Below, one piece after another: positions 1 to 64,000 of a DNA stretch of 64,000 nt. This DNA comes from a virus. Positions within the stretch are counted from its first letter, which is position 1. The number at the start of each line of letters is the position of its first letter. Position numbers and translations under genes: made by a program. The stretch is taken from the IMG/VR virus record IMGVR_UViG_3300045988_064633, positions 16,129-80,128 of that record; one strand, written 5' to 3'. Under the pieces are notes generated by a model. It did no database searches. It worked only from the letters and a program-made list of their open reading frames with translations, and had not been told where the DNA came from.

Positions 1-72
1 TGTTGTCGATTGACATGCTGTTAATCCAAACAGCATCATTGATAATAACGCAGCAAAAAATATTTTCTTCAT
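1..72 (-). CDS. Lipoprotein precursor, N-terminal 24 codons only (gene runs off left edge)
   Basis: Reverse ATG at 72 after GGGAGAG; translates MKKIFFAALLSMMLFGLTACQSTT, a signal peptide with lipobox L-T-A-C. Confidence 0.5.
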   Translation of the reverse strand, partial: MKKIFFAALLSMMLFGLTACQSTT

Positions 73-83
73 AAACTCTCCCT

Positions 84-263
84 TCATCTCACTGGAATCC
101 CTAACTGTTTATAAGTAAATATAGCTGTATGCTTTTTCCCGCATTTGTAGCAAGTTTCCGTAATGGTGCAAGTCTTTTCTTTATCGTCACATTTTGATTC
201 TGTATCTGAACTTTTGAACTTGCATCCACCTGTCAGAATACATTTAATCCGTTTTATGTTCAT
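84..263 (-). CDS. Small Cys-rich hypothetical protein
   Basis: ORF track 84..383; internal Met (MNIKRIKC...) chosen to limit overlap with upstream gene; several CxxC-like pairs. Confidence 0.3.
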   Translation of the reverse strand: MNIKRIKCILTGGCKFKSSDTESKCDDKEKTCTITETCYKCGKKHTAIFTYKQLGIPVR

Positions 264-765
264 CTGGTTTCTCCAAATAATTGATAATTTCATGTGCGAT
301 ATGTGCCAATTCCATTCTGGTATGTCGCTCGAAAAATTCATCAAAGTCAATTTTGAATACTGAATCAAATTTCTGTGATTCATTGATTCTTTTTATAGTT
401 TTATCAAGTTTTGTTTCTGGATAAGGCGGGTTTATATAACAAGTCAAAGGATTATTTTTATTATGTACCTCCGAATCGCATATAACCGAATACCATTCAA
501 CAGCAGTTCTTTCTCCTGCGTCTTTTTGAATTAGAATATTTGAAAGTCCTCCAATATAACATTTTATGACCATATCATCATTTTTTATTTTTACTAAATA
601 TTCCTTTTGGAATTCAAATGCAGTGTACTCAGTATAAAATTTTAAAACGGTCTTTGTAATGGGAGGATAAGATGTAAGGAGAATTTCCTCAATATCAATC
701 TGCGCATATGTTTCTATTCCAAGTTCGATGATCTCAATCGGAATCCTTTTAACCACAATTCTCAT
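244..765 (-). CDS. Hypothetical phage protein
   Basis: 173-aa ORF on the operon strand, tightly packed; no family recognised. Confidence 0.5.
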   Translation of the reverse strand: MRIVVKRIPIEIIELGIETYAQIDIEEILLTSYPPITKTVLKFYTEYTAFEFQKEYLVKIKNDDMVIKCYIGGLSNILIQKDAGERTAVEWYSVICDSEVHNKNNPLTCYINPPYPETKLDKTIKRINESQKFDSVFKIDFDEFFERHTRMELAHIAHEIINYLEKPDEHKTD

Positions 766-789
766 ACATTCACCTCGAATAAATTTACA

Positions 790-1425
790 TTATTTTCTAA
801 ACCACCAAATATGTTTATCAAGAATATCTGCTTTTACATCATCATCAACATAACATTCACACTCCTCACCTGCAAATTCTGCCGGTGTTGTAAATTGTGG
901 TATTCCATCTGGTTCCAATATGACACACGCCTGTCCAGAAATATAGCTTGTTACAACGGCTGGTTCGCTACGCCACCAAACTTTTCTTCCGATAACATTT
1001 TTATCAAAATCAATTTCATTCAAATTCATTGGGTGATCCAAAAAATCATTGATCATGCACTTCGCACGTTCAATACTGCCTCTTACATCACAGAATTTTT
1101 CACCGTTTCTGGTTATAAACACGTTTCCGATTGTTCCAGCTTCAAATTCACCGTGTTTGTATCTTGCATGATTATAAGGTGCATAATTTATGCCCCAACA
1201 TACAGGCTCTCCATCGAATTGAATCAGATTCTCACAACTCGGTTTTTCATTTCTTGGATAAGCCCATAAATTGTTATTTCCGTACTTCCCACCAATTGTA
1301 TGTATATAGTCTTCTATCAAAACAACAAAATAGGGTTTTTCATTAATTACAGTATCCCAATTCATTTGACGCATTTTTAATTTGGAAATGTCTGTATCTC
1401 TATCAATTAGCCTAATACTCTGCAT
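790..1425 (-). CDS. Hypothetical phage protein
   Basis: 211-aa ORF on the operon strand; no family recognised. Confidence 0.55.
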   Translation of the reverse strand: MQSIRLIDRDTDISKLKMRQMNWDTVINEKPYFVVLIEDYIHTIGGKYGNNNLWAYPRNEKPSCENLIQFDGEPVCWGINYAPYNHARYKHGEFEAGTIGNVFITRNGEKFCDVRGSIERAKCMINDFLDHPMNLNEIDFDKNVIGRKVWWRSEPAVVTSYISGQACVILEPDGIPQFTTPAEFAGEECECYVDDDVKADILDKHIWWFRK

Positions 1426-1444
1426 TTAATACTTCCTCCAAGTT

Positions 1445-1678
1445 TCATACATTCACCTCGAACTCTTTCTTGCAGTTGCTACCCTTGCACTTCAATTTAA
1501 GATGCTGAATTTTCGTCTCCGGACTAATCAGAAGTGCTTTCTTCTCGCAAAAAGGACAACAAGCGTAGTCTTTCCCGTTGACATTTTTAATTAATGCCCG
1601 TCCGTCCCACGGTTCCGGTGGATTCATTACCTGAGAAAAATCTATCCCCTCAGATTCAAATGCTGATTTAATGCTCAT
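1445..1678 (-). CDS. Small zinc-ribbon protein (Com-like Cys layout)
   Basis: CCPFC...KLKCKGSNCKKEFEV two-knuckle pattern; 4-nt overlap with upstream ORF. Confidence 0.45.
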   Translation of the reverse strand: MSIKSAFESEGIDFSQVMNPPEPWDGRALIKNVNGKDYACCPFCEKKALLISPETKIQHLKLKCKGSNCKKEFEVNV

Positions 1679-1974
1679 CTATATTTTCTTACTCCTTTTC
1701 GTCCTGCAACTCTGCGTATCATCGGAATTCCATGATTTTTTCTAAAATTATTTCGATTTATTTTATCCGGTGCAAATATTGTCCAGAATAATCTTTTCTT
1801 AGTATTTGAATTCATTTTAAAATTTATAGTGAATGATTCGTATTCACTGAAATTCGGTAAATCGTCATTATAATCAGGTGGTATGTGTTCTGGAACGTTT
1901 GCTATTTCGGTAATCGGACAGTACTCACCATCTGGCTTTTTAAGAAAGTACTGTTTTTCGTCTTTTTCGCCCAT
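1675..1974 (-). CDS. Hypothetical protein
   Basis: 99-aa ORF, abuts neighbours on the same strand. Confidence 0.45.
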   Translation of the reverse strand: MGEKDEKQYFLKKPDGEYCPITEIANVPEHIPPDYNDDLPNFSEYESFTINFKMNSNTKKRLFWTIFAPDKINRNNFRKNHGIPMIRRVAGRKGVRKYR

Positions 1975-1975
1975 A

Positions 1976-2302
1976 TCAACTCACCCCATGAATCTTTCTA
2001 AGATTTGCATATCGGTCAACCATTACGTCCAATGCAGTCTGAAGCTGATTGATTGTGATGCAATCGGACTGATGCCGTTCGTCATACCATTTTGTGTCTG
2101 GTATTGAATCAAAAATAGCTTTTGGTTTTTCTTTCATAGAATCAATATACAATGTCATTTCGTCTATGGATTTATCCATTTCTGCGATTTTTTCTTTCAA
2201 ATCCAAAATTTCATGTTGCTTTGATTCTCTCTCATCAGCCAAACGAACAACTTCTTCTTTCAACTGATCTACTGTCCATGTTGCCATGTCTTCAATTCTC
2301 AT
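1976..2302 (-). CDS. Hypothetical coiled-coil protein
   Basis: 108-aa ORF rich in E/K heptad-like sequence. Confidence 0.5.
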   Translation of the reverse strand: MRIEDMATWTVDQLKEEVVRLADERESKQHEILDLKEKIAEMDKSIDEMTLYIDSMKEKPKAIFDSIPDTKWYDERHQSDCITINQLQTALDVMVDRYANLRKIHGVS

Positions 2303-2385
2303 AACTGCCTCCCTTAGATTTTGGTAAACGTTTCCATATCATAGTTATCTCGAATATAATCCACGCATTCAGACAGTTTCTTTTT

Positions 2386-2553
2386 TTAAAATTGATCTTT
2401 TGCAATATCTGGATGCAAGGTATATAACATACAACTGTTTTCTTTTCCGTCTTTCTGAAACTTCTTCCAGTCAAAAGTCATTGTGAACAATGGAATCCTC
2501 GTGAGATTTTTTGTCTTGTGTCTTATATAGAGATTGCAGAGTTTCTTAATCAT
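2386..2553 (-). CDS. Hypothetical small protein
   Basis: ORF 2386..2580 trimmed to Met preceded by TAGGAGAA; fills an otherwise empty gap. Confidence 0.35.
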   Translation of the reverse strand: MIKKLCNLYIRHKTKNLTRIPLFTMTFDWKKFQKDGKENSCMLYTLHPDIAKDQF

Positions 2554-2564
2554 GGCATCTTCTC

Positions 2565-2774
2565 CTATCTTGTAGACCACGTAACTATTTTATTCTTGCA
2601 CTGTGGGCATATGATATATTTCTGCTTACGTCCACGTCCAGATGGCATATTTGTAGAAAACATTTTTTCTATGCATTCTTCTTTAACATCTTCTTTTTCA
2701 TCGTATTGCAACACTGCTCCGCATTTTCCGCAATTTATTCTTTTTAATGTTCCAGGAACTAAAATTTTAATCAT
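2565..2774 (-). CDS. Zinc-ribbon protein
   Basis: CGKCG ... CPQC pairs in 69 aa. Confidence 0.5.
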   Translation of the reverse strand: MIKILVPGTLKRINCGKCGAVLQYDEKEDVKEECIEKMFSTNMPSGRGRKQKYIICPQCKNKIVTWSTR

Positions 2775-2780
2775 TTTATA

Positions 2781-3065
2781 TCACCACATTCCTCTATTAG
2801 TGCTTGACTCTCCAAGAAAGTTAGGTTGACAATCTTTTTTATCAAGTAATGTGGCCTTTGCGTTATAAATCGTCTTAATCCTATCAGATTCGAGACAAAA
2901 TTCACTATTAAATTCAGTTTTGCAGTTTGTACAAATCCATTCTGCATCAGTTCTCAAACCTGCAGCATCTACGTCGCCGCCAAAGATATCCACTCCTGTA
3001 TTGATTACCGTTCCTCCACAAAGTGGACATTTACGTTTATCTCGTAACAATAAATCATTTTCCAT
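2781..3065 (-). CDS. Zinc-ribbon protein
   Basis: CPLCGG ... CTNC pairs in 94 aa. Confidence 0.5.
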   Translation of the reverse strand: MENDLLLRDKRKCPLCGGTVINTGVDIFGGDVDAAGLRTDAEWICTNCKTEFNSEFCLESDRIKTIYNAKATLLDKKDCQPNFLGESSTNRGMW

Positions 3066-3069
3066 AATC

Positions 3070-3231
3070 TCATTTCTCCCTGTCTTCCCTATGTTTCATC
3101 TGGCACTCAATCATCTTCGCTACATTCTCACGTTCCTGTTTTATTCCATGTCCTTGACGGAACAACTCGCATTCGAGAATATTTCCGCACTTGGAACATT
3201 CATCGTTGATTTCTTTGCCCATTATCTTCAT
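3070..3231 (-). CDS. Small Cys-containing protein
   Basis: ORF 3070..3303 trimmed to internal Met MKIMGKEINDECSKCG to reduce overlap. Confidence 0.35.
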   Translation of the reverse strand: MKIMGKEINDECSKCGNILECELFRQGHGIKQERENVAKMIECQMKHREDREK

Positions 3232-3367
3232 CTTTAATTTCTTCCCAACATTCACAGCTATCATCAAGACATCTAAAATCTGCGCAATGCTCACTGTCAC
3301 CATTACAGCAAACGCCTTCGTATGTCGCGTACCATTTACATGTACAACAATAATCTTTTTCTTCCAT
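3200..3367 (-). CDS. Small Cys-rich protein
   Basis: ORF 3200..3400 trimmed to MEEKDYCC... Met preceded by GAGAGGTGG; 11 Cys in 55 aa. Confidence 0.4.
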   Translation of the reverse strand: MEEKDYCCTCKWYATYEGVCCNGDSEHCADFRCLDDSCECWEEIKDEDNGQRNQR

Positions 3368-3380
3368 AAGCCACCTCTCT

Positions 3381-3442
3381 AAACAAAAATTCCAGCACAC
3401 GGACTTGAACCGTAACTAGCCACCCAACGTGGAGTGCTGGAA
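3381..3442 (-). terminator. Long hairpin plus T-run closing the tRNA island (contains a tRNA T-arm-like motif)
   Basis: 9-bp stem TTCCAGCAC/GTGCTGGAA (3390-3398 with 3434-3442) followed on the minus strand by TTTTTGTTT; interior has ACGG-TTCAAGT-CCGT. Confidence 0.4.
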
Positions 3443-3509
3443 ACCATTCATAGAAAGGTAAGTATAAAATGAATAAATTCACACTTCCAGTGATGGCACT
3501 TCACTGGAA

Positions 3510-3581
3510 TCGGAAAGGCAGGAATCGAACCTGCGACACATAGCTTACAAGGCCATTGCTCTGCCACTGAGCTACATTCCA
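3510..3581 (-). tRNA. tRNA-Thr (anticodon UGU)
   Basis: Manual cloverleaf, 72 nt. Acceptor TGGAATG/CTTTCCG has one U-U mismatch. D stem GCTC/GAGC, anticodon loop CTTGTAA, T arm GCAGG-TTCGATT-CCTGC. Confidence 0.75.
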
Positions 3582-3699
3582 TCATGCTTTTCGGTCCAGA
3601 CACCAGACAACAGGATAAGCAATAACCTTTTCTCATGAGATAAATTCAGCCGAATCATAGACCGCCTGTATACAGACAGCATAATTCCGACCAAATTAA

Positions 3700-3771
3700 T
3701 TGCAGGAGACGGATTTGAACCGCCGTTCTCAAGGATATGAACCTTGCGAGATTCCGCTTCTCTATCCTGCC
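3700..3771 (-). tRNA. tRNA with CAU anticodon (Met or lysidine-Ile2)
   Basis: 72-nt cloverleaf. Acceptor GGCAGGA/TCCTGCA has a G1-A72 mismatch. D stem GAGA/TCTC, anticodon arm CAAGG-TTCATAT-CCTTG, T arm GGCGG-TTCAAAT-CCGTC. Confidence 0.75.
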
Positions 3772-3871
3772 TTGTGTGGATTTTCAGCGTATTTGTACCG
3801 GCAATCCACAAGCCGACTGTTTCTTACATCTCGGACAGCTTCCTCATATCCAATATTTACAGATTGGATAA

Positions 3872-3942
3872 TGGGAGAATGCGGAGTTGAACCGCCATGG
3901 TACTGTTAATCAGCCCTCTGCCCCTTATGGTATTATTCCCCC
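3872..3942 (-). tRNA. Degenerate tRNA-like element (anticodon position would read UUA)
   Basis: Good acceptor GGGGGAA/TTCTCCC and T arm GCGG-TTCAACT-CCGC. The D arm is weak and the anticodon stem is mismatched. Loop is GATTAAC with A at position 33. Confidence 0.35.
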
Positions 3943-4301
3943 AGAACCCGGAGATTGTTCCGGGTTAGCAATGATTTTTTCGTGTTATGCTTTCCACTAG
4001 GCAATTTTTCATAACTTGGACTATCGTATTTTTGCCAACCTGACGGCTTTTTGGTAACCGTGGTATGCTCCACGGAGTTGTTTCGGATATTATTATGCCT
4101 TTTGACTTTATGCTTCTTGAAAACTCCCTGCCATCAACGTGCACTTATGATGACTTATTGAAACTAAGAAACATTTATCGGACGGGAAATCAGATCAAGC
4201 ACAAGCCTATGCCGTTACATACCTTTGCTCATTCTGATTCACACACGCTCATCCGAAAGTTTTTTCTGCCCATAAAACGGATGGGTAGCATACGGAAGAA
4301 A

Positions 4302-4374
4302 TGGAAATTCTGAGATTCGAACTCAGGGCTTCCCGGTTATGAGCCGGGCGTTCTAACCGCTGAACTAAATTTCC
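4302..4374 (-). tRNA. tRNA with CAU anticodon (Met or lysidine-Ile2)
   Basis: Canonical 73-nt cloverleaf: GGAAATT/AATTTCC, D GTTC-AGCGGTTA-GAAC, anticodon arm CCCGG-CTCATAA-CCGGG, T arm CTGAG-TTCGAAT-CTCAG. Confidence 0.85.
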
Positions 4375-4608
4375 TGAGTAGAAGCAGTCTCCCGGATTGC
4401 AGATTTTGAGTTGATTTGCTTCTACTGTTGCGGTTCTTTGCCACCAGCCGCAACAAAGGTCATGGCTAAATAGAGTACCTCGTTTTTACGAGGATTCCCA
4501 TCCGGGACATTTGAATCCCCTTTAATCAGCTCCGTTGAGCTAGATGGGTTTTCGTCGGAGGGTCTATGTAAAATAAACCATTGCCAGGTACATGCGCAGC
4601 CCGGCAAA

Positions 4609-4680
4609 CTGGGCTAGCGGGATTCGAACCCGCACATGACGGAATCAAAGTCCGTTACCTTACCTTTTGGCGATAGCCCT
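4609..4680 (-). tRNA. tRNA-Gln (anticodon UUG)
   Basis: 72 nt with Gln-type 3-bp D stem GCC/GGT. Anticodon arm ACGGA-CTTTGAT-TCCGT, T arm GCGGG-TTCGAAT-CCCGC, unpaired 1-72 as in bacterial tRNA-Gln. Confidence 0.8.
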
Positions 4681-5131
4681 AGAATCTTTCTCCCACTCCG
4701 CACCATTACAAAAGCAGGAGAAAGAATTGAGTGTGTGATAATATTTTTATTATGTGCTCTACAATTGCAACACAACTTATGTGGAGAATTCAGCATTTAA
4801 ATAACTAAGTTGTTCTCTTTTTTGTAGAGTCATATTTGCTAAATCGGATGTCTCGATCGTTTGCTTGCATACCGCTCCACTACCGGACAAGCGTATCCTT
4901 TCGGTTTAATTATAGGTTTAACCCGTTCTATGATAAAAAACGGAATAATCCTCATAGGAATTGCAATCAGCATGTATTTACCTCGCAGTGCAAATCAAAA
5001 CTGTATTAAGTATCATTCCTGCTTCCATCAGCAAGAAGAATGCTGTGGAAAATTGATTGCCTTTGTAATTCCGGCTCATTAAAAATGCAGCTGAATATTA
5101 ATTGCTACTGCGATAATGGTTAATGGTAATC

Positions 5132-5515
5132 TCATTGTTCCTCTCCAATCATGAAATTAAGTATCTTCTCTGCGATTTCTTCTTCCGGCTCAAATGGTAA
5201 TCCACAGTAATTGTAATGCTCTAAGGCCGATTTTAGGCTTGCTTTGAAGCCGTGGTAAATTTCCCCGTGTTGTAACAGTTCGTGCCTTAAAACTGAAATT
5301 GCATCAGTAATTGATTGAGAAGTAAAACTAATTTGTGCCAAGCACTCCACTTCAATATCCGGTTCTGCCATCATCTCGAATACAAATGTCGGAACCTCGT
5401 CAACAGCAACATGGAAATCAACAGACTTTACTCTTGGAACTTTATTCCCATCAATAAAACACTGCGTCCCTCTCCAATCATACGAGTTAGGGTTCACAAT
5501 TTTCACAACAGGCAT
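5132..5515 (-). CDS. Hypothetical protein
   Basis: 127-aa ORF on operon strand. Confidence 0.5.
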   Translation of the reverse strand: MPVVKIVNPNSYDWRGTQCFIDGNKVPRVKSVDFHVAVDEVPTFVFEMMAEPDIEVECLAQISFTSQSITDAISVLRHELLQHGEIYHGFKASLKSALEHYNYCGLPFEPEEEIAEKILNFMIGEEQ

Positions 5516-5846
5516 CTTTAAATCCCCTTTCCTGTGCTTTGCAATACGTCAGAAGATGTTCTGCAATCTCTCTGAGCTGATTTGTATCGTATTTCGGGCA
5601 AGTTAATGGTTCTTTATCCCCTAAGTCAACACTTACTTCGGCATTAATCAGCATCGTTGCTACATCAATCGGTTTATCTGGAAGCATTAAATCGTCCTGG
5701 TTCTTATGTACTCCCATAAAAAGCTCGATTCCATCCGCTTTCATTAGCATGTAATCGTGAACTTTATCGAAGTCCGGTGCTTCCTCTGTAATAACTGCTT
5801 TTCCGTTTTCTACGTACACATAATAAACTTTCTTGTTACTATTCAT
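5487..5846 (-). CDS. Hypothetical protein
   Basis: 119-aa ORF, overlaps both neighbours by a few codons. Confidence 0.5.
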   Translation of the reverse strand: MNSNKKVYYVYVENGKAVITEEAPDFDKVHDYMLMKADGIELFMGVHKNQDDLMLPDKPIDVATMLINAEVSVDLGDKEPLTCPKYDTNQLREIAEHLLTYCKAQERGFKDACCENCEP

Positions 5847-6286
5847 GCTTCCTCTACCTCCCCAAAATATTTCTTGTACAATTCATAATCGTTTTTGCCA
5901 ATCAGATCTTTGACCCTGTATTTTTTTTCCATTCGAAGATTGCTATACACAAAAATTGTTTTAGTAACCTGTATGCGGCATTCGCCAACATCAGTTATTC
6001 CACTTTCAGTTTCGATTCTCTCTTCAGCTGAGAACCAATGCCTATTCGGAGTTAAGAAATAAACCCTTTGCGTGCTTACTCCAAACGAGATATATTCCAA
6101 GCTTGATTCGTCCGCAAAAATCCTTTTTGCCGTTTCTGTATCGTACAGTCTTCCGTCCTCCAGAACAGCTTTCTTATGATGATACTCATATACCTTGTCA
6201 TGCATTAAAGGTTTTTCAAGCGGATGCACGTCAAATTCTCCAGAAAAGCCTTTTTTATATTTAAAAAAATTTTTGAATATCGACAT
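5843..6286 (-). CDS. Hypothetical protein
   Basis: ORF 5843..6325 trimmed to MSIFKNFF Met preceded by GGAAGAGGTAGG. Confidence 0.5.
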   Translation of the reverse strand: MSIFKNFFKYKKGFSGEFDVHPLEKPLMHDKVYEYHHKKAVLEDGRLYDTETAKRIFADESSLEYISFGVSTQRVYFLTPNRHWFSAEERIETESGITDVGECRIQVTKTIFVYSNLRMEKKYRVKDLIGKNDYELYKKYFGEVEEA

Positions 6287-6290
6287 TTGC

Positions 6291-6446
6291 CTACCTCTTC
6301 CGAAAATATTCTGCCAGGGCTTCACGAGTGACCTGTGATACGCTCTTGCCGGTTCGGTTCTTCTCAGCTATGAGTTTTCGTTCTAGCTGGTACGGCAACC
6401 GGATGCGGATGGATTCGCCTTCGGGATTGTATTTCATTTTCTTCAT
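6291..6446 (-). CDS. Ribbon-helix-helix (CopG/Arc-like) small DNA-binding protein
   Basis: 51-aa ORF below the track cutoff: MKKMKYNPEGESIRIRLPYQLERKLIAEKNRTGKSVSQVTREALAEYFRKR. Beta-strand then two helices; abuts the stop of the upstream gene. Confidence 0.45.
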   Translation of the reverse strand: MKKMKYNPEGESIRIRLPYQLERKLIAEKNRTGKSVSQVTREALAEYFRKR

Positions 6447-7192
6447 ACTGGAATAGCTCCCTGTCCTTGCAGAAGTAATCGAAATGTTTCTTTGCCTTTG
6501 ACGGTAATATATATCTGAACATTTGAGTATCCGAAAGGCGTTGAAAAATCTTTCATCTGAAACAGACCAGATTTTCTGTGCTGTTCATAAGGCTTTAACA
6601 TTTTCTGTTTATCACGATGAATGTATTTGTTGTCTATTAGCCATTGCGTGAATGATTTAGGAGACATATGAAACTCTTTAGCTGTATCGCGGAACGTTGT
6701 AAGTAATTTACTATCTACAAGGCTATCGAAATAATCCGCTTTAGGTTTCTGCTCTCTTACTTTCTGCTCAAGCAGCTGTTTTTCTCGTTGTTCTTCAATC
6801 CATCTCTCAGCACGTTTAATCGGATCGCTAATCTGGTAGGAATCAATTTTCTGTCCAACTTCGTATTTTCCTGTTTTTCGAATAGAGGGAAGAACCTCAG
6901 CTGTTACCCAATGTTTGAAGTCTTTTGCTTTTTCAAGCTTGCTACAAAAAATCAGCGAATAAAGCCCGGATTCATTAATTGCAATGATATTTCTTGTTTG
7001 ATTCCCGTCATAGAATGGAACTTCTGCTTTGTCTTCTTTTTCTACATGTCTTTGAATATCTCGACTACCATTTTGGTACCCGAGGGCTGTCGCTACATCT
7101 ATACCAACAAACCATGGATCACCGTCTATTGTTACTGTTCTTACATTTCCAAATTCTGGGTTGCTAAAAATCATCATTCTATTCATTCTCAT
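6443..7192 (-). CDS. Phage antirepressor, Bro-N domain plus KilAC-type C-terminal domain
   Basis: N-terminus FSNPEFGNVRTVTIDGDPWFVGIDVATALGY matches the Bro-N pattern; C-terminal FHMSPKSFTQWLIDNKYI... resembles KilAC. Confidence 0.75.
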   Translation of the reverse strand: MRMNRMMIFSNPEFGNVRTVTIDGDPWFVGIDVATALGYQNGSRDIQRHVEKEDKAEVPFYDGNQTRNIIAINESGLYSLIFCSKLEKAKDFKHWVTAEVLPSIRKTGKYEVGQKIDSYQISDPIKRAERWIEEQREKQLLEQKVREQKPKADYFDSLVDSKLLTTFRDTAKEFHMSPKSFTQWLIDNKYIHRDKQKMLKPYEQHRKSGLFQMKDFSTPFGYSNVQIYITVKGKETFRLLLQGQGAIPV

Positions 7193-7678
7193 ACCTGCCT
7201 TTCTTGGTATTGCCTTATTTTTCTGGCAGAGAAACCGTTAAGGCTTACGGCTTGTCGTGTTGCAATCACTATCTCTGCCATGTTGAGGGATTGTTGTTAA
7301 AAGAGCGTTTTTTAAATTTTGGGGCGGTCGGTGCACTCATTAGGCCGTTCGGGGCATCCATATACACCCCCTCCCGGGTCTGTTCCTGGTGACGCTGACC
7401 GGGCAACCCTTTGCCCCATGGGTTCCCGTTGTCCCGGTCTTAACGCTGTTTTTCGGATGCCTTCGGCAGTGATCAAGGAAGCATCAAAGCCTTTAATACT
7501 CAATCTATACGACAAACACAGATTTGTTCGATAGATTACCTTGATTTTCTATACATCATGCACGAATTCAACTGTTATATATGTGCATATTTACTAAATG
7601 TTGCCAAGTCTACCGCTTTTCGGTCTGTTTGTTCGTGCTCTGCGTACATTTCAACGATCTTGTGTACATTCCACTCTG

Positions 7679-8287
7679 TTATAACTCCGGCTTTTCCATC
7701 TCTGGAAGCTCCAGAACATTCTTGTACTTGTCTGCGATCTGCTGCGCTGTCTGTTGCGGTATGCCCTGCTGCTGTCCTGCTGGAATTGGTGCCGTTTCCG
7801 CCATGCCATAAGCAACTTTGCAGGCAAATATCAAGTTGGCATTCGTGCCGTCCTGGTTGTGTAGCTTATCCAACGCAAAGGATCCACATGTTTCTTTCCA
7901 TTTTTTCACCGTTATGCCATGCGTTGAGGCGGTTCTGTAGTCTCCGTTCGCCCAATCGCTAAACGTCATATTGTTAATTCCAACCAATATTCCAAACATT
8001 TGTAAAGTAGGTGATATACCATATCTACCACATACACGTATATATATATTAAATATACTGTCTAATAGTTCTATGTCATTATTGCTTGGTTTTTCAATAT
8101 GATCAGCAATATAAAAAAACATATCAATACGATTATTAGCTATATCTTTCTTATACTTTTCTATACTGTCATAATCTTCTTGATGTATGCACAATACAGT
8201 GTTTATATATTCATCTACCAATAACCATATTTTGTTTTCATATACTTCTATATTTTGGGATGTTGTTATAGTATTTGAATTTTTCAC
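7679..8287 (-). CDS. Terminase small subunit-like protein
   Basis: GTG start after AAGTGAGGCG; HTH-like GISPTLQMFGILVGINNMTFSDWANG and C-terminal NLIFACKVAYGMAE recall Terminase_2-type TerS. No terL in window. Confidence 0.5.
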   Translation of the reverse strand: MKNSNTITTSQNIEVYENKIWLLVDEYINTVLCIHQEDYDSIEKYKKDIANNRIDMFFYIADHIEKPSNNDIELLDSIFNIYIRVCGRYGISPTLQMFGILVGINNMTFSDWANGDYRTASTHGITVKKWKETCGSFALDKLHNQDGTNANLIFACKVAYGMAETAPIPAGQQQGIPQQTAQQIADKYKNVLELPEMEKPEL

Positions 8288-8924
8288 TGTATCGCCTCAC
8301 TTTATAACGTTAATCTATTAAATCATTATAAATAAAAAAAGCCGGTCGGCTCTGGTTCGTTGTCCAGTAGCTAACCGGTTCAGTCCTCCAGCGGTTCGTT
8401 CTCGCTTTCGGCCTGTATCTGTATCTCTATTAACAGTATTAACATACAAGTTGTTATTCTGTCAACTATTTATTTAAAACTTTTAGTCAATCTCATATAA
8501 CGCCATATACTATATCTATGTATATTATATATACTATATACAATATTATATTAATCAACTCAGCCTCTGGAATCTAGGAAGGGACAGGAAATAACTATAA
8601 TTATAGATATTCATAATTCATAATATTAATATATATATAATATTATAATAGGGCATTTTGAACACGCAAAAAGCCAGACCTTCCGGCATCTAATCCGGCA
8701 TGATCTGGCTATGTTTATTTCTGTGTTCAGTTACGATTCCGCTTTGTCAGCCCTGCCCCTTCCTGAGTTCCGTCGGCTTCGTTATATCGAACATAACAGA
8801 ATGATTTCAAAAAGTCAAGTAAAAAAATGTCGTTGACTTTTTGACGGTATTGTGCTATGAATAATTATGTCAGGACTTCGGCGGCAGTTCTGTACCTGTC
8901 CTAAAAGCCGCCACAAAAAAGCAT

Positions 8925-8964
8925 TATAAAAGCCCCTTGGAATTTTCCAAAGGGCTTATTTTTA
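8925..8964. terminator. Bidirectional hairpin terminator
   Basis: AAGCCCCTTGG-AATTTT-CCAAAGGGCTT stem with T-rich flanks on both strands, just past the stop of 8965..9150. Confidence 0.6.
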
Positions 8965-9150
8965 TCAGGCGAACGTTTCCAAAAACTCGTTTACGTCTTT
9001 AATTGTTCCGCATTCCACTTTTTCGCTGTTCGGGTTGTCGCTTCTGTAAAACGTTCCGGCTGCATCTGTCCAGAACGTAAAGCTGCTGTCGCTATATACT
9101 GCGAACGCCTTTTCTGTTAATTCGCTTTTATTAAATTCATACTTTTTCAT
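8965..9150 (-). CDS. Hypothetical small protein
   Basis: 61-aa ORF followed by terminator. Confidence 0.45.
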   Translation of the reverse strand: MKKYEFNKSELTEKAFAVYSDSSFTFWTDAAGTFYRSDNPNSEKVECGTIKDVNEFLETFA

Positions 9151-9196
9151 TGCTTTCCCTCCCTTTATTGTCTGGGGCGATTGCTCGCCCCTCTGG

Positions 9197-9355
9197 TTAT
9201 TCGTTTTCCTTCGTGTTCTCTTTGAGAAGTCCGGCTGAATGTTTTCTAATTTCGTTGTTCATTTCTCGGACTTCTTCAATGGTTTCGCATTTGTCAGTTG
9301 CTGTTGTGATCAACCATGCAATAAACTGTAATTGTTTGTCTGTCATGTTGTCCAT
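9197..9355 (-). CDS. Hypothetical small protein
   Basis: ORF 9197..9445 trimmed to MDNMTDKQ Met preceded by AAAGGAGAA. Confidence 0.45.
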   Translation of the reverse strand: MDNMTDKQLQFIAWLITTATDKCETIEEVREMNNEIRKHSAGLLKENTKENE

Positions 9356-9404
9356 GTTTTCTCCTTTCTGTAGTCTATAAGGTTTTTGTTTCCTTACAGC
9401 TACA

Positions 9405-9433
9405 ATTATATCTCTAATTTTAGTGAATGTCAA
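9405..9433 (-). promoter_or_regulatory. Consensus sigma-70-type promoter (TTGACA-17-TATAAT) whose spacer is a 16-bp operator-like repeat
   Basis: Minus strand reads TTGACA ttcactaaaattagaga TATAAT; the spacer is the reverse complement of the repeat also found at 9785-9800. Confidence 0.6.
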
Positions 9434-9683
9434 TATTTTTTTCACTTATTTTAGAGATTATTTTTTCTCTATCGCTATCAGTTTCTACATATTTTATAAT
9501 GTCTCTTGGTTGCATTTCCAGAACTGCACAAAGTCTATTAAGATTATCCAAAGATATTGTTGTATCTCCTTTTTTAAATTTTTGCATTGTTGCTTGTCCG
9601 AAAAGTCCTGTATTCTTTGCTTTTGTGGTGTTTACACCGATTTTTGCAAGTTCTTCTATAACATTGATTTTATATTCTAACAT
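9420..9683 (-). CDS. XRE/Cro-CI family helix-turn-helix regulator
   Basis: GQATMQKFKKGDTTISLDNLNRLCAVLEMQPRDII is a typical HTH_XRE segment; sits between two promoters sharing a repeat. Confidence 0.7.
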   Translation of the reverse strand: MLEYKINVIEELAKIGVNTTKAKNTGLFGQATMQKFKKGDTTISLDNLNRLCAVLEMQPRDIIKYVETDSDREKIISKISEKNIDIH

Positions 9684-9777
9684 TTGTATCCCTCCTGTTC
9701 ATTTCTTCTATATATAATGTAACTTTTTCGTTTCTGATTGTCAAGAAATATTTTCTCTATTTTTTGTGATTTATATA

Positions 9778-9806
9778 TTGACATTCTCTAATTTTAGTGA
9801 TAATAT
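9778..9806 (+). promoter_or_regulatory. Promoter TTGACA-17-TAATAT for the plus-strand cargo cassette
   Basis: ttgaca at 9778-9783, 17-nt spacer containing tctctaattttagtga, taatat at 9801-9806. Confidence 0.6.
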
Positions 9807-9867
9807 ATAACCATCAACAGAGAACAAGCAACCCGGACACGGAGCCGGAGAATGGAGGAAAAAAGCA

Positions 9868-10206
9868 ATGAATAAATATACAAAGTATTTAAGTTGGGCA
9901 GTCTTCACAATGATCGACCGCAGCACACAAGACGACCGTAAAAGCAAAGTGAGCGTTTCGGGTGCATTCAATTGCCCGAGTAACGCGGAGGAATTTATCA
10001 AAACTCTTCCAGCCGGTCACAAATGGTATATTTTAGATTTTGACCGCCTGGAACGGTTCGAAAAATTTTATAATTACGTTCAGGACATAAACGAAAAATA
10101 TGGAGATTATGCAATATTCCATATTAATGACGGCGGCTTTACCGTTGATGAATTAAATTGTTTCCGTAGTATCCTTGATATCTGGACAGATACAAAAATC
10201 AAATAA
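9868..10206 (+). CDS. Hypothetical protein
   Basis: 112-aa ORF after GGAGAATGGAGG RBS region, followed by GC hairpin. Confidence 0.55.
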   Translation: MNKYTKYLSWAVFTMIDRSTQDDRKSKVSVSGAFNCPSNAEEFIKTLPAGHKWYILDFDRLERFEKFYNYVQDINEKYGDYAIFHINDGGFTVDELNCFRSILDIWTDTKIK

Positions 10207-10211
10207 ATTTT

Positions 10212-10255
10212 TCCGGCGGCGGTCAAGCCGTAGCCCCAACGCAACCGCCGGATTT
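10212..10255 (+). terminator. GC-rich hairpin, weak terminator
   Basis: TCCGGCGG ... CCGCCGGA stem then TTT. Confidence 0.4.
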
Positions 10256-10285
10256 CAAAAAAATAAGAAAAGAGGTAAATGAACT

Positions 10286-11242
10286 ATGAAAAAATACACA
10301 CTTGAAACATTAAAGAAAGAAAACGAGCTTTTCGACAGCTATTATGGGCTTGATGAATCAGACGTGGAAAAAGTAAACCGCATTATCGAAATGATTGAAA
10401 GATCACGTTCTATAGACGTTATTCAAAAATATGATGTAGTAGAGTATACAAACGAATACGGAGAATATTTCCCAAAAGCAACCGCGACAATGAAGAGAGG
10501 GGGAAATATAGAACTTTGTGAAAATGCCGGAGTGCATTTGAGTATTTGTGATAGTAAGTTATGTGGTAGTGTTTCAGGCGGTGCATTCAACCATCACAAA
10601 GAAAACGAATTTGCATATAAAGGCATGTCAAGCAATACTTTTTGGACTTGGGGAAATGCTGGGGCTTGCGCAAATGGCGGAATCTATTTTACTGCAACAG
10701 TTAATTTGTGGGAGTGTAACGATAATAAAGAAATGTTTTCCACAAAAACACATGATAAATATTATTTGTCATATAGAAAAGCAGAAAACAACGGAGATTA
10801 TCAATATTTTGCTTCTAAAGCTGGAATGAATAGCTATGCATGGAGGACTGAAGAAGATATGCAAGCATGGTTGAGAACTAAAAGAGCAGTTGTGACCGAA
10901 AAAAATACATGGGGCGGTGCTGTTATATGGACATACAAAGAAATAGAACATCATCTTTCTGATATAGAATTTGACGCATTAAACGCGCAAGAAGATATTT
11001 TCTTGATGAACGGCAGTAAAAGACGTTGTAAACGTGTCTATGATGATAAGAATTATATCTTGCATACATATTTTGTCTGGTACTGGGAAGATGATACACA
11101 AGAATTTTATGCAAGAATGAACATTCAAAACAAAATTATTGATTCTTACGAGGTGGATTATCGCAAAAATGAAGTTAATAAAATCGCGCTCGAAGAATTA
11201 AGAAGTGGAATTGTAAAGCCGCTTGAAGTTAAATTCAATTAG
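10286..11242 (+). CDS. Hypothetical protein (318 aa)
   Basis: Long ORF with AAGAGG RBS; no family recognised. Confidence 0.65.
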   Translation: MKKYTLETLKKENELFDSYYGLDESDVEKVNRIIEMIERSRSIDVIQKYDVVEYTNEYGEYFPKATATMKRGGNIELCENAGVHLSICDSKLCGSVSGGAFNHHKENEFAYKGMSSNTFWTWGNAGACANGGIYFTATVNLWECNDNKEMFSTKTHDKYYLSYRKAENNGDYQYFASKAGMNSYAWRTEEDMQAWLRTKRAVVTEKNTWGGAVIWTYKEIEHHLSDIEFDALNAQEDIFLMNGSKRRCKRVYDDKNYILHTYFVWYWEDDTQEFYARMNIQNKIIDSYEVDYRKNEVNKIALEELRSGIVKPLEVKFN

Positions 11243-11255
11243 GCTGGCAAGCGTA

Positions 11256-11285
11256 CCGGGGAGCATTTCCCCGGCGGTCTTTTAA
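11256..11285 (+). terminator. Hairpin terminator
   Basis: CCGGGGA-GCAT-TTCCCCGG then ..TCTTTT. Confidence 0.5.
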
Positions 11286-11311
11286 CAAAAATTTAAGGAG
11301 GATAAGAAAAC

Positions 11312-11515
11312 ATGATCAAGATTGATATGTGGTACAACGACAAAAAGGAACAGGCAACCGGACTTGATATTCAGTTTAATGATTTAGGCTGTTTTTATTC
11401 TGGTAATATTAGAATTTTCGGTAAAATGGTTGGTGATTATTACGCGGACAGCGTACAAGAAATTTGTGAAGCGTTCCCGCATCTGAAAGAAAAAATAAAC
11501 GCTTGTTTGAACTAA
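11312..11515 (+). CDS. Hypothetical small protein
   Basis: 67-aa ORF after AAGGAGGA RBS. Confidence 0.55.
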   Translation: MIKIDMWYNDKKEQATGLDIQFNDLGCFYSGNIRIFGKMVGDYYADSVQEICEAFPHLKEKINACLN

Positions 11516-11529
11516 ATAAAACAATTCCG

Positions 11530-11553
11530 GGCGGGGCTTTCCCGCCTGTTTTC
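11530..11553 (+). terminator. Rho-independent terminator
   Basis: GGCGGG-GCTTT-CCCGCC followed by TGTTTT. Confidence 0.6.
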
Positions 11554-11573
11554 CTAAATTGGAGGGTCTAAAA

Positions 11574-11951
11574 ATGAACAAAACATTTATATCTTTCGCT
11601 AAAAAATACAACTTAAAATATACAGAATCAAAATATATGTACGGTCTTACCGGGTATGTGTTTGATTTTGAAATAGGTGAACATGATCTTATGTATTGGT
11701 GCCGGTCTAAGTTATCCAGACACAAAAGCCTTGTTGTAGAATGCAATTATCATGCGATGTGCATAAAAGTCTATGACCGAAAAGAAAAAGAAAAAGCTTG
11801 TGCTTTTTATGAGCTGGTGAAAAAGTTGCATGATATTTTCAACTTAGAATATCACGAAACAAAGAACGGCAGCCGGGCATATGATAAAGTTGTCGGATTT
11901 GTTGAATTACATCAGGAATACAAGCCCGCTTTTGATAGTATTTATAATTAA
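11574..11951 (+). CDS. Hypothetical protein
   Basis: ORF 11559..11951 trimmed to MNKTFISF Met after GGAGGG. Confidence 0.55.
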   Translation: MNKTFISFAKKYNLKYTESKYMYGLTGYVFDFEIGEHDLMYWCRSKLSRHKSLVVECNYHAMCIKVYDRKEKEKACAFYELVKKLHDIFNLEYHETKNGSRAYDKVVGFVELHQEYKPAFDSIYN

Positions 11952-11957
11952 TTTTTT

Positions 11958-12014
11958 ACCGCTTTACGGCTTTAGGCCGTCGGCACACTCACGACGTGCG
12001 AAGCGGTTTTCTTT
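11958..12014 (+). terminator. Long hairpin plus T-run
   Basis: ACCGCTT ... AAGCGGT closing stem followed by TTTCTTT. Confidence 0.4.
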
Positions 12015-12445
12015 GCGTTGCTTTGTTGTATTTGGCTTTTAACGGCTTTTAATTGCTTCATGGTACATTTTACCGGATACGGCTATAAAATCATTTCTAG
12101 GGAATTTTACGCAATCAATTAAAAGGATTGACGGCAAAATATAACGGGCGTATTATGATAATATATGTCAATGTGGATAATTGCCGACTTGGATTCTGTA
12201 CAGTTTATGCAGCTGTTGCCGGTTTCGTTATCCTTGCAAGCACTTATTTGGCATTTTACGGCTGTTTATATGCTTACATGTGAATTTTATCGACTGTAAA
12301 TATAAAATTGATTTTATACACGTTTACGGGCTTGCTAGATATATTTATAGGTGTGTTTATGTTCCTGTTCGTGCTGTAACGCTGTATTTTTGGTTTTTAA
12401 GCCGTTTTATATCGTCACCCGATAAAGTATAGGCTTATGCCGTTC
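11960..12445. repeat. Iteron-like array of TTACGGC-type motifs in a ~0.9 kb ORF-free region
   Basis: ACGGC/ACGGG at about 11966, 12042, 12080, 12131, 12145, 12259, 12326. Inverted GCCGT at about 11977, 12402, 12439. Mostly preceded by TT(T/A). Confidence 0.4.
12128..12156 (+). promoter_or_regulatory. Orphan promoter TTGACG-17-TATTAT with no plausible downstream ORF
   Basis: ttgacg 12128-12133, 17-nt spacer, tattat 12151-12156. Confidence 0.45.
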
Positions 12446-12868
12446 GAATTGATTTTAGGCGCAATTATGCAATTAATTACAATGTTTCTAGTATGATCGT
12501 GCGCATCGGATGGCGACATGCTTTGCCGCGGGTATATTCCTTGATGTATCATCGCTTTACTATGAAGCCTCACGAGCGCTAATTTTCACAGACATTTAAA
12601 AAGGCCCGAAGCATGGATTTTGAACGAAAAAAATCATTTTTCCATGGATACGGGTCGTTTTATAATTTTTATTTATTTGTAATTTTGTACAAATATTTTT
12701 ATAGCATCTATTCTGGGACTGTAGAAAATGTAAAATTATTTCAATTTATTTAGATGATCTACTTTACCAGTGCTTCTTTTCTTCTTTATTGCGGTTCCAC
12801 TCTTCATCCTCTGTTCTCGTTCTTCCTGTTTTTTGGTCTTCGATTTCTTTCTCAATGAGTTTCCAGTA

Positions 12869-13546
12869 CTATACCCCATATTTTCCCTCCTTATCCTTGA
12901 TCTTCTGACTTCTGGTCTTGAAATTGATGATGTCCACGTCCGTATTGAGTTCAGGTGGTATTTTCCCTACAACGATAACTCGCAGTGGCTCTATGCGCCT
13001 TTCCATTTCTTTAAAGCCTATACAGAATTCTTCTCTGGATGCTCTGGATTTAATTCTTCCATTGGTGCAACATGCTACGGTGCTTCTTTTTGGCACACCA
13101 TCAAAAGCCCAGTCATAGCAATACTCTGGCGGTATGCTTACGTTCGGAATAACTTTAATTCCGTTCATGCTGAGATAATGAGACAATGCATGATTACGGT
13201 ACTTCTGATAGATATTCATTGCAAATGGCATTCCATTCTCTCCCACTGCCATAGAAAAGTCAGGGCCTATCACGCTATGGAAACATTTTAAATGTTCCAG
13301 GTATCTGTCTGGATTATTCCAAATTTTTTCAAATTCGTAGTCGTGGATGTAGAAATTCACTGTCAGCTTGCGGTGATTCTTAATCTTCGGGCTGAAGCTA
13401 TCCTTGAAATCCACAGTATCTTCGCCCGGATGCCCTGTGTATCTATCTAACATCGGTATCTGATATTTTCCGTCCAGTTCTGCTCCTATAATCATGTATT
13501 CTCTCATTACATCATATGCGGTATGACTAATTCCTTGTGAGATCAT
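12869..13546 (-). CDS. DUF4417-like protein
   Basis: Start after AGGAGGG; FYIHDYEFEKIWNNPDRYLEHL ... VIGPDFS matches my recollection of DUF4417. Confidence 0.6.
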   Translation of the reverse strand: MISQGISHTAYDVMREYMIIGAELDGKYQIPMLDRYTGHPGEDTVDFKDSFSPKIKNHRKLTVNFYIHDYEFEKIWNNPDRYLEHLKCFHSVIGPDFSMAVGENGMPFAMNIYQKYRNHALSHYLSMNGIKVIPNVSIPPEYCYDWAFDGVPKRSTVACCTNGRIKSRASREEFCIGFKEMERRIEPLRVIVVGKIPPELNTDVDIINFKTRSQKIKDKEGKYGV

Positions 13547-13631
13547 CGTTACCCTCCTGTTATTTATTAACATGATACGTGCGGCATTATTAGCACTTAC
13601 ATAATGCGACTCCTATGGCATATAGTTTATG

Positions 13632-14996
13632 CTAAAATTTTTTTAACTGTATTTCAATATTTCCATTGACTATAATTATTTTTGATATTATAGTTTTTAA
13701 TATACGGTTTTTGTTTTGCTTGTCAATGTGTTCCCACACATCGGCAAGCTTTTTTATATTATCGTATACAAATTCTTTCTTCTGTGAGTTATCCGGGCTC
13801 TTCATCTCGTTCTGTATTTTTAGTTTTAATTCATCTATACCGGATTCCGTTTCTTTTATCATCTCCAGAACCGTATCATTTCCCTCAGCATAAAGAGTAT
13901 ACAGACGTTTTAGCTTCGTTTTCTCTTTTTGGAGTTGTTTACTCAAAATGTCTAGACAGCTTTCTCTTTCTTTTGGCTTATGCGATGATAAATTGAGGGA
14001 AATCTTTAAAATCTCATCTTCAACCTGCTTTTCAATATCTTCTGCCCACTCAAGTGAATTGCTGCAATTCGGATTGTAATTTGGTAAGTACGACATTCCA
14101 TTATCTCTTGAATAGCAATAAATTTTATGCTTCCCATGAGTCCACTTCTGATATCTCATCTTGCATCCGCACACTCCGCAATAGCACAGCCCCGTCAAGA
14201 GCTGATTCTCGTGATTAACGCAGAAGCTTTTACTTTGCTTACGAGTTTTTCTTAATTCCTGGGCTAATTCGAATACTTTAATATCGAAAATTGGTTCATG
14301 TCTTCCCTTATATAGTTTCCCTTTATACGGAATCATGCCAATATTTACAGGACTGGTAAGAACCTGTCGTGTAACAAACTCGCTTTTAAATCCTATCAAT
14401 TTCTGTATTCGAACATCAGAATAACCGGATATATACAAATTCATAGCTCGCAAAGCCATTTCTTTGCGTTCTGGTATGGGAACTAAGATTCCGTCTTCTT
14501 TGCTATATCTATAGCAATAAGGGGTGTTGCCACCTCCCATCCAATATCCCTGTTTCACTCGCTCCAGCATACCGCCACGCATTCTAAGCAGCATAGTATT
14601 TTTGTCAAGTTGCGCAAACACTGCCATCATCTGAGTGTATGCTTGCTCCATTGGGCTGTCGTAGCTTACACTATCATGAACGCATCTAAAATCCACCCCA
14701 TTAGGTATGAATACACGTTCAATTAAGTATATTCCATCGACCATGCTTCTTGATAATCGATCTAGTTTAAACGCTACAACACATTTTAATTTTTTCTTTG
14801 AGCAATCATTAATTAAGCGTTGCAATGCTGGACGATTCATATTCGAACCTGTGAAGCCGTCATCCTCGTACCAATCAGATATAATCAATTGATTTTTTCT
14901 ACAATAATTTTCAATATCTCTTTTCTGACTGTCTAATCCATTTCCCTCTTCGGCCTGTTTTTCTGTCGACACACGTAAATACGCAACACATTCCAT
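13632..14996 (-). CDS. Large serine recombinase (phage integrase type)
   Basis: AYLRVSTEKQ catalytic Ser motif, DRLSRS, recombinase domain, Cys-rich zinc ribbon and C-terminal coiled coil; start after AAAGGAGGAA. Confidence 0.9.
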   Translation of the reverse strand: MECVAYLRVSTEKQAEEGNGLDSQKRDIENYCRKNQLIISDWYEDDGFTGSNMNRPALQRLINDCSKKKLKCVVAFKLDRLSRSMVDGIYLIERVFIPNGVDFRCVHDSVSYDSPMEQAYTQMMAVFAQLDKNTMLLRMRGGMLERVKQGYWMGGGNTPYCYRYSKEDGILVPIPERKEMALRAMNLYISGYSDVRIQKLIGFKSEFVTRQVLTSPVNIGMIPYKGKLYKGRHEPIFDIKVFELAQELRKTRKQSKSFCVNHENQLLTGLCYCGVCGCKMRYQKWTHGKHKIYCYSRDNGMSYLPNYNPNCSNSLEWAEDIEKQVEDEILKISLNLSSHKPKERESCLDILSKQLQKEKTKLKRLYTLYAEGNDTVLEMIKETESGIDELKLKIQNEMKSPDNSQKKEFVYDNIKKLADVWEHIDKQNKNRILKTIISKIIIVNGNIEIQLKKF

Positions 14997-15072
14997 GACT
15001 ATTCCTCCTTTGTGTAGAAATGTGCCGCACATATCATGTTACGACACATTTTACACTACAATATTTTTGCGG

Positions 15073-15168
15073 TCAACCTAAGCATTCAATTATGATTTTA
15101 ATAATTTCTTCTGGCAGTTCAATTTGTTCGATGTCAATTTCTTTTCCATCAATCGTAACAATTGCCAT
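15073..15168 (-). CDS. Possible 31-aa peptide
   Basis: MAIVTIDGKEIDIEQIELPEEIIKIIIECLG after AGAGGTGAGC; below track cutoff. Confidence 0.25.
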   Translation of the reverse strand: MAIVTIDGKEIDIEQIELPEEIIKIIIECLG

Positions 15169-15179
15169 ATGCTCACCTC

Positions 15180-15398
15180 TCATTTCACAAAATCAAAAAT
15201 ATTCATCTGTCCTTGTATTTCTTCTATTTCATCTTTTGTAAAAAATTTGCAGGCTGTCCAATTCGGATTCCAGTCAGCATCCAGTTCGTAATTTAAGCAT
15301 TTGCATCTTTTAACGTTTTTAAACATCCTACATTCAAAGCATTGATGTTCATAGTTCGTACCGCCCGAACGCTTGTACATTTCGCTGATTCTTCTCAT
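15180..15398 (-). CDS. Cys-rich small protein
   Basis: ORF 15180..15428 trimmed to Met whose ATG overlaps the upstream TGA (ATGA). Confidence 0.4.
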   Translation of the reverse strand: MRRISEMYKRSGGTNYEHQCFECRMFKNVKRCKCLNYELDADWNPNWTACKFFTKDEIEEIQGQMNIFDFVK

Positions 15399-15574
15399 AG
15401 GCTGATGTCCTTCCATAATTCCGGGCATCTGACAAAGTCATGCTCGCATTCTGCATATATGACGCATTTGTGGCAATCATGCCTACCAATTTGCTTTGCG
15501 TATTGTCGTATTACTTTCCTACATATAAGCACCAGTTCTGGCGTGATATCTAACTTTTCGTCTTTGCCCTCCAT
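15395..15574 (-). CDS. Cys/His-rich small protein (59 aa)
   Basis: Untracked ORF MEGKDEKLDITPELVLICRKVIRQYAKQIGRHDCHKCVIYAECEHDF...; fills the gap with coupled stops and starts. Confidence 0.4.
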   Translation of the reverse strand: MEGKDEKLDITPELVLICRKVIRQYAKQIGRHDCHKCVIYAECEHDFVRCPELWKDISL

Positions 15575-15804
15575 GCTTTTCTCCTTTTCTTTGTTGCTGC
15601 ATATTCAAATTTGCCTTCTTTTACGCAATCTCTTGGGTCACATCCTCGACTATGGCCGACCATAAAAATATAATCGCACGGTTGCATTTTCCCTGATGTG
15701 CCGTTTGATTTCGGATAGAACTTGCAGTCTGTGCATTGACGATTAGTCAAATTCTGAATTTCTTGTGGCGTCAATTTTATCCACGGTTTACGCTTGTTTT
15801 CCAT
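15550..15804 (-). CDS. Cys-rich small protein
   Basis: ORF 15550..15810; Met after AAGGCGGTG. Confidence 0.45.
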   Translation of the reverse strand: MENKRKPWIKLTPQEIQNLTNRQCTDCKFYPKSNGTSGKMQPCDYIFMVGHSRGCDPRDCVKEGKFEYAATKKRRKAWRAKTKS

Positions 15805-16645
15805 TTTCACCGCCTTGAATCTTTTTGATAAGTTCCTGTTTCATTGCATCCGCTATGTGTTCCCTGACTGATTCTTCAGGAAAGGGGATTTCCAATGATC
15901 GCTCTAAAATTCTGTTTGTAATGCGGTCATCATATTTCAATCGGGAAATAGGATAATTACTGGTGAAAATTGTGGTTTTCTTGTCCACATACCGACCATT
16001 GATGATTCCGTAGAATTTTTCATTAATCCAATCTTTCCCAGATTCCGCACCAAAATCGTCAATAATCAAAATATCCGCGTAAGTCAAATCACTAATCAGC
16101 TTATTCTCTGCGTTTTTCCCTCGTTCTCCCCATGTTGACTTTATCTCATCAAGAATTTTTAGGGATGTTGTGAATTTTACCGATTTCTGATGCTTTTCTA
16201 TCATCTCATTTGCCATGCTACATACAAGCCTTGTCTTTCCAGAGCCTTTAGTATTTGAATATATGTACAGCCCAATTCCCTGTTCCTGCATCTGTTGGAT
16301 ATTTTCGATCCAATATTTAACAGCTTTTGCCGCCTGTATGAATATTTCCTTACTTTCTGGAAGTTGATACACGCTGCTTTTCATATTTGAAAATCTGCAT
16401 TCCTTGTACATATCCGGCATTTCAGCAAATTGCAGCTGGTTCTGTAAGATCATCTTCTTTCTGATTCCGCAATGGCATTCTTCACAATATGGAACGCCAT
16501 TATCATCCCTTGACCATATCCAACCAGAACCGCCACAATCAGGACAATCAGTCTGCAAATGGAGTGTCTGAGATTTCGCTTCCTCCGCATTGATCGAATG
16601 GGATAAGCGGTTTGACATGCGCTTGAGCTGTTCTACCGGTTCCAT
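15788..16645 (-). CDS. DnaC/IstB-like AAA+ helicase loader with N-terminal zinc finger
   Basis: CPDCGGSGW...CEECHC, Walker A SNTKGSGKTR, Walker B ILIIDDFG. Confidence 0.75.
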   Translation of the reverse strand: MEPVEQLKRMSNRLSHSINAEEAKSQTLHLQTDCPDCGGSGWIWSRDDNGVPYCEECHCGIRKKMILQNQLQFAEMPDMYKECRFSNMKSSVYQLPESKEIFIQAAKAVKYWIENIQQMQEQGIGLYIYSNTKGSGKTRLVCSMANEMIEKHQKSVKFTTSLKILDEIKSTWGERGKNAENKLISDLTYADILIIDDFGAESGKDWINEKFYGIINGRYVDKKTTIFTSNYPISRLKYDDRITNRILERSLEIPFPEESVREHIADAMKQELIKKIQGGENGKQA

Positions 16646-17495
16646 GCTTGATGTCGCCTCCTTTTATAACATTGTAGTTTCCTTCCAAAACTTTTGTAAA
16701 ATTATTCGGCTTTACGAACCAGTCAAATGTTATCATCCATCCGCGGTTATTCTCTCCTCGCAGAAAATCACTGTAGCGAACGTTGTTGATTGCACTAAGG
16801 ACTTCATCAATTCCGTATTCACGGATTCGCCCTTTGAGTAACTGACATCTTTTTGATGATGGTTTAATATCGCGTATTGGATTGATGCCAACTTCCTGTA
16901 ATTTGTTCCATTCTTCGATGACGCGTCGGACATCAGTCTGACAAATAGTATCTTTAGATACTATTAATTTATTATCTTTCTCTTTATCTATATCTATATC
17001 TTTATCTAAACCTATATCTTTCTCTGCGTGCGTCTTTGTTGCGTCTTTGTTGCGTCTATTGTGCGTCTGACGGTTTGAACGCTCTATTAATTTGGTATCG
17101 TCAATAACATTTCCGCTTGCTAATGAATAGCTTCCATTCTCTTTTAAAAGCAACATCCTCTTTTCGTCAATATATGAAGTTTCCGTGTATCTATCTCTTG
17201 ACAATGTGTTATGCATTCGCCAGTGTTTGATTACTATTACACCGTCTTCAAACGTAAGAACAAACCTTTTTGCAATCAATAATCGCAGATCATCTTCGCT
17301 TGCTCCTGTGATTTTCATTATCCTTTTTGGGTTTCCAATAAATCCATCATCGTCAGCCCTCATATTCAAATGGAAATATAAGCATTGCGTTGTTGCCGGC
17401 ATATCCAAAAATGCGTCACTGTCAACAATTTTCATCGTAAACATTCGTTTCTGTGCCAATTCTAAAATTCCTTTCTCCAATTCCTGGTTTTTCAA
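16548..17495 (-). CDS. Phage replisome organizer (N-terminal organizer domain plus Phg_2220_C-like C-terminus)
   Basis: DSDAFLDMPATTQCLYFHLNMRADDDGFIGNPKRI and C-terminal YSDFLRGENNRGWMITFDWFVKPNNFTKVLEGNY. Confidence 0.75.
   Translation of the reverse strand: MKNQELEKGILELAQKRMFTMKIVDSDAFLDMPATTQCLYFHLNMRADDDGFIGNPKRIMKITGASEDDLRLLIAKRFVLTFEDGVIVIKHWRMHNTLSRDRYTETSYIDEKRMLLLKENGSYSLASGNVIDDTKLIERSNRQTHNRRNKDATKTHAEKDIGLDKDIDIDKEKDNKLIVSKDTICQTDVRRVIEEWNKLQEVGINPIRDIKPSSKRCQLLKGRIREYGIDEVLSAINNVRYSDFLRGENNRGWMITFDWFVKPNNFTKVLEGNYNVIKGGDIKHGTGRTAQAHVKPLIPFDQCGGSEISDTPFAD
17029..17072. repeat. Four tandem 11-bp iterons (TGCGTCTTTGT-like), candidate replication origin inside the organizer gene
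   Basis: tgcgtctttgt, tgcgtctttgt, tgcgtctattg, tgcgtctgacg at 17029, 17040, 17051, 17062; adjacent AT-rich tatcta/tatatc tract 16985-17020. Confidence 0.6.
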
Positions 17496-17501
17496 AAGTG
17501 T

Positions 17502-18623
17502 TTATTTTAATTCAACTTCCATTCCATTGATTTTCAGTTCTCCATTTACCGGAATTACAAGAGATGGAACACCGTTTATTTCTTTCAGTTCAATCAGAGC
17601 AATTTTATCTGGCTGGATGCAGATTGTTGCATCTGGTGTTACAATTTTTGCAGTTTTTGAATTATGAATATTGTCAAGAGCAACGGGTTCATTGCTGAAA
17701 TACATTTCCCAGTTTTCTTTGAAATCCGACAACTTCTCGTCTGGAGCTCCGCAATATCCAAAAATCTGTTCCATTTCATCACATGACACGGTTACCATCT
17801 CCGGGCTGTCTTTCTTCTGTTCTCTTACTTCCTGCAAAGATTCAACCAGACTTTCCGCGAAATTGAATGTTGTATTTCCTTCGAAATTGTCCATAATAAA
17901 ATCTGAAAAGACATTGATCTCGTTGCCGGGTATACGGGGAATTGGTGCGCCAAGAACGTTTTCAATGAAGTCGGGATGAATATTCTTTATGTTTTTGTTG
18001 AAATACAAGGTTCCATGAATATCAGTGCTTCTGTCATTGAATACAGGGAATAAGAATCCTGTTTCTGGTCTTGAGACTACCCAATCACGAATTCTGTCTT
18101 TGATGTTATTTTCAGCCACATCATAGATAAGCCCAGCCTTTGAAAGATTTACTGGACAAATGCTGCACAGAATGTGTTCATAAATTTCTTCTGATGCATC
18201 GTGCATTTCGGTTCCATCAGAAGCTTTTCCTGGAATGTCATATACTGCATGAATGAGAACTATGTAGTAATTTTCGTGATAATCGTAATTTTCAATCACT
18301 TTGTCGTATAACTCGTCCAAAAGTTCGTCATTTTTAAGCTTACTTGCTCTAATCCGCATAAGAAATTCCTGTGTTCCACCCTCTTTTTCCTGTGATAATG
18401 GAAAATCAAGGTTCATAAGGTTTTTTCCAAGTCTGCCAGACATGGTTTTCTTGAAAATGTCAAAATACTTAAACATTTCTTCCTCTGGAAGAGACAGGAA
18501 TGCTTCTTTAATTTTGGTTTTCTTGTTCTTTTCTGCGTCCACATAACAACCACAAATGCGTGTGATTGTGCAATTGACTGGAGTAAACTGTTTCTTAATT
18601 TCTGCGATTTCTTTCTTATTCAT
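17502..18623 (-). CDS. DUF4317-like protein
   Basis: MNKKEIAEIKKQFTPVNCTITRICGCYVD N-terminus as I recall for DUF4317; start after AAAGGATGG. Confidence 0.6.
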   Translation of the reverse strand: MNKKEIAEIKKQFTPVNCTITRICGCYVDAEKNKKTKIKEAFLSLPEEEMFKYFDIFKKTMSGRLGKNLMNLDFPLSQEKEGGTQEFLMRIRASKLKNDELLDELYDKVIENYDYHENYYIVLIHAVYDIPGKASDGTEMHDASEEIYEHILCSICPVNLSKAGLIYDVAENNIKDRIRDWVVSRPETGFLFPVFNDRSTDIHGTLYFNKNIKNIHPDFIENVLGAPIPRIPGNEINVFSDFIMDNFEGNTTFNFAESLVESLQEVREQKKDSPEMVTVSCDEMEQIFGYCGAPDEKLSDFKENWEMYFSNEPVALDNIHNSKTAKIVTPDATICIQPDKIALIELKEINGVPSLVIPVNGELKINGMEVELK

Positions 18624-18642
18624 TCTTTTCCATCCTTTCTGC

Positions 18643-18899
18643 TTATTTCGCTTGTTTCTTCTCAATCCACTTATTAATTTTATCTTCGGAAATCATATAC
18701 ATTTGCTTTAGCATTTCGATGCAGATCAACACATCTGCAATTTCTTTTATCATGTTATCACGGTCGATTTTCCACGTTTTTCCTTACTGATTGCTTGTAT
18801 AAGTTCCGCACATTCCTCCATGCAGACGGTTGCCTGAATTTCTTCTCCGTAATGGTCAACACTTCTAGCAATAACGCTTTCGTCAATGTTATATGTCAT
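18643..18899 (-). pseudogene. MazG-like NTP pyrophosphohydrolase interrupted by a 1-nt frame change
   Basis: Frame 1 gives ...MEECAELIQAISKEKRGK then a stop. The -1 frame continues IDRDNMIKEIADVLICIEMLKQMY... to 18643. The junction lies in GGAAAAT near 18768. Confidence 0.5.
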
Positions 18900-19143
18900 T
18901 TTCTTCGCACCAGTCAATTTTCTGCCCGCATTCAAAACAGTACTTGCTTATTTTTTTACCAATAACAGGTGTTCCGCATTTCGCACATTTTTGAGTGGAA
19001 AATATATTGTACGGAAAATCTGGAACATATTCTTCAGGTTTGCATGGAATCTGCTTTTCCAATGCTTTTGCTCCGGAATCACACGCCCATGCTTCCTTGA
19101 GATATTTTTTTCTGCCATTCATCTTTGTTTTCAGAACTTTCAA
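18889..19143 (-). CDS. Zinc-ribbon protein
   Basis: CAKCG ... CFECG pairs. Confidence 0.5.
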   Translation of the reverse strand: MKVLKTKMNGRKKYLKEAWACDSGAKALEKQIPCKPEEYVPDFPYNIFSTQKCAKCGTPVIGKKISKYCFECGQKIDWCEENDI

Positions 19144-19206
19144 GGAAACATAAATGCCGGTCTCTCATATCTAATAAGATGTCTTTTGCTTCTTTATTGT
19201 CCATTT

Positions 19207-19437
19207 CTATTCCTCCATCACTAATTCAAAATATTCTTCTTTCCATTTCAGAACATTATGAAAATCAAATGAACTATATCCTACATGGTAATAATCCTCG
19301 CCAACTTTCTTATATTTTAATTCAAAATACGGCTTGTCATCTACAATTCTAAAAATCTGTTCTAATTCCGTTACAATTTCCTTTTCGACTTCAACAGGAA
19401 TACTTGCTTTTTCCATTTTGTTAATCCTCCGCTCCAA
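19207..19437 (-). CDS. Hypothetical protein
   Basis: 76-aa ORF on operon strand. Confidence 0.5.
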   Translation of the reverse strand: MERRINKMEKASIPVEVEKEIVTELEQIFRIVDDKPYFELKYKKVGEDYYHVGYSSFDFHNVLKWKEEYFELVMEE

Positions 19438-19594
19438 ACATTTTTCTTAAACTATGCTGATAATTTTTCGCTGTTTGCTCAAGAGTATCATAAGCCGGCC
19501 TCAGCGTGCATCTTTCTTTGTACCCGTCACATTTAGTTCCGAATAGGATAGTATTTCTACATATACCGTTTTGACTAGCGCAGCATTTATTCAT
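19421..19594 (-). CDS. Cys-rich 57-aa protein
   Basis: Untracked ORF MNKCCASQNGICRNTILFGTKCDGYKERC...; its ATG lies inside the last codons of the upstream gene. Confidence 0.35.
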   Translation of the reverse strand: MNKCCASQNGICRNTILFGTKCDGYKERCTLRPAYDTLEQTAKNYQHSLRKMFGAED

Positions 19595-20075
19595 TCTTCA
19601 TCTCCTCCAGCTGTTTTACTGCTTTTCTACAATCTCTATTTGCAGACCGGAACATCATCAAAAGTATTTCAGACACAGGCCTTGTCCGATTTCTTCGCTT
19701 TGCTTTTTTGATGCATGCAAGCTCATTTCCATCTGGCACATATATTCCTACGTAATGCGGAATTTCAAGGGATATCGCAGCATATACATCTGTCGGCATA
19801 ACCAGATAGTTATAATCGCCAACAAAATTCAGCCCATGACCAGAATGAAAATCTTCAGCAGATGACTTGATTTCATAGCAATAACAATCGCCTTTTTCTA
19901 TCCCGGACACGCTATTATTCACCGGCGCGAACCGCATATAATCCACCCTTACTGCATGATCTGTCGAATAATCGAATGTCACTTCTTTCGCCCAATAAAT
20001 ACGTGGATCATTTTGAGGATTTATTTTCTTTTCAAGCATGGCTGATAGTTTCGCTGTAATCTCAGGTCTTGTCAT
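19587..20075 (-). CDS. PD-(D/E)XK-type nuclease (MmcB-like)
   Basis: VDYMRF ... CYCYEIKSSAEDF fits a D...ExK nuclease core; start trimmed to MTRPEIT. Confidence 0.5.
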   Translation of the reverse strand: MTRPEITAKLSAMLEKKINPQNDPRIYWAKEVTFDYSTDHAVRVDYMRFAPVNNSVSGIEKGDCYCYEIKSSAEDFHSGHGLNFVGDYNYLVMPTDVYAAISLEIPHYVGIYVPDGNELACIKKAKRRNRTRPVSEILLMMFRSANRDCRKAVKQLEEMKNE

Positions 20076-20496
20076 TTTGAATCTCCTCCAATTTCTTCTC
20101 AGCTTCTTCACGGGTGAGGAATACCACAACATTCAATTCTCCAAGCCATTCATCCTCGTTCGCCCATAAAAACCATCTGCCGTCTTTTCCGTATTCAATT
20201 CCGCTTACCACGTTTTTTCGAATACCCGTGCCATATATATCCCATACAGTTGTGCCGATAGAACACGGCAATCTCACAAGTAAGCCCTGTTCTTCTAAAT
20301 CTTCATAAGATTTCAGTTTCTCTAGCCATTCCGCAAGCTGTTCGTGTTCTTCTGCGTCTTTAACACAATCGGCCTTGTGCTGTTTATTGAGTTCTTCATT
20401 CATTAGTGACACCTTGGTATATTTACTGTTCCATCTTTGCTTTTTCGCCACTCCTCTTACACGACAAATAGCTTCTTCAAGTGTTAATCTCTCCAC
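20062..20496 (-). CDS. Hypothetical protein
   Basis: 144-aa ORF. Confidence 0.5.
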   Translation of the reverse strand: MERLTLEEAICRVRGVAKKQRWNSKYTKVSLMNEELNKQHKADCVKDAEEHEQLAEWLEKLKSYEDLEEQGLLVRLPCSIGTTVWDIYGTGIRKNVVSGIEYGKDGRWFLWANEDEWLGELNVVVFLTREEAEKKLEEIQNDKT

Positions 20497-20904
20497 CTAC
20501 TTCACCTCTTTCATCTGACTTTCTACAATATCTGCAAGTAGCTTCAAGGACTCAATAAATGATTCCGTCAATGCTGTCCTGGATGGGTTTTTAGTGAATG
20601 TTCTGACAAGGTTTATAGCATCTTTTAACTTCTTCTCATCTTCAATTACGTCTGATACTTCTACTAATTCATATCCCGGTGCAAGGCTGGCATTTCTTGT
20701 TAGTTCTTTATTGCTATAGAATTTTAATATATCCGGGATCTGCTGTTCTTCAAATGGATATGGATACGCTTCTTTTCCACCGTACCATCTATATCCTTGT
20801 CTCTTTGCTGCTTTCAGAATATTTTCATACTCTTCATGTGTTCTGATTAATACACATTTATTCGTCAGATCAATCATCTGCTTCGCCTCCTGTAATCTCA
20901 TCAA
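20497..20904 (-). CDS. Hypothetical protein
   Basis: 135-aa ORF abutting the next gene. Confidence 0.5.
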   Translation of the reverse strand: MMRLQEAKQMIDLTNKCVLIRTHEEYENILKAAKRQGYRWYGGKEAYPYPFEEQQIPDILKFYSNKELTRNASLAPGYELVEVSDVIEDEKKLKDAINLVRTFTKNPSRTALTESFIESLKLLADIVESQMKEVK

Positions 20905-21148
20905 TACAATCGTTCCAGCCGATCTTATAGCTCGGTAGTTTGCCTCCCGCTTTGAAATACTCGCCGTTATAAAGCCCAGTTACTTTCATTTTCTCCGGCA
21001 GCGGCTTCAATGGACACCAATCAGGTCTAATACTCAAATCTGTAATATCTCTATTGTTTACTCTACAGAACGGGTGAAGCACTCCACTGCGTAAAACGCA
21101 TAAAGCACAATATTTTGGCGTATCTCTCACTAATACTGATTTACTCAT
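20870..21148 (-). CDS. Hypothetical protein
   Basis: 92-aa ORF. Confidence 0.45.
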   Translation of the reverse strand: MSKSVLVRDTPKYCALCVLRSGVLHPFCRVNNRDITDLSIRPDWCPLKPLPEKMKVTGLYNGEYFKAGGKLPSYKIGWNDCIDEITGGEADD

Positions 21149-21375
21149 TCAACTCCACCACCTTTCACGATTTCATCAATTGTTGCATCTCCTTCTATGC
21201 AATATTTTTCAAATAAATAATTCTCTAATTGCTCTGCAACTTCATCTACATCAAAAGCTGTCAGCTGATTGTTAACGCAATCAATAAACTCTTTCTGGTC
21301 AGAACTAATACTTGTTCCAATCTCCCAAATTTTGATGTATTTGATTAATTCGTCTGCATCAATCAGTCTGCTCAT
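21145..21375 (-). CDS. Hypothetical protein
   Basis: 76-aa ORF, 4-nt overlap. Confidence 0.5.
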   Translation of the reverse strand: MSRLIDADELIKYIKIWEIGTSISSDQKEFIDCVNNQLTAFDVDEVAEQLENYLFEKYCIEGDATIDEIVKGGGVE

Positions 21376-21378
21376 ATT

Positions 21379-21759
21379 CTATTCTCCTAACTGTTTTAAA
21401 ATTTCTTTTGCAATTTTATTACTTTCCTGCATGGAAACTCCCCATCCATTATATTTTCTGTGGCATTCATCACAGTTCCATTCACCATTATCACTTTCTT
21501 TAATTTCGCTATTGAATCTGCAATTATCGCAATACATATGATCGAGAGTGCCGTAAATGATGCTTGCAATATCGTCTTGTTTGCTATTAGCATCGTCTAC
21601 GTGTTTCTGCTTAGTTAAATATTCAAACGCTCTCAGCTCATTTTTCCCGACCCATTTAATCCATGCACCGCAATCCCCGCAATACAATCCCGTATTATTC
21701 CCAACTTTCTTGACAAAAAGGTTTTTACTATTGCACTTTGGACATCTATATTCTTTCAT
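21379..21759 (-). CDS. Double zinc-ribbon protein
   Basis: CPKC...CGDCG and CDNC...CDEC. Confidence 0.5.
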   Translation of the reverse strand: MKEYRCPKCNSKNLFVKKVGNNTGLYCGDCGAWIKWVGKNELRAFEYLTKQKHVDDANSKQDDIASIIYGTLDHMYCDNCRFNSEIKESDNGEWNCDECHRKYNGWGVSMQESNKIAKEILKQLGE

Positions 21760-22073
21760 CTTTCATCCTCCCACACTCCCAACAACCGCATCCTCTCATA
21801 CAGTACAGCGACGGTCTTGCGCCTGTATCCGTAAAAGTCTTTCGGGTTCATCGGGATATATCTTTCTCTGCTGATTTTTCTGTAACTTTTCCGGTGTAGG
21901 ATATTCTCAATAACCATATCCGCTATCACCGTGTTTTTCGGGCAAGCTGACAAGGCAGCACCAGAAAGCAGGTATCCGTACTCTGCCGGGAAGTCTTTCA
22001 GCATCGTATTCAGTTTTTCTATGTCTTCTGCCGGAATACCGTAGTCTTTCAGCTTCTTATTCCTTGTCAGCAT
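21756..22073 (-). CDS. Hypothetical protein (possible transcription regulator)
   Basis: ORF 21756..22307 trimmed to MLTRNKK Met after AAAGGAG; upstream part of the track ORF overlaps other genes. Confidence 0.4.
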   Translation of the reverse strand: MLTRNKKLKDYGIPAEDIEKLNTMLKDFPAEYGYLLSGAALSACPKNTVIADMVIENILHRKSYRKISRERYIPMNPKDFYGYRRKTVAVLYERMRLLGVWEDER

Positions 22074-22087
22074 ACCGTTGCTCCTTT

Positions 22088-22189
22088 CTAATCGTCTGGG
22101 TGGTGCTTGTCGTACATGATTGCCACACATGCAAGACCAACCACTCCGAATATGGTTCCAAGGGTGAATTCTAATAAGAATGTAATCAT
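22088..22189 (-). CDS. 33-aa transmembrane peptide
   Basis: MITFLLEFTLGTIFGVVGLACVAIMYDKHHPDD; ATGA overlap with the upstream stop. Confidence 0.3.
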   Translation of the reverse strand: MITFLLEFTLGTIFGVVGLACVAIMYDKHHPDD

Positions 22190-22518
22190 GGCTCGTCCTC
22201 CTTATATGGTTCTGGAAGTGGCATCCAGGCAATAACACAGTCTTCATCATCCCATTTTCCATTTTCGATACCGCACATTCCCGTGAATGGTTCTTCCTGT
22301 CCGACAAGCTCTCCGTCTAAAGTAGTGATATATGTTCCGTCTTCCGGTAATCTCTCACTGACTGGAATCCAACCATTTTCTTTCTCGTCCTGTTCCAGAT
22401 CATCCTTAATCTGTTCTATCATTTCCAGAACATCACTTGCTAAAACCATCTGGTGGCCATCCGCAAGTTTCTTCATGAAATCATGATAATCCGATAATCT
22501 GTCTTTGATATGGCTCAT
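22186..22518 (-). CDS. DUF551-like protein
   Basis: GWIPVSERLPEDG ... VIAWMPLPEPYK. Confidence 0.55.
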   Translation of the reverse strand: MSHIKDRLSDYHDFMKKLADGHQMVLASDVLEMIEQIKDDLEQDEKENGWIPVSERLPEDGTYITTLDGELVGQEEPFTGMCGIENGKWDDEDCVIAWMPLPEPYKEDEP

Positions 22519-22691
22519 ACTTCCACCTCCACTTCTGTATCTATGTAAATCCTTTCAACTTTGCGTGTTTTGATATTTGTGCAAGAAACATATCCATCTG
22601 TATTTTCGATTACATGTCCAGCTCTATACATTTCGCATTTATATTGGAAAACATCTCCATGTTTCAAAGAGCCAATATTGGTCTTGTTCAT
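22515..22691 (-). CDS. Hypothetical 58-aa protein
   Basis: Untracked ORF MNKTNIGSLKHGDVFQYKCEMYRAGH... after GAGGTG; stop overlaps the next ATG. Confidence 0.4.
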   Translation of the reverse strand: MNKTNIGSLKHGDVFQYKCEMYRAGHVIENTDGYVSCTNIKTRKVERIYIDTEVEVEV

Positions 22692-22693
22692 AC

Positions 22694-22927
22694 TTACACC
22701 TCACTATCTTCTGGCATCTGATAATCAATATGTCCATTTACATAGGCTTCCTGGATCATATCCAATACTTTCATGGCTTTTTCTTTTGCGGAATATCTTC
22801 CGACCATGAGTGAGCCTGTGCCATCTTCGACATAGACATCCTCACTATCCTTTTCAGGAAAGGCTGATACCGTGCAAATATTTTCGAAATTTACAATCAT
22901 TCTTTTATCCTGACTTCTGATTAACAT
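22694..22927 (-). CDS. Hypothetical protein, paralog of 30810..31160
   Basis: Shares MxxISQ..., RYxxKEKAxK and terminal xPEDxEV with the 116-aa ORF. Confidence 0.5.
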   Translation of the reverse strand: MLIRSQDKRMIVNFENICTVSAFPEKDSEDVYVEDGTGSLMVGRYSAKEKAMKVLDMIQEAYVNGHIDYQMPEDSEV

Positions 22928-23220
22928 TTTGTGTCCTCCTTGCCCGCATACATTTTCACCTGCTTCATCTTTTTAATAAACAGTTTCATTTCATATCCTG
23001 TAAGACCAACACAAGTATTTCCAATTCCTTTATCATCTCTTAAATCTGGATCATATGACTGCAAAATATGTCTACCAGATTTTTTGTGTTCAATGACAAC
23101 TTTTTGTGTAAAATTATATTTCTTATCTTTTCTTTTATACACACACCCATACTTGTCTTCTTTTTCTTTTGTAAATCCAATTTCTGCTAATTTCTCATCT
23201 ACTGTTTTAAATAATTTCAT
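22921..23220 (-). CDS. Hypothetical protein
   Basis: 99-aa ORF. Confidence 0.5.
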   Translation of the reverse strand: MKLFKTVDEKLAEIGFTKEKEDKYGCVYKRKDKKYNFTQKVVIEHKKSGRHILQSYDPDLRDDKGIGNTCVGLTGYEMKLFIKKMKQVKMYAGKEDTKC

Positions 23221-23411
23221 TTTGCGTCCTCCTTATCATTTATTCTTCGATTCCACTGCTCTACAGCTTCTTCCTCTGTCTTTCTCCAGCGTTCAACCAT
23301 TCCATCGCATTCTGTGCAAGCTACAAGATATTCTTTTCTCGAATCTTCATATTCATTAATCAGCATTTCTGCCTTTCCTCCGCAAAACGGACAAGGTTTT
23401 AATTTATCCAT
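23217..23411 (-). CDS. Lar-family restriction alleviation-like protein
   Basis: LKPCPFCGGKAE ... CTECDG ... EEEAVEQWNRR matches the Lar-family signature. Confidence 0.65.
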   Translation of the reverse strand: MDKLKPCPFCGGKAEMLINEYEDSRKEYLVACTECDGMVERWRKTEEEAVEQWNRRINDKEDAK

Positions 23412-23646
23412 TTTTCCTCCTTATTTTCTCATATAATTCAAAATATTCTCCCGATGTTTCTGGCAGCTTAATACAATCTGGCTCATAAGGTTTTGGATAT
23501 ACCGTATATCCGCATTTCGTACATTTGATTTGTGGCGGAAAATCTCTGCTCCATTCCATGTTTCCACCACATTTTCTGCAACGGATGTATCTCTCTACTT
23601 TCTTTGGTTTTGTCTTGAAGAATGAAGCGTAATTATTGTTTTTCAT
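23404..23646 (-). CDS. Zinc-ribbon protein
   Basis: CRKCGG ... CTKCG. Confidence 0.5.
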   Translation of the reverse strand: MKNNNYASFFKTKPKKVERYIRCRKCGGNMEWSRDFPPQIKCTKCGYTVYPKPYEPDCIKLPETSGEYFELYEKIRRKNG

Positions 23647-23998
23647 TTCCGTTCTCCTGCTCTTTAAATTCCATCTTCAAATCGTAGACAAACTGGCAAA
23701 GTTTCTCTGCAACCTCATCCGCATTCTCTACATTTGCAAGCTGTCTAACATACTGCTTACCAAAGATAACACAAGTCAACTTTCTGATTGTTTCCCAGAC
23801 CTGCCACGAAATAATGGTGGAATCGAAAGCTTCTGCCATAAGAGAATATCTTCCATTTCCATTCTCATCTCTGAACCATTTTTCTCTTGGTACCTTTAAT
23901 GTGGTTGCAACATCTTCTCTGGTAAGGCAACCTTTGTATTTCTCATCCATACGTTTTTCCAGTTCATCTAAAAGTTCCTTCTTTTCCTGTTCTGTCAT
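23633..23998 (-). CDS. Hypothetical protein
   Basis: 121-aa ORF. Confidence 0.5.
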   Translation of the reverse strand: MTEQEKKELLDELEKRMDEKYKGCLTREDVATTLKVPREKWFRDENGNGRYSLMAEAFDSTIISWQVWETIRKLTCVIFGKQYVRQLANVENADEVAEKLCQFVYDLKMEFKEQENGNEKQ

Positions 23999-24007
23999 TA
24001 CGTCCTC

Positions 24008-24295
24008 CTAATATCTGTCAAATTCAATGTTGTTGTCTGAATAGAATCTGTATGAATCCTCTCTGATTTTCTTAACTTCACGCATGATAATTTCTTTTGT
24101 TTTACTGACAGCTTCCTCAAAATCCTCTGTTCCAAGATCATAGTTATCAATGTTCAGTGCCTTGCTGTTGAGAAACAGTGCATCTCCACAGCCGACATAT
24201 TTGTGAATACTGATTCCTAAAGAATTATCTTTCAATGTAAAAATACTCCCAATTTCAGGTTTTTCGTTATACTTGGCATTACTTTTGAATTTCAT
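24008..24295 (-). CDS. Hypothetical protein
   Basis: 95-aa ORF. Confidence 0.5.
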   Translation of the reverse strand: MKFKSNAKYNEKPEIGSIFTLKDNSLGISIHKYVGCGDALFLNSKALNIDNYDLGTEDFEEAVSKTKEIIMREVKKIREDSYRFYSDNNIEFDRY

Positions 24296-24336
24296 TTTCC
24301 ATCCTCACTTTCCCCATGTAAGCAACTGGCACGCTA

Positions 24337-25947
24337 TCAATTTAGATCTACGTTCATTTTTCTTGCTATGGCTTCTATAACTGTCACTGTTACGCCGTTT
24401 CCTGCTTGTTTGTATAACTGGCTGTCAGAATTAACAAACTGAGCCTTTTTAAAATAATCATCCGACCAACCTTGCAGCCGAAAACATTCTTTCGGTGTCA
24501 GCTTCCGGATTGCTATGTAACACTGATATTTTTCATACCAGACTGCATATACAACCAATTCTTCCGACACTTGAACAAATATCCCTTGATTGCAGCTTGT
24601 GTCTAGTGTGTTTGCAATCTCTTTCCCAACTCTTCCTCTTCTTGTCTTACTACCTCGAACTGATAAATTCACAGCATCGACACCAACTCTGCACTCTGAA
24701 TATCCTTGTTTTGTTGCTTCTGCTACCTTTACGCAAATATCTAAATTATTTTCTTGCGATTGTCCTCTAAGTATCGAAACTTTATTTCTAGGAGCAACTT
24801 TCCTGATTGTGCTTGCTGTAATGTTTTTGAACTTAACAGCAACAGCCGTAGCACCTCTGTCTGTTTGGCAAGCGAAATTTACTCCACTGTTTTTCTGGTA
24901 TTGATTTTTCAATGTTCTGCATGTTCCATCTGGCATACAATTAAATCCAGTAGGTTCAATCGCTACGCCATGTATATCTGCTCTTGTAAGTGTAAACATT
25001 GGCTCGCCATTGTCTTTGAATCTTCTCCCATTCTGACGTTTTTCTGCACGATCTGGTGTGAGAACTGGAATTGCAACTCCACTTACTTCGGCTTTATGAT
25101 TTGCAATTCCTTTATTGTATCTGGCTTGTAAGCACCTTGCCTTATTGGTCAACTCTGTTTCTTGATAACTCAAATCAATAAAACACGGCAATGCTACATG
25201 ATGTCCTCTTCCACCACCTTGTCCAGTATCAAGAGCTTCGGTAATTCCATCAGATCCGAACACTTGCGTATTTCTTCTATATCCGTCTTTATGTGCAATT
25301 ATTTGAATACTATTTTTTCCGTCTGTTCCTTCGATAGGAAATACTTTTGAGGTACTTCTCCCTCTAAGATGTCCGATAATAAAACATCTTTCCCGGTTTT
25401 GCGGTACTCCGAAATCTTTGGAGTTGAGCACCTGCCATTCTGCATCATACCCCCACTGCTCCATTTCAATGAGCAATCTGGCGAAATCCCATCCTCCATT
25501 AACACTAAGCAGATTTTTAACGTTCTCAATGAAAAGGTAAGTGGGTTTATCTTCTTCTTTGAGCTGTCCGACAAGGTACATAACTCTGAAAAACAGACTT
25601 GAACGGTTTCCTTGAAATCCGGCTTGCTTTCCTGCAACGGATATGTCCTGGCAAGGGAATCCGAAGCACCAGCAGTCAGCTTTTGGAATGTCTCCGGCAT
25701 ACACTCTTCTAATGTCATTTGCATACCATTCTCCATTTCTGTATTCCTCCTTTAATATTTCTTTCTGTCTTTTCTTGATAGGAATATCTTCCAATACCTT
25801 TCGCTGTTCATCTGTCAGTAAGTGCATTGAGATATAACTCGCAGTAGCAAATTTATCAAATTCGCAAAAACCAACGCATTCATGCCCCGCTAATTCCATC
25901 CCCCTGCGAAACCCTCCGATTCCTGCGAAAAAATCTATAAATTTCAT
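24337..25947 (-). CDS. DNA (cytosine-5)-methyltransferase with an unusually long target-recognition region
   Basis: Motifs FFAGIGG, GFPCQDIS, ENVKNL, QNRER, C-terminal QAGNGV. The QNRER-to-C-terminal-motif spacing is very long (536 aa total). Confidence 0.95.
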   Translation of the reverse strand: MKFIDFFAGIGGFRRGMELAGHECVGFCEFDKFATASYISMHLLTDEQRKVLEDIPIKKRQKEILKEEYRNGEWYANDIRRVYAGDIPKADCWCFGFPCQDISVAGKQAGFQGNRSSLFFRVMYLVGQLKEEDKPTYLFIENVKNLLSVNGGWDFARLLIEMEQWGYDAEWQVLNSKDFGVPQNRERCFIIGHLRGRSTSKVFPIEGTDGKNSIQIIAHKDGYRRNTQVFGSDGITEALDTGQGGGRGHHVALPCFIDLSYQETELTNKARCLQARYNKGIANHKAEVSGVAIPVLTPDRAEKRQNGRRFKDNGEPMFTLTRADIHGVAIEPTGFNCMPDGTCRTLKNQYQKNSGVNFACQTDRGATAVAVKFKNITASTIRKVAPRNKVSILRGQSQENNLDICVKVAEATKQGYSECRVGVDAVNLSVRGSKTRRGRVGKEIANTLDTSCNQGIFVQVSEELVVYAVWYEKYQCYIAIRKLTPKECFRLQGWSDDYFKKAQFVNSDSQLYKQAGNGVTVTVIEAIARKMNVDLN

Positions 25948-25976
25948 TTTAAACTCCCATCTTCTTAACCAGATTC

Positions 25977-26204
25977 TTATTCAATCCCTCTTAACATCAA
26001 GCTTAACTTGCTGTAGCAAGGGCAAATTCTTGTGTGATTGTAAATATCTTCCAGTAAAACGCAAAATGGAAACATCTGTTTTACTTCATAGATATGTTCT
26101 ATTCCGTCCTCACCACGTTCTGCGTATTTGATTCTTTTTCCAACATGCAAATCAAATGCATTGGATATATATGCTTTAAGCCCATATATGTTCACTTTGC
26201 TCAT
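25977..26204 (-). CDS. Hypothetical protein
   Basis: 75-aa ORF. Confidence 0.45.
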   Translation of the reverse strand: MSKVNIYGLKAYISNAFDLHVGKRIKYAERGEDGIEHIYEVKQMFPFCVLLEDIYNHTRICPCYSKLSLMLRGIE

Positions 26205-26418
26205 TTTTGTGCACCAATCCTTCCTTAAAAGCTACTATTGCAGCTTCCTTACTGTGATGTATTTTTGTTATGGTTTTACATTCTGTGCATTCACACCAAT
26301 ATAAATCTCCTCCATAATGCCGGTTATAATCTGCGAAAACATGAAAACGATTCCCGCATTTAGGGCAAATCCTACTTTTACCATTTTCAACATTAATTCC
26401 CATTCTTTCATTAAACAT
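26176..26418 (-). CDS. Lar-like zinc-ribbon protein
   Basis: RICPKCGNRF ... CECTECK ... SKEAAIVAFKEG; start trimmed to MFNERMG. Confidence 0.45.
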   Translation of the reverse strand: MFNERMGINVENGKSRICPKCGNRFHVFADYNRHYGGDLYWCECTECKTITKIHHSKEAAIVAFKEGLVHKNEQSEHIWA

Positions 26419-26752
26419 CGAACATTTCCTCGTTATCATCACCAGAATCGAAATCTGACGTTTCTTCACAATCAGTTGATTTATTTCTGGACATATTCTT
26501 TCCACGTTCGATCAGTTCTGTTCTCTGCTCTTCGGTCAATTCTCTTGGTGCTCGTAATTTCACGTACTTAACTGGGACATAGGCAAATATGGAACCATCT
26601 TTGTTTGTGGTCAGAATCTTCACATCTTCTGGATGCTGTTCTGCAAGCTTCAGGACTCTTCCTTTCATCTTACTGCCGTTATGCGCTGATACTTCTGCGT
26701 ACTCACCACCGCGAATCCACGCAATGCTGCATTCATTGCAATTCTCTGTCAT
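26411..26752 (-). CDS. Hypothetical protein
   Basis: 113-aa ORF. Confidence 0.5.
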   Translation of the reverse strand: MTENCNECSIAWIRGGEYAEVSAHNGSKMKGRVLKLAEQHPEDVKILTTNKDGSIFAYVPVKYVKLRAPRELTEEQRTELIERGKNMSRNKSTDCEETSDFDSGDDNEEMFDV

Positions 26753-26754
26753 GA

Positions 26755-27210
26755 TTAGTCCTCTCTTTCTCCAAATCCAAATTCTTTATTTATATTTATG
26801 GAATCAAATTCAAGTTTAATTCCCATTGTTTCTTTTGCTTCCTGGTATGCTTTTTCAATTCCAACTTCTTCAATGTGTTCTTTGGCAGAGTTTAGGTTTT
26901 CTAAGAATCTCTGATTGGATTTTGTAAATCCCCATGTTTTCTTAATTGCAAACAAACTGATAAGAACATTTGCAACTGCGATATAATCCTCTGCTTTCCA
27001 TAGCTTTTCTTGTGATTCTGAAATAAGTTCTTCCGATATTTCCTTGCGTATTTCATCTTCACGTTGCTTCAAGTACAGTTTTAGTGTTTCAACTCTTGCA
27101 CCTGTCGTTTTGGAAATCTGTTCCAAACTGTAATTACTAAAATTGTATGGAATTGGATTCCGTGACTTTTCAGCCGCTTTCTGCTGTCTTCTTCTCTCTG
27201 CCCTGTTCAT
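26755..27210 (-). CDS. Hypothetical protein
   Basis: 151-aa ORF. Confidence 0.5.
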   Translation of the reverse strand: MNRAERRRQQKAAEKSRNPIPYNFSNYSLEQISKTTGARVETLKLYLKQREDEIRKEISEELISESQEKLWKAEDYIAVANVLISLFAIKKTWGFTKSNQRFLENLNSAKEHIEEVGIEKAYQEAKETMGIKLEFDSININKEFGFGERED

Positions 27211-27458
27211 ACTCCCATCATCCCTTTCAACTGGTTTGTGATTAGAACAAATTCTTTCAGAAGTTTCCTGTCTAATGGTGTGGTTCCGGTCACGGTATTA
27301 TCGCCATCATAGACAACTGCGTATTTTTCGTTAATCAGTTTTGCGGATGAAACCGCATTCAAAACTTCTTGTCTGGAGCATTTTAGCATTTGCGAAATAT
27401 CATCAGCGGTCATATCGCCAATCCATTGTTCATTCTCGAAAACACTGTATATTCTCAT
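27207..27458 (-). CDS. Hypothetical protein
   Basis: 83-aa ORF, 4-nt overlaps. Confidence 0.5.
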   Translation of the reverse strand: MRIYSVFENEQWIGDMTADDISQMLKCSRQEVLNAVSSAKLINEKYAVVYDGDNTVTGTTPLDRKLLKEFVLITNQLKGMMGV

Positions 27459-27724
27459 ACTTCTGCCACCTTTTGATATTCATATCCAACAAGGTGAAAC
27501 GCTCGCGGAGTATTCGGATGCGCAGTAGCAATCAAGCCATCAAGTTCGAGCTGCCTCATATGTCGTTGCACAGTTGCTTTTGATATGCCAAGGCTTTCGG
27601 AAATTTCTTTAAATGACGGTGCGTATCCATATTTTGTAAAATATCTGATAAGAAACAGATAAATTTCTTTTCTGTTCTCTTGTCCCTCGAGATACTTTCT
27701 TTCGGTGTTATATTTACTTACCAT
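27455..27724 (-). CDS. Winged-helix DNA-binding protein (LexA N-terminal-domain-like)
   Basis: YGYAPSFKEISESLGISKATVQRHMRQLELDGLI; start after GAGGTAA. Confidence 0.55.
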   Translation of the reverse strand: MVSKYNTERKYLEGQENRKEIYLFLIRYFTKYGYAPSFKEISESLGISKATVQRHMRQLELDGLIATAHPNTPRAFHLVGYEYQKVAEV

Positions 27725-27866
27725 AGTTACCTCATTTCTTTTAACCTCTGGGTTCAGATCGCGATCATATGCCAAGGAAGTTGCATGAATCAGTCCAAAC
27801 CCAGAGGGCGTGCGCATATTTAGTTGTAATTATTTGGGATTTTGTCTGCCAGAACCGGCAGCTTTA

Positions 27867-28457
27867 TCATTTGTAAGATTCTTCATCAAGAAGATTATTG
27901 AATTTCTCAAGTGCCTTTATAGACACCTTGTTGTTTGATTTCTCCGGTTTGATTGATACTTCTAAGTGAGTATCAATGATATGCTTTAATTCTCTTGCAA
28001 GGGTTGTTTTTCCTTGCTTGATTCCATCTCTATAGCCTTTAGCTGGTTTGAATTCATTAATCTTTTCTTTCCCCTCGCCTTGGCTTCCAGATGTCTTGTT
28101 GTATCTGCATTGATAACCTTTCTTTGTATATTCCAGAATCCAGAACTGCTCCATTTTATCAAGCTGTTCTACCGGATAATGAATGAAATTAATTTTCCAT
28201 CCAAAAGGATTATCTTCACTGTAGAATCCTCTTTTCTTTATGGACAAGTCAATGTGCTGATATCCAGTGAGATGTGAACACATCCTCTGAATTATATGTA
28301 CTGCTTGCCCGATATAAAAGAATGGGATTCCGTTTTCATCTACTCTGGTTAAGAAATAAATACCGCTTTTGTTATCTAAATCCGGATTAACTTTTAAAAG
28401 CCTTTTCTTGTTACTCACTTCGATAGCCTTAAACTGACGAATTTTTTTATAATCCAC
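27867..28457 (-). CDS. GIY-YIG nuclease domain protein
   Basis: SGIYFL ... FFYIGQA ... R ... E spacing typical of GIY-YIG. Confidence 0.7.
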   Translation of the reverse strand: MDYKKIRQFKAIEVSNKKRLLKVNPDLDNKSGIYFLTRVDENGIPFFYIGQAVHIIQRMCSHLTGYQHIDLSIKKRGFYSEDNPFGWKINFIHYPVEQLDKMEQFWILEYTKKGYQCRYNKTSGSQGEGKEKINEFKPAKGYRDGIKQGKTTLARELKHIIDTHLEVSIKPEKSNNKVSIKALEKFNNLLDEESYK

Positions 28458-28463
28458 TAGGCA

Positions 28464-28901
28464 TCACTCCTTTTCAATCTGGTCAATGAGTTTCTTACAC
28501 TCATCTTTGACATAAGCAAGTGAACAGATTTTGAAATCCGTTTCGAAGCCGAAATCTTTGCTCGACTCTCTCCAGAAGTTTTCCATTGTATGAAAAAGTC
28601 TTTTAAAGTCTGGGTCATCTCCAAAATACTGTTTTGCTGTATCAACATCATATCCATCAAAACAATGAGCACAATCAAATCCAATCCACCATGTATTATC
28701 ATCGCTGCAATCATATAGTGATGGTTCTGCATAAGTAACTCCGCCATGACAGTTAAGATAGCCTAAATCGACAACTCTTTTCTTTGCTAACTTATGGCTG
28801 TAAGGTATTCCGACATATCCGCATCTGTATGCTCCGGGCATAAACAGAACTACACATGGATAACCTTTATAATCAAATTTGCACTCTAAAATTGGTTTCA
28901 T
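28464..28901 (-). CDS. Hypothetical protein
   Basis: 145-aa ORF with HGGVTY ... WWIGFDCAHCFD motif; family not recalled. Confidence 0.5.
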   Translation of the reverse strand: MKPILECKFDYKGYPCVVLFMPGAYRCGYVGIPYSHKLAKKRVVDLGYLNCHGGVTYAEPSLYDCSDDNTWWIGFDCAHCFDGYDVDTAKQYFGDDPDFKRLFHTMENFWRESSKDFGFETDFKICSLAYVKDECKKLIDQIEKE

Positions 28902-28912
28902 TTCATCGCTCC

Positions 28913-29335
28913 TTAATTAAACGGAAGTTCGTCATCCATAATTGACGGCATATCCATAAATCCACTTGTGTCCTGTTCTGGATTTGGAACTGGTGGCTGC
29001 AACTGTTCTTCTGGCTGGATCTTCTTGTTCTCCGCAAACTCATGTGTTTCCACAAGGCAATCATTTGTGTAGACTTTCCTTCCGTCCTTGTCAGTGTAAT
29101 TTCCAGTCCTCCAAGTTCCGATAACTGCAATCTTCATTCCTTTATACAGATATTTTTCGGCAAACTCACCATTCTTTCCAAGTGCAACACAATTTATGAA
29201 GTCTGATGTGCGTTCATTGTTTTTGCGATACTGTCTCTCAACTGCAAGTGTGTATCTGGCAATTGTTATATTGTTTGTTCCCATTCCTATTTCTGGGTCT
29301 TTTACCAAACGTCCGATCAAAATTACTTTATTCAT
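28913..29335 (-). CDS. ssb: Single-stranded DNA-binding protein
   Basis: MNKVILIGRLVKDPE OB-fold start and acidic tail DDELPF. Confidence 0.85.
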   Translation of the reverse strand: MNKVILIGRLVKDPEIGMGTNNITIARYTLAVERQYRKNNERTSDFINCVALGKNGEFAEKYLYKGMKIAVIGTWRTGNYTDKDGRKVYTNDCLVETHEFAENKKIQPEEQLQPPVPNPEQDTSGFMDMPSIMDDELPFN

Positions 29336-29702
29336 GTTTGTTCTCCTTGTACGGTTCTGGCATAGCTGGCAAAGGCATCCATGCAATTACTTTCAATTTT
29401 TCGAAACCGTCTGTAAAATATTCTCCATTCCACATTGCTCTGAATGGAATTGTTCCTTTTTCGGTAGCAATCAAATATATGTCTCCTTTAAAATTATGAT
29501 TAGGTTTTGGTTCCGGCGGCAGTTTCACGTCTACTGGAATCCACATATCCGATAAGCTATATGAATTAAACAGTTTCTCAATCTTTTCGATTGCATCATT
29601 CCAACCCTTGTTGTACCGACAGAACAATGGGTCAACTTTCTCTGGATTACTGTGAGTTGACGGCTTCTTTAATTTTTTAAGTGATTCTAAGAAATGTTCC
29701 AT
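29328..29702 (-). CDS. DUF551-like protein (second copy)
   Basis: MWIPVDVKLPPEP ... VIAWMPLPAMPEPYK. Confidence 0.55.
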   Translation of the reverse strand: MEHFLESLKKLKKPSTHSNPEKVDPLFCRYNKGWNDAIEKIEKLFNSYSLSDMWIPVDVKLPPEPKPNHNFKGDIYLIATEKGTIPFRAMWNGEYFTDGFEKLKVIAWMPLPAMPEPYKENKHE

Positions 29703-29816
29703 GTATCTTCCTCCTCATAATCATTGCAATACAGGGAACCGTAATCCCATGCTAACGTACAGCAGTTACGAAATCTGCATTTGCTACAATCTGTCATTTC
29801 CATGAAATTTCTCCTT

Positions 29817-30572
29817 TCAGAACGGGCATAAATTCAAGTCGACTTCCAGTCCAGCCCGTCCAATCTGAACCAGAACATTGTCTCCTGCGACTTCCTGTAT
29901 TTCTTTCTGTATTTTACAGGCATCAGATGAATCCCCACTTAAATGTACCAGTGTTACTGTTCGAAGTGATTCTGTGCGATTTTCCTTAATGAATTGCTTG
30001 CAAGTTGATAAAGAGCAATGCCCAGTGATCTGGTGCTCCCACTTCGAGTTGTTTCTGTCTATCAGCTCCTCGCAGTAATTACAACCAATAACCAAATGAT
30101 TAAGTTCCATTGATTTGAATTTGTACCTGCAATGCTCAAAGTCTGTCAGATAAAGAAGCTTTCCCATTTCTTCATGTTCCACCAGATACCCGAAGTTCGG
30201 ACACGGTTCTTTATTTGCGGATGTATGTGGCAGATTGAACGGAACTGCGCTGAAGGAACCGATTTTAAAATACCTCTTTTTAGTGACAGCTTTTATGGCT
30301 CCGTCCGTTATGCCTAAATTTTTGATTGTTTCTGCTCTGGTATAGACCGTGATTCCAGCGTTCATGATTTCACGAACAGTTTTGTTGTGATTGCCAGTGT
30401 GATCTCCGTGTTCATGGGAGAGAAGTACGCCAGAAACATTGCTTATCTGGTAGTCAATCCCTCTAAGGATTTTCTTGTAGTTGCATCCGCAGTCAAGAAG
30501 AACAATCTCGCCTGCACTTGACTGCAAAGCGTAGCAATTTCCTTTGGTACTACCTGTTGAAATTACTCGCAT
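29817..30572 (-). CDS. Metallo-beta-lactamase-fold hydrolase
   Basis: LLDCG ... LLSHEHGDHTG (HxHxDH). Confidence 0.75.
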   Translation of the reverse strand: MRVISTGSTKGNCYALQSSAGEIVLLDCGCNYKKILRGIDYQISNVSGVLLSHEHGDHTGNHNKTVREIMNAGITVYTRAETIKNLGITDGAIKAVTKKRYFKIGSFSAVPFNLPHTSANKEPCPNFGYLVEHEEMGKLLYLTDFEHCRYKFKSMELNHLVIGCNYCEELIDRNNSKWEHQITGHCSLSTCKQFIKENRTESLRTVTLVHLSGDSSDACKIQKEIQEVAGDNVLVQIGRAGLEVDLNLCPF

Positions 30573-30609
30573 GAACAAATGGCATCACCTCGCTTTCTGT
30601 GCATTGCAT

Positions 30610-30813
30610 TTATGCTTCTAAGATATTTTCAACTTCATCTATGGCTTTCTCTAAATCGGAATAGGCATATGGTATGTCTTTTCCTCTATTTAGACTCTCT
30701 AACTCCGCATAGCTTACTTTGCACATGCTGTCTCGTATTAATTTGAGTTCCCTCAACGTAAGTTCAATGGTTATTATCTGTTCCCAGTCCTTTTTACTGT
30801 CTACTCTCTTCAT
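30610..30813 (-). CDS. Hypothetical protein
   Basis: 67-aa ORF. Confidence 0.45.
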   Translation of the reverse strand: MKRVDSKKDWEQIITIELTLRELKLIRDSMCKVSYAELESLNRGKDIPYAYSDLEKAIDEVENILEA

Positions 30814-31160
30814 ACTTCATCATCCTCCGGGAATCTAAACACAATGTTTGCCGGTTCGAATTTCATATCTGGGCTGTTAACCATTATTTTGATGATTCCA
30901 AAACCTCTTGCAGCCATTTTTATGCATTCCTCGTAATCGTCATCGCTCATTTCAACGTTTTGCGCAAGAAACATTCCTGCATACACTTTATGCAACGCTT
31001 TCATAGCTTTTTTGGCTTTTTCTTTTGTCAAATAACGAGCCATAACTGTTCCCTTTTCACCTACCATCGGCACGTATGCTCTTATGATATTTCCGGTTCT
31101 ACTTAATGAAGTGATTTCATAAGGAACGTCAATTTCTCCATTCTGACTAATTAATCTCAT
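30810..31160 (-). CDS. Hypothetical protein, paralog of 22694..22927
   Basis: See the 22694 entry; 4-nt overlap with the RT stop. Confidence 0.5.
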   Translation of the reverse strand: MRLISQNGEIDVPYEITSLSRTGNIIRAYVPMVGEKGTVMARYLTKEKAKKAMKALHKVYAGMFLAQNVEMSDDDYEECIKMAARGFGIIKIMVNSPDMKFEPANIVFRFPEDDEV

Positions 31161-32176
31161 TTTATCCTCCTTTTAATTTCCGAATCCATACTATGGCATA
31201 ATTTGATACAATTTCCATGAAGCATATGATTTTGGCATGCTCCGTATTTTTCATGGAATTTTTCTATCGACATCTTCCCGTCATTCACTACCCGTACCCA
31301 TCTTCGGATTTTTCTCTGTGTTTTTCTTTTCTTATCACCACGCAATTTTCTGATATATTTTCCTTCATCAGTCACGTAATGGTGAAAGCCCAGATAACAC
31401 AATCCCATGCGAAATGGTACAATTTGTGATTTAGGGTTTAGCTCCAATCCAAGGCTTTCAATCATCATTCGGATTGCTTCAAGAATTTCTCTGGCATCTT
31501 CTTTCGTTTTACAAATCACATAAAAATCATCGTTGTATCGTCCGTAATATGGATTTCCAAATTCAATCGTTATCATCTGATCCAGTGAATGTAAAAGCAA
31601 CAATGCGTACTTTTGATTTACCTGATTTCCTAATGGAAGCCCGGGATTACCTGTACTGTCAATAAACAAATGGTTCAACCAGACTGTAAAATCATCATCA
31701 AAGTAATAATCCAAAACATCTTTCATGATTTCATGGTCTATGCAATAAAAGTATTTGTGAATATCACATTTTACAATCCAACTATTCATTCCATTTCTTT
31801 TATAGAAATCCAACATTTGATTTCTTAACCCGTCCATTGCCATGTGTTGTCCTTTTCCTTGCTGTCCGGCAGTGTTCCATTTAATCAGGATATTTTCAAG
31901 TTTCGGTGTCAGAATGTAATCAGAAAAGCATCTCTGCACTACTTTGTCCTTAAATGCACATGATTCTATCGTGCGCTCTTTTGGCTCATGAATTTGAAAT
32001 TTATTATACGGATTTATGGTATACGTTTGGCTTTCCAATTGTTCCTTCAAGAGATGAATGCCTTCAAGAGACAAATTAGAAAATCTTGCAGTACCTGAAT
32101 TAAATTTCTTACCGCTCTTAACCTTCTTGTAAGAACGATATAAATTTTCAAAATTTGTAACAATTTCTTTTTCCAT
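31157..32176 (-). CDS. Diversity-generating retroelement (DGR) reverse transcriptase
   Basis: RT motifs CDIHKYFYCIDH, LPLGNQVNQ (DGR-type GNxxxQ block), YNDD; immediately downstream of a TR with A-specific mismatches to two VRs. Confidence 0.9.
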   Translation of the reverse strand: MEKEIVTNFENLYRSYKKVKSGKKFNSGTARFSNLSLEGIHLLKEQLESQTYTINPYNKFQIHEPKERTIESCAFKDKVVQRCFSDYILTPKLENILIKWNTAGQQGKGQHMAMDGLRNQMLDFYKRNGMNSWIVKCDIHKYFYCIDHEIMKDVLDYYFDDDFTVWLNHLFIDSTGNPGLPLGNQVNQKYALLLLHSLDQMITIEFGNPYYGRYNDDFYVICKTKEDAREILEAIRMMIESLGLELNPKSQIVPFRMGLCYLGFHHYVTDEGKYIRKLRGDKKRKTQRKIRRWVRVVNDGKMSIEKFHEKYGACQNHMLHGNCIKLCHSMDSEIKRRIK

Positions 32177-32269
32177 TTATTTTGTTCCTTTGTATTTATC
32201 CGTTGCGGAAAGGTTATGCATTTGCTTGTATCTTTACTGATTTCAGCTTTACGCTTACTCTGTCTGCCT

Positions 32270-32347
32270 GTGATGCAGGTTGGGCGAACACCATTTTCGT
32301 TGTTGTAATTGTTGTTGTTGATATTGCCCGAAGGGGAAACAATAGTA
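32270..32347 (-). repeat. DGR template repeat (TR)
   Basis: The 67-bp core 32281-32347 matches 32791-32857 and 33393-33459. In frame it encodes SPSGNINNNNYNNENGVRP (AAC-rich). Confidence 0.85.
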
Positions 32348-32371
32348 TTCGCAGTGCATAACCTGTGAAAA

Positions 32372-32746
32372 TTATCTTTTCCTGTCTTTTGTTCTCCATG
32401 AAATAGTCATATACTTTATATCTTTTACCATTTGCGACCATGCTTCCATTCCACCGGAATTGATAATTCCTAATTCATATGAAAGTTCTATAAAGTACAT
32501 CAACTCATCACAATGAGTAATGGCTTTTGTTTGAAGTTCTAATCGTTCTCTTTTATAATCTTTCAGATCAGTTCGGTTGGCTTCAAATAGTGACTCATAA
32601 ATTTCCAATGCTTTATTTTGCATTTTATCTACAAGTGAAAACCTGTATTTCTTCGGGTATCGTCTGGCATTACTCGTAACTATTAATGTATGCTTTGCAA
32701 GTTGCTTGGATTTTGCTATTACCTTTAAATCTTCATTCGCCATCAA
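32372..32746 (-). CDS. avd: DGR accessory variability determinant (Avd, four-helix-bundle protein)
   Basis: 124-aa basic helical protein in the canonical target-avd-TR-RT order; resembles four-helix-bundle / 23S-IVS family proteins. Confidence 0.8.
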   Translation of the reverse strand: MMANEDLKVIAKSKQLAKHTLIVTSNARRYPKKYRFSLVDKMQNKALEIYESLFEANRTDLKDYKRERLELQTKAITHCDELMYFIELSYELGIINSGGMEAWSQMVKDIKYMTISWRTKDRKR

Positions 32747-33348
32747 TCATCATTTCCTGATTCAAAGATTGAAGAAGAAAAGATGCAAACTGGGCGAACA
32801 CCATTTCCGCCGCCGTAATTGCGGCTGCCGAAATTGCCCGAAGGGGAAACAATAGTAATTGTTGTACTGTAATCATTTGCTGGTGTACTCCATGGAGTAA
32901 GCAGCCACCACCATTTATCCATATTTGGAAGGATTTTTCTGTATTTTCGGTATTCATCCACCGTCAAAATCGAAATCTTATCTTTACAATGTGCATATTC
33001 TGTCTGACCGTCCATAGAAAGTAAATCTCGATCAAACTCAATAACTGCATCTTCTCCAAGCTCGTCCGTAATTTTTTTAAGAAAACGAGTGTTTAACTCA
33101 TTTCTCAGTTTACTTGAAATCCAGTTATTTGAAGCTGAATCAAATGTTCTTTCTTTTCCATCAAATCCATTCAAAATGGCAAAATATCCTTTTTCTGTCT
33201 TATCCAGAATCAGCCATTCCATACCAGCAAGTTCAATAGCTTTTCCGATTTCCGGCTTTCCGATGTGCTTTTTCTTGAATTCTGCGAACTCTTTACTTAA
33301 TCTGGATAATTCATCCTCAAAATATTTCAGATTTTTCTTCATAATCAT
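32743..33348 (-). CDS. DGR variable target protein 1 (C-type-lectin-like VR tail)
   Basis: C-terminus WWWLLTPWS...IVSPSGNFGSRNYGGGNGVRPVC carries VR1 48 nt before the stop. Confidence 0.85.
   Translation of the reverse strand: MIMKKNLKYFEDELSRLSKEFAEFKKKHIGKPEIGKAIELAGMEWLILDKTEKGYFAILNGFDGKERTFDSASNNWISSKLRNELNTRFLKKITDELGEDAVIEFDRDLLSMDGQTEYAHCKDKISILTVDEYRKYRKILPNMDKWWWLLTPWSTPANDYSTTITIVSPSGNFGSRNYGGGNGVRPVCIFSSSIFESGNDD
32791..32857 (-). repeat. DGR variable repeat VR1
   Basis: 11 differences from TR, all at TR plus-strand T (coding-strand A). Confidence 0.85.
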
Positions 33349-33950
33349 TCCTCCACCTTAGATACAAAGATATTAGATTTTAAGATACAAACTGGGCGAA
33401 CACCACTTCCGACGTCGTAAAGGTCGCCGCAGATACTGCCCGAAGGGGAAACAATAGCAATACTTTTTTTCCATCCACGTTCTTCCGTTGACCATGGCGA
33501 TAATGTCCAATACCAGTCGTTCAGATCATTGTTCGGTGTAATATCTGTGTATTCTCGTGCTTCATCAAATGTAATTGGACGGATTTTACAATCAACAGTC
33601 CCCAATTTCTGTCCATCCGCAGTGATAATATCTGCTGTGTGTGTTTCGACATTTTCTGCCCCGAATTCTTCTTCGAAGTCTTTCAGAATTTCAGTGTCAC
33701 ACAGTTTCTTTACGTTTGATGTTTTGTAATCTGAGGTATCACCAAACTCTACATTTTCTTTCACCAGATCAAGCGAAATAATTTTTGTTGTATCTCCATA
33801 CTGTTCCAGAACCTTGTATTTACGCTTTCCAGTGGTCTGAAATACTTCTCCTCGTTTCAGCGTTGACAACTCAACCTTTCCGGTTTCTTCCTGCTTTTCC
33901 AGAAGTTCAACCAGTTCCTTTGCTTTCTGTAAAATTTCTTTATTGTTCAT
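33345..33950 (-). CDS. DGR variable target protein 2 (paralog of target 1)
   Basis: C-terminus WYWTLSPWS...IVSPSGSICGDLYDVGSGVRPVC carries VR2 48 nt before the stop; start after GGAGGC. Confidence 0.85.
   Translation of the reverse strand: MNNKEILQKAKELVELLEKQEETGKVELSTLKRGEVFQTTGKRKYKVLEQYGDTTKIISLDLVKENVEFGDTSDYKTSNVKKLCDTEILKDFEEEFGAENVETHTADIITADGQKLGTVDCKIRPITFDEAREYTDITPNNDLNDWYWTLSPWSTEERGWKKSIAIVSPSGSICGDLYDVGSGVRPVCILKSNIFVSKVEE
33393..33459 (-). repeat. DGR variable repeat VR2
   Basis: 14 differences from TR, all at TR plus-strand T (coding-strand A). Confidence 0.85.
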
Positions 33951-34341
33951 TCCCGTTGCCTCCAAAAAATATTTCTCGCATATCTACTGCTGCGTACTTC
34001 TTATGCATAAGTTTCTTGTTTTTGATTGCCCCGTTCGGATTGTTGCAGACAAAATCTCTGCATATCTCAGGTCTCACTGGATAAATGAGACATTTTTCTT
34101 TTTCTTTGGAATCATCCAGGAACGGGCAAGTAAGGTCAAAAGCTACAACCGAAGGATAATTATGTTTCTGCTCAGTGATATGATGCTTCTTTACGTAACG
34201 TTTGATTTCTTTAATTTCTTTACTGGATATTGGCAAGTAGTTGCTACAACATTGTCCGCAACCACTGCATTTACCGTCCTTTGTGAATTCAAATACTCCA
34301 CATTTCATATCCTTCATGACTTCTTCTAACGTCCCGATCAT
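33940..34341 (-). CDS. YkgJ-family Cys-cluster (zinc/iron-chelating) protein
   Basis: CSGCGQCC ... CPFL ... C ... VRPEICRDFVC pattern. Confidence 0.65.
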   Translation of the reverse strand: MIGTLEEVMKDMKCGVFEFTKDGKCSGCGQCCSNYLPISSKEIKEIKRYVKKHHITEQKHNYPSVVAFDLTCPFLDDSKEKEKCLIYPVRPEICRDFVCNNPNGAIKNKKLMHKKYAAVDMREIFFGGNGNEQ

Positions 34342-34345
34342 GCTA

Positions 34346-34507
34346 TCACCTCGTAAGTTGAACAAGAATGTTCATAACAAGTGATACTGCCGAGGCTATG
34401 AACAATGGTCGGGTCTTATCCTTTGCGACCGCATAAATTATTGCGCCTAACAATGGTAAGAATGAGATATAAAGCAATGACTCAAACACTGAATGAATTA
34501 TTGACAT
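34346..34507 (-). CDS. 53-aa two-helix membrane peptide
   Basis: MSIIHSVFESLLYISFLPLLGAIIYAVAKDKTRPLFIASAVSLVMNILVQLTR; untracked ORF filling the gap. Confidence 0.35.
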   Translation of the reverse strand: MSIIHSVFESLLYISFLPLLGAIIYAVAKDKTRPLFIASAVSLVMNILVQLTR

Positions 34508-34510
34508 ATC

Positions 34511-35611
34511 TTATTCCTCCTGTTTCATAAAATCTGGAATCTCTGGTTCTTTACCTGCTGCCGGAACTGGTTCCTTCTCAGCTGGCTGTACGGCTTCTGC
34601 AACTGTTGGCTGTTTTGGCTGTTCTTCGATTGCCATTGGTTCTGGAATGAATTCCTCTTTATTGGCATTCTGTTCGATCTCTTCCTGTACTTCCCTGTAT
34701 GTAGCGTCCATCGTGTTATATTCATATGCCTGTACCGGATTATCCCATTTCTTAGGAATAGACTTCATAATGTTGTTACGCATTTTACGAACAATCATAG
34801 ATTCTCTCGACTGCGTTTCGTAATAAGACGGTGAAATATATGGTCTTAATTCCTCACAATCAATAATTGCTTCCAGTTCCCCAATATCAGCAACCTTTTT
34901 CATGATTTCTTTTTTCTTTGCTTCAATCTGAGTTTTCTGTGCATCTGTAGCTTTGTATCTGTCTGCACAAATACCGAATGTTTCATTCTGAAGATTGTTC
35001 TTAATATGTGCTGCAAGATTCTTCAGTACGTCTGCTCTTTCGCATGAAAGGTATTCAACGTGACCATCTTTGTACTGAATTGGATATACCACGCGAATAA
35101 CTTTTCCAATTCCAGATTCTTCCCATTCCGGCGGTGTGATTTCTACACCTCTGTGTCTTGGTGGGATATACTTGTCACCCTCTCTTACTTTCCAATATGG
35201 AAATACTTTAGCCACATTGACACCATATCTACTTACAAGAGCATCGTTTCCGTCGCCCTCAATCGCAAATTCGATTTTCTTCTCCCACTGAGGTTTCTGC
35301 CCTTTTGCCGCTATGTTTACGTTTCTGATCTGGAAATAACATTCTCTCGGCTGTGCATTTGCGTTCAGCTTTAATGCTGCGACTTTACTCAGGATAAATT
35401 TAAGATTAGAACCGTTGATTGCTTCAAAACTCACACCGCTTTCATGTACCATCTGGAAAATAGATCCCATTGCTGCTACTACACAATCTTTTGAATATGA
35501 ATCAAATTCCATTCCTCTTGAAGTCAAATCTCTTTCCATTAAATCGACATACCGATTTGTGTAGTAGGAAAGCTGTGTGTTAAAATTTGCTACCTGTGTG
35601 TTTTCTGCCAT
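34511..35611 (-). CDS. Putative RecT-like single-strand annealing protein
   Basis: Position among SSB/ATPase genes, and ECYFQIRN ... IEFAIEGDGNDALVSRYG resembles the RecT core; acidic/Pro-rich tail. Confidence 0.45.
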   Translation of the reverse strand: MAENTQVANFNTQLSYYTNRYVDLMERDLTSRGMEFDSYSKDCVVAAMGSIFQMVHESGVSFEAINGSNLKFILSKVAALKLNANAQPRECYFQIRNVNIAAKGQKPQWEKKIEFAIEGDGNDALVSRYGVNVAKVFPYWKVREGDKYIPPRHRGVEITPPEWEESGIGKVIRVVYPIQYKDGHVEYLSCERADVLKNLAAHIKNNLQNETFGICADRYKATDAQKTQIEAKKKEIMKKVADIGELEAIIDCEELRPYISPSYYETQSRESMIVRKMRNNIMKSIPKKWDNPVQAYEYNTMDATYREVQEEIEQNANKEEFIPEPMAIEEQPKQPTVAEAVQPAEKEPVPAAGKEPEIPDFMKQEE

Positions 35612-36053
35612 TTTAATTCTCCTTTTCTTTTATTAATTAACTCATTTTTTGTTTGCATTTCTGTTCAGTTCTGCACTTCGCCAAAGCAAATCATAACCGA
35701 GCTACGCTCTGCCTATCCTTTGCTCATCTTCTCTACTCAGCACCATTGCTATACTTTACTTTTCTATTCCGTGCTTCGCCTATACGTATCTTTGCCCTGC
35801 CCTACTTCGCCAATGCGTTACATTTCTTTACAACACATTGCTCTGCTGCGCTTTTCCGCTACCTCACTATGCGAAACCTCTCTTTACTTTGCCAAAACGT
35901 ATCAACTCTTTTCAATTCCATAACTTTGCCCTTCTGCACCTCTCAGTACCACTCCGATACATTACTTTGCTACGCTTCGCCGAAGCAAATCATTACCCAG
36001 CAATTCTGCGCCTTTGCTTTGCCTATCATAACTACATTCAGCCATGCCGTAGC
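35612..36053. repeat. ORF-free block of degenerate same-orientation CTTYGCC repeats (block A)
   Basis: CTTCGCC at 35676, 35774, 35805, 35975; CTTTGCC at 35790, 35887, 35924, 36017. The 26-nt copies 35676-35701 and 35975-36000 match 23/26. The plus strand is pyrimidine-rich. Confidence 0.5.
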
Positions 36054-36650
36054 TTATTTTGTGATTTCAGTCCATTTGAAACGGCCTTTGCCTGAGTTTC
36101 GCCACTGACCAATGTCGTTAAACTCTCCATAATCAAGCCAGTCAATTACATATTTCATGAGTGAATCATCAAGTACTTTGATTGTGAATTCTACTGTTGA
36201 CCCTGCTGGTACTGTTTCACTGTCTGCCAAAGAGATTCTTTCGCCCTGTGCTGTCTGCGCTCTCAGTGGTCTCTGACAATCAGAAAGTTCTGTACCTTCT
36301 GGAAGAACAAACGGAATTTTGCGTTCGTTTACAAATACCAGTAAGTCAATTTTTTTCTTATAAGCTGCAAGTTTCTTTGCTCCACCGATATAGGAACTGG
36401 CCTGTGCAGCTGACTTAAAGAATCCTCTGATCTGGTAGTCCCAAAGGAACGGATTGCCGTTATCATCTTTCGGAAATACTGTTCGACCTTTTTCGACAAC
36501 TTCTTCAATTCCTAAAGCTTCAACTTCCTGTTCTCTGGAAGGTGCATCTGGTGCTTTTGATGCAATGAATTTCTCGTGAATATCTTTTTCTGCATTTGCG
36601 GTTCCCAGAACTTCCTCTAAAAATGTTAATCTGACTTTTAATTCTTTCAT
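36054..36650 (-). CDS. Conserved-looking hypothetical protein (198 aa)
   Basis: Good RBS GGAGGAATACGAG; motifs PFLWDYQIRGFFKSA and GQWRNSGKGRFKW; family not recognised. Confidence 0.6.
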   Translation of the reverse strand: MKELKVRLTFLEEVLGTANAEKDIHEKFIASKAPDAPSREQEVEALGIEEVVEKGRTVFPKDDNGNPFLWDYQIRGFFKSAAQASSYIGGAKKLAAYKKKIDLLVFVNERKIPFVLPEGTELSDCQRPLRAQTAQGERISLADSETVPAGSTVEFTIKVLDDSLMKYVIDWLDYGEFNDIGQWRNSGKGRFKWTEITK

Positions 36651-36952
36651 CTCGTATTCCTCCGATTTTTATATTTTGCTTAATGCTTTGCTTGTCACAG
36701 CCGTGCGTTTCCGTTGCTGTTCTTTGCCTCTCAGAGCCGTGCCGTTGCATCTCAAATCAGTGCTTAGCTATGCCTTTGCTTTACTCGGCTATTCTATTCT
36801 CAACGTTTCCATTGCATTTCATTTCTTCACGCTGCAGTTCAGTGCCTGTCTATTCCGTGGCATTTCATATCTGTTCTATGCATATCCCTTGCTTCGCTTC
36901 TCATTGCTTCGCTTTGCCGTTGCAAAGCTAACTATGCTAATCCTATTGCGTT
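36651..36952. repeat. ORF-free block of related degenerate repeats (block B)
   Basis: CTTTGCC at 36722 and 36912; GCTTCGCTTC at 36891. Repeated ttccattgcatttcat / ttccgtggcatttcat and agccgtgc..ccgttgc units. Shares vocabulary with block A. Confidence 0.5.
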
Positions 36953-37192
36953 TTAATCGCAATAACTTCTATTACAGAACGGGCAACTCGTAATCAACTG
37001 CCCTGCTGCACTTTCTACTGAGATGCCCTGTGTGTCATATCCGGTACGTGTCCGTCCTTTCTCGGAATAGATATTCTGGTGGCAAGACCAACAGATACCA
37101 TTGCCCGGTGCAAAACGTGGCAATATCTTTGTTTTACAATACCAATCCTGTGCTTTGATTGCTTCTGGAATGTTATATGTAGTTGTCGCCAT
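36953..37192 (-). CDS. Zinc-binding small protein
   Basis: CWSCHQ ... CPFCNRSYC. Confidence 0.5.
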   Translation of the reverse strand: MATTTYNIPEAIKAQDWYCKTKILPRFAPGNGICWSCHQNIYSEKGRTRTGYDTQGISVESAAGQLITSCPFCNRSYCD

Positions 37193-37193
37193 A

Positions 37194-39170
37194 TTAAATT
37201 CCCTCCACTTTTAATTCATCGTCGGAAACTTTAAGTAGAATCATCTGTCTGCCTGTATCTGGTATTCTGTCAGCATTCACACTTTCAACATCATCAACCC
37301 AAATTGGCAAGTTTAAGCCGTTCAATTCCTGCAATCCAGTCACGAGGTCAATATTGCATAGAATCTGATCGGAGTGATTCAATCCATCAAAATATCCGAT
37401 TCCGTCACAAATCATTTTACAAACTTCCACCGGCTCACCGTCCTGCGTATAGTCCAAAAATTGAAACTGAAAGTGCTTGAAAAGTGGATTGATAGCTTCT
37501 GCCAGTGCCTGATTTTTTTTGATGGAAAATTCTTTCAACATGTCAAGTTTCTGCTGAATATTGGAATCTTCCTGACCTAACTCTTTCTGTTCTGTGTTCA
37601 GCTGTTCAAGTGTTTCTGTCTGTTTCTGAACTGCCTGTTTTGCCATCTCAATTTTTATTTCGATTCCTGTAAGTTCCTTTTCAGCAGACATTCTTTCTGC
37701 CTGAACTGCTGCCTTTTCCTCAGAATTATTAGTCAGTCCGTCAAGCTGTTCCTGTTTCTTCTGGATTTCTGCTACAACTGCCTGATACTCTTCATTTCCA
37801 GACATATCTGGCTCTGCCGGAAGCTTCTCTAATTCCTGATTTTTCTGCGCAATCTCAGATGCCAGAGTGGAAATATTTTTCTTTGTCTGCTCAATCTGCG
37901 ATTCGATGTCTTTGCGCTTTTCCTCAACTTCTTTTCTTCTGGCTACTTCGGAATTGCCTTCTTCTGTAATGTCTTTAAGTTTCTGCTGTTTGTCTGCTTT
38001 AAACTGCTCTTTTTTCGCAAACTCTGCATGGATTCTTTCCTGTTTCTTCTGTTCAAATTCAGTTTTAAGACGTTCAACCTGTTCCTCCGGAAGTGCCTGT
38101 CCGCAGGTCGGGCAAATAGCTGATTCAGGATCAAATTTTTCATTCTGTATGGCATTTAAAGCTGTTTCATCAAATGTGGACGCATACGTCTGTTTATATT
38201 TCTCCTGCAAAACCGTAATTCTCTGCTGAATTCGTTCTGGTTTCTCAGCGGTCGCAAGGAAATTTCCCAGAATTCGGAGATTTTCTTCTTCATGTTTCTG
38301 CTTGAATCGCCTGTCATTTAATAAGGAAACGATTTTTCTCTTTTCTTCCTGTAATGCTTCTGCTGCATTTGAAATGATCGCATCTCTGGATTTCTTGAGA
38401 CCTGTAATCTCGTAGCAGAGCTCGTCATATGTTTTATTGGTTTCATTTAGCAGCTTTTCTTTTTCAAGAAGACCATTCAGTTTATCCAGCACGGCATTCT
38501 TCTTTTCTTCAAGAATGGTAAAATCTGGTGTTCCCTGTTTCTTTACGGTATCAATTTCAACCTTTTTGGCATCAATTTTCTTCTGGAAGTCTTTTTTGTC
38601 TCTATTGAGTTTTTTCACAACTTCCTCGACAGAATGATTCTTGATGATTTCCGAAACTTCTGGATTGTCCTGTAATACTTTATCCGCATTGAACCCTGCC
38701 ATCTTTTCAAGCATTACTCTGGCACTTGCTGTTGATTTTCGAAGTTCATTAAGGAATACTCTGGCATTACTACACATCATAATGGTTTCTGAGTCTGATA
38801 TTCCTTTTAAAAATTCCTTATACTTCGTCTGGTTGTAATCAAACCCATCAACCTGATATTTTGTGGTACTGGAAGATTTACCTTTCTTCGTTTCCTTACG
38901 GATCACGGTTTCCTCTCCATCAATCAGAAGTGTGAGTTCTCTTGATACGACACCCTCAACTTCTTCTCCGTCTTCTTTTCTTCTGACATTATTCGGAGAT
39001 GTACCGTCTGCAAGCTTTCCGGTCAGTGTATCAAAATATGCGTCCATCAACGTTGTTTTACCCTGACGGTTCCTACCGGACACCATCGTTCGTGGTGCAA
39101 ACTGATACTCCGCAGACTCAAACTTCTTGTAGTTTTCAATGTTAAGCTGTTTCAATTCTACTGTTTTCAT
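37194..39170 (-). CDS. SbcC/Rad50-like AAA ATPase with long coiled coil and CxxC hook
   Basis: Walker A GRNRQGKTT, ~400-aa coiled coil with central CPTCGQ, C-terminal ...PIWVDDVES Walker B-like. Confidence 0.8.
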   Translation of the reverse strand: MKTVELKQLNIENYKKFESAEYQFAPRTMVSGRNRQGKTTLMDAYFDTLTGKLADGTSPNNVRRKEDGEEVEGVVSRELTLLIDGEETVIRKETKKGKSSSTTKYQVDGFDYNQTKYKEFLKGISDSETIMMCSNARVFLNELRKSTASARVMLEKMAGFNADKVLQDNPEVSEIIKNHSVEEVVKKLNRDKKDFQKKIDAKKVEIDTVKKQGTPDFTILEEKKNAVLDKLNGLLEKEKLLNETNKTYDELCYEITGLKKSRDAIISNAAEALQEEKRKIVSLLNDRRFKQKHEEENLRILGNFLATAEKPERIQQRITVLQEKYKQTYASTFDETALNAIQNEKFDPESAICPTCGQALPEEQVERLKTEFEQKKQERIHAEFAKKEQFKADKQQKLKDITEEGNSEVARRKEVEEKRKDIESQIEQTKKNISTLASEIAQKNQELEKLPAEPDMSGNEEYQAVVAEIQKKQEQLDGLTNNSEEKAAVQAERMSAEKELTGIEIKIEMAKQAVQKQTETLEQLNTEQKELGQEDSNIQQKLDMLKEFSIKKNQALAEAINPLFKHFQFQFLDYTQDGEPVEVCKMICDGIGYFDGLNHSDQILCNIDLVTGLQELNGLNLPIWVDDVESVNADRIPDTGRQMILLKVSDDELKVEGI

Positions 39171-39784
39171 ACTGTTTTATCCTCCACCCAATAAGCCGAC
39201 ACTTCATAGGCTGTTTTCTTCTCGACCTGATTTCCGACTTTTTTGTTGTACTCTCTGCTCTGGATTCTTCCCTGTAAAATAATATGTGTGCCAGTTCCGC
39301 AGGTTCCCATGTATCTTGCATTTCTGCCCCAGCAGATGCATGGTATGTAATCAGATATGCCGTATGATCTATTTACCGCCAGAAGTACATCTGCAATCTC
39401 TCTTCCATTAGGTGTTGTTCTGTATACTGGTTTCTTGCAAGTAAAACCATCCAGAAGAATCTGATTAACTGGAAGTGCGTCTTTGTCCATGAATTTTGCT
39501 TCTCTTGCGAACACAAAAAGAAGTAATCTACTGTGATTTTCTTCGTGCTTATTGAACGATCTGAACTGCCCTTGAATTTCCATCATTTCTCCTGTATAGT
39601 TCTGTTTCACATCAATGAGTCTCTCAGAAACTACAACCGGAAGAACATCTTTCGTTCCGCTAAATCGTTCTACGCTAAGTTCGAATCGGTAAAATTTTTC
39701 ACCATATACTTCATGGCTAAATTCGAATTCTGTTTTAATTTCTCCAACCAGTGTTGTCTGATTGTTTTCCAAAAGCTTATTCAA
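39167..39784 (-). CDS. SSB-like protein with two OB-fold-like halves
   Basis: LVGEI...F.L.V.R and second half ADVLLAVNRSYGISDYIPCICWGRNARY...GRIQSREY resemble SSB/PriB-type OB folds. Confidence 0.55.
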   Translation of the reverse strand: MNKLLENNQTTLVGEIKTEFEFSHEVYGEKFYRFELSVERFSGTKDVLPVVVSERLIDVKQNYTGEMMEIQGQFRSFNKHEENHSRLLLFVFAREAKFMDKDALPVNQILLDGFTCKKPVYRTTPNGREIADVLLAVNRSYGISDYIPCICWGRNARYMGTCGTGTHIILQGRIQSREYNKKVGNQVEKKTAYEVSAYWVEDKTV

Positions 39785-39802
39785 TTCCGTTTACCCACCT
39801 TT

Positions 39803-39964
39803 CTAGCTGCATAAAATAGGAAGGGATACCATTGAAGATACCATTGCACTTATGCAGAGCAGCTCAAGTACATCCATTTTCGTCATCCCCCAGAGCAATA
39901 ATGCAATCGTGAAAAATGTTCCAACCTGTGCCATCACTCCGATAAAATACATTCTTTTTCTCAT
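39803..39964 (-). CDS. 53-aa two-TM membrane peptide
   Basis: MRKRMYFIGVMAQVGTFFTIALLLWGMTKMDVLELLCISAMVSSMVSLPILCS. Confidence 0.4.
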   Translation of the reverse strand: MRKRMYFIGVMAQVGTFFTIALLLWGMTKMDVLELLCISAMVSSMVSLPILCS

Positions 39965-39969
39965 ATCCC

Positions 39970-40131
39970 TCACTTCTTTCTTTTGGTTGTTGCTGTTGCA
40001 AGCAAAGCTATTGACAGCGCTACAACTGCGACTTCCAGACGTTTTGTTTTTGTTGCCTGATCTGCGATGATTTCGCTTGCAAGGCTCTGGTTTTTAGTTA
40101 CGTTTTCGGTGTTTTTTGTGATTTTAGACAT
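39970..40131 (-). CDS. 53-aa tail-anchored membrane peptide
   Basis: AGGAGGG RBS 9 nt upstream; ...RLEVAVVALSIALLATATTKRKK. Confidence 0.45.
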   Translation of the reverse strand: MSKITKNTENVTKNQSLASEIIADQATKTKRLEVAVVALSIALLATATTKRKK

Positions 40132-40261
40132 AAAAAATGCCCTCCTGGTATAAATTTTCTTTTCAAATACAGGAAGGTATGTTATACTTTACCTGTATTT
40201 AACTTACCCAATTAAGTTAGATACGTGCTCCGGTAGGTGTTGCTTCACCTCCGGGGCAACC

Positions 40262-40429
40262 TTAGTCTTTTTTCGGAATGTAGCTGATACCTAAAATTAA
40301 AGCTACATCTTTTTTGTCAATAAAATCTGAATTATCTGCATTCAGCATTGCTTCGAGTGCCGCTACTCTCCCTGCCAGAAAAGCAAATTCTTCTTCGAGA
40401 GTTTCTGCTTCGTAAGTGTTTTTATTCAT
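40262..40429 (-). CDS. Hypothetical 55-aa protein
   Basis: Untracked ORF MNKNTYEAETLEEEFAFLAGRVAALEAML... after GGGGAGGGG. Confidence 0.4.
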   Translation of the reverse strand: MNKNTYEAETLEEEFAFLAGRVAALEAMLNADNSDFIDKKDVALILGISYIPKKD

Positions 40430-40697
40430 CCTTTGCCCCTCCCCAGATTGACGACAATGCTAATCCCATAAGTTTTCCAAGTACTTCCGCTCGCATATTG
40501 GAAAGTTCCTTGTCAAGCTTATCTTCCGTCCAGAACCCAACGTCTACAGCCTTTCTGATAAGTTTATCTCCTGTTTCCTTTGGAATATCTTCTTCCTCAA
40601 AAGTCTCTCTCAACAATTTAATAATCATTGACAAATCAGTCATTAAAACTGTTGTACTTCCCTTTACCTCAACTGCTCCATCTTTACTTTTAATCAT
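40422..40697 (-). CDS. Hypothetical protein, tandem paralog A
   Basis: MIKSKDGAVEVKG... parallels MIKCEGGKVELEE... of the next gene; shared GxWTxxKxxxEL motif. Confidence 0.5.
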   Translation of the reverse strand: MIKSKDGAVEVKGSTTVLMTDLSMIIKLLRETFEEEDIPKETGDKLIRKAVDVGFWTEDKLDKELSNMRAEVLGKLMGLALSSIWGGAKDE

Positions 40698-40971
40698 TCT
40701 CTTTTCCTCCTTCAAAAATCTTTCTCCCCAATATTAATTCCGCAAACGTTCTAAGCGTTTCTGTCCTTAATCTGTCAAGTTCTTCTTGTATTTTTTCGTC
40801 TGTCCACAACCCCATCTGAGCTGATTCAGAAACAAGTTCATCGGCTTTTTCCTTGGAATATCCTTCTTTCACAAGGAAAACTCTTAGTCCCCTGCATATC
40901 GCGGTTAATTCAGAAAGCAACTTATTTGCATCTTCTTCTAATTCAACTTTCCCGCCTTCACATTTGATCAT
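40690..40971 (-). CDS. Hypothetical protein, tandem paralog B
   Basis: See the previous entry. Confidence 0.5.
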   Translation of the reverse strand: MIKCEGGKVELEEDANKLLSELTAICRGLRVFLVKEGYSKEKADELVSESAQMGLWTDEKIQEELDRLRTETLRTFAELILGRKIFEGGKEND

Positions 40972-40972
40972 T

Positions 40973-41122
40973 CTATTTTTCCTCCATTTCTCTTTTCAGT
41001 GTTTCGTACAGTTCCTTGTGAATCGGAGAATCTTCTGGAATCTCGCGAATTATTTCAATAATTTTGTCTTTTTTCTCCTGTAATGTCATATTCATAAACT
41101 CATTTATTTCTTCTTTTTTCAT
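40973..41122 (-). CDS. Hypothetical 49-aa protein
   Basis: Untracked ORF MKKEEINEFMNMTLQEKKDKIIEIIREIPEDSPIHKELYETLKREMEEK. Confidence 0.35.
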   Translation of the reverse strand: MKKEEINEFMNMTLQEKKDKIIEIIREIPEDSPIHKELYETLKREMEEK

Positions 41123-41138
41123 ACTGACTTCCTTTCTG

Positions 41139-41147
41139 TGGTATAAT
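41139..41147 (+). promoter_or_regulatory. Extended -10 promoter element TGgTATAAT
   Basis: ctgTGgTATAATct about 25 nt upstream of the 41172 start. Confidence 0.45.
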
Positions 41148-41171
41148 CTCCCTCGAAGGGAGGTGTGTATT

Positions 41172-41348
41172 ATGGATAAAGAACAAATAGTTCATGATTT
41201 AGCAATTACTTATGCAAAGTCCAAATTAAATGAATACATTTTTGACAGAAGAGAAGCTCCATTGGCCGGAAATACTTCTATGTCAAATGACGAAATTCAA
41301 TATTTAAAACGTGCATATGATTTTGCTATTCAGAATCTGTCGGATTAA
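41172..41348 (+). CDS. Hypothetical 58-aa protein on the opposite strand
   Basis: GAAGGGAGGTG RBS; convergent 23-nt overlap with 41326..41526. Confidence 0.45.
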   Translation: MDKEQIVHDLAITYAKSKLNEYIFDRREAPLAGNTSMSNDEIQYLKRAYDFAIQNLSD

Positions 41349-41526
41349 ACGCTCGTTTCCCGTATAAAGCGTTTTGAATTCCATCTGTAACGCATTCGGT
41401 AATTGTCTTCCCGTCAATATTTACCGTGTGCGTTACTTTTTTTGTTCTTGTAGGTACAATCTCTTTTCGAATGGCTTTAAGTTCTTCCAAAATCTGTTTG
41501 AGTAATGCATTTGTTTCTTCCGTCAT
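41326..41526 (-). CDS. Hypothetical 66-aa protein
   Basis: AAAGGAAGC RBS. Confidence 0.45.
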   Translation of the reverse strand: MTEETNALLKQILEELKAIRKEIVPTRTKKVTHTVNIDGKTITECVTDGIQNALYGKRAFNPTDSE

Positions 41527-41541
41527 ATTGCTTCCTTTCTG

Positions 41542-41570
41542 TTGAGTTTGGCTTCTTATCTCTTTATAAT
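41542..41570 (+). promoter_or_regulatory. Promoter TTGAGT-17-TATAAT
   Basis: ttgagt 41542-41547, 17-nt spacer, tataat 41565-41570. Confidence 0.6.
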
Positions 41571-41618
41571 GTAAGTACAGGCACTGCCATGCCTAGTAAA
41601 TCGAAAGGAGATAAAAGT

Positions 41619-41795
41619 TTGCTATTATTACCACATATAGATGGTTTTCATCAGTCCGGTGAAAAAGTTTCTGAAACATCAGTGTTTGTATGCAATAACT
41701 GTGGTTCTAAGAGAACTGTAAAGTCCGGTAAAACCATCCCTAAGTGTTCGAAATGTAACGATTATACCTATTGGTTCAAAATCGTAACGCTTTGA
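41619..41795 (+). CDS. Zinc-ribbon 58-aa protein (TTG start)
   Basis: AAAGGAG 8 nt before in-frame TTG; CNNCGS ... CSKC; convergent overlap with 41768..42043. Confidence 0.45.
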   Translation: MLLLPHIDGFHQSGEKVSETSVFVCNNCGSKRTVKSGKTIPKCSKCNDYTYWFKIVTL

Positions 41796-42043
41796 TCACT
41801 TTCGATTTCATTGAACATTGTTTCCAGGTGGTATTCATCTTTCAAATCGCTGTTTGCATAATCGATGGATTTCACTTGGAAACAGATGTTTGCACCGCTT
41901 TGAGTGTTGAACACTTTCACATATTTCTTTCCATTTCTCGCAAAGCACATTACCCGCGTGTTATCCGGAATTCTTACAATCTGCGGTGCGAATAATCTTT
42001 TTAAAAATTGCTTTAGCACATTTATGGCTCCTTTCTCAATCAC
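41768..42043 (-). CDS. Hypothetical protein
   Basis: 91-aa ORF. Confidence 0.45.
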   Translation of the reverse strand: MIEKGAINVLKQFLKRLFAPQIVRIPDNTRVMCFARNGKKYVKVFNTQSGANICFQVKSIDYANSDLKDEYHLETMFNEIESDQSVTILNQ

Positions 42044-42797
42044 CGTCTGCTTTTTCAGTTTCCTGTCCCAGAAACTTATTCACGAAATACAACTGTCCCT
42101 TTCCGCTAACTTTTGTCGTGCGTGTGATTCTTACTGAACCATCTGGATTCTGAACGTTAGATTCTTTGATTTCAAATAATCCCTGCTCAACGTATTTCTG
42201 TTTTGGCATATTTCGTGAACTTCCAGAAACCATCAGATAGCCATTGTCTCTCATCCACTGGAACAATCGTTTCTGTCCTATCTGGTATCCGTTCTGACAG
42301 ATAAGTTTTGCCAAGTCACCGATAAGAATTGATGTATGACTTGCGGATACAGCATCTGCGAAAATTGTTTTCGGTCTATCAGCTTCAATTTTCTCCGCAA
42401 GAGACTTATTTGTATCTTTCAACTTCGCAATCGTCTGGTCTGCCATCTTCAATGCTCTGGCAAAAACCTGTTCTGGTGTGTTCCATGCTTTTTCGAGGTC
42501 GATGAGATACTGTCGGCATTCTTTTCCTTTTTCAGTTCTACTCATAAGGCAAATGTGTTTTGCCATATCTACTGATAATGAATAGTCTTGTATTTCCTGT
42601 TCGCCGCCGTGTTGGTTGCCCTGTACCTTTAGGTACGCCCCTCTGTAATCCTCATTTTCAATAAATCCCTGAGAGTTTGTCTCAAACCATGCTGAAAATC
42701 TCTTACTGATTTCAAGAGATTTATGTAGTTCTCTAGCTGACACTGTCGGTTGCTCGCCATCATAATTGATTGTCATTAACTGTTCCGTGGTTATCAC
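42036..42797 (-). CDS. Phage antirepressor (AntA/ANT N-terminal plus KilAC C-terminal domain)
   Basis: VSARELHKSLEISKRFSAWFETN... and C-terminal TSILIGDLAKLICQNGYQIGQKRLFQWMRDNGYL. Confidence 0.8.
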   Translation of the reverse strand: MITTEQLMTINYDGEQPTVSARELHKSLEISKRFSAWFETNSQGFIENEDYRGAYLKVQGNQHGGEQEIQDYSLSVDMAKHICLMSRTEKGKECRQYLIDLEKAWNTPEQVFARALKMADQTIAKLKDTNKSLAEKIEADRPKTIFADAVSASHTSILIGDLAKLICQNGYQIGQKRLFQWMRDNGYLMVSGSSRNMPKQKYVEQGLFEIKESNVQNPDGSVRITRTTKVSGKGQLYFVNKFLGQETEKADGD

Positions 42798-42805
42798 ATC
42801 CTCTC

Positions 42806-42967
42806 TTAATCACTATTCTTAATCTCCATTACATCTTTCCGCGAATTACTTTCAACGGTATCAGCAACGCCGTTCATATATCCCAGAATATAATGTTTTT
42901 TATCTTCTGGAAGTTTATTGATTCGTGTTGTTACATCTCTAATAAGTTGTCTCTTTTCCTCCGACAT
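42806..42967 (-). CDS. First gene of the leftward early operon (53 aa, function unknown)
   Basis: AGGAGGTGA RBS; directly downstream of the leftward promoter. Confidence 0.5.
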   Translation of the reverse strand: MSEEKRQLIRDVTTRINKLPEDKKHYILGYMNGVADTVESNSRKDVMEIKNSD

Positions 42968-43003
42968 TTTCTCACCTCCTGTTTCTTGTTACGTTGTAAA
43001 TGT

Positions 43004-43032
43004 ATAATAGCACATCCTCAACGCATTGTCAA
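43004..43032 (-). promoter_or_regulatory. Leftward early promoter TTGACA-17-TATTAT
   Basis: Minus strand: TTGACA (43032-43027), 17 nt, TATTAT (43009-43004). Confidence 0.6.
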
Positions 43033-43049
43033 CGTATTTTTTATTTTTT

Positions 43050-43066
43050 ATGCGTTGACAACGCAT
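43050..43066. promoter_or_regulatory. 17-bp palindromic operator ATGCGTTGaCAACGCAT
   Basis: Perfect palindrome overlapping the rightward -35; half-site CAACGCAT recurs at 43019-43026 and CAACGTA at 43030-43036 over the leftward promoter. Confidence 0.5.
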
Positions 43067-43083
43067 TTAGTAAATGTTATACT
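43055..43083 (+). promoter_or_regulatory. Rightward repressor promoter TTGACA-17-TATACT
   Basis: ttgaca 43055-43060, 17-nt spacer, tatact 43078-43083. Confidence 0.65.
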
Positions 43084-43116
43084 TTAGTCATACCTTAAGG
43101 AAAGGAGGTGTGCAAA

Positions 43117-43470
43117 ATGGAAGAACGTTTGAAAATATTGCGTAAACATTTGGGACTTTCAAGAGAAGACTTCGCCAAAAAGCTCGGTTTGAAAAGCCGT
43201 GGAAAAATTGAAAATATAGAACTTGGAAGAACAACTCCAGATGACGACTTCTTAAAGCTAATTTGTAATACTTATAATGTTTCTTATGGTTGGCTCGTGA
43301 ATGGAAACGGCGAAATGTTCCAAGACGATGGCGATGCGCAGGCTATCGTTGATTCGGTAATGACCGGGGATAATGAATTTGCTAAGAAGATTCTTGTAAA
43401 GTTCGCAAAGCTCAGCGATGAACATTGGAAGCAACTCCAAGAAATCCTAACAGAATTGGAAAACAATTAA
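43117..43470 (+). CDS. CI-like XRE-family repressor
   Basis: LKILRKHLGLSREDFAKKLGLKSRGKIENIELGRTTP HTH; divergent from the early operon; GGAAAGGAGGTG RBS. Confidence 0.8.
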   Translation: MEERLKILRKHLGLSREDFAKKLGLKSRGKIENIELGRTTPDDDFLKLICNTYNVSYGWLVNGNGEMFQDDGDAQAIVDSVMTGDNEFAKKILVKFAKLSDEHWKQLQEILTELENN

Positions 43471-43478
43471 AAAAGAAA

Positions 43479-43510
43479 GGCCAGAGAATAAAAAGCTCTG
43501 GTCTTTTCTT
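43479..43510 (+). terminator. Rho-independent terminator
   Basis: GGCCAGAG ... CTCTGGTC stem then TTTTCTT. Confidence 0.65.
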
Positions 43511-43579
43511 ATATTCTGCTTTGTTGTTTTAATTTATAGTGATATAATAAAAGCAACTAATACCAAGGAGGAAATATCT

Positions 43580-44221
43580 ATGAAGAAAAAGCTATTAATT
43601 GCATTTTGTATTTTTGCAGTTTTAGGAGTTTCTACTCCAACTTATGCAGGCGGCGTGACTGGTGTTGAAGTTCAAAAGGATGATTCTGAAAAGTACGGTG
43701 TAATCAGTGATTTTGATTATGATATAGAGGGAAACTCTGTGAAATTGCACGGTTATGATGGCAAGTGCAAAATTTTGGAAATTCTTCCATCATACAATAT
43801 TGACGGAACAGACTACGCAACAGATTTATCAGATTTCCAGATCGGAATTGGAAGTTCTCATGTTGAATCAGTTATTTTTCAAGAAGGAATTACTGAAATA
43901 TATGATGCTGTTTTTAATTCCTGTGATGTTCAAAAAGTATTTTTTCCTAAAAGTATGATAAACGTAACAGATAAAACCTTATCTTACTTAAATCCTAAAG
44001 AAGATGGCGATCTCATCCAGATTTACTATGCAGGCACACAAGACGACTGGGGAAACATTTTTACAGAATATAAAAGAACAAAAGTTGAAGATGCTGAATT
44101 CGGAGAGGAATTAGGAACATCTATTGCGGACAAAATAAATTCAATGTTAGGCAGCGATTATGACAGTTCCGAATTCGAATATTATTTCTCCGCATCGCCA
44201 GATGATTTAAAAACAGAATAA
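43580..44221 (+). CDS. Secreted leucine-rich-repeat (BspA-type) protein
   Basis: Signal peptide MKKKLLIAFCIFAVLGVSTPTYAGG; repeats like ESVIFQEGITEIYDAVFNSCDVQKVFFPKSM. Confidence 0.6.
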   Translation: MKKKLLIAFCIFAVLGVSTPTYAGGVTGVEVQKDDSEKYGVISDFDYDIEGNSVKLHGYDGKCKILEILPSYNIDGTDYATDLSDFQIGIGSSHVESVIFQEGITEIYDAVFNSCDVQKVFFPKSMINVTDKTLSYLNPKEDGDLIQIYYAGTQDDWGNIFTEYKRTKVEDAEFGEELGTSIADKINSMLGSDYDSSEFEYYFSASPDDLKTE

Positions 44222-44226
44222 TTATT

Positions 44227-44262
44227 ATGCCGCATCTGCTTTAACTGTAGATGCGGCATTTT
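44227..44262. terminator. Bidirectional hairpin terminator
   Basis: 11-bp stem ATGCCGCATCT/AGATGCGGCAT followed by TTTT. Confidence 0.65.
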
Positions 44263-44265
44263 AGG

Positions 44266-44373
44266 CTACTTTTCTCTTAAATATAAGTATACCAGCAACT
44301 TGTACACTCTTTTTAAAGTACTTTCTAATTTTACCTTATCTAATAATTCAATAATCTCTTTCTTATAATCCAT
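44266..44373 (-). CDS. 35-aa peptide
   Basis: MDYKKEIIELLDKVKLESTLKRVYKLLVYLYLREK after CAGGGAGGG. Confidence 0.35.
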   Translation of the reverse strand: MDYKKEIIELLDKVKLESTLKRVYKLLVYLYLREK

Positions 44374-44464
44374 AAATAACCCTCCCTGTTTGAAAACTAC
44401 CGCCTACATTAAAGCATATTCCCGGTCAGTGGGAAATATGTTCCGAACTTATGTTTGCATTATG

Positions 44465-44794
44465 TTATATAGTGCGTCCAATTAAACGGGATCCATTCAA
44501 ATTTCCCCTTGCCAGTTGCCAGCGATAAACTGGAATATTTGTGATTTCAAATATGACCTTTACTTTCGCGAATATAAAGTTCGTTTTTACCGGATTTTCT
44601 GTGTTTTCTACAATATCGTTCGTTCTTAGAACCTCTTTTATGCTTTGGTTTAAGGTTGAATGCTTGCACATATGCTCTGCCAAGCGGATGGAGCTTTTAC
44701 GCAAATAATCTTGATTGCACATCGGCAAGTGAATGATGTAGCTTGCAAAGAAGATTACTCCTACTGCGATCAGCAATCTCTCAATCTTCCTCAT
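44465..44794 (-). CDS. Membrane-anchored hypothetical protein
   Basis: N-terminal TM LLIAVGVIFFASYIIHL. Confidence 0.45.
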   Translation of the reverse strand: MRKIERLLIAVGVIFFASYIIHLPMCNQDYLRKSSIRLAEHMCKHSTLNQSIKEVLRTNDIVENTENPVKTNFIFAKVKVIFEITNIPVYRWQLARGNLNGSRLIGRTI

Positions 44795-44982
44795 AATATA
44801 TACCTCTTTAGTCTATAATTTATGTACTTAGTTATACCACTTTTTGTGCAAATTAATCGGGCAAAACGATAAAACTGCATTTTTAATGGATAAAAATATG
44901 AAAAATATTTCGGTTTTGACTATGATATTGTTGAATCTTGAGGTATAATATATGCAAATTTTACCAAGGAGGAAATATTTTT

Positions 44983-45810
44983 ATGAGAAAGAAAGTAAAG
45001 TTTCTAGCTAGTATTGGGCTTTCAAGCATTTTGCTTGCATCCATGCCATCCAATGTTTTTGCGGAAGATTTTGTGCTATACGAAGAGAACGGCATTCATG
45101 TTGAAACAAAAGGATTAACCGATTCCCCGTCCACAGGCACTATAGGACTGTATATCGAAAACAATTCTAATTTGAATTTAGGCATAGCTCCTTATGCTTA
45201 TGCCATAAACGGTATTATGGCAGGCGGCGATCAGTATGGCATAAACTCCTCTGATGTAGCACCCGGAAAGAAAGCGAATTCTACTTTGGAGCTGATAGAT
45301 ACATGGGAAAATAAAGATTTCTTCAAAGACTACCAGATGAACGAAGTAGATAGCTTTGACGTTCTCTTGTGGGCTTACGACAATGCAAAGAGCTTCAAGG
45401 CTTTTGACAGCGGTCAGATTCACGCTGACGTAACTGGAACTACTGTGGTTTCTTCTCCTGTATTTGACGGTGCACAGAACTTGTATAACCAGAACGGCAT
45501 TAGTGTCGATTTCATTTCCTCAGAGGGTAACAGCTTCACATTTTGTATCACAAACACTACTGGACAGTATTTCGCATACGATGTAACTTCTGAGACTTAT
45601 AACGATTTTACAATGTCAGATAGTTATGAAATATTCAATCAGTATTTATTAGATGGTTGCAAAACTCTTGTGACCCTAACTCCTACAGATGATTTTCTTA
45701 CAGCAAACGGAATTTCCGATGTGTCAAACGTAGATTTCGCATTAACGATTCGTCCATTAGCAGAATATGATAACGAATATACTACGGACTTAATTTCATA
45801 TCAAAAATAA
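44983..45810 (+). CDS. Secreted hypothetical protein
   Basis: AAGGAGGAAA RBS, signal peptide MRKKVKFLASIGLSSILLASMPSNVFAED. Confidence 0.6.
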   Translation: MRKKVKFLASIGLSSILLASMPSNVFAEDFVLYEENGIHVETKGLTDSPSTGTIGLYIENNSNLNLGIAPYAYAINGIMAGGDQYGINSSDVAPGKKANSTLELIDTWENKDFFKDYQMNEVDSFDVLLWAYDNAKSFKAFDSGQIHADVTGTTVVSSPVFDGAQNLYNQNGISVDFISSEGNSFTFCITNTTGQYFAYDVTSETYNDFTMSDSYEIFNQYLLDGCKTLVTLTPTDDFLTANGISDVSNVDFALTIRPLAEYDNEYTTDLISYQK

Positions 45811-45826
45811 TTCATTGTAAAGCAAC

Positions 45827-45858
45827 GAGCCGAGGATTTTACTCCCCGGCTCTTTTTA
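45827..45858 (+). terminator. Rho-independent terminator
   Basis: GAGCCGAGG ... CCCCGGCTC then TTTTT. Confidence 0.65.
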
Positions 45859-46066
45859 TGGCAAAACCTGCATTCACGATCACATCTCCTCCCCAGAGTA
45901 ATCTGGCAGGCTGTACCAACGTATTAAGATGTCGATTTTTTTCGAACTTCTGCTGAACTATTTACACATTTCCGTTTCAGTGCTACTATATTACCATAAT
46001 TAATTGATTAGATGAGGATAATCTGATGAAAGTTGAAGCGTAGGCGATAAACGGAAGGTGATTACT

Positions 46067-46765
46067 ATGAAAATTGCTATTTGTGACGATTGTGAACTAC
46101 AGGTTGAGTATTTTAAGCATCGGATTGAACCGTTTTTGAAGCAAAACGGTGACCGGAATTATACGATAGACGGTTATTTCAGTGGGGAACCCTTGATAGA
46201 TGATGTTAAGGACGGAAAATGGTTTGATATGATTGTCTTGGATGTAATACTTAAAAACGAAAATGGCGTGGATATTGCCAAAGAACTCCGAGAGTGTGGA
46301 TATAAGGGCAAAATTGCTTTCTGGACAGCTCACAAGGATTTTGTTTTTGATGCGTTGGATGTTGAATTTACGCATTATATCATCAAGGGAAATGAACACG
46401 GAAGAATGTTTTCTATGATTGACAATACCTTGAGTGATATGAAACACAAGATGCTCACAATCAGACACAGAGATTGCATTATAAGGATTCCATTGAACAA
46501 AATCGAGTACCTCGAAGCACGGGATAAGCAAGTTTTTGTTCATTGCACGAACGGGATTATGCACAGTATGTATGCAACTTTAAAGTCGGTTGAGCCTTAC
46601 CTTGATAAACGGTTTTTGCGTTGCCATAAGTCATTTGTTGTAAACATGGATTATGTGCAAAAGCTGGATTCTGATTTTACGATGTTTTCTGGTGATAAAG
46701 TACTGATTCGTAAGAACGGATATGCGGATATTAAAAATCAATATTGGGAATATATTATTAAATAA
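46067..46765 (+). CDS. LytR/AlgR-family response regulator (receiver plus LytTR DNA-binding domain), no kinase nearby
   Basis: Receiver MKIAICDDC...DMIVLDV...; LytTR part IPLNKIEYLEARDKQVFVHCTNG...LRCHKSFVVN. Confidence 0.85.
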   Translation: MKIAICDDCELQVEYFKHRIEPFLKQNGDRNYTIDGYFSGEPLIDDVKDGKWFDMIVLDVILKNENGVDIAKELRECGYKGKIAFWTAHKDFVFDALDVEFTHYIIKGNEHGRMFSMIDNTLSDMKHKMLTIRHRDCIIRIPLNKIEYLEARDKQVFVHCTNGIMHSMYATLKSVEPYLDKRFLRCHKSFVVNMDYVQKLDSDFTMFSGDKVLIRKNGYADIKNQYWEYIIK

Positions 46766-46770
46766 AATAA

Positions 46771-46815
46771 AAGAGATGATCTGTCAAGGAATAGAAACAG
46801 ATCATCTCTTTTTTG
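46771..46815. terminator. Strong bidirectional terminator
   Basis: 14-bp stem AAGAGATGATCTGT/ACAGATCATCTCTT plus TTTT. Confidence 0.8.
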
Positions 46816-46875
46816 AGTTCATATCCAAACTCTGGGGAGGAGTTGAATTATGGTATATTTATTATATCACACTTG

Positions 46876-48324
46876 TTACACTTTGCAAATGTATTTTGCA
46901 GAAACAAATCCAAAATACTTTCCGGCAATGCGGATATAGTACCAGTCGGCTTTGTCTTTTGCTTTAATGGTATCACATACATCAACTAAATTACCTTTTG
47001 CAAGTGTAGGATAGCTTTTAAGCTGTGCATTTTCCGTTCCAGCCCATTTGCGAACTTTGAGTTTTGTTGCTGTTACTTTGCCAACCCACTTCGGAGTCTT
47101 GGAAGGTGTGGTTGTTGTAGTTGGTTTGCTTGATGTATTAGTTGATGGTTTTGCGGTAGGCTTACTTCCAGTAGTATTGGTAAGTCCACTAAAATCAATC
47201 CCTTTTCCAGTAAATCTAAGACGATGTGTCCATCCGTGAGAATACAGATACCAGTTCTGCACTCTGATTTCATTACCAGAATTATCTTTTGTATCCGTTG
47301 TTCCCTCAGAACTTCTGGCATGGACAATTCTATTGCTGTCTACTGCCAAGGCTGTATGATGAGTTGAATTAAGTTCAATATCTCCTCTGATCATCTTTGC
47401 ATGTGCAGTCTGGTTTTTGGCTACAATCTCGAATCCTGCATTCTGCATCTTCAGCATGTTGCCTGTATAACTGCAATTCTCTTTAAGATAACGAGCTTGT
47501 TTGATCAGCCCATTTTTCATAAAAGCATAATAGAATGCAGTACATGCCAAACTTGAACAGTCAAAAGATTTCGGCTTGTCAATCTCATACAAACTGCGGA
47601 TTCTCTGGCTATATCCATGTGAATTGTCGTTTGCGATGCGAACTGCAAAATCAACTGCGTCATTCCGGATATTCTGAATAATCTGTTCTTTTGTTTTTGC
47701 CATTGTTGTTTCTCCCTTCTGGTCAGTGCCTTTATAATCTTTGTAGAACACATCTCTATCTACATTTCCGTTGATTCCAGGAATCTTGGCCTTGGAGCTG
47801 TACTGCCATCCTACACCAATATCGGGACGCAGACGTTCTTGCAACCATCCATTGTCGTTACCTGGATATCTCGCAATCCAGAACTCATACTTCTTTAAGT
47901 GGCTACAAATCACATTCATGTACCAGTCAAGATTGCAATAGATCGCAAATTTGTAACCAGCAGCAACAATGATCTCCCGGAACGCCTCTGCCAGATTATG
48001 AATGCTCTCTGCTCCAAGTACTCTCTGTTTATGGTGTTCCAAATCCAGGAATACTGGAAACTGAATCTTTCTTCCGTTCAATACAGATACAACCTTTCTG
48101 GCTTCGCTCTGGGCTTCAGATACTGTCAAAGCATAGGAATACTTGTATACTCCTACTGGAATTTTGTGCTTGTTGCAACCGGCAAAGTTATTCTTAAACT
48201 GAGAATCAATCACGTTTCCAACTTCTGTAATACGCAAGATTGCAAAGTCTATGCCGTAGTTTACTACAGTATCCCAATTAATCTTTCCTTGGTGAGCGGA
48301 TACGTCAATACCTTTAATCTCCAT
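46876..48324 (-). CDS. Endolysin: GH25 muramidase plus Cys-peptidase/amidase-like domain plus SH3b
   Basis: GIDVSAHQGKINW...DLEH (GH25); FDCSSLACTAFYY...THHTALAV (CHAP/NlpC-like); C-terminal KVRKWAGTENAQ...WYYIRIAGKYFGFVSAKYI (SH3). Confidence 0.9.
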   Translation of the reverse strand: MEIKGIDVSAHQGKINWDTVVNYGIDFAILRITEVGNVIDSQFKNNFAGCNKHKIPVGVYKYSYALTVSEAQSEARKVVSVLNGRKIQFPVFLDLEHHKQRVLGAESIHNLAEAFREIIVAAGYKFAIYCNLDWYMNVICSHLKKYEFWIARYPGNDNGWLQERLRPDIGVGWQYSSKAKIPGINGNVDRDVFYKDYKGTDQKGETTMAKTKEQIIQNIRNDAVDFAVRIANDNSHGYSQRIRSLYEIDKPKSFDCSSLACTAFYYAFMKNGLIKQARYLKENCSYTGNMLKMQNAGFEIVAKNQTAHAKMIRGDIELNSTHHTALAVDSNRIVHARSSEGTTDTKDNSGNEIRVQNWYLYSHGWTHRLRFTGKGIDFSGLTNTTGSKPTAKPSTNTSSKPTTTTTPSKTPKWVGKVTATKLKVRKWAGTENAQLKSYPTLAKGNLVDVCDTIKAKDKADWYYIRIAGKYFGFVSAKYICKV

Positions 48325-48335
48325 ATTTTCTCCTT

Positions 48336-48576
48336 TCACACCACATATCTGTGGTGACTATATCTCAATGATTCTTGCGATACCTTCGCATAAATCATAG
48401 TCGTGTCTAATTTTTCATGTCCTAACATCTTTTGCAATTCCGTAACATCCATACCACGATCAAGAGACATTGTGGCTGTGGTATGCCGGATAAGATGAGG
48501 ATACAGCTGTCTTACAAGATTTGCTCTCTCGCTTATCTGGTTCACAATCTGCTCGATCTGAGCCTTTTTTATTCCT
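48336..48576 (-). pseudogene. C-terminal remnant of a tyrosine recombinase
   Basis: Encodes ...YPHLIRHTTATMSL...MLGHEKLDTTMIYAKV (HxxR and H...Y boxes) with no N-terminal two-thirds. Upstream frames hold stop-riddled integrase-like pieces (LWHANGNRIRQVIAL). Confidence 0.7.
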
Positions 48577-48639
48577 CATTCCATCTAAAGTGCTATTACT
48601 TGCCTTATTCTGTTGCCGTTGGCATGCCATAAACAGTCA

Positions 48640-48866
48640 CAACAAACTTGGCGGCGCATATTGCATATACAATAATGATATAGTATTTGCTCATTTAACT
48701 TTAGCAATTCCTGATGGCCTTGCTAATGGTACTCTACTAGCCACATTTCCAAATGGAGTAAATTTAAAGACTTTGTTATGAATAGGTGCAAATAGTGTTA
48801 CAGGCGCAGTTAGCACCATCAATGCTATTAATAACTATATAAAAGACGGATTTATTAGCATTAATT
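48640..48866 (+). pseudogene. Inverted fragment resembling a fibre/receptor-binding C-terminal domain
   Basis: Plus frame GGAYCIYNNDIVFAHLTLAIPDGLANGTLLATFPNGVNLKTLL*IGANSVTGAVSTINAINNYIKDGFISIN has one in-frame TGA. Its pattern resembles the C-terminal half of 51201..51707. It ends tail-to-tail with 48861..49331. Confidence 0.3.
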
Positions 48867-49331
48867 AAAGAAATATGATTGTATATATGCAACAGTTAAT
48901 GATAAATTAACCTTTCCTTTGCTATTCCATACATTATGAATAAATACTTGTATTCCGTCCGTTGCTCCTGTAGTGTTATATATAAGCATTCCAGAATAAT
49001 TTGAACCTCCGTTAGAAGAATTATTAAAACTATGAGCTAAAACAACCCTATTATAACCACTTTTAGGTTTGAATTTAGTAAATGTTATCATTACAGATCC
49101 TGACGCAGGAACATCTATGTCTTTAATTGTATCAGATGATATTTGCATTAAATTACTTATATTCGTGTTTAATGTATTAATGCCTAGCTTGTCTTTCAGG
49201 TATGTAAATAATTGTGAGAACGATATTTTTTTTAATACATTCCCTTCTCCAACTATCAATGTGTCACTTTCTGCCGGCGTTGCTTTCGAAGCCAGTGCCG
49301 ACATTAATATTGTTTTTAATGATTCTGCCAT
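48861..49331 (-). CDS. Putative tail fibre tip / receptor-binding protein
   Basis: N-terminus KATPAESDTLIVGEGNVLKKISFSQLFTYLKDKL parallels that of 51201..51707. Confidence 0.5.
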   Translation of the reverse strand: MAESLKTILMSALASKATPAESDTLIVGEGNVLKKISFSQLFTYLKDKLGINTLNTNISNLMQISSDTIKDIDVPASGSVMITFTKFKPKSGYNRVVLAHSFNNSSNGGSNYSGMLIYNTTGATDGIQVFIHNVWNSKGKVNLSLTVAYIQSYFFN

Positions 49332-49341
49332 ATAATCACCT

Positions 49342-49524
49342 CTATTCTTTCACTCTCAGCATCGAACCATCAGAAGTGGCAAGTGCTGAGCCATCACTTG
49401 TGCCTAATACATACTGGACATTCCGAACATCAACAGCAATCGCATATTTCGCCCCTGTCTGAACTGATGTAGGGCTTATGCTTGCACCGGCTATATAAAT
49501 GTTTGCATCTGCCATGCATATCAC
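49342..49524 (-). CDS. Hypothetical tail-module protein
   Basis: 60-aa ORF. Confidence 0.4.
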   Translation of the reverse strand: MICMADANIYIAGASISPTSVQTGAKYAIAVDVRNVQYVLGTSDGSALATSDGSMLRVKE

Positions 49525-49832
49525 CCTTTCACTTTGATTTTATAATTATCTACCCACGTTTCATCTGCAATTTTATATATAAATCTCAGACAATAGATTC
49601 CTGTTTTTTGTGGCTCAATTAACGCATCTAGCGTATGCTCGTTGATATTGCAGTTTCCTTGATCTTCTACAGTCTCTGTTTCAGCATCTGTATCAACGAA
49701 AATCAATTCGTAATCCGCTGAAATGATGGAAAAAGGGATGTCTACACCGCATACCGGCTCTACTTTACTTTTAAATCGGATTTTTTCTCCCAAATCCATT
49801 ATTGTATTGCTATCTACGTATCTAATTGCCAT
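49521..49832 (-). CDS. Hypothetical tail-module protein
   Basis: Start trimmed to Met after AAAGGAGAG. Confidence 0.45.
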   Translation of the reverse strand: MAIRYVDSNTIMDLGEKIRFKSKVEPVCGVDIPFSIISADYELIFVDTDAETETVEDQGNCNINEHTLDALIEPQKTGIYCLRFIYKIADETWVDNYKIKVKG

Positions 49833-49845
49833 GTCCTCTCTCCTT

Positions 49846-50178
49846 TCAGCATATTTTATGTCCACTGAAACATTGCTTTACAAGCTCTGCCGTCAGCTGA
49901 CTCAGATTCAGCAATGAGCTGTACTCGATGTTCTCTGATTCTGCCGTATATCCTCTCGGAACGAGCTTTCCAGCAATCTCGTGCCCTGATATCAGAAACA
50001 GTACAGTGGCGGTATAAGCTGTCAAGCCACCACTACTTTCTGCATAGATTTCTATGACATACTGTCCATCTCTATTGGCAGGGACTATTGCGTCCCAGAT
50101 TTCGAGATCCGATCCCTCTCGTCTCTGGAACTCAATAGCGAACTCATTACACGAGCCGTAAACCCTCGTAATCATCAT
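49846..50178 (-). CDS. Hypothetical tail-module protein
   Basis: 110-aa ORF. Confidence 0.5.
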   Translation of the reverse strand: MMITRVYGSCNEFAIEFQRREGSDLEIWDAIVPANRDGQYVIEIYAESSGGLTAYTATVLFLISGHEIAGKLVPRGYTAESENIEYSSLLNLSQLTAELVKQCFSGHKIC

Positions 50179-51071
50179 TCATCAGTTACTGTGACAGAGA
50201 TCACATAAGTTTTGCCTGCATCGACCGGATTAGGCGTTACACTTGCAGCTGTGATCTTCGGCGGGTTCGGGTCATACTTGACAGTTCTGGTAATGGTTGT
50301 TGTCTTACCGGCACTGTCTTTCGCAACGATATTAATTGTATTTGTTCCTGCGGACAATGTGACCGTAGTGCTGAATGCTCCGTTGCTACCAACCGTTACA
50401 GATGCACCGTTGACCGTTACCGTAACAGGAGATGAGGTTGCATCATTGGTTGTACCTGCTACAGTAATTGTGCTCTTGTTGGTAACGTATCCATCAGACG
50501 GAGAGGCTACGCTCAACGTCGGCGGTACGGTATCGATCTTGAATGTTACAGATTTCTGCGTAGCTGCGTTGCCATCGTAATCGGATGCATCAAACCTAAT
50601 GGTATGAGAACCATCGGTAAGAGCTGTTGCCGGTATGTACGAACAATTGTAACCACCGGTTACGGCGGTCTTTGTAATGCCGTCAGTAATCTTGCTTCCG
50701 GAATCGATTGTGATACCGATAGTAGACGGATTAACACCAGAATCATCATCTGTAACAGTCCATGTGATAGTTGGCTTGTTGTTGACAAGTGTTGCAGATG
50801 CTGTTGGATTTGTGACTGTAATTACCGGAGCGACCTTTTCTTTAACGGTTAATCGCAGGGAACTACCGATTGCGGAATCTGTTGCATCTTTGGTGGTCAC
50901 GTTTCCAGCATCGTCCGTTGCCTTGATTGTTATTCCGTAATAATGTCCGCTCTGGCTGTAACTGGACTTATTTGGAGCTGTTACTGTAGCTTCATATTTT
51001 CCCGTATTACTGTTAAAAGTAAGGGTGTAAGCTTGTCCATTTACAATAGCTTGTACTTGCTTTACTGACAT
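50175..51071 (-). CDS. Ig-like-domain repeat protein (tail or fibre decoration)
   Basis: Repeated T/V/S-rich beta modules, e.g. PVITVTNPTASATL...TWTVTDDDSG, PPTLSVASPSDGYV... Confidence 0.65.
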   Translation of the reverse strand: MSVKQVQAIVNGQAYTLTFNSNTGKYEATVTAPNKSSYSQSGHYYGITIKATDDAGNVTTKDATDSAIGSSLRLTVKEKVAPVITVTNPTASATLVNNKPTITWTVTDDDSGVNPSTIGITIDSGSKITDGITKTAVTGGYNCSYIPATALTDGSHTIRFDASDYDGNAATQKSVTFKIDTVPPTLSVASPSDGYVTNKSTITVAGTTNDATSSPVTVTVNGASVTVGSNGAFSTTVTLSAGTNTINIVAKDSAGKTTTITRTVKYDPNPPKITAASVTPNPVDAGKTYVISVTVTDE

Positions 51072-51200
51072 TTATGTACCTCCATTTCATAATTCATTCT
51101 ATATAGTAATGTGCAATGTAAAAGAGATTTATTTTTGGAAACTCTATGAATCGTTATTGTGCGTGAAGATGAATTAATATTTGAGATTCTAAAGGAGTTA

Positions 51201-51707
51201 CTATTTTATTGGAATAATCACGTACCCATATAAATACGGATATGGACAGTACAGAGTGACTTTTCTCTCCACATCGATTTTAAGGCTGCCTATGTTATTG
51301 TTTGCAACCAAAACACCTACATATGCTCCAATAGAGGACTCCAATGTGTACTCGCTGGGCAATTGAGCAATGTCTTGTTGTTTAACTTCAGATGATTTAT
51401 CGTTTCCGTTGAATTTGCAGTATAATAGTTTGCCAATAGAAAAGACAGCCAGAGTGCCATATTCTTCGCAGTGAATGTATTTGATATTGTCTTTTTTTAC
51501 ATTACTATTTAATTGATTAAGAGCAGCCGGTAAAGTCATCGTTCCGGCATCAAGACCGAATGTCTTCGATGTCAATTTATTGAGTACCGCATCAGCAAGC
51601 TTATCGTAATCAATCAGCTTGTTTGCCGCATCCTCCGCACTGTAAAGCATAAATTTATCTGCATCTTTTGGTGTTGTTTTTGCCGGATATTCATTAAATT
51701 TTGCCAT
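51201..51707 (-). CDS. Putative tail fibre / receptor-binding protein
   Basis: N-terminus KTTPKDADKFMLYSAEDAANKLIDYDKLADAVLNKL; follows the large tail protein. Confidence 0.5.
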   Translation of the reverse strand: MAKFNEYPAKTTPKDADKFMLYSAEDAANKLIDYDKLADAVLNKLTSKTFGLDAGTMTLPAALNQLNSNVKKDNIKYIHCEEYGTLAVFSIGKLLYCKFNGNDKSSEVKQQDIAQLPSEYTLESSIGAYVGVLVANNNIGSLKIDVERKVTLYCPYPYLYGYVIIPIK

Positions 51708-51708
51708 A

Positions 51709-54700
51709 TTAATTCTCCTTTTCTATATTGAACTTTTCATAGAGCTGATTAATTAGTTTCTCCTGTCGGTCAAGCTGTTCTTTCTGGCTTTTTATCATTG
51801 CAAACATAGCAGGTATCATGATACGTTCGTTCCAGTTCTCAGCTTTGCCGTCTATGTGGTCAACTGCCAGAGGAAAATACATATCCACATCTTCTGCTAT
51901 GAACATTGGAAATTCTGCGTCTGCGCGTTCATCTCCTTTTGCAAGGTAGCCTTCTTTATACCGTGCCATTATCGGTTCGATGTTGTACAGATTCTCAATA
52001 AATTCTTCTGGCAACGAAGCTCCGAGGATTTTGTAGCGTTTGGAGGAAGATGAACTCATGTATACTAGATTGTTGTAAATCCTTAAATAATTTCCAGATG
52101 AAAGTGTGTCTAAATTGAAAATCTGAAATTTATCCGTTCCATCGGAAAAAGGTTCTGTTCCGCAAATTATGTTAAAGCCCCCATCGGCAACAAGACCATT
52201 TCCATAAGCACTCAAGGTGACCCCATTAATGCTTATTTCTTCATTTTCTGCGTCCAGTATTATAATGCCGTTAGGAGACTTTAATTGTCCTGTCTCACTA
52301 TCTAGAACCCACCCGGCAATATTTCCAGTGTTAGCACTTAATTCACCAGTAAAAGTTCCTTTTGCTGAATTCAAACTGCCGGAAAACGTTCCTTTTGTAA
52401 AATTCACTCCTGTGTTGTCAATATATCCAACTTGATTACCGGCTGAATCTCTAATAACTAATTTTCCATTGCCATTATTTACACCGCCCAATGTCAATTC
52501 ACCGCCAAGCGCTGCACTGAAGCTGATATACAGTTGACCATTCTTGTAGTACAGGCCTTTCCATGCACCATCATTTGATAGTATTTCTACGATTTGCGAT
52601 TGTGTCAGATTGTCCACATCAATTACTACCGCAACACTCTGCATATCCATCAATGTTGTAGTTCCACCGGACGCATATAATTTACATCTAACATTTGTCA
52701 CATCTCTCGGAATACCGACAGTTGAACCATTAGAACTTGCTACTGTCTGACCAGATCCATTTGTCAAAATAGAATACAAATAGTGTGTCACGGTATCCTC
52801 ATCGGTTGAACTAGTATAAATGGTATTCCAAGTGTTTCCGTCAGCAGTCTCTTCAACAACGAATCTGCCTTTATAAGGCACTCTAGTAGCTGACTTTCCG
52901 TCACGATAATACGCTTTAAATGTTATAAAGTTTGGACTAATTGTCTTGTCAGAGCCACGTTTCAAGACGTTACATGATGGCTCAACCATGTATGTTCTAC
53001 CAGGTTCACCATCTTTTCCATCTTCTCCCTTTTTCTGCTTAGAAATCGTGAATCTTTTTGTTACTGACAGATTGCTGAGATATGTTGCTCTGATGTCTAT
53101 CCATCCATTGTCTGCCGATAGCCCAGTAACATTGTAGATATGTGTTGCATCACTCCAAGAGCCTGTGATACTGTCGGATTTTGTGATTGTATAACTACAA
53201 TCGTCTGTAATATCCGATGAGCCATACATTACAGTAGCTTTGGTAGATACCTGTGGAAATACTGCGATATTGCCATCTGCATCAGCCGTAATCGTCTGCA
53301 TTTCGTTTGATAGCTGCAAAGTCATGTTTTTGGCAAGAGCTGCTGTTTCAAGGGCTTTGTTTGCTGTGGTATCATCGGTATATTTATTCAGTTTCTTCCA
53401 ATCAGATGATGCATACACACTTCCTTTTGCTCTTGCTACAACACAAGTGAGGATATCTCCGCCGTCTTGAGACCATAAATCTCCGATATCATACGGCGGT
53501 GAAGGCTGTATAACAAACGTCCTTCTCTTGCCGTCTGCGGTATCTTGCGCTTTCTCAGCTTGTGCAAGTGCTTTGGAAATGTCGTTGTCTTGAATCATCT
53601 GCCATTTCCATGTTGCACCGTCCTGCATAAACCGATATGCGTAGCCAGTACTCTTCCAGTAAAAAAGATCGCCTTCATGTTTTTTACGTTCTTCTGTGCT
53701 TGTCCACTCAGAAGCCGGTTTGTTCTGCAAAGACGGTTCGTAATCATAAAAGAAGGACTCAATCTGTCCATCTATCTGTGCTTGTAAGCCGGAAAGCGAA
53801 TAGGTTACAGTATTTGCATAATCCGCAAGTTTACCATCCGAATATGCTTTGCTCTCTGCCAAGCTATCAGATATAGCTTTTGTAGCCGTCTTTCCACCAA
53901 TCTGTACATGATCTCCGCTGATGATTACTTTTTTAGTATCCATATCAACTTGGAAGATGATATTTCCACTCTTATCCTTTACGGTAATCGCACCTGTGTT
54001 AATCCAGTCAGCATTTAATCCTACGGCTGTGAGGATTCTTACAATCGTATCACCATCTACTGTCATACCACCATTCCATGTCTGTCCACCATCTGTAGAC
54101 ACTCCCCATGCCTCAGAAGTCATTTTCCAAATTGCCTGAGATTCTGCCAGAGTTGGTTTGTCGTGTAAATAAAAGATTTTGCTTCCATTTTCCTGTGGCT
54201 CAACAGTAGTATAAACTCCTGTGGCTGAATCAATTCTTTTTCCAAATTCTTCAAGAGCTTTTTCTCTCTCGGTTTTTTCCTGCTTAACCATATTTCTTGC
54301 AGTAACAAATGCCTGCGTCGCCTGGGAATATTGGGTGCTGCTATTTTTAGCAGCGCTTTTGGCATTACAAGCTATCTTCTGACCGGATCCCGGTTTCAAT
54401 GTAGTTGTGGTAAGTAGCGATGTGTATATTTTTCCATTTCTATCCACAATAATCAGTGAATCTCCGGCTTCCAGAGCCACATCTGTAGGGCACTCGGATT
54501 CAAATGGTCTAAATCTCATGCCAACGCATTTCTCGGCAATCATTGAAGCAATCGTATGGCCATCGCCAACACGAATTAATTTATTACCAGAAATTCCAAG
54601 TACATATCCCTCTGTACCAACCATGTAAGTTTGCGGATTATCAGAAGAGGATTCGCTGTATTCAGTTACTTTCACGCCTGTGATTACTACATCTGTATGA

Positions 54701-55641
54701 TGCGGAGTAAAACCATAGGTGGTTTCTATTTCAGAAATGTTACCTTTTTCGTCAGTTGCAAAAAGCCTCAATATGCCATCATTTTCCAGAAATGTTCCGT
54801 TATTTGCCGATAAAATACCATTTGCACTGGATAATTCAAGCGAGATATTGCTATCATCTTGCGTTTTGAGAACTCCAAGATCATTAATAATGAGTTCTTC
54901 TTCATTGATGCTGCTATACCAACCGATGCACAATCTGCCATATTCATCGCATCTCATCCACTGACAGCCAATCTGTGCAACCCACTGTAGAACCTGGCGA
55001 AATGTTAAAGCTTCGTCATTTGGACGATTCTGCACGATATAATCATCTCTGTCAAATGATGTTGTTTGCAAAGTAACCCCACATACCTCGCAGGCATCTC
55101 GTACAATCTGCCCTCTGGTTGCCGGATACTTCAATTTGCTGTCTGAATAGTTCCGGTCAAACTTCCGCATATTATCTTCGCACGTAAGGTCTATGGTCAC
55201 CGTTTCGTCTTCCGGCTGTTCAATAACTGTCACTGTACAAATACGTGTTTTTTCAATAACCGCATTTTTATGAACTATGATTGTATCACCGGTTGAATCC
55301 AGTATTTGTTCTCCAGCTGAATCTAACAGTTCACTTGTATCCTCATTTTCAATCTGTAATCCAACATAACATATGACTTCTGCTCCCTCAAAATCGTAAT
55401 CGGAGTACTCACCGTCAAAATTATTAATGCTAAGATTCAATACATTGATGATTGCAGAACCGATGTCAAAGCTACTATCATTAGATACGGAATCTTCGAA
55501 TTCCATTCCGTTTTGCCACAGATTGGCACTGGTCAGATTGAGTACAGTTCCGTCTGTAAGTGTGATATCTGCATACTTGAGGTACTGCACGTCCATTCCG
55601 TTCTTGACTTTTTCTTTCCATCTGTTAGATAATTTTCTCAT
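51709..55641 (-). CDS. Large tail-associated structural protein / tail fibre with C-terminal S74 intramolecular chaperone domain
   Basis: 1310 aa following the Dit-like gene; C-terminal SSSSKRYKILG...IAEDVDMYFPLAV...WNERIMIPAMFAMIKSQKEQ resembles Peptidase_S74. Confidence 0.85.
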   Translation of the reverse strand: MRKLSNRWKEKVKNGMDVQYLKYADITLTDGTVLNLTSANLWQNGMEFEDSVSNDSSFDIGSAIINVLNLSINNFDGEYSDYDFEGAEVICYVGLQIENEDTSELLDSAGEQILDSTGDTIIVHKNAVIEKTRICTVTVIEQPEDETVTIDLTCEDNMRKFDRNYSDSKLKYPATRGQIVRDACEVCGVTLQTTSFDRDDYIVQNRPNDEALTFRQVLQWVAQIGCQWMRCDEYGRLCIGWYSSINEEELIINDLGVLKTQDDSNISLELSSANGILSANNGTFLENDGILRLFATDEKGNISEIETTYGFTPHHTDVVITGVKVTEYSESSSDNPQTYMVGTEGYVLGISGNKLIRVGDGHTIASMIAEKCVGMRFRPFESECPTDVALEAGDSLIIVDRNGKIYTSLLTTTTLKPGSGQKIACNAKSAAKNSSTQYSQATQAFVTARNMVKQEKTEREKALEEFGKRIDSATGVYTTVEPQENGSKIFYLHDKPTLAESQAIWKMTSEAWGVSTDGGQTWNGGMTVDGDTIVRILTAVGLNADWINTGAITVKDKSGNIIFQVDMDTKKVIISGDHVQIGGKTATKAISDSLAESKAYSDGKLADYANTVTYSLSGLQAQIDGQIESFFYDYEPSLQNKPASEWTSTEERKKHEGDLFYWKSTGYAYRFMQDGATWKWQMIQDNDISKALAQAEKAQDTADGKRRTFVIQPSPPYDIGDLWSQDGGDILTCVVARAKGSVYASSDWKKLNKYTDDTTANKALETAALAKNMTLQLSNEMQTITADADGNIAVFPQVSTKATVMYGSSDITDDCSYTITKSDSITGSWSDATHIYNVTGLSADNGWIDIRATYLSNLSVTKRFTISKQKKGEDGKDGEPGRTYMVEPSCNVLKRGSDKTISPNFITFKAYYRDGKSATRVPYKGRFVVEETADGNTWNTIYTSSTDEDTVTHYLYSILTNGSGQTVASSNGSTVGIPRDVTNVRCKLYASGGTTTLMDMQSVAVVIDVDNLTQSQIVEILSNDGAWKGLYYKNGQLYISFSAALGGELTLGGVNNGNGKLVIRDSAGNQVGYIDNTGVNFTKGTFSGSLNSAKGTFTGELSANTGNIAGWVLDSETGQLKSPNGIIILDAENEEISINGVTLSAYGNGLVADGGFNIICGTEPFSDGTDKFQIFNLDTLSSGNYLRIYNNLVYMSSSSSKRYKILGASLPEEFIENLYNIEPIMARYKEGYLAKGDERADAEFPMFIAEDVDMYFPLAVDHIDGKAENWNERIMIPAMFAMIKSQKEQLDRQEKLINQLYEKFNIEKEN

Positions 55642-55644
55642 GCA

Positions 55645-56007
55645 TCACCTCTCAATCACATCAAAACTGATAGATTCTGTTCTCTGGTTTCCATGCCACC
55701 ACCATTTAACAGGCGCACTCCTGTCACCAACATAAAATGTTCTGGTTTCGTATTTTCCAGACATCATATCTGGATATGTAATTTGGATGTACTCGGGATT
55801 GAACGCTTGAAGAATCTTAGCTGTAGTAGCCCAATCTTTACCTTTCCACTGCAAAGCTAATTTCCTTTTTTGCGCTACCCTGTTTTTATGCATGACAGAG
55901 TCATCAGATCTTCCTGATTTTGCCGCTGATACGTCCTGTAATCCCCATGTGTAGGAAGACGGGCAAGGCATCGAGACACCGTTTACTTTTAAAAATATTT
56001 CTGCCAT
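55645..56007 (-). CDS. Small tail protein in the distal-tail-protein position
   Basis: Position between the tape-measure region and the large tail protein; GAGGTG RBS. Confidence 0.5.
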   Translation of the reverse strand: MAEIFLKVNGVSMPCPSSYTWGLQDVSAAKSGRSDDSVMHKNRVAQKRKLALQWKGKDWATTAKILQAFNPEYIQITYPDMMSGKYETRTFYVGDRSAPVKWWWHGNQRTESISFDVIER

Positions 56008-56020
56008 ATAACACCTCATA

Positions 56021-56052
56021 AAAGAAAAAGCACCTTCCCGAAAGAAGATGCT
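56021..56052 (-). terminator. Rho-independent terminator ending the inserted cassette
   Basis: Minus strand AGCATCTTC-TTTCGG-GAAGGTGCT then TTTTTCTTTT; a second hairpin (GCGTCTATC...GATAGGCGC + TATTTT) lies just upstream. Confidence 0.6.
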
Positions 56053-56149
56053 TAATTACACGAAAATAGCGCCTATCGCTCTGATAGACGCTTTATGATT
56101 CTTTATTCTATCACATATACAAGGTGAGATTCAGTAAGAAAAAGTTATA

Positions 56150-56470
56150 TTAATGTTTCTTTTGGATATCAGAAATGAATCTTTCGAATTGCTCTTTGCA
56201 AAATGATTCGTAATCCGTGTCTCCCATAAGAATTGCCCGATTTTTTAATTCTGCCATTGATTGCAAGAATACCGAAACATCTTTTTTCTTTACTTTGCAC
56301 ATGACAACAACATATTTCTTTTCTTTGCGGAAGTAATCTTCACAAAATTTGACTCTAATTTCATTTTGCGCAAAAATCCTATCGGCAAGGAATCCAGTTG
56401 TGTCTATGTAAACAAAATTATTATATCTGGAAAACCGGTTTGATTTTAGCTGTAAGTAGTTATTACTCAT
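56150..56470 (-). CDS. Hypothetical protein (cassette gene 3)
   Basis: 106-aa ORF. Confidence 0.45.
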   Translation of the reverse strand: MSNNYLQLKSNRFSRYNNFVYIDTTGFLADRIFAQNEIRVKFCEDYFRKEKKYVVVMCKVKKKDVSVFLQSMAELKNRAILMGDTDYESFCKEQFERFISDIQKKH

Positions 56471-56603
56471 AATATGTTCGCTTTCTAATCAATTACTGTA
56501 ATATTTTTGCCTAGAATCAATTTGAATCGTTTACGTGAAGAAGTTATCACCTACGGTATTTCAAATGTTTTTTGGATTGATTTAGTCCATGAATATCTGT
56601 CCT

Positions 56604-56870
56604 TCATATTTTTTCAAATCTGTACTTCTGTGAAATATCTGGATATTTTTCTTTATCAACCAAACTGTAAAACATTTTTTGTGGTCTGGCATATAGTTCT
56701 CTTTCTCCATACAAAGCACGGTAAATTATCAGCGATTCGTCTGTCTCTGTATGTTTTGCTTCGCCGACAATCTTATACAGGTAATCATTGCTCCGCAAAT
56801 CACTGACGGTTTCTCTCTTGAAATGTTTTACTATGTCCCCCGGTTCAAACAATGGTCTGTCTGTTGGCAT
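56604..56870 (-). CDS. DUF1653-like protein (cassette gene 2)
   Basis: VKHFKRE...YLYKIVGEAKHTETDESLIIYRALYGERELYARPQKMF fits DUF1653 as I recall it. Confidence 0.55.
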   Translation of the reverse strand: MPTDRPLFEPGDIVKHFKRETVSDLRSNDYLYKIVGEAKHTETDESLIIYRALYGERELYARPQKMFYSLVDKEKYPDISQKYRFEKI

Positions 56871-56874
56871 ATTT

Positions 56875-57942
56875 TCATTCCTCCCGTTTCTGTTTCACGC
56901 GGTTATACAAAATGTTCTGTGTCTTCTCCGTGAAGAACAGCCAGATATGATAATCGCAGTCCATATTGTTGTTCTTCCCAATGTTGGAACTGAAATATTC
57001 GTCCATCATGTCCAGATAATATTGCGGCTCCTCGTCCTCTTCGACTATTCCGTCTTTCACCATATCCAAGTCAGCATTTCGAATCATACTCAGAAACTGG
57101 TCAAGATCATTGGCATAAACCATCGGGTGTCGTTCTCCCCGATACTGTTTGAATTTTTCAAAGAACTGTTTGACCAATGCCATAGTTAGACAGATGTCAT
57201 GGTCTTTCAAAATATCTTCTTTGTCCCCGTACAGAGAATTAAATCCATTGTACAGGATTGTCGGTAGTTCTTCGTCTTTGTAATCGACAGAGCGATTATT
57301 TTTCGCATGTGCGTACCGTTCCTGCTTCTGCTCTTTCGTTCTAGGTGGTATATTATTAATATTTATATTTATATTATTATTAGGAGCAGAAGTCTTTACT
57401 CCTTTACCAGACGATGGTAAAGTCTTTTCCTCTGTACTTGATAAAGTACAGTCTTTATCTGTATTCTCTGTATAGTGTTCTCTGTAAGTAGTCTCTGGTA
57501 ATGCTTCTGTCGAATTGTCGGTGTGCATTTCGTCATTTTGTCTATTTGCACACGGACAATCTGACGTTGAAATTTCAACAGTATCTTTTAAGACTTTTTC
57601 AAGAACATCTTCGTCAATAGAATACCATTTAGTTCTGTCCCTACTATCCTTGTTATAATTGCCTGTAATAACAAGACCGGAATTTACCAAATTTTTAAAT
57701 GCTCTTTCAACAGTTTTTGTTGACCACCATGGAAAATTTTCTTTTCTCCAATTTTCCATGGTATTGTAGCTCCAATACTTTCCGTCGTGATAATTTCTTT
57801 TTAACTTTTCATTAATTTCAAGCCAATAATAAATTTGTCTTAAAACAACAGCTTCATTAAGTCCTATTCTTACTGCAAGTTCGGAATTTATAACAAGATT
57901 ACTTTGAGTAGATAAAATAAGATCTGATAATTTTTTATTCAT
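56875..57942 (-). CDS. Winged-helix protein resembling replication-initiator/DnaD-like N-terminal domains (cassette gene 1)
   Basis: LAVRIGLNEAVVLRQIYYWL...YWSYNTMENWRKENFPWWSTKTVERAFKNLVNSGLVI; Asn/Ile low-complexity linker; start after GGAGGT. Confidence 0.55.
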   Translation of the reverse strand: MNKKLSDLILSTQSNLVINSELAVRIGLNEAVVLRQIYYWLEINEKLKRNYHDGKYWSYNTMENWRKENFPWWSTKTVERAFKNLVNSGLVITGNYNKDSRDRTKWYSIDEDVLEKVLKDTVEISTSDCPCANRQNDEMHTDNSTEALPETTYREHYTENTDKDCTLSSTEEKTLPSSGKGVKTSAPNNNINININNIPPRTKEQKQERYAHAKNNRSVDYKDEELPTILYNGFNSLYGDKEDILKDHDICLTMALVKQFFEKFKQYRGERHPMVYANDLDQFLSMIRNADLDMVKDGIVEEDEEPQYYLDMMDEYFSSNIGKNNNMDCDYHIWLFFTEKTQNILYNRVKQKREE

Positions 57943-58167
57943 AGTAGATAACCTCCATGTCGTTAATGTGTGACTGCCTTGTAGCCACAGATCCATGATT
58001 TATAAAAACAACAGGCAGGTGCATCATGGAATTGCACTTGTCCCCCGTCGGGTTAGCCTGTTGGTTTTACCAAACAAAAAAAGAGCACACAAAAGAATCG
58101 TGAGGCTTTTCCCTCGTTTCATCTTTAGTGTGCTCTCTTCAACAAATGTAATAACTATTTCTCGTTT

Positions 58168-58196
58168 AGTATATCAAATTCTACCGCAAAAATCAA
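58168..58196 (-). promoter_or_regulatory. Candidate promoter TTGATT-17-TATACT for the cassette
   Basis: Minus strand TTGATT (58196-58191), 17 nt, TATACT (58173-58168); overlaps the tape-measure stop codon. Confidence 0.4.
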
Positions 58197-61100
58197 TATG
58201 CCGGGGACGGATTCATGCGGTAATCTGTGTTGTTCTGAGCCTTTGTGACAATTCGCGCCAGTTCACGCTCGTTCACTTTGATGCTGTTCATGATGTACTC
58301 TGGTGAAGAACCGCCAAAACCACCATTGTTCATCAAAGCAGTGACTACGCCACGCTCGACAGCTTCCATGATCTCATCTTTCGTAAGTCCCATGTTGCCG
58401 TCATAGCCGGACATGATGCTGTCGGCAATGGATTTCATGGCTTTTCGATTTTCCAAAGGAAGAACAGCTTCCTGTCCTGCTTCGCCTACACCAATGACAG
58501 ATGCATTTTTGAACAAACCACCTTTTGCATACCAGTTCGGACTATAGACAGGGGTTGAACTGGTACCGCCGTTCCCAAGGCTATGTGTTTTCCACTGAGA
58601 AATATAATACGAAAGCGTAGGCATTCTCACGGATTTCATTCCATTTCTTAATGATTGAGCCGCATTATGGCCAATGCTGTACATATCACTGAATGCGCTG
58701 CGAATAGTTCTCATAAAGCTATTTAAAGAGCTATCCATACTCTTTGACATACTTCCAGAAACATAAGAAGAGATATCTCTTCCGATATTCTCCCATTTCT
58801 TATAAGCAATGTTGTACTGACTTTGGAAATGGCTTGTTACAGATTTGTCCATATTTCCAAGTTCTGTACTTACGGCATTTTTCATCTCCCTTGCCTTTAA
58901 TGTCGCTTCTCTGGAAGAATTTCCCCATGAGCTAGTAGTTGTAGTTTCCATGCCTTTCATGTAAGTATCAGCCTGTTTCTGGATTTCCGAGAAATCATCT
59001 GTGGCATTTTTTGCCATTTGATTTGTGGCTGTTTGAGTGTCTCTTGATGCCTGTCCAACTGATGTTGATATAGTCTGCTGTGCTCCAACAATATTCTTGT
59101 CTACTGCTGATTTTGTGGCTAACGTAGCGTTCGGGAAGTCTTTTGCAAGTTTGTTGTTCAGTTCATCGAGTGGAACTCCTGCATTCTTCAATGAAGTGTA
59201 GACTGTATCTAATGCATCTTTGGTATTTGTGATAGTTCCACCATTATTAGCATTATCAAGTTCGTCCATGGCTGTTTTGTATGAACCACCAAAATCGTCA
59301 GATTTCAGACTCAATAAGTATAGCTCGTCTTTCAAATCCGAAATACTGATTTTTGATGTATCGAATTTACCAGCTGCTTCTGACACGCCATCTCCAAGTG
59401 CGGAGATTTGATTAGTCATACCCTCAACAAATTCAGCCGATACACCGGCCTGTGCGCCATACTGCTCAAGAGCTGTTCTAGCCTGATCGGATGAAACGCC
59501 ATACTCTTTCAATTTTTCAACCATATCAGAGTACATTTCATCGTGAGTTTTTCCAAGTTCTTCATCCTTCTCAATAAGCTGCCACAACGCTTCCGATTGA
59601 TCGTTTGTAAGATTTGCTACATCAGTCAGCTGTGTTGCGTAATCATGGAGATAACCACCATACTGTGTAGTCATTCCATTACCACCTTGCATGGTCTCAA
59701 AAAGTCCTGCTAATTTCTTGGTAAGTAATACTGCACCATCTACTGCAAGAGCAATTCCACCACCAGTTGCAACAAGTGAGCCTAACGATGTCCCAAGAGC
59801 CGGAATAGTTGTTGAGACTGCTTCTGTGATTGCGGGACTCAGCATACCTCGTACAGCTTTAGAAAGATTTCCAAATACAGTATCACCTGTAAAAAACTTA
59901 GTAATTGTATCAACTAATGGCATGAGCTTATTACCAATAGCAAAAACAGCCATTGCCTGAACAAATGTGCCGGCAGATGTTGTTCCAAGTCCTTCCCAGA
60001 TTCCACCAAGAACGTCTCCGATAACCGTAAGTAACTGTGCAAGATGTTTTCCCCAGTCAATTTCACTGAGGAATACGCCTACATTGTGTCCAAACGCTTC
60101 CCAATCGACACCCCTTGCAATCTCAATAAGAGATGTGAGCAATTTGTTGATAAATTCTTCTAACTTTTGACCGTTTTTTCGCCAGTTGAATTCTTGCATG
60201 AATGTGGTGATTCCATTTGTAATGTTATCAACAAGATTTTCCCAATTAAAGCTTGCTGTAAATGAAGCCAATGTATCAAAAGCACCATTCAATCCAGTTG
60301 CAAGTGTATAAGCAATTTCACCGAAATTAATCTTTTCAAAGATTCCGTTCAAGCCTTCTGCGACAGCTGTTCCAATTTCTCCGTACTGGAGATTTTCTAC
60401 GAAGCCTGAGAAAATATCCCATCCACGCATAAAGGAATTTCCAAGCAGATTGCCGAAGTTTTCCCAATTCACTTCACGAACAAGGCCAGTGATACCATTG
60501 GCAAATTTAGAACCAAGGTTCTTCCAGTCGATTCCTTCCAGAAGTTGGTTTGCAGTATTTACAATAGTATTCATACCAGCTCCAACGGTACGTCCCATCA
60601 AATCCCAGTTGATATTATCAACAAGGCTGTTGAAAGTCTGGGTGAACGCACTGGTGAATTTAGTGATGTACGGGCCTACGTTATTCCAGTTAATGAAATC
60701 ATAAAGCTTTTGCATTCCCCAGTTGATGCCATCAGCCATGATTTTTCCAAGGCCTTTCCAGTCTTTTCTCTTAAAGGCATTTACAATGGCATCTGCCATT
60801 TCATTTGCCCTGTTGGACATTTTCTTGAATGCTTCGTCCCATGCTTTTTGATATGCAGATAAAGCATCGTTCAAAGCTGCATCAAGTGCTTTGATATGCC
60901 CCAAACCGCCTTTTCCAGAGCCAGAAGATGGATTACTTGTACTACCAGAATCAGAATTGTCATTAAGCTGATTCAGTTCATCAAATGAAAGAACTGACAA
61001 TGTTTTTTTGAGCTTTTTGGCATTCTTATTTGCAGTATCAATAGAATCACTAGCATTATCCATATCATCCGCAATGTTACTTGTATCTACAGAAATACCG

Positions 61101-61298
61101 CCAGTAGATGATACAAAGTTAGACAGTTTGATTCCAAGAAGTTTTGCAATATAAGCGAACATTCTTTGTATTGCGATTACTATTGCATTGATATATGGAA
61201 GTACTGTTTGCAGTATAGGAATGAATAAGGAACCTATTGTTCTACCAAGGGATGCAAAGTTAGATTGAAGCATACGAATCTGATTTGCCGGTTGATTT
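58193..61298 (-). CDS. Tail tape-measure protein, 3-prime exon/segment
   Basis: Begins in the conserved NQPANQIRMLQSNFASLGRTIGSLFIP core (TP901-type TMP); Gly/Ala-rich helical repeats follow. Confidence 0.85.
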
Positions 61299-61621
61299 CG
61301 ATTTGTTATCGTAAGGCTTTTTATCCTCACTTCTGCATTATTACAATGCATGTCCAGCGTACCTTTTTACCACAGGCTCTGCACCTGTACCGTCCGATAG
61401 TGATGCCTCTTGGGAAGATTATATTCTGTAGTATCTCAACTACAGTTTCACTTCCTACGCGTTGCGGTTGACTATGCTTTTAATCATAGCCTTCACTCTC
61501 TGATTACCGTTGCAAACGGCTTTCCAGCTTATTTCATCACTAATAACTCATATCCTACTTGACGGTTTCGATATGAGCGACTTGCCAGTAGCTACGCATT
61601 TATCACGCTACTGACCTATTT
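61299..61621 (-). ncRNA. Candidate ORF-less self-splicing (group I-like) intron interrupting the tape-measure gene
   Basis: 323 nt. Removing it joins ...WADLSET-AT|A-NQPANQIRML in frame, with U before the 5-prime junction and G as the last insert base. Dense hairpins and long-range complementarities. Confidence 0.5.
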
Positions 61622-63177
61622 ATCGTTTCTGACAAATCAGCCCATGCATACTTAGAGTTGTTCAGCAAGATAATCGTTCTCAAAATCGTTTTATCTGCCT
61701 GAGACAACTTCGATATGCTGGTATTAATCCCAAGATTATACAGTTCCTGTTGCATGTTGGCATTACGGATATTAATGCCGTACTTATCCATAGCGCGGCT
61801 CATACCAGTCAAGCCAGATGCCATGTCCTGCCATACATCCTCGAAGTCCATATTTCTTACAGAAGCAAGATCTGCACCAATCATAGTAAGTGCATTAGAC
61901 AATTTTAAGGCAGTCTCTGATGTATCGCCCATAGATGATGCCATCTGTGCAAATGTTGCCTGATACTGCATTGTTTTTTCTGGGTCAAGTCCAAGACTAG
62001 CGGTATTGGTTCTAGCCAGTTCACCAGTATCTGAAATTTCGAATCCTGTCAGTTTCTGTGAAAGCTGTTTTGCCCTTTCCTGGAATGAATTTGCATATGC
62101 TTCAACGGATTTTATGCCACTTTTTTTCCATTCGTCAGTGTTGATTCCTTCTGCCACCTGATTGAACGCAGAATTGAAATAGTTCAGAGTCTCTACATAG
62201 TTCATTGCGGATTCTACTGGCGATGTCAGAACATCTAATGCTCTTTTTACGAGGAAACCTTTGGCGTAAAAAGCACTCAACTTATCAGTTACTGAACTCA
62301 TAGGGTTTGACAATCTTCTTATTTTTTCACCAGTTTCAGAAGATGCATTTCCAATACCTGCGATTGCAGATACAGCTTTTCCGCCTAAAGAAATAGCTTT
62401 TGAAGCAAATTTTTGAAAAGCATTTGTCAGCCCATTGATTACAGTACTTGCTTTTGAACCTAACGAAGAAAGCGTGTTAAATGAATTCGAAACGCTACTT
62501 GTGGCACGCCCTACTTTGCTTCCAGACGATGCTAATACTGCAAGAGCTTCTGTCATTCTTATTGTGCTCGAACTGATATCTGGTGCACTTTTCATTACGT
62601 CAAAAAACTTCAAAACCTCTTGTGCGAGAGTTGATAATTGACTTGCAGTCTTTCCAGTTTTATCTCCTGCACTAGCTAATTTTCCAAGAGAAGTAATAAA
62701 AGCATTGGTGGATGCTGATACTTCGCTCATAGAGCCTAATTTAGTAGCCGCATTATTTAAACCTGTCGCAAGATTCGGAAGTTCCTTTGATACATTGCCG
62801 ATATACTGTCCTGTGCCGGCAAGTTTAGCTATAGCGGTTGTGAACCGGCTAACGCTCGGAGAAACATCTGGAATAGCATCAAGTTTCTGCATCTCGGTAA
62901 GAATTTTACCTAATTTCCCTGTATCAAACTGACTGAAATCGGATTTTCCAAGACGATTGATAGCGTTTATAGCCGCATTCAATCCATTTGCTTTAAAATT
63001 CACGCTGCCTAAACTTTTTAAAGAATTGGAAAAATTATTTAACCGGCTTATGTCAAGATTTCCAATGGCAGTGTTTAATGTATCTAATTTTTTTACAAGG
63101 TTATTAATAGACCGCACCGCCTGAGTTGTGCTACTCTCTATTTGTATATTGAGGGTATCTATGGTATTATCGGCCAT
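61622..63177 (-). CDS. Tail tape-measure protein, 5-prime exon/segment
   Basis: Helical repeat-rich 518 codons ending ...YAWADLSETI; the track ORF runs 5 codons into the insert before a stop. Confidence 0.85.
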
Positions 63178-63223
63178 TAAAGCACCTCCTTTTAATCAAA
63201 AAAATAAAGGGCAGACAAGACTT

Positions 63224-63592
63224 TTAATCCTGCCTGCCCTCGTCATTATTACCATGATTCAGCTCAAAATTTGCTTGCATGAGTTGCAATGTCATGAGCA
63301 ACCTGTCACGTTGCCGTTTCTTTTCTGTTTCAGAAAGATTCTCTTCATCCTCTTGCTTTTGCTTTTCGGCTGTTTGTGAAAATGGTTCTTTAAGGTATTC
63401 AGCCTTTGACTTTTTACCAATAAGCACATTTGCAACCGCAGTCTGAACTGCACACATCGTGTACATGTTGAACTGCCATGCTTGCGAATCAGCCATTTTT
63501 TGTTTTAATTTGTAGGCTTCCATATATGGTTCTAAATCATATGGTGTAGAATCCATAAACTTTTCTTCTGAAACACCGATTGATAAATACAA
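63224..63592 (-). CDS. Tail assembly chaperone, downstream (Gp15-like / GT-type) frame
   Basis: DSTPYDLEPYMEAYKLKQKMADSQAWQFNMYTMCAVQTAVANVL pattern; TTG is the first start, and the frame stays open upstream into the preceding ORF. Confidence 0.55.
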   Translation of the reverse strand: MYLSIGVSEEKFMDSTPYDLEPYMEAYKLKQKMADSQAWQFNMYTMCAVQTAVANVLIGKKSKAEYLKEPFSQTAEKQKQEDEENLSETEKKRQRDRLLMTLQLMQANFELNHGNNDEGRQD

Positions 63593-63627
63593 TGGAAGTA
63601 ACTTTTTATAAACTACTTCTGGAAAAG

Positions 63628-63966
63628 TTAGCTCTTCTTCTTGTGATCCTGCGGAGTCTTCGGAAGTTTCTTTTCTTCCTCCGATTTCTCCTCCATTGCT
63701 TTTACCATTCCGGATAAAAAACCGTTCTTTTCAAGCTCCTGACTTGCTTTTTCAAATAAAGTAAATCCATTATGAGGATTTTCCTCTGTGGATTCATCTT
63801 CGTAGTCGTCCAGAAGATCGCACACTTTATCGTATGCAATTTTCTTTTCTTCTTCGGTTTCATATCCGAATTCATCCTTGTGCTTTTTTTGCAATCCTAC
63901 TAGAATCAGTTCTGGAAGCATTTTAATCATATCTTTCGGATTGTTGATTGCTCCCATAGAAGACAC
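63628..63966 (-). CDS. Tail assembly chaperone, upstream (G-like) frame
   Basis: Acidic 112-aa ORF immediately before the TMP region; start uncertain (near window edge). Confidence 0.5.
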   Translation of the reverse strand: MSSMGAINNPKDMIKMLPELILVGLQKKHKDEFGYETEEEKKIAYDKVCDLLDDYEDESTEENPHNGFTLFEKASQELEKNGFLSGMVKAMEEKSEEEKKLPKTPQDHKKKS

Positions 63967-64000
63967 TTGTGTAAGAATGTCTGACTGAGTAAGTACGCCA

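Follow-up and report, generated by a model that had tools for sequence, protein, structure and literature searches.

A diversity-generating retroelement with two tandem DUF6273 targets in the early gene module of a human-gut phage

We analysed a 64-kb stretch of phage DNA (the window) in which a first-pass annotation had proposed a complete diversity-generating retroelement (DGR). This reading was supported, as all of the testable defining components of a DGR were found intact, and both the gene order and the coordinates that had been given (31157-33965) were correct. On the minus strand the elements follow one another as target gene 2, target gene 1, avd, the template repeat (TR), a spacer and the reverse transcriptase (RT) gene, with a variable repeat (VR) at the 3' end of each target gene (Table 1). 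The cassette is situated in the early recombination/replication module and not among the tail genes, a location that had gone unmentioned. On one side of the target genes RecT and a CxxCxxCC protein are encoded, on the opposite side an MBL hydrolase and SSB, and at least 12 kb separate the target genes from the lysis and tail genes. The Shine-Dalgarno sites suggest that the phage infects a member of the Firmicutes.

Table 1. Features of the DGR cassette, in window coordinates
Feature	Position	Strand	Details
Target gene 2	33345..33965	-	longest ORF 206 aa from TTG
VR2, 3' end of target gene 2	33393..33461	-	14 TR mismatches in 67-nt core
VR2 3' junction, IMH-like	33384..33404	-	GGTGTTCGCCCA GTT TGTATC; type kept in related loci
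Target gene 1	32743..33348	-	201 aa
VR1, 3' end of target gene 1	32791..32859	-	11 TR mismatches in 67-nt core
VR1 3' junction, IMH-like	32782..32802	-	GGTGTTCGCCCA GTT TGCATC
avd, accessory variability determinant	32372..32746	-	124 aa; likely start ATG 32743
Inverted repeat, 5' arm	32355..32364	-	AGGTTATGCA; 10-bp perfect repeat bracketing TR in transcript
TR, template repeat	32281..32349	-	25 A in 69 nt; reads NTIVSPSGNINNNNYNNENGVRP
TR 3' junction, IMH*-like	32272..32292	-	GGTGTTCGCCCA ACC TGCATC
TR-RT spacer	32177..32271	-	95 nt; strongly conserved across 73 loci
Inverted repeat, 3' arm	32211-32220	-	TGCATAACCT; inside spacer
DGR reverse transcriptase	31157..32176	-	339 aa, single ORF

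The likely start of target gene 2 is the ATG at 33950, which has a GGAGG 9 nt upstream and gives a protein of 201 aa. Target gene 1 is likely to start at the ATG at 33342, giving 199 aa, and its close homologues are also 199 aa long. Target gene 1 has its ribosome-binding site within the last part of target gene 2, and its stop codon shares bases with the start of avd (TGATG). The two products are paralogues of ~200 aa (30% identity). In each, an N-terminal helix precedes a DUF6273 domain, whose C-terminal end contains the VR. Target 1 matched PHROG 9958 (E 1.4e-46) and, over the cut-off, Pfam DUF6273 (E 1.2e-7); the corresponding values for target 2 were E 1.6e-24 and E 9e-4, the latter under the Pfam cut-off. 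In the AF2 model of target 1 (pLDDT 95), residues ~163-185 are those encoded by VR1, and they cover model strands 173-177 and 181-183. A Foldseek search with the target model returned DUF6273 proteins first and then DUF1566, a known lectin-fold DGR target. PHROG 10993, described as 'Hoc-like head decoration', has its C-terminal domain in common with the targets. The targets are DUF6273 lectin-like proteins, a family already published for gut-phage DGRs, and this too was absent from the first-pass annotation. We take them to be ligand-binding proteins under specificity diversification, which is the weakest link of our explanation, and at a guess they may possibly multimerise through the N-terminal helix.

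The avd product matched PHROG 3206, 'Avd protein of DGR', with an E value of 1.7e-23. Its match to NCBIfam NF033474, DivGenRetAVD (E 3.8e-10), scored 40 bits versus a cut-off of 80, and the matches to Pfam PF05635 and bAvd were both under their cut-offs; that avd falls short of these curated thresholds counts against our explanation. The RT motifs reported previously, LPLGNQVNQ and YNDD, were both located in the 339-aa ORF, which matched Pfam RVT_1 (E 1.7e-12) and PHROG 1423 (E 2.2e-86) and whose tblastn matches include Bordetella and Faecalibacterium DGR phages. The RT differs from that of BPP-1 in having N in place of S in the GxxxSQ block (GNQVNQ versus GSLTSQ) and YNDD in place of YMDD, which we also list against our explanation.

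We considered the possibility that the locus is a case of ordinary paralogy, in which two duplicated genes and a gene fragment lie beside an unrelated RT of a retron, a group II intron or a defence system. The 30% identity of the two targets would fit this explanation, as would the finding that the top NCBIfam match of the RT was a group II intron model. However, this match reached only 102 bits versus a cut-off of 300, and the model came first because NCBIfam contains no DGR RT model. The best solved relative of the RT was 8ub7_A (E 1.4e-26), probably the BPP-1 DGR RT. Its E-value was 13 orders of magnitude below that of a group II intron RT (E 3.3e-13), and a retron-type RT was more distant still (E 1.3e-11). 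The presence of an Avd gene also argues against ordinary paralogy, as does an Rfam search of the region, which detected no intron or retron RNA.

The three copies of a 67-bp core described earlier (32281-32347, 32791-32857 and 33393-33459) were correct to the base. A repeat search identified one family of three copies, which lie at 32272-32347, 32782-32857 and 33384-33459 and are spaced by 510 and 602 nt. In the whole window the 12-mer GGTGTTCGCCCA is present 3 times and no more (32281, 32791 and 33393), whereas shuffled sequence gave a mean of 0.13 matches and three were reached in 0 of 100 shuffles. The TR lies outside any long ORF, is rich in A and in AAC/AAT codons, and reads NTIVSPSGNINNNNYNNENGVRPTCITG in frame, the same peptide as had been quoted. 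The repeat register probably extends two bases further 5', to 32349. Position 32348 is A>T in both VR1 and VR2 and 32349 matches; 32350 is a G mismatch, and thus the homology ends there.

Mismatches between the repeats were tabulated independently on the coding strand over the core at 32281-32347. The 11 differences claimed for VR1 and the 14 for VR2 were recovered, and all 25 fell on TR adenines (A>G 18, A>T 5 and A>C 2). The 67-nt core holds 23 A residues, and the random chance of 25/25 differences falling on A is ~(23/67)^25, or ~2e-12. These results show that the divergence of the VRs from the TR is adenine-specific.

The 3' junction sequences were as the first-pass annotation had described them, but its statement that homology stops there did not hold in full, as six shared bases follow the three that differ. 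The junctions of the TR and the VRs do differ as an IMH*/IMH pair would, in agreement with the earlier reading, and in related loci the TR junctions are AAC(C/A)TG(C/G/T)ATC versus GTTTG(C/T)ATC for the VRs. By analogy with BPP-1, the spacer is presumed to be the RNA element for RT-Avd binding and priming. The arms of the inverted repeat that brackets the TR pair in the minimum-free-energy fold (z -2.4), and its core, GGTTATGC, is common to both divergent subgroups despite differing adjacent bases; no covariation in this repeat was found among the related loci. Prediction of hairpins and cruciforms gave only a weak structure following VR1 (z -1.9) and none following VR2, which counts against an active DGR.

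As a proxy for the phage population we used related IMG/VR assembled contigs, comprising 62 phage loci in addition to the present window. In this set 1369 of 1503 TR-VR mismatches (91%) were on TR adenines and 134 were elsewhere. Within a 39-locus subset the non-A mismatches were mostly at the 5' boundary, and ~47% of the TR-A positions remained A in the VRs, the others being G (513), T (424) or C (57). Where TR alleles differ between genomes, the VRs reproduce the non-A allele almost perfectly; a TR G at column 53 was a VR G in 42 of 42 cases, and a TR T at column 25 was a VR T in 26 of 28. The latter column is scrambled in the VRs only where the TR of that genome has A. These patterns show that information flows from the TR to the VRs. 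Ordinary paralogy is effectively refuted by the mismatches, which lie solely at A sites in the window and in 91% of cases across the population, by the relatives of the RT and by VRs that track TR alleles, and we regard it as exceedingly improbable.

Diversification in the phage population has been recent. Among 69 related loci there were 66 different VR1 peptides and among 66 loci 62 different VR2 peptides, and the TR was nearly invariant (17 distinct peptides among 73 loci). Four pairs of loci had 0 differences at 2746 non-VR flanking positions and 10-28 differences at 138 VR positions, which argues for ongoing DGR activity. Some relatives, such as L089, have three copies in tandem.

It could be argued that the locus is a DGR by descent only, that the VR differences are fossils and that ordinary gene conversion has kept the repeats alike. 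Such an inactive state would be consistent with the hairpin missing after VR2 and with the corrupted or chimeric TRs of a few related contigs (L016, L056 and L079), and Lelie, which has a related small DUF6273 target, had no variable-region variation when sequenced (PMC11792537). However, intact ORFs are present for the RT, for avd and for each of the two targets, the exact TR of the window is the commonest population allele (13 of 39 loci), and non-A mismatches number 0 in VR1 and VR2. In addition, the near-identical genomes that differ only in their VRs require very recent mutagenesis in the lineage, and A-specific differences are not what gene conversion would produce, as it would remove them. 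An inactive DGR is therefore very unlikely. The odd TRs, together with a locus (L008) whose VR2 copies the TR without any mutation, indicate that function was perhaps lost in some lineages, or that assembly errors occurred. We conclude that the window very probably contains a complete, currently active DGR, arranged as one co-directional minus-strand operon in a temperate gut phage of ~78-80 kb; that it is active now is concluded from the comparison of assembled contigs.

Three parts of the mechanism that we propose are inferred from the BPP-1 paradigm, namely a complex of RT, Avd and RNA, priming from the spacer, and homing. In this scheme, transcription would run from avd across the TR into the spacer, and an RT-Avd complex would bind the TR and spacer RNA, in which the conserved 10-bp helix brackets the TR. 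The cDNA would carry random bases at positions templated by TR adenines and, directed by the shared 3' junction GGTGTTCGCCCA-GTTTG(C/T)ATC, would replace the last ~61-69 nt of the VR in either target gene. Because the TR junction has ACC for GTT, the TR would not itself be overwritten. About 15 codons would be re-randomised, and most of these are AAC/AAT, from which no stop codon can arise. The codons encode a strand-turn-strand at the C-terminal end of the DUF6273 domain, which is distantly C-type-lectin-like, and the theoretical repertoire would be ~5e13 peptide variants per target.

The DGR of BPP-1 (mtd-avd-TR-brt) served as the reference system, and the order of target, avd, TR and RT is common to both. 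The two systems are also alike in their adenine-specific mutagenesis with about half of the TR-A positions altered, in an AAC-rich TR, in a VR at the C-terminal end of the target and in TR and VR 3' junctions that differ as IMH* versus IMH, and 8ub7, probably the BPP-1 RT, is the closest solved relative of the present RT. In contrast, BPP-1 has one target, the 381-aa Mtd attached to tail fibres, whereas the present cassette has two in tandem, which are ~200-aa DUF6273 proteins with an N-terminal helix. The transferred tract is 134 nt in BPP-1 and only ~61-69 nt here, and the spacer is about 140 nt in BPP-1 and 95 nt here. Furthermore, the present VRs are not followed by a convincing hairpin, and the BPP-1 cassette is in the tail module whereas this one is in the early module.

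DUF6273 targets have been published in DGRs of the gut Firmicutes phages nd4 and nd12 (Baykov et al. 2023, PMC10743442), as well as for Toutatisvirus (bioRxiv 10.1101/2024.10.15.618418) and for Lelie and CP11 (PMC11792537). The present targets belong to the same family of small targets (PHROG 9958 / DUF6273), with 28-33% identity to nd4, nd12, Toutatis, Lelie and Brigit proteins by tblastn, and the RTs of the gut phages are 33-39% identical to the present one. Two VRs per TR, a VR at the C-terminal end of DUF6273 and a small target among early genes are further likenesses. However, in those phages the avd-TR-RT core is followed by a large Ig-repeat 'tentaclin' target, this core adjoining tail and lysis genes in Brigit and Toutatis, and in every one of them ~10-17 kb or more lie between the small target and the RT. 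The present cassette has both small paralogous targets immediately upstream of avd, which is the classical arrangement, and its peculiarities are these two tandem small targets, the short tract of ~61-69 nt, the lack of a tentaclin and the location in the recombination/replication module. Quimbyvirus (Benler et al. 2021, PMC8008677), compared by description, is likewise a gut phage of similar genome size (about 75 kb) with two targets, one of them outside the structural module and proposed to be non-structural. Its RT is split over three frames, whereas a single ORF encodes the present RT; one of its targets adjoins tail fibres, whereas neither does here; and its reported hosts are mostly Bacteroidetes rather than the Firmicutes suggested for this phage.

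With regard to the role of the targets, we lean towards virion-borne or released receptor-binding or adhesion proteins, diversified like Mtd to track host-surface or mucosal ligands. Such a role has been published for the homologous 'tgt2' of nd4 and nd12 and for the Toutatisvirus targets, and it is consistent with the predicted lectin-like fold and with the C-terminal domain of PHROG 10993. A DGR-diversified tentaclin has also been reported in the Faecalibacterium secretome and vesicles; this Hoc-like protein carries a DUF6273 lectin domain and is not one of the small targets (bioRxiv 10.64898/2026.05.08.723808). Against a receptor-binding role, both target genes belong to the early recombination/replication block and are separated from lysis and tail genes by at least 12 kb, no signal peptide or membrane segment was seen in the targets by eye, and the homologous small targets of Toutatis, Brigit and nd4 are also among early genes.

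Since the early position recurs in those phages, a non-structural role is possible, and we consider it rather unlikely. In that case the targets would be made early or in the lysogen and would act inside the cell, where they might bind variable factors of the host or of competing phages, for counter-defence or exclusion. The early-module position is found in four phage groups (the window, Toutatis gp24, Brigit gp06 and nd4), in Toutatis and Brigit the gene at this position does carry a VR, the present target genes are translationally coupled to avd, and the DGR target proposed to be non-structural in Quimbyvirus is a precedent (PMC8008677). However, gene position alone is weak evidence, and Pfam and PHROG profile searches detected no defence or anti-defence domain in or beside the targets. 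To our knowledge, the lectin-fold DGR targets studied to date bind extracellular ligands.

With this cassette, a system known from gut phages gains a clear new example; it is not a new kind of system. In this human-gut phage, two small adjacent binding proteins each have a short surface loop that the DGR very probably goes on changing.

In the region at 31157-33965, the first-pass annotation had recognized a complete diversity-generating retroelement (DGR) with one template repeat (TR) and two variable repeats (VR1 and VR2), and by manual alignment had assigned 11 and 14 TR–VR mismatches to TR adenines. We found that the region contains a direct repeat in three copies (32272-32347, 32782-32857 and 33384-33459), which are spaced 510 and 602 nt apart. 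The annotation had also proposed that the copies be aligned computationally and the mismatch classes tabulated. When this was carried out on the minus strand for the 67-nt core, 11 differences were found for VR1 and 14 for VR2, such that every number in the earlier account was correct; all 25 were located at TR adenines and none at any other TR base. The differences over both VRs comprised 18 A>G, 5 A>T and 2 A>C changes. Because 23 of the 67 nt in the core are A residues, we calculate that random placement would put all 25 differences at adenines with a probability of about 2e-12. Position 32348 is also A>T in both VRs, and the repeat register is probably 2 bases longer at the 5′ side, extending to 32349.

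The 64-kb window contains exactly three copies of the 3′ anchor of the repeat, GGTGTTCGCCCA (minus strand), compared with a mean of 0.13 matches in shuffled sequences, and none of 100 shuffles contained three. This 12-mer search identified no further repeat copy anywhere in the window, which covers 64 kb of the ~78-kb phage genome, and a remote third VR was therefore rejected for the window. VR1 and VR2 each end 48 nt ahead of the stop codon of their own ORF, and TR lies between the avd stop codon and the start of the reverse transcriptase (RT) gene. Translation of TR in the VR frame gives NTIVSPSGNINNNNYNNENGVRPTCITG. With 25 A residues in 69 nt, TR has a theoretical repertoire of ~5e13 peptide variants, and no stop codon is reachable from its AAC/AAT codons. 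In DGRs, the IMH of the VR and the IMH* of the TR have a common GC-rich 3′ end that is followed by a few TR-specific differences. The 3′ junction of TR is GGTGTTCGCCCA-ACC-TGCATC, whereas that of the VRs is GGTGTTCGCCCA-GTT-TG(C/T)ATC, and this distinction between GTT and ACC is kept in related loci. The junction sequences are thus consistent with an IMH*/IMH pair, as the annotation had suggested.

An IMG/VR query with the RT identified 80 loci with 88-99% protein identity, mostly on contigs of ~77-81 kb. In total, 126 TR–VR comparisons could be made with the window plus 62 related loci for which the alignment was gap-free; 1369 of 1503 mismatches were at TR adenines and 134 were elsewhere. 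In a 39-locus subset, most of the non-A mismatches were at the 5′ boundary; 47% of the TR adenines remained A in the VRs, and the others were replaced by G (513), T (424) or C (57). TR alleles that differ between loci were particularly informative. At column 53, the VR had G in 42 of 42 cases in which TR had G, whereas the VRs were scrambled when TR had A (A34, T24, G22, C4). Similarly, at column 25 the VR had T in 26 of 28 cases in which TR had T, and was scrambled when TR had A. Agreement between the VRs and their own TR was 98-100% at six polymorphic non-A columns, and scrambled sites were found only where the cognate TR had A. This pattern shows that information flows from TR to VR and that mutagenesis is adenine specific. 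The VRs did not follow TR at columns 6-7, where C was found in 22 of 26 cases in which TR had T, indicating that the transferred tract usually begins near column 8 and is ~61 nt long. A transferred tract of about 61-69 nt is short for a DGR.

Contig-versus-contig comparison of four pairs of related loci (L030/L032, L028/L029, L022/L023 and L024/L026) revealed 0 differences in 2746 positions outside the VRs and 10-28 in 138 positions inside them, a sign of recent diversification. Distinct peptides numbered 66 in 69 loci for VR1 and 62 in 66 loci for VR2, compared with 17 in 73 loci for TR. From these data we conclude that diversification by mutagenic retrohoming in the window is very well supported and that the DGR is apparently active, the population signal being exceptionally clean. 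By analogy with BPP-1, an RT–Avd complex would act on an RNA containing TR and the spacer, priming would occur from the spacer, and integration of the cDNA would be guided by the IMH.

Several related loci depart from the usual arrangement. A VR-type junction was generally found once or twice per stretch with a spacing of ~600 nt, and three or four copies were present in two contigs. One of these, L008 (IMGVR_UViG_3300045988_060245, the same contig as L134), has four repeat copies with spacings of 510, 602 and 510 nt; an unmutated TR copy with a VR-type 3′ junction occupies its VR2 position, and there are two identical copies of VR1. Either TR/VR recombination accompanied by a tandem duplication has taken place in this contig, or the short-read assembly is chimeric near the contig end. 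The other, the more divergent L089 (IMGVR_UViG_3300045988_056330), contains at least three tandem VR-bearing target genes with a spacing of 617 nt, indicating that the number of tandem targets varies within the phage group. Two of its VRs differ from each other at one base, and each departs at 14 A sites from a TR that is not that of the window (GGCAATATCAACAACAACAACTGTAACAACAACAAC). In loci L056 and L079 the TR is A-depleted and VR-like, that of L056 differing from VR1 at just one position, and the TR of locus L016 has a VR-type junction, GTTTGTATC. These three loci point either to assembly errors or to the occasional conversion of a TR by VR sequence; such conversion would inactivate the element.

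The gene overlaps in the cassette point to a translationally coupled operon.

Positions of the DGR cassette components in window coordinates
Feature	Coordinates	Strand	Remarks
target2	33965 to 33345	minus	likely ATG at 33950, GGAGG 9 nt upstream
target1	33348 to 32743	minus	likely ATG at 33342; ribosome-binding site within end of target2
avd	32746 to 32372	minus	ATG at 32743, overlaps target1 stop codon (TGATG)
TR	32349 to 32281	minus	
spacer	32271 to 32177	minus	95 nt
RT	32176 to 31157	minus	339 aa

In the transcript, TR is bracketed by a 10-bp perfect inverted repeat (AGGTTATGCA, 32364 to 32355, and TGCATAACCT, 32220 to 32211), the arms of which pair in the minimum-free-energy fold (z -2.4). 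Two subgroups of relatives that have diverged in the sequence immediately upstream of this repeat share its core and nearly the entire spacer. The helix is invariant in all relatives compared, and covariation therefore argues neither in its favor nor against it. In BPP-1-type DGRs the VR is followed immediately by a hairpin or cruciform, a feature that is not universal. Downstream of VR1 we found only a weak predicted DNA structure (-10.4 kcal/mol, z -1.9), and no hairpin was predicted downstream of VR2 (-0.2 kcal/mol, z +1.8). A promoter/terminator scan identified sites that were no more numerous than in shuffles, and an Rfam search of the whole window revealed nothing in the DGR region, the matches being four tRNAs and an int-alpA RNA.

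The annotation had described the RT as a component of the DGR and identified a nearby gene as avd, and database comparisons argue for both assignments. The best PDB match of the RT was 8ub7_A (E 1.4e-26, residues 6-299), named just "Reverse transcriptase" in the database, which we take from its sequence to be the BPP-1 DGR RT. The corresponding values were 3.3e-13 for a group II intron RT, 1.3e-11 for a retron-type RT and 1e-4 for Drt3a. In the 8ub7 alignment, the GSLTSQ and YMDD motifs of the solved RT lie opposite GNQVNQ and YNDD of the window RT. Profile matches were to PHROG 1423 (E 2.2e-86) and Pfam RVT_1 (E 1.7e-12), and tblastn matches included Bordetella and Faecalibacterium DGR phages. 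The NCBIfam search with the RT produced sub-threshold matches to group II intron and defence-RT models alone; because that library contains no DGR RT model, this result is uninformative rather than contrary evidence. In the case of Avd, the full-length protein matched PHROG 3206, "Avd protein of DGR" (E 1.7e-23), and the match to NCBIfam DivGenRetAVD (E 3.8e-10, 40 bits) was under the 80-bit cut-off. A sequence search of the PDB with Avd gave no meaningful match.

Both target proteins belong to PHROG 9958 (E 1.4e-46 for target1 and 1.6e-24 for target2) and share 30% identity with each other. The match to Pfam DUF6273 was above the cut-off for target1 (1.2e-7) and below it for target2 (9e-4). 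Target tblastn matches included proteins of phages nd4 and nd12 and Toutatis gp24, and the family is large, with 1292 representatives at 50%-identity clustering (E up to 0.001) and over 3000 clusters when sequences are grouped at 90% identity. An AF2 model of target1 built with 53 diverse homologues (pLDDT 95, pTM 0.86) predicts a helix at residues 2-27 followed by a globular alpha/beta domain, in which the VR would cover strands 173-177 and 181-183. The sole significant Foldseek match of this model in the PDB was 9qa6, the IgA peptidase of Thomasclavelia ramosa (E 1.2e-5), whose N-terminal domain is annotated as DUF6273 (PMC12402451). Classical C-type lectins were weakly matched (probability 0.1-0.3). 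In BFVD, phage DUF6273 proteins made up most of the best matches (down to 1e-8), and DUF1566 proteins ranked next (2.5e-3). With a single globular domain and the VR at its C-terminal end, both targets fit the small DUF6273 class (about 200-290 aa, with helices on either side of the domain) typified by "tgt2" of nd4 and nd12 (PMC10743442). We also considered tentaclins, the large DGR targets of nd4/nd12/Toutatis-type gut phages with an N-terminal C-lectin and Ig repeats; this identity was rejected, as both proteins are ~200 aa without Ig domains.

The window is derived from a temperate tailed phage, with genes for the tape measure, tail proteins, endolysin, anti-repressor, DNA methyltransferase and serine integrase in addition to four tRNAs. 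A temperate lifestyle is indicated by the tRNA cluster (3510-4681, minus strand; Thr, Met, Met, Gln), the large serine integrase gene (13632-15032, PHROG 95, E 7e-97) and the anti-repressor gene (42036-42797). Megablast of 29000-37000 against GenBank phages identified no match, and hence no close cultured or deposited relative; RT relatives were likewise absent from GTDB representative genomes. The sole hint as to the host is a homologue, P0072, labeled "uncultured Ruminococcus sp." at NCBI. The tape measure appears to be split over 58193-63177 into ORFs of 524 aa (61603-63177) and 1052 aa (58193-61351) that are ~250 nt apart and match consecutive parts of one PHROG profile (28918). Between the tape measure and large tail-protein genes lies a DnaD-like/replication-initiator gene (56875-57996, PHROG 6493/11233), which is adjoined by the int-alpA RNA (57993-58063, 52 bits). 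The odd placement of these replication functions may reflect an inserted element or moron.

The DGR itself is inside a recombination/replication block and away from the tail genes. The order is an SbcC-like gene, an unknown gene, RecT, a CxxCxxCC protein, target2, target1, avd, TR and RT, and beyond the RT are two small unknown ORFs, an MBL-fold hydrolase, one small ORF and what looks from its sequence like an SSB gene. The CxxCxxCC protein, a putative zinc- or iron-binding protein (33940-34365, PF03692, PHROG 32498), adjoins target2 upstream and overlaps its longest ORF; its gene was found in all 7 of the closest related loci that aligned across it. Three diverged copies of a 66-nt repeat (61-74% identity; plus-strand coordinates 35671, 35970 and 36732, spanning 35671-36797) are in or near the gaps flanking gene 36054-36650, which lies between the RecT and SbcC-like genes. 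This repeat family may be an iteron/origin-like element or an RNA element.

Gut phages commonly carry DGRs. In Brigit and Toutatis, avd, TR and RT, followed by the tentaclin, make up a DGR core beside tail and lysis genes, and in these phages as well as nd4 and nd12 the small target lies far from the RT; in contrast, both targets of the window are directly upstream of avd. The second VR gene of Toutatisvirus is 17.5 kb from TR (bioRxiv 10.1101/2024.10.15.618418), and the small targets of Lelie and CP11 have been published (PMC11792537). Since small DUF6273 DGR targets were already described, the window adds another member, which is incremental. It differs from the other DUF6273-target gut phages in that the whole cassette is in the early module in classical BPP-1 order, with two tandem paralogous small targets (at least three in L089), no tentaclin and a short tract.

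The genes surrounding the small targets of other phages were also informative. Toutatis gp24 is found among methyltransferase, replication-initiation and antiterminator genes, the nd4 homologue has a Pol III-type gene and an SSB gene nearby, and gp06 of the Faecalibacterium phage Brigit directly follows the lysogeny-switch regulators, ahead of exonuclease and RecT genes. Thus, the early-module position of this target family is recurrent. Brigit gp06 (3948-4559 of L083, with 3700-3768 of L084; both are comparison loci) is annotated as hypothetical and is the first gene after those regulators. Over 69 nt it matches sequence located upstream of the Brigit RT; the alignment began at the edge of the query, and the repeat may be longer. 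Because 7 of 9 mismatches are at TR adenines, gp06 looks like a remote second DGR target ~41 kb from TR; the corresponding share for the Toutatis small target is 13 of 14.

Small DUF6273 targets are viewed in the literature as receptor-binding virion proteins or as acting in adhesin binding, and we lean slightly toward a virion-associated or extracellular location for them; an intracellular location appears rather unlikely. A non-structural role is nevertheless conceivable in view of the gene neighborhood, the translational coupling to avd and the apparent lack of an export signal in the targets, as judged by eye. Its support is positional, in that the targets lie among early genes in the window, Toutatis, Brigit and nd4. 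In the window, the whole DGR has relocated to the early module and its target has undergone tandem duplication; three copies are found in some relatives. For Quimbyvirus, a DGR target has previously been proposed as non-structural (PMC8008677), which sets a precedent. According to this reading, which we regard as unlikely, the targets would be co-expressed with the early recombination/replication genes and would be hypervariable binders, intracellular or released by lysis, that act against variable factors of the host or of rival phages.

The value of the window resides in its clean population signal, its compact architecture and the question raised by an early-module DUF6273 target. TR alleles that differ between strains serve as natural controls, in that scrambling occurs only where TR has A, and these unusually informative population data make the lineage a good model for homing of short tracts (~61-69 nt). 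The lineage is also a good model for the use of a single TR by two or three tandem targets, and for minimal RNA elements consisting of a 95-nt spacer and a 10-bp helix that brackets TR. Because the window supplies a fourth independent example of an early-gene location for a small DUF6273 DGR target, it becomes directly testable what these targets bind.

Follow-up and report, generated by a model that had tools for sequence, protein, structure and literature searches.

Organization of the locus

Within the 64-kb window (the whole stretch of viral DNA that was analyzed, 64,000 nucleotides), the minus strand carries a canonical and naturally active DGR in the order target-target-Avd-TR-RT (Table 1). 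The two targets, T1 and T2, are paralogs; 39% of residues are identical in a 127-aa alignment (E 3e-27). Downstream of them, the Avd protein also matches the NCBIfam model DivGenRetAVD (E 3.8e-10; 40 bits, under its cutoff of 80) and, weakly, PF05635 and PF22296, while a YNDD motif is readable in the translation of the RT, whose gene lies 95 nt downstream of the TR. The TR begins 22 nt past the Avd stop, reads in frame as the peptide N-T-I-V-S-P-S-G-N-I-N-N-N-N-Y-N-N-E-N-G-V-R-P-T-C-I and has the IMH*-like 3' end ACCTGCATC, the IMH-like 3' ends of VR1 and VR2 being GTTTGCATC and GTTTGTATC, respectively.

Table 1. Features of the DGR cassette, its neighbors, the candidate control region and the nearest tail-associated genes (positions in the window)
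Feature	Position	Strand	Basis
DGR reverse transcriptase (RT), 339 aa	31157-32176	-	PF00078 RVT_1 E 1.7e-12; phrog_1423 'reverse transcriptase' E 2e-86
TR	32272-32350 (about)	-	Repeat family D1, TR/VR alignment, mismatch table
Avd accessory protein, 122-124 aa	32372-32746	-	phrog_3206 'Avd protein of DGR' E 1.7e-23
T1 (target 1), 201-aa ORF from first ATG	32743-33348	-	PF19789 DUF6273; phrog_9958
VR1	32782-32860	-	Hypervariable codons 32803-32835 = T1 residues 172-182
T2 (target 2), 201 aa from ATG, T1 paralog	33345-33950	-	phrog_9958; similarity to T1
VR2	33384-33462	-	Hypervariable codons 33405-33437 = T2 residues 172-182
YkgJ-type CxxCxxCC protein, 141 aa (neighbor, outside the DGR)	33940-34365	-	PF03692 E 1.6e-11; phrog_32498 E 6e-55
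53-aa hydrophobic peptide (neighbor)	34346-34507	-	Kyte-Doolittle maxima 2.3 and 2.0
RecT-like ssDNA annealing protein (upstream flank)	34511-35611	-	phrog_2185 E 5.8e-119
Promoter-like site TTGACA-17-TATTAT with TG	43004-43032	-	11/12 consensus match; best candidate early leftward promoter
Divergent promoter-like site	43055-43083	+	11/12 consensus match; faces HTH repressor-like gene
HTH repressor-like gene	43108-43470		HTH_19/HTH_3 matches
Ig-like/glucodextranase-B protein	50175-51071		Nearest tail-associated genes
Tail protein, 1310 aa	51709-55641		Nearest tail-associated genes

The reading frames of the region overlap, as the YkgJ-like gene contains the T2 ATG in its 3' end, the T2 stop overlaps the first T1 ATG and the Avd start overlaps the T1 stop. 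This arrangement is consistent with translational coupling of the targets, their early neighbors and Avd. The start of T1 is likelier the third codon at 33342 (199 aa), because of the spacing of a GGAGGA and the occurrence of 199-aa homologs. T2, which has a GGAGG 8 nt ahead of its ATG, would be 206 aa long if read from an upstream TTG.

The cassette is carried by a temperate tailed phage of ~78 kb whose hosts are Lachnospiraceae (Blautia / 'Ruminococcus' group). It occurs in prophages of Lachnospiraceae genomes, some of them annotated Blautia obeum, and is very abundant in human gut metagenomes, where its variants number in the thousands. T1 and T2 lie ~9 kb into the early leftward operon of the phage, in which an anti-repressor, an SSB-like, an SbcC-like and the RecT genes are followed by T2, T1, Avd/RT, an MBL hydrolase, SSB and DnaD/DnaC. 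The two promoter-like sites of Table 1, which are consensus matches only, are the two best such matches within 28-44 kb, and no minus-strand terminator-like site was found in the same interval, including the stretch from the promoter candidate to T1.

Most of what the earlier note had claimed about this layout agrees with our analysis, namely that two small tandem paralogous DGR targets lie in the early/recombination region between a RecT-like gene and the RT, with a YkgJ-type Cys-cluster protein and a 53-aa membrane peptide upstream, and that each VR starts exactly 48 nt before the stop of its gene. Indeed, the TR-identical blocks start, in plus-strand numbering, at 32791 and 33393 and the last bases of the corresponding stop codons are 32743 and 33345, the 48 nt representing 15 codons and the stop beyond the Pro codon of the GVRP motif. 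In both targets the VR ends 12-15 codons ahead of the stop, and the VR1-VR2 spacing of 602 equals the stop-to-stop spacing. The targets are also far from the tail genes, as had been stated, the distance being 16-18 kb and thus slightly more than the ~15 kb given at the time.

Adenine-specific variation of both targets

All core mismatches to the TR fall at TR adenines, 11 of 11 in VR1 and 13 of 13 in VR2. The same bias is found in related loci (n = 47; 89 TR/VR pairs), where 924 of 1765 A sites (52%) are mismatched versus 60 of 3842 non-A sites (1.6%). Besides the TR itself, VR1 and VR2 are the only copies of the TR in the window, for a chance expectation of 0.00, and this value together with the adenine bias across the 47 loci rules out a chance origin of the repeats. 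The VR peptides differ in most of these loci and the TR remains NINNNNYNNEN-like and AAY-rich; furthermore, the distinction between IMH (GTTTG[C/T]ATC in the VR) and IMH* (AC[C/A]TG[C/T/G]ATC in the TR) is consistent across relatives.

The natural variants, thousands in number, differ mostly at residues 172-182 in T1 and T2 alike. Over 120 natural homologs, the entropy of T1 is above 3 bits at positions 172, 174-177 and 179-180, and the T2 family has its entropy peak likewise at residues 172-182. Moreover, the near relatives L004, L005 and L041 have one VR in common but not the other, suggesting that turnover is ongoing. The TR encodes an Asn-rich peptide, and in both paralogs adenine-specific mutagenic retrohoming rewrites 11 consecutive codons (172-182) together with one or two codons upstream of them; its directionality would be set by the 3' GC-rich block and the IMH-like difference. 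By TR-codon arithmetic, each target can take >10^11 possible peptides.

A GC-rich hairpin or cruciform just 3' of the VR is the BPP-1-type enhancer and is not universal among DGRs. No hairpin of this type was found after VR1 or VR2 as DNA folds of 81 nt across each VR end did no better than those of shuffles (z 0.04 and 1.69), and a search of the cassette against Rfam gave no match. A hidden third VR in the tail genes was considered and rejected: there is none in the 64-kb window, and when related contigs of 76-90 kb were searched for exact copies of a 17-mer from the end of the VR, a search that would miss a diverged IMH, there were among the matches listed only sites ~600 nt apart.

The target proteins

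Both targets contain a single domain, DUF6273, and lack a separate N-terminal domain. The DUF6273 model (PF19789) scores 32.1 bits on T1, over the cutoff of 23.5, and 19.6 bits on T2, under it, and phrog_9958 matches T1 with an E of 1.4e-46 (residues 25-201) and T2 with an E of 1.6e-24. Homologs amount to 3159 clusters at 90% identity for T1 and to 3081 clusters for T2. The first ~28 residues are predicted to form a helix by low-confidence models only. Indeed, AF2 modeling of T1 on an alignment of T1 and T2 gave a pLDDT of 39, and adding the nd4-, nd12- and Toutatis-like families through a profile search gave a pLDDT of 51 and a pTM of 0.44; Foldseek of this latter model against PDB and BFVD returned nothing below E 0.07, and the scattered hits to NKR-P1 and DUF6273 were set aside. 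The fold of T1 and T2 is described here as C-type-lectin-like on the basis of the Pfam match and of published models of homologs, and is to be taken as a putative assignment.

Neither protein has a signal peptide or a TM segment according to Kyte-Doolittle profiles, as the earlier note had also read. The best 12-residue window of the first 40 residues reaches 0.16 in T1 and 0.62 in T2, the best 19-residue window of the whole protein 0.48 and 0.89, respectively, and an N-terminal hydrophobic segment is found in 0 of 131 small family representatives. Virion proteins such as Mtd likewise have no signal peptide, and this absence does not discriminate a virion from an intracellular role. The papers searched gave no virion proteomics for any small DUF6273 target. 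Homology of the N-terminal part to tail or baseplate adaptors, which the earlier note had taken to speak against its view of the targets, was found neither in T1 nor in T2, as searches of Pfam, PHROGs, NCBIfam and PDB profiles gave only DUF6273 and phrog_9958. The same profile searches detected no beta-prism/beta-sandwich tail-attachment domain in these proteins, and a tail-related Pfam domain occurs in 0 of 147 diverse family representatives. A weak match to phrog_10993 ('Hoc-like') spans only the C-terminal part of DUF6273, and Pfam gave no Ig or FN3 match for T1 and T2.

Conservation and genomic context among relatives

Within this group of phages the T2-T1 pair is near-core, being present in 69 of 69 T1-anchored loci and in 63 of 68 MBL-anchored loci, and the Avd-TR-RT module is an accessory add-on directly downstream, with the RT found in 50/69 and 46/68 of these loci (~70%). 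The YkgJ gene is present in 20 of the 69 T1-anchored and 19 of the 68 MBL-anchored relatives; it accompanies 13 of 50 loci with the RT versus 7 of 19 without, hence independently of the RT, and 2 loci have it without the targets. The co-occurrence of YkgJ with the DGR that had been raised initially is therefore not borne out. The 53-aa peptide was detected in 9 of 69 loci, each of which also has a YkgJ-like gene, and a YkgJ-like protein is absent, by tblastn, from the GenBank phages with homologous targets. A megablast of the 6.2-kb region against GenBank phages gave no match.

Homologs of the targets are found in the early modules of ~7 different phage backbones. T2-T1-Avd-RT comes after Sak, NinB, RusA and DnaD in one type (L077), and T2-T1 after a helicase and a methyltransferase in another (L032). 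FP_Brigit gp06 sits between cI/cro-like regulators and exo/RecT, the nd4 cassette lies upstream of SSB/DnaC, and the nd12 type is flanked by an HTH gene and by methyltransferase/VRR-NUC/HNH/TerL. FP_Toutatis gp24 and Lelie orf58 belong to the early region as well, the Toutatis gp24 gene being core and 17.5 kb away from the TR (bioRxiv 10.1101/2024.10.15.618418).

The small targets of the nd12 type, a subfamily only ~30% identical to T1, possess an N-terminal DUF3310 (E about 1e-16). Characterized members of DUF3310 are early intracellular phage proteins, such as T7 gp1.7 and early cytotoxic mycobacteriophage proteins (PMC10700055), and the lactococcal SaV is another early intracellular member (PMC8306868). 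A Dam-DUF3310-DUF6273 protein (P0250), which is a single case and a possible gene-call fusion, was given no weight.

Discussion

DGR targets of gut phages that are small, consist of DUF6273 only and lie away from tail genes have already been published, with nd4_tgt2 and nd12_tgt2 (PMC10743442), the small DUF6273 target FP_Toutatis gp24 (bioRxiv 10.1101/2024.10.15.618418) and the 'small target' of Lelie/CP11 (PMC11792537), and a second DGR target of Quimbyvirus, ORF84, has been proposed to be non-structural (PMC8008677). Both small DUF6273 targets and a proposed non-structural phage target have precedents, and the present case is less novel than the earlier note implied. Alignments of T1 with the nd4, nd12, Toutatis and Lelie small targets cover 86-89% of T1 at 28-32% identity (E 1e-19 to 2e-12), and these proteins resemble T1 by a size of ~200-300 aa, a VR at the C-terminal end of DUF6273, the absence of an export signal and a location away from tail genes. 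In these systems, however, the small target is single-copy and the same TR also diversifies a large 'tentaclin' made of Ig-like domains and DUF6273, whereas we observe a conserved tandem pair directly upstream of Avd, whose 201-aa members have no Ig/FN3 match, and no tentaclin in the window, nor any tentaclin-type target in related near-complete contigs among the 17-mer matches listed. Furthermore, the nd12 types carry DUF3310 whereas T1 and T2 consist of DUF6273 alone, and an extra helix, placed at the C terminus in the Toutatis and Brigit types, is N-terminal here, according to low-confidence models.

The cassette shares with the BPP-1 DGR the order target-Avd-TR-RT, adenine-specific mutagenesis, an AAY-rich TR and a C-terminal VR followed by an IMH-like element. 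However, BPP-1 Mtd is well established as a 381-aa trimeric tail-fiber tip protein having a beta-prism and a beta-sandwich before the lectin domain (PMC10743442), and its gene adjoins tail genes, whereas T1 and T2 are two 201-aa single-domain targets encoded in an early operon, with no GC-rich hairpin 3' of their VRs. Quimbyvirus ORF84, likened to T1 and T2 by context, is a phage DGR target far from the structural module, which its authors read in terms of phage-host conflict (PMC8008677). It differs in belonging to a Bacteroides phage and in lying on the opposite strand in a defense/counter-defense island, and the Quimbyvirus DGR also has a structural target. PADLOC gave no defense-family match for T1, T2 and their small neighbors, so that a 'defense island' context of the Quimbyvirus type is unsupported here.

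Among solved structures, sequence homology was detectable only for the N-terminal DUF6273 of the ThomasA IgA protease (PDB 9qa6; PMC12402451), whose profile match (E 8e-6) takes in the C-terminal half of this domain with its WWL...GVRP motifs; this protein is a secreted, cell-wall-anchored 137-kDa enzyme of a gut bacterium and not a DGR target. A precedent for intracellular lectin-fold binders is provided by cellular DGR targets of cyanobacteria and others, which are fused to intracellular signaling or conflict domains (PMC7517822), although these proteins are large, multidomain and not phage-encoded, and no sequence relationship to T1 and T2 was seen.

The placement of the targets in the early region and not among tail genes suggests a ligand other than a cell-surface receptor. 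Our preferred reading, to which we assign a probability of roughly one half, is that T1 and T2 are not part of the virion but are expressed together with the replication and recombination genes and that, inside the infected or induced cell, these variable binders engage a polymorphic factor of the host or of a competitor. Such binders would serve host takeover or counter-defense, the DGR would let phage lineages track the bound target, and selection would take place at the next infection, when a variant genome expresses its own variant protein. The early-module synteny over ~7 backbones and the DUF3310 fusion in one subfamily favor a non-virion role and prove nothing. In a more specific form, which we put forward tentatively, the two targets would form a pair of intracellular 'antibody-like' binders diversified by the DGR, made early and neutralizing or hijacking a polymorphic host factor, for instance a defense protein or a nuclease; they would thereby constitute an adaptive, phage-side counter-defense repertoire, and this role would be common to the stand-alone DUF6273 family of phage early regions (5572 clusters at 50% identity, E <= 0.001).

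Some observations point away from the preferred reading. Gene position is only a proxy, and the Ig-like tentaclin target of nd4, encoded in the same cassette beside SSB/DnaC, indicates that DGR cassettes can end up away from structural modules. The terminal amphipathic helix of the models (N-terminal here, C-terminal in Toutatis/Brigit) could be a docking or oligomerization element, and the subfamily with the DUF3310 fusion is only distantly related to T1, as mentioned before. Moreover, no known defense family was matched in the neighborhood, and a lack of signal peptides would be equally expected of virion proteins.

T1 and T2 could instead be virion-associated accessory receptor-binding or adhesion proteins, Mtd-like and encoded outside the late operon, whose helix would dock on tail fibers or capsid and whose diversification by the DGR would extend host range or adherence to mucus/glycans. 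Such a role would be in line with BPP-1 Mtd, the sole experimentally characterized phage DGR target and a receptor-binding protein, with a survey that puts most phage targets among tail proteins (PMC8144416), and with the guess of receptor binding made by the authors who described nd4_tgt2/nd12_tgt2 and Toutatis gp24 (PMC10743442; bioRxiv 10.1101/2024.10.15.618418). It would also fit the lack of signal peptides, as expected of virion proteins, the selected VR residues, which by eye are rich in Tyr/Phe/Asp/Asn/Ser/Gly/Cys as for a binding surface, and the nd4 tentaclin, a presumed surface protein whose cassette lies near replication genes. We nevertheless regard it as rather unlikely, since the genes belong to early modules in ~7 backbones, have stops and starts overlapping those of early neighbors and of Avd in a manner consistent with translational coupling, and are separated from the candidate early promoter by no minus-strand terminator-like site. 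Moreover, a tail-attachment domain is absent from T1, T2 and the 147 representatives, an early-protein domain, DUF3310, is fused to the targets of one subfamily, and the phage's own large tail protein and Ig-like/carbohydrate-binding protein are not DGR targets.

A further explanation, which we consider improbable, is that T1 and T2, after being made in the cytoplasm, act upon lysis as extracellular proteins that are not part of the virion, either by coating debris or receptors of lysed cells to spare the progeny or by binding gut glycans. The domain described as lectin-like in proteins devoid of an export signal would be compatible with it, as would the finding of a prophage DGR-target tentaclin in secretome and vesicles without particles (bioRxiv 10.64898/2026.05.08.723808). 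However, early-operon placement is of no obvious use for a product released by lysis, and a freely diffusing product would be a shared good, resulting in weak selection on the encoding genome. Finally, the hypervariation might be non-adaptive, a hitch-hiking DGR diversifying a loop that tolerates change in a conserved early protein, the function of which is independent of the VR. While ~30% of relatives keep T2-T1 without Avd/RT and the pair is conserved outside the VR, this scenario appears highly improbable in view of the intact AAY codons of the TR and the IMH/IMH* asymmetry maintained in 47 loci with T1 identity down to ~63%, of the in-register VRs free of stop codons in both paralogs in almost all loci, and of the VR turnover seen between close genomes.

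Experimental knowledge of phage DGRs is mainly built on one paradigm, the tail-fiber tropism switching of BPP-1. The cassette described here is a clean natural case, in which no targets are detectable other than small proteins made in the cytoplasm and encoded inside a replication/recombination operon, and since it is formed of two 600-bp genes and Avd-TR-RT in a prophage of Lachnospiraceae, the question is directly testable. If the targets are non-structural, as in our preferred reading, phage hypermutation would reach from cell entry to actions within the cell, and a function would be given to a large family of early phage genes that lack annotation.

A single template serving two tandem targets

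The diversity-generating retroelement (DGR) of the window operates by canonical adenine-specific retrohoming, in which one template repeat (TR) serves two C-terminal variable repeats, VR1 and VR2, carried by the tandem target proteins T1 and T2. The repeat is found in three copies, and nothing else in the 64-kb window matches its conserved ends (chance expectation 0.00). The copy located between the genes for the accessory protein Avd and the reverse transcriptase (RT) is the template and reads in frame AAT ACT ATT GTT TCC CCT TCG GGC AAT ATC AAC AAC AAC AAT TAC AAC AAC GAA AAT GGT GTT CGC CCA. Over the core, template adenines hold 11/11 VR1 and 13/13 VR2 differences, and simple arithmetic on the eight AAY, one ATC, one TAC and one GAA codons gives >10^11 possible peptides per target. 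Downstream of CCA, both VRs carry GTTTG[C/T]ATC versus ACCTGCATC in the TR, a contrast that reads as an asymmetry of the IMH/IMH* type at the 3' ends of VR and TR. The mechanism is the same as that of the BPP-1 DGR; a BPP-1-type hairpin 3' of the VRs is absent in the window. The 48-nt spacing reported in the earlier note holds: on the + strand, the distance from the last stop-codon base to the start of the TR-identical block is exactly 48 nt in both targets.

The stops and starts of the YkgJ-like gene, T2, T1 and Avd overlap each other, an arrangement consistent with translational coupling. For T2 the start is the ATG at 33950, which has GGAGG 8 nt 5' of it. T1 probably starts at its third codon, given a GGAGGA 6 nt before that codon and a length of 199 aa in most homologues.

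Features of the window, in order of position
Feature	Coordinates	Strand	Evidence or remark
Four tRNA genes, clustered	3510-4680	-	
Anti-repressor, Ant-type	6443-7192		
Serine integrase	13632-15032		
RT, 339 aa	31157-32176	-	RVT_1 E 1.7e-12; phrog_1423 E 2e-86
Repeat, 76-79 nt, three copies	32272, 32782, 33384		
Avd, 124 aa	32372-32746	-	phrog_3206 'Avd protein of DGR' E 1.7e-23; NCBIfam DivGenRetAVD E 3.8e-10, below cutoff
T1, 201 aa	32743-33348	-	ORF list
T2, 201 aa	33345-33950	-	ORF list
Dispersed 66-nt repeats, three copies	35671-35736, 35970-36035, 36732-36797		61-74% identity
Anti-repressor, Ant-type	42036-42797	-	
Divergent promoter-like pair	43004-43083		consensus scan
HTH repressor-like gene	43108-43470	+	inside + strand block
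BspA-LRR-like protein	43580-44221	+	weak BspA-type LRR match
LytTR-type response regulator	46058-46765	+	
Endolysin	46876-48339		
Ig-like/glucodextranase-B protein, 298 aa	50175-51071		
1310-aa tail protein	51709-55641		
int-alpA RNA motif and 373-aa ORF	56875-58063	-	RF02996, 52 bits
Tape measure	58193-63177	-	ORFs of 524 and 1052 aa

T1 and T2 belong to the DUF6273 family

T1 and T2 are paralogues with 39% identity (E 3e-27). T1 scores above the Pfam DUF6273 threshold and T2 slightly below it, while phrog_9958, whose function is unassigned, covers both almost end to end. No separate N-terminal domain was found in either protein, only a predicted helix of ~28 residues in two low-confidence AF2 models (pLDDT 39 and 51), and Foldseek with a low-confidence AF2 model returned no significant match. 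Of the solved structures, the family profile matches one, namely the N-terminal DUF6273 domain in ThomasA, a gut IgA protease (9qa6, E 8e-6; PMC12402451). As the earlier note had stated, neither target contains a signal-like or transmembrane-like hydrophobic segment; furthermore, an N-terminal hydrophobic segment occurs in 0/131 small family representatives.

The profile search for DUF6273-type proteins yielded 5572 50%-identity clusters at E <= 0.001, of which 504 reach E <= 1e-30, and the best 150 matches are mostly stand-alone proteins of 170-300 aa. Among 147 representatives, extra Pfam domains are rare (DUF3310 in 2, Ig-like in 3, SufE, a Rep domain and a cell-wall hydrolase) and none is tail-related. 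The DUF3310 domain is fused at the N-terminal end of targets of the type found in the published phage nd12. The characterised DUF3310 members, T7 gp1.7 together with cytotoxic early proteins of mycobacteriophages (PMC10700055) and, in lactococcal phages, SaV (PMC8306868), are early intracellular phage proteins. For one metagenomic nd12-type target (P0250, 398 aa), the gene call joins Dam(partial), DUF3310 and DUF6273, probably because it reads through from the methyltransferase upstream.

Variation among relatives

Metagenomes contain ~3100 homologous 90%-identity clusters for each of T1 and T2. The best matches are all 86-96% identical; their column entropy is close to zero along the proteins and rises above 3 bits, in both T1 and T2, at residues 172, 174-177 and 179-180. 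Across a comparative set of 80 related IMG/VR loci, the two VR peptides differ in most loci and the TR remains NINNNNYNNEN-like; 89 TR/VR pairs differ at 924/1765 adenine sites vs 60/3842 other sites. Three loci (L004, L005 and L041) have VR2 in common and different VR1, which indicates independent and ongoing VR turnover. Judged from these sequences, DGRs of the window type are active in nature.

The related contigs measure 76-85 kb, and some homologues carry the host names Blautia obeum or 'uncultured Ruminococcus', with more distant relatives in Mediterraneibacter and Dorea MAGs. Counts were restricted to relatives with enough flanking sequence, and the MBL-hydrolase gene adjoining the cassette was chosen as a second anchor to avoid ascertainment on T1. 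The 69 T1-anchored loci comprise the T2-T1 pair in 69, RT in 50 and YkgJ in 20 (13/50 with RT, 7/19 without); the 68 MBL-anchored loci comprise the pair in 63, RT in 46 and YkgJ in 19 (2 of these loci without targets). These counts make the T2-T1 pair a near-core feature, with Avd-TR-RT as an accessory add-on and YkgJ as unrelated cargo, so that the co-occurrence of YkgJ with this DGR type, raised in the earlier note, finds no support. In one relative (L025/L208, IMGVR_UViG_3300045988_092200), the flanking genes for RecT, the MBL hydrolase and SSB match the window at 100% identity, whereas T1/T2 reach only 88-89% and there is no Avd/RT; otherwise identical backbones seem to exchange the target/DGR segment.

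An exact VR 3'-end search of the viral collection gave, among the matches listed, only sites ~600 nt apart in 76-90 kb contigs, with no sign among them of a remote tail-located third target. A 53-kb relative (L093, IMGVR_UViG_3300045988_056330) has three VR-type sites 617 nt apart (12246-13496), apparently three tandem paralogous targets instead of two. Another (L029/L137, IMGVR_UViG_3300045988_060245) shows a tandem duplication, T1-Avd-TR*-T1-Avd-TR-RT, in which the AAC codons of TR* are unmutated, yet followed by a VR-type IMH (GTTTGTATC); TR* may have arisen by recombination between TR and VR or through an error of assembly.

Genomic setting

The cassette lies in a long - strand array that runs from an anti-repressor through SSB-like, SbcC-like ATPase, RecT, 53-aa peptide, YkgJ-like, T2, T1, Avd, TR and RT to MBL hydrolase, SSB, methyltransferase, DnaD, DnaC and serine integrase. 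Among the promoter-like sites at 28-44 kb, the two members of the divergent pair score best, and the same kind of consensus scan revealed no - strand terminator-like site between it and the cassette. T1 and T2 thus look like members of an early leftward operon, ~9 kb into it and 16-18 kb from the tail genes. Homologues occur in replication/recombination neighbourhoods of further backbones: after Sak, NinB, RusA and DnaD, as T2-T1-Avd-RT (L077 type); after helicase and methyltransferase, as T2-T1 (L032 type); between cI/cro-like regulators and exo/RecT (FP_Brigit gp06); in such a neighbourhood in FP_Toutatis (gp24) and Lelie (orf58); upstream of SSB/DnaC (nd4 cassette); and between an HTH gene and methyltransferase/VRR-NUC/HNH/TerL (nd12 type).

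Several other features of the window deserve mention. Its two Ant-type anti-repressor genes are different, and the serine integrase is embedded downstream of DnaD/DnaC, not beside the repressor. The 66-nt repeats occupy two non-coding gaps around a 198-aa ORF between RecT and the SbcC-like gene and might serve as iterons, as an origin or as internal regulatory sites. The + strand block 43580-46765 separates the lysis genes from the switch and codes for the LytTR-type regulator and the BspA-LRR-like protein, possible lysogenic-conversion cargo. The int-alpA motif lies directly 5' of the 373-aa DnaD-like/replication-initiator ORF, an unusual cargo for a tail module, between the tape measure and the 1310-aa tail protein. 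The tape measure is seemingly split by a 251-nt gap into ORFs matching consecutive parts of phrog_28918 (positions 1-195 and 198-914), which could reflect a frameshift, an intron or a genuine split. A cluster of tRNA genes is also present.

Possible role of the targets

We put at about even odds (roughly 0.5) that T1 and T2 are early-expressed non-virion proteins, which would bind a variable intracellular host or competitor factor. This reading draws on the conserved early-module position, on the close packing of early genes whose stops and starts overlap, and on the absence of a tail-attachment domain together with the DUF3310 fusion. The main rival, that they are virion-associated accessory receptor-binding proteins encoded outside the late operon, is a less probable though serious contender: a receptor-binding role in the virion was the guess of earlier authors, and the Ig-like tentaclin target of nd4 likewise lies near replication genes, so that gene position is only a proxy. 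The missing signal peptide is neutral between these two readings. It is improbable that the targets act after lysis, and slightly more so that their diversification is non-adaptive.

The target family itself has already been described, in nd4_tgt2/nd12_tgt2, Toutatis gp24 and the small target of Lelie/CP11, and among phages Quimbyvirus has a proposed non-structural DGR target (PMC8008677). What sets the window DGR apart is that it has small targets only, as a conserved tandem pair inside a replication/recombination operon, and neither an Ig-like nor a tail target in the window. This system makes the question of what the small DUF6273 targets bind directly testable.

What the first reader, a model, noticed from the sequence alone, without database searches (positions are those of the whole stretch)
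35612..36952. Two strand-skewed degenerate-repeat non-coding blocks flank a single unknown gene in the recombination module
In an otherwise gap-free operon, a 442-bp block (35612-36053) and a 302-bp block (36651-36952) have no credible minus-strand ORF. They flank the 198-aa gene 36054..36650. Both blocks are pyrimidine-rich on the plus strand, about 63-72 percent in two 60-nt samples I counted. That skew is why long spurious plus-strand ORFs appear there. They contain at least 12 same-orientation CTT(C/T)GC(C/T) motifs, which read GGCRAAG on the transcribed strand. A 26-nt copy pair (35676-35701 and 35975-36000) matches 23/26. The two blocks share words such as gcatttc...ctgttc and acggaatag. 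The motifs are irregularly spaced, so this is not a CRISPR array and not classical helical-phase iterons. Possible roles are a structured or protein-sponging RNA, an orientation-dependent DNA site array (for example Chi-like GAAGCG-type sites beside RecT/SbcC/SSB genes), or a second origin. The enclosed protein has motifs I cannot place (PFLWDYQIRGFFKSA, GQWRNSGKGRFKW).
Basis: seen in the sequence. Interest (0 to 1): 0.7.

Follow-up and report, generated by a model that had tools for sequence, protein, structure and literature searches.

The report
Phage VIPR locus: RAMP gene plus guide-RNA arrays
The two "junk-looking" blocks are long arrays of 5-letter repeats that flank a small CRISPR-like RNA-binding protein gene; together they match VIPR, a phage RNA-guided DNA-recognition system first described in 2026, here in a very abundant gut-phage lineage with an unusually regular array layout.

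Summary
Both blocks are non-coding and 68% pyrimidine on the + strand. They hold 17 CTTYGCY motifs, against about 1.6 expected. The motifs are not irregular: they sit on a strict lattice. On the transcribed (minus) strand each block is an unbroken run of GNNNN pentamers, with a GCAANG hexamer about every sixth unit (period 5.16 nt). G occupies 77 of 78 lattice points downstream and 53 of 53 upstream.

The enclosed 198-aa protein has no Pfam, PHROG or NCBIfam hit. Its AlphaFold model matches Cas7/Csm3 RAMP proteins (Foldseek E about 1e-7).

The same gene-plus-array unit recurs in unrelated phage contexts. Arrays were periodic in 22 of 23 blocks from IMG/VR and metagenome loci and next to 59 of 63 genes in gut Clostridia MAGs. 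Among close relatives the lattice G is conserved and the four N positions are hypervariable.

This fits VIPR systems (bioRxiv 10.64898/2026.04.26.720920): a roughly 20-kDa phage RAMP flanked by pentanucleotide-repeat guide RNAs that silence competing phages.

I file it as a new member of that kind, NNNNG-repeat class. Sequence similarity to the characterised SUSP1 Vipr is weak. No targets were found, and no accessory gene is conserved.

The parts
36054..36650 (-). vipr-like gene: a 198-aa stand-alone RAMP (Cas7/Csm3-like) protein. The model shows an RRM core, an inserted helical bundle (about residues 24-55), a long beta-hairpin 'thumb' (about 123-147, with invariant or near-invariant R127, P128, R130, R138) and a C-terminal glycine-rich loop GIGQWRNSGKGRF.
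   Evidence: AF2 model has pLDDT 82.5 and pTM 0.77. The top 50 Foldseek PDB hits are all Csm3, type VII Cas7 or Cas7-11, with E down to 1e-7 and TM up to 0.58. The BFVD top hit is named 'Cas system-associated RAMP superfamily protein' (54% identity, TM 0.90). Pfam, PHROG and NCBIfam give nothing. At least 7,941 homologues were found.
35652..36053 (-). Downstream repeat array (candidate vrRNA array). It is 402 nt and starts right after the vipr stop codon. It has 78 lattice points, 77 of them G. It consists of GNNNN pentamers with a hexamer about every sixth unit.
   Evidence: DP parse. The 31-nt row display keeps register over 13 rows. Fourier power is 14.6 at 5.15 nt.
36676..36952 (-). Upstream repeat array (candidate vrRNA array). 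It is 277 nt and starts right after the stop codon of the 79-aa gene. All 53 lattice points are G.
36651..36675 (-). Short non-periodic leader carrying the ribosome-binding site (GGAGG) of the vipr-like gene.
   Evidence: Read directly from the sequence.
35612..35651 (-). A-rich non-periodic linker with the ribosome-binding site of recT. It marks the 3' end of the downstream array.
   Evidence: Read directly from the sequence.
35975..36000 (-). Copy 1 of the 26-nt direct repeat. In sense it contains a small hairpin, UUUGC-UUCG-GCGAA, that stays in lattice register.
   Evidence: Relatives L007, L010, L020, L022, L023 and L026 have lost the roughly 299 nt between the two copies.
35676..35701 (-). 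Copy 2 of the 26-nt direct repeat (23/26 identical), near the 3' end of the downstream array. It could be a conserved 3' 'tail' element.
36911..36928 (-). Hairpin GCUUUGC-AACG-GCAAAGC near the 5' end of the upstream array. It recurs with different loops in related arrays.
   Evidence: examples L006, L007, L014, L020, L024, L027, L036; sequence.
36953..37192 (-). 79-aa Cys-rich (Zn-ribbon-like) gene directly upstream of the array. It is context only. It is a weak candidate for an accessory (vap-like) gene and is conserved only within this phage clade.
   Evidence: PHROG 20040, unknown function. Present in 38 loci that also carry the same SbcC-like ATPase gene (the window phage's own clade) and absent from other contexts such as L003.

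Best explanation
This is a VIPR (Viral Interference Programmable Repeat) locus: a small phage-encoded RAMP protein (Vipr) flanked on both sides by arrays that encode its guide RNAs (vrRNAs).

Proposed mechanism:
1. The arrays are transcribed with the early recombination operon on the minus strand.
2. Vipr protomers polymerise along the RNA, one per pentamer.
3. The conserved lattice G of each GNNNN unit is held in a protein pocket. Invariant W183 in the glycine-rich loop aligns with SUSP1 W178, and an Arg-rich thumb is also present. The variable N bases are left exposed.
4. The exposed bases read double-stranded DNA of competing phages or prophages through a gapped base-pairing code, and binding represses transcription.

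Shown here: the RAMP fold; the repeat lattice; its strand, position and uniqueness in the window; co-inheritance of gene and arrays across contexts; and the conserved-G, hypervariable-N pattern.

Taken from the two VIPR preprints, for the type II SUSP1 and P. fulva systems only: formation of a ribonucleoprotein, filament geometry, the 1-nt-skip code and silencing.

Inferred for this clade: that these arrays are expressed and processed, how they are decoded, and what they target.
For: 1. Fold. The AF2 model matches only Cas7/Csm3-type RAMPs in the PDB. A profile search of PDB sequences gives a weak type VII Cas7 hit. PADLOC gives Cas6 at E = 0.022. The BFVD relative is annotated as a RAMP.

2. 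Arrays. GNNNN units have G at 93-94% of position 1 and almost never at position 2. The period is 5.16 +/- 0.006 nt in 22 of 23 blocks. The G-G autocorrelation is still 1.4-fold at lag 134.

3. Specific association. No other place in the 64-kb window has this signal. In L003 the gene sits between SSB and DUF3310 and still carries a 469-nt array. In independent genome loci with 49-66% protein identity, 59 of 63 have an adjacent array with median period 5.16.

4. Evolution. Among relatives with 93-99% identical protein, diversity at lattice G is 0.055-0.066. At the N positions it is 0.13-0.16 downstream and 0.35-0.42 upstream.

5. Not a structured RNA, not coding and not a CRISPR array.

6. Literature. 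Vipr is described as a roughly 20-kDa phage RAMP with a G-loop, thumb and helical bundle. [quoted passage not shown] Alternative repeats NNNGG, YNNNG and NNNNG and 'staggered arrays' are reported (10.64898/2026.04.26.720920; 10.64898/2026.04.26.720927).

7. Comparison with SUSP1. The hhalign alignments place the G-loop G(I/L)G(Q/D)WR..G(K/R)F of this family on SUSP1 Vipr D177-W178-R179, and the alignment also lines up the helix-1 motif GAK...K-x-ID.
Against: Sequence homology to the characterised type II Vipr family is weak (hhalign E = 1.2e-3, probability 19%, C-terminal half only).

The repeat differs from the characterised code. It has one conserved G rather than GGY. All four other positions are variable. 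A hexamer comes about every sixth unit. Arrays run for 40-110 units with no clear tail, against 9-16 units plus a pseudoknot tail in type II.

No second (vap) gene is conserved across clades.

No targets were found under more than 16 decoding rules in about 1 Mb of related phage DNA, or in three IMG/VR scans. Guide function is therefore untested.

No promoter, terminator or ribozyme marks individual RNAs.

I could not see the preprint's figures or data tables, so I cannot say which of its seven types this clade belongs to, or confirm that it is included at all.
Confidence: 0.85

Rival explanations
1. The RAMP-like protein coats its own transcript at these G-lattice sites for a non-guide purpose, such as autoregulation, mRNA protection, or an RNA-protein filament acting as a decoy. 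This would resemble type IV-B Csf2 filaments, which assemble on non-specific RNA. No DNA target would be read.
For: Same fold and array evidence as the main explanation. No targets were found under any tested rule. The arrays are continuous and far longer than characterised vrRNAs. There is no accessory gene. Type IV-B precedent: PMC7937560, abstract listed.
Against: A pure scaffold or binding-site array would not need four hypervariable positions per unit that turn over quickly between near-identical proteins. That pattern is the signature of specificity-encoding positions. The characterised relatives are guide systems.
Confidence: 0.07
2. A DNA-level site array: iterons of a second origin, Chi-like orientation-dependent sites, or a helically phased protein-wrapping region. 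Twice 5.16 is 10.3 bp, about one helical turn.
For: The lattice is non-integer and coherent and its double equals a DNA helical repeat. The array sits in a replication and recombination module next to RecT, an SbcC-like ATPase and SSB. Array boundaries coincide with recT allele swaps and internal deletions in relatives.
Against: There is no power at 10.33 nt (11.5 summed over 23 blocks, against about 17 expected by chance). The lattice is fully explained by five pentamers plus one conserved hexamer. The orientation is always that of the RAMP gene, whether the array is upstream or downstream. The unit also occurs away from RecT and SbcC. No initiator or DNA-binding gene is linked. Only one position per unit is conserved, which is a poor basis for a DNA-binding site. 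GAAGCG-type Chi words are a small minority of units.
Confidence: 0.04
3. An anti-CRISPR device: a Cas7 mimic plus decoy RNA that poisons host type III or type I complexes, in the manner of RNA anti-CRISPRs (Racrs).
For: The closest solved folds are Csm3/Cas7. Phage RNA anti-CRISPRs that mimic CRISPR repeats exist (PMC10651486, abstract listed).
Against: The arrays do not resemble CRISPR repeats. No repeat-spacer structure exists. The period is 5.16 nt, not the 6 nt of Cas7-crRNA. The protein lacks close sequence similarity to any Cas7 (best E = 0.54).
Confidence: 0.03
4. Decayed genes or a neutral mutational or compositional artefact, such as microsatellite expansion.
For: Array lengths vary, and repeat-mediated deletions occur among relatives.
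Against: There is no codon periodicity and there are stops in all frames. No intact ORFs replace the blocks in relatives. A lattice kept in register over 400 nt and across lineages at 49-66% protein identity, with regular hexamer punctuation, needs selection.
Confidence: 0.01

Closest known systems
VIPR systems (Vipr protein plus vrRNA); type II exemplars are Escherichia phage SUSP1 and a Pseudomonas fulva prophage (bioRxiv 10.64898/2026.04.26.720920 and 10.64898/2026.04.26.720927)
   Same: Both are phage-encoded. Both have a single RAMP of about 20 kDa with an RRM core, G-loop, thumb and helical bundle. Both have long non-coding regions upstream and downstream of the gene, on the same strand. 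Both are made of tandem pentanucleotide repeats with conserved G and hypervariable N. Neither has a CRISPR array or other cas genes. The G-loop xWR motif aligns with SUSP1 D177-W178-R179.
   Different: The repeat is GNNNN (the preprint's 'NNNNG' class) with one conserved G rather than GGY. SUSP1 residues H17 and D177, which contact the first G, align here with T17 and Q182. A GCAANG hexamer comes about every sixth unit, giving a 31-nt superperiod. Arrays are continuous for 40-110 units. There is no obvious pseudoknot tail and no per-RNA promoter. No vap gene is conserved. Hosts are gut Clostridia rather than Proteobacteria. Protein sequence similarity is only marginal (E = 1.2e-3). The SUSP1 flanks, run as a control, show an integer 5-nt repeat confined to separate RNAs of about 60 nt.
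Cas7 backbone proteins of class 1 CRISPR-Cas (Csm3 of type III-A, Cas7 of type VII, Cas7-11)
   Same: These are the best structural matches (E about 1e-7, TM 0.5-0.58). They share the RAMP fold, the G-rich loop and the thumb hairpin. They polymerise along a guide RNA.
   Different: There is no CRISPR array, no Cas5, Cas6, Cas10, Cas11 or Cas1-2, and no 6-nt periodicity. The gene is phage-borne. Sequence similarity is insignificant (E = 0.54).
Type IV-B Csf2 filaments
   Same: A minimal RAMP filament on RNA without a CRISPR array.
   Different: Csf2 binds heterogeneous cellular RNA and is linked to Cas11 and CysH-like genes. Here a dedicated, sequence-patterned RNA is encoded next to the gene.
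TRAP-type arrays of RNA-binding sites ((G/U)AG triplets with 2-3-nt spacers)
   Same: A short conserved element recurs about every 5 nt on single-stranded RNA.
   Different: TRAP sites number 11 and wrap a ring. They have no long-range coherent lattice, and the protein fold is unrelated. I considered this only as an early lead, from memory.

Membership tests
VIPR system | A small (about 20 kDa) stand-alone RAMP protein with an RRM core, glycine-rich loop, thumb and helical bundle | tested here: met
   The protein is 198 aa. The AF2 model has pLDDT 82.5. All top 50 PDB fold matches are Cas7/Csm3 RAMPs. The secondary-structure order is beta1, helical insert, helix-1, long beta-hairpin, alpha2, G-loop, beta4.
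VIPR system | Sequence or profile homology to experimentally characterised Vipr (SUSP1 ALH47069.1 and relatives) | tested here: inconclusive
   hhalign of this family against the SUSP1 family gives E = 1.2e-3 and probability 19% over 101-106 columns, covering the C-terminal half including the G-loop. tblastn does not find SUSP1. The preprint itself says RAMPs share little sequence similarity.
VIPR system | The gene is flanked by long intergenic regions made of tandem pentanucleotide repeats (YNNGG or related: NNNGG, YNNNG, NNNNG) on the gene's strand | tested here: met
   There are 78 and 53 lattice points in the window. G is at 93-94% of position 1. Arrays are periodic in 22 of 23 and next to 59 of 63 genes in the other loci examined.
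VIPR system | Conserved repeat positions alternate with hypervariable guide positions | tested here: met
   Diversity is 0.055-0.066 at G and 0.13-0.42 at the four N positions among loci with 93-99% identical protein.
VIPR system | No CRISPR array or other cas genes; predominantly viral or proviral | tested here: met
   No CRISPR-like direct repeats anywhere in the window. The neighbours are RecT, an SbcC-like ATPase, SSB and a Zn-ribbon protein. 433 IMG/VR stretches encode relatives.
VIPR system | vrRNAs are expressed as discrete RNAs of about 100 nt and co-purify with Vipr | not testable with these tools
   This needs small-RNA sequencing or a pull-down. No promoter, terminator or ribozyme signals delimit RNAs.
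VIPR system | An invariant structured 3' tail caps each repeat tract | tested here: inconclusive
   A 26-nt element with a small hairpin occurs twice in the downstream array and is conserved at array 3' ends in relatives. Overall folding shows no excess over shuffles. Hairpins are only modestly enriched: 92 of 134 arrays have at least one, against 66 of 134 shuffled arrays.
VIPR system | An accessory vap gene lies next to vipr (typical, not universal) | tested here: not met
   No second gene family is shared across clades. The 79-aa Zn-ribbon gene is clade-specific. The preprint describes loci as 'typically' two-gene, so this does not exclude membership.
VIPR system | Guide positions match natural DNA targets under a gapped (1-nt-skip) code | tested here: inconclusive
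   There was no excess over column-shuffled controls for more than 16 decoding rules in about 1 Mb of related loci. Three IMG/VR pattern scans gave two seed hits that did not extend. The database and search depth were small.
Class 1 CRISPR-Cas Cas7 (type III / type VII) | Encoded with a CRISPR array and partner Cas proteins; binds crRNA with 6-nt periodicity | tested here: not met
   No array and no cas neighbours. There is no power at a 6.0-nt period (0.6-0.7 in the two window blocks; at most 2.1 in any block), against 5.6-18.6 at about 5.16 nt in the 22 periodic blocks.
Replication-origin iterons / Chi arrays | Repeated double-stranded DNA-binding sites with a conserved multi-base core, linked to an initiator or acting in an orientation-dependent way on RecBCD or AddAB | tested here: not met
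   Only one conserved base per 5-nt unit. No 10.3-nt power. No linked initiator. The unit moves with the RAMP gene, not with the recombination genes.

The most novel reading that the evidence does not exclude
This very abundant gut-Clostridia phage clade may be a distinct VIPR variant with its own code. It has one anchored G per protomer and up to four readable bases per unit. A conserved GCAANG hexamer (GG doublet) about every sixth unit either cuts the array into guides of about 31 nt (six protomers, tail-less and abutting), or resets register once per six-subunit turn of the Vipr filament. In either case its DNA-reading rule would differ from the published GGY/NN 1-nt-skip rule. I cannot exclude that the preprint's unseen figures (S17, S18; data S4) already show exactly this.
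Probability: 0.35. Interest if true: 0.75.

Novelty: new member of a known kind. Interest (0 to 1): 0.6.

Why it matters
VIPR was proposed in 2026 as an RNA-guided DNA-recognition system older than CRISPR, and it is a very compact programmable platform.

This locus belongs to a lineage with at least 7,941 protein clusters at 90% identity. It is found mostly in phages and prophages of human and animal gut Clostridia. That suggests such systems are a major, largely unannotated player in competition between gut phages: no Pfam, PHROG or NCBIfam model hits the protein.

The strict 5.16-nt lattice gives a simple, annotation-free detector for these arrays. In the 64-kb window a Fourier scan flagged only the two blocks, with no false positives.

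If the single-G repeat and the regular hexamer punctuation reflect a different decoding rule or a different processing scheme, they would widen the design space of the new code. They would also make testable how guide boundaries are set when there are no tails or ribozymes.

Tried and rejected
1. Stop-codon recoding or a hidden ORF. TAA, TAG and TGA occur in all sense frames and there is no suppressor tRNA. Rejected.

2. A 6-nt Cas7-type periodicity. No signal at 6.0 nt. Rejected. My first Fourier grid (5.0, 5.5, 6.0) missed the real peak at 5.16; the autocorrelation found it.

3. A DNA helical-repeat reading of the lattice. There is no power at 10.33, 15.5 or 31 nt. The lattice is explained by the pentamer and hexamer composition.

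4. Known RNA families, including hammerhead ribozymes. None at the gathering threshold or at E <= 1.

5. A structured RNA. Fold z-scores are about 0.

6. Promoters and terminators that might delimit RNAs. Nothing above shuffle expectation on the minus strand.

7. A TRAP, CsrA or Hfq-like site array, a ToxI-like antitoxin repeat, or a retron. I considered these from memory and dropped them once the RAMP fold and the VIPR literature were found.

8. Target prediction. I decoded arrays under more than 16 combinations of positions and skip length. I searched about 0.6 Mb and then about 1 Mb of related loci plus the window. There was no excess over column-shuffled controls. The only excesses were co-linear hits to unmasked homologous arrays, plus one chance site replicated across about 35 related loci. 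Three IMG/VR scans found 2, 0 and 0 hits, and the two hits did not extend.

9. A codon-like signature in the N positions. TAA and TAG are only mildly depleted. Not informative.

10. A conserved accessory gene. None found across clades.

11. Direct sequence link to SUSP1 Vipr. It remained weak even with a more diverse profile.
Full report
**Observation**

The window carries a contiguous minus-strand operon: SSB (39167..39784), an SbcC-like ATPase (37194..39170), a 79-aa Cys-rich protein (36953..37192), a 198-aa protein (36054..36650) and RecT (34511..35611).

Both blocks are non-coding. Every sense frame contains TAA, TAG and TGA. The only tRNAs are Thr, Met, Met and Gln. The 3-nt Fourier signal that is strong in the neighbouring genes (z = 10 and 18) is absent.

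The plus strand is 68% pyrimidine in both blocks. CTTYGCY occurs 11 and 6 times, always in one orientation, against 1.0 and 0.6 in dinucleotide shuffles of the blocks; 0 of 2000 shuffles reach the observed count. The 26-nt pair matches 23/26.

**The protein**

The 198-aa protein has no hit in Pfam, PHROGs or NCBIfam. It nevertheless has at least 7,941 homologues in the metagenomic protein collection.

An AlphaFold2 model built on 59 homologues is confident (pLDDT 82.5, pTM 0.77). Its 50 best matches in the PDB are all Cas7-type RAMPs: Csm3 of type III-A, Cas7 of type VII, and Cas7-11. E-values go down to 1e-7 and TM-scores up to 0.58.

Weak sequence signals point the same way. A profile search of PDB sequences finds type VII Cas7 at E = 0.54. 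PADLOC gives Cas6 at E = 0.022. The closest predicted viral structure (54% identity, TM 0.90) is annotated 'Cas system-associated RAMP superfamily protein'.

The model has an RRM core, a helical insert, a long beta-hairpin rich in invariant arginines, and a C-terminal glycine-rich loop, GIGQWRNSGKGRF.

**The blocks**

Read on the transcribed strand, the blocks are purine-rich and C-poor. They share strand-specific words of the form G[C/A]ANNG.

Autocorrelation over 23 non-redundant blocks from 17 loci shows G-G peaks at lags 5, 10, 15/16, 21, 26, 31, 36 and so on. The signal is still 1.4-fold at lag 134.

Fourier analysis gives a period of 5.16 nt (mean 5.155, sd 0.028) in 22 of 23 blocks. Power is 5.6 to 18.6, against shuffle maxima of about 3 to 4. 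The window's blocks score 14.3 and 14.6.

Printed in rows of 31 nt, the downstream block keeps its G columns in register over all 13 rows.

A dynamic-programming parse shows the anatomy: GNNNN pentamers with a hexamer about every sixth unit. G sits at 77 of 78 lattice points downstream and 53 of 53 upstream.

Over 138 dereplicated arrays there are 7,488 pentamers and 1,456 hexamers, with a mean unit length of 5.163 nt. The number of pentamers between consecutive hexamers peaks at five. Seventy per cent of intervals fall in the range 4 to 6, against 21% for random placement. The hexamer has its own consensus, GCAANG.

The lattice therefore reflects a punctuated pentamer array, not DNA helical phasing. 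There is no power at 10.33, 15.5 or 31 nt.

A sliding periodicity scan of the whole 64-kb window flags only these two blocks.

**Association and evolution**

The gene and at least one array travel together.
- In L003 the gene lies between SSB and a DUF3310 gene, in a different phage, and carries a 469-nt downstream array.
- Other clades carry only an upstream array of up to about 600 nt.
- In 63 independent loci from bacterial genomes, 59 have an adjacent array with median period 5.16. These loci are mostly gut Clostridia MAGs, with protein identity of 49-66%.

Among relatives whose protein is 93-99% identical, the lattice G is conserved (diversity 0.055-0.066). All four N positions vary: 0.13-0.16 downstream and 0.35-0.42 upstream.

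Arrays also change length by internal repeat-mediated deletion. The 442-nt block is 143 nt in L007, L010, L020, L022 and L026 and 142 nt in L023, through loss of the DNA between the two 26-nt copies. The downstream recT allele is swapped at the array boundary in some relatives.

The blocks show no excess RNA folding (z = -0.2 and +0.1). They match no Rfam family, including ribozymes. No promoter or terminator signal stands out. The window has no CRISPR-like repeats.

**Identification**

A literature search found two 2026 preprints on VIPR systems.

They describe a phage-encoded RAMP of about 20 kDa (Vipr) with a G-loop, thumb and helical bundle. [quoted passage not shown] Those sequences encode vrRNAs made of 9-16 YNNGG pentamers followed by a tail, located both upstream and downstream of the gene.

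One protomer binds each repeat. The conserved GGY is held by the protein, and the NN bases read double-stranded DNA with a one-nucleotide skip. Natural targets are competing phages and satellites, and binding represses transcription.

Seven types are described. They include alternative repeats (NNNGG, YNNNG, NNNNG), 'staggered arrays with overlapping vrRNAs' and ribozyme-separated arrays.

The present locus matches this description feature by feature, in the NNNNG class.

**Control with SUSP1**

As a control I fetched phage SUSP1. Its 195-aa gene at 28474..29061 carries every residue named in the structural preprint except position 175, which is V here and T in the paper. Its flanks show GGYNN repeats.

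Profile-profile comparison of the two families is weak but co-linear: E = 1.2e-3, probability 19%, 101-106 columns. It aligns the G-loop so that SUSP1 D177-W178-R179 falls on Q182-W183-R184 here.

An ungapped N-terminal alignment, made by eye, places SUSP1 H17 on T17. In SUSP1, H17 and D177 contact the first G, and W178 stacks on the second G. Replacement of the first two and retention of the tryptophan would fit a repeat with a single conserved G. This is an inference, not a result.

**What remains open**

I could not identify targets. Arrays were decoded under more than 16 combinations of read positions and skip length. Neither exact 8-unit matches nor 80% matches over 12 units exceeded column-shuffled controls in about 1 Mb of related loci plus the window. 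Three IMG/VR pattern scans gave two seed hits that did not extend. The search space was small, so this neither supports nor refutes guide function.

No accessory gene is conserved across clades.

Individual RNA boundaries are unknown. Candidates are the GG doublets at the hexamers and a small conserved hairpin element.

I had no access to the preprint's figures or data tables. I cannot assign one of its seven types, and I cannot tell whether the five-pentamers-plus-one-hexamer layout is its 'staggered array'.

**Verdict**

The finding is real and functionally coherent. It is best explained as a VIPR locus (confidence 0.85), so it is a new member of a recently described kind rather than something categorically new.

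Three features may go beyond what is published and deserve follow-up: the abundance of this lineage in gut phages, the single-G repeat with four variable positions, and the regular hexamer punctuation.

Noticed in passing
window 57993-58063 (-): Rfam match to int-alpA RNA (RF02996, 52 bits against a gathering score of 35.8). This small RNA is usually found next to phage integrase or AlpA genes.
   Followed up: no
window 3510-4681 (-): A cluster of four tRNA genes (Thr-TGT, Met-CAT, Met-CAT, Gln-TTG). None is a suppressor.
   Followed up: partly
L007, L010, L019, L024, L027, L029, L037 against window 34511-35611: Loci with 93-99% identical vipr-like genes carry at least three different annealase alleles just after the downstream array (N-termini MAENTQVANFN, MA(S/N)KTQV(T/A)TVGEQQ and MAENKNAVSTQ). 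The array's 3' end therefore behaves as a mosaic recombination junction.
   Followed up: partly
L036 3001-4700: In this relative the vipr ORF is extended to 213 aa. About 1.1 kb of coding-looking DNA (containing CKAYKNYGARGIKVCEEWESFEPF, which looks HNH or AP2-like) is inserted between the gene and its array. It may be a homing endonuclease.
   Followed up: no
window 36911-36928 and related arrays (L006, L014, L020, L024, L027, L036): A hairpin GCUUUGC-N4-GCAAAG(C/U) recurs about once per array, with variable loops. It pairs the commonest hexamer with its rare complement. It might be a processing or handle element.
   Followed up: partly
window 32743-33348 (-) and 33345-33965 (-): Two tandem paralogous genes of about 200 aa. 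They share a C-terminal W-x-L-x-PWST...GVRPVCI motif. The 206-aa gene was scanned and hits PHROG 9958 (unknown function) plus a weak Hoc-like hit; the 201-aa gene was not scanned.
   Followed up: no
L135 and L136 (JAGCAN010000001.1, 22-29 kb and 70-77 kb): One Oscillospiraceae MAG contig carries two vipr-like loci with identical array statistics about 48 kb apart. This could be a duplicated prophage or an assembly repeat.
   Followed up: no
L076 and relatives (L075-L085), about 1-3 kb downstream of vipr: A second, distant clade also places the vipr-like gene next to a RecT-like gene and an SMC/SbcC-like ATPase of different sequence. This hints at a recurrent preference for the recombination module.
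   Followed up: no
L086 (SUSP1, KT454805.2) 27500-29510: Control locus. The SUSP1 vrRNA regions show integer 5-nt GGYNN repeats in separate RNAs of about 60 nt, with hairpin tails and their own promoter-like TTGACA/TATA boxes. The continuous arrays studied here have none of these.
   Followed up: partly
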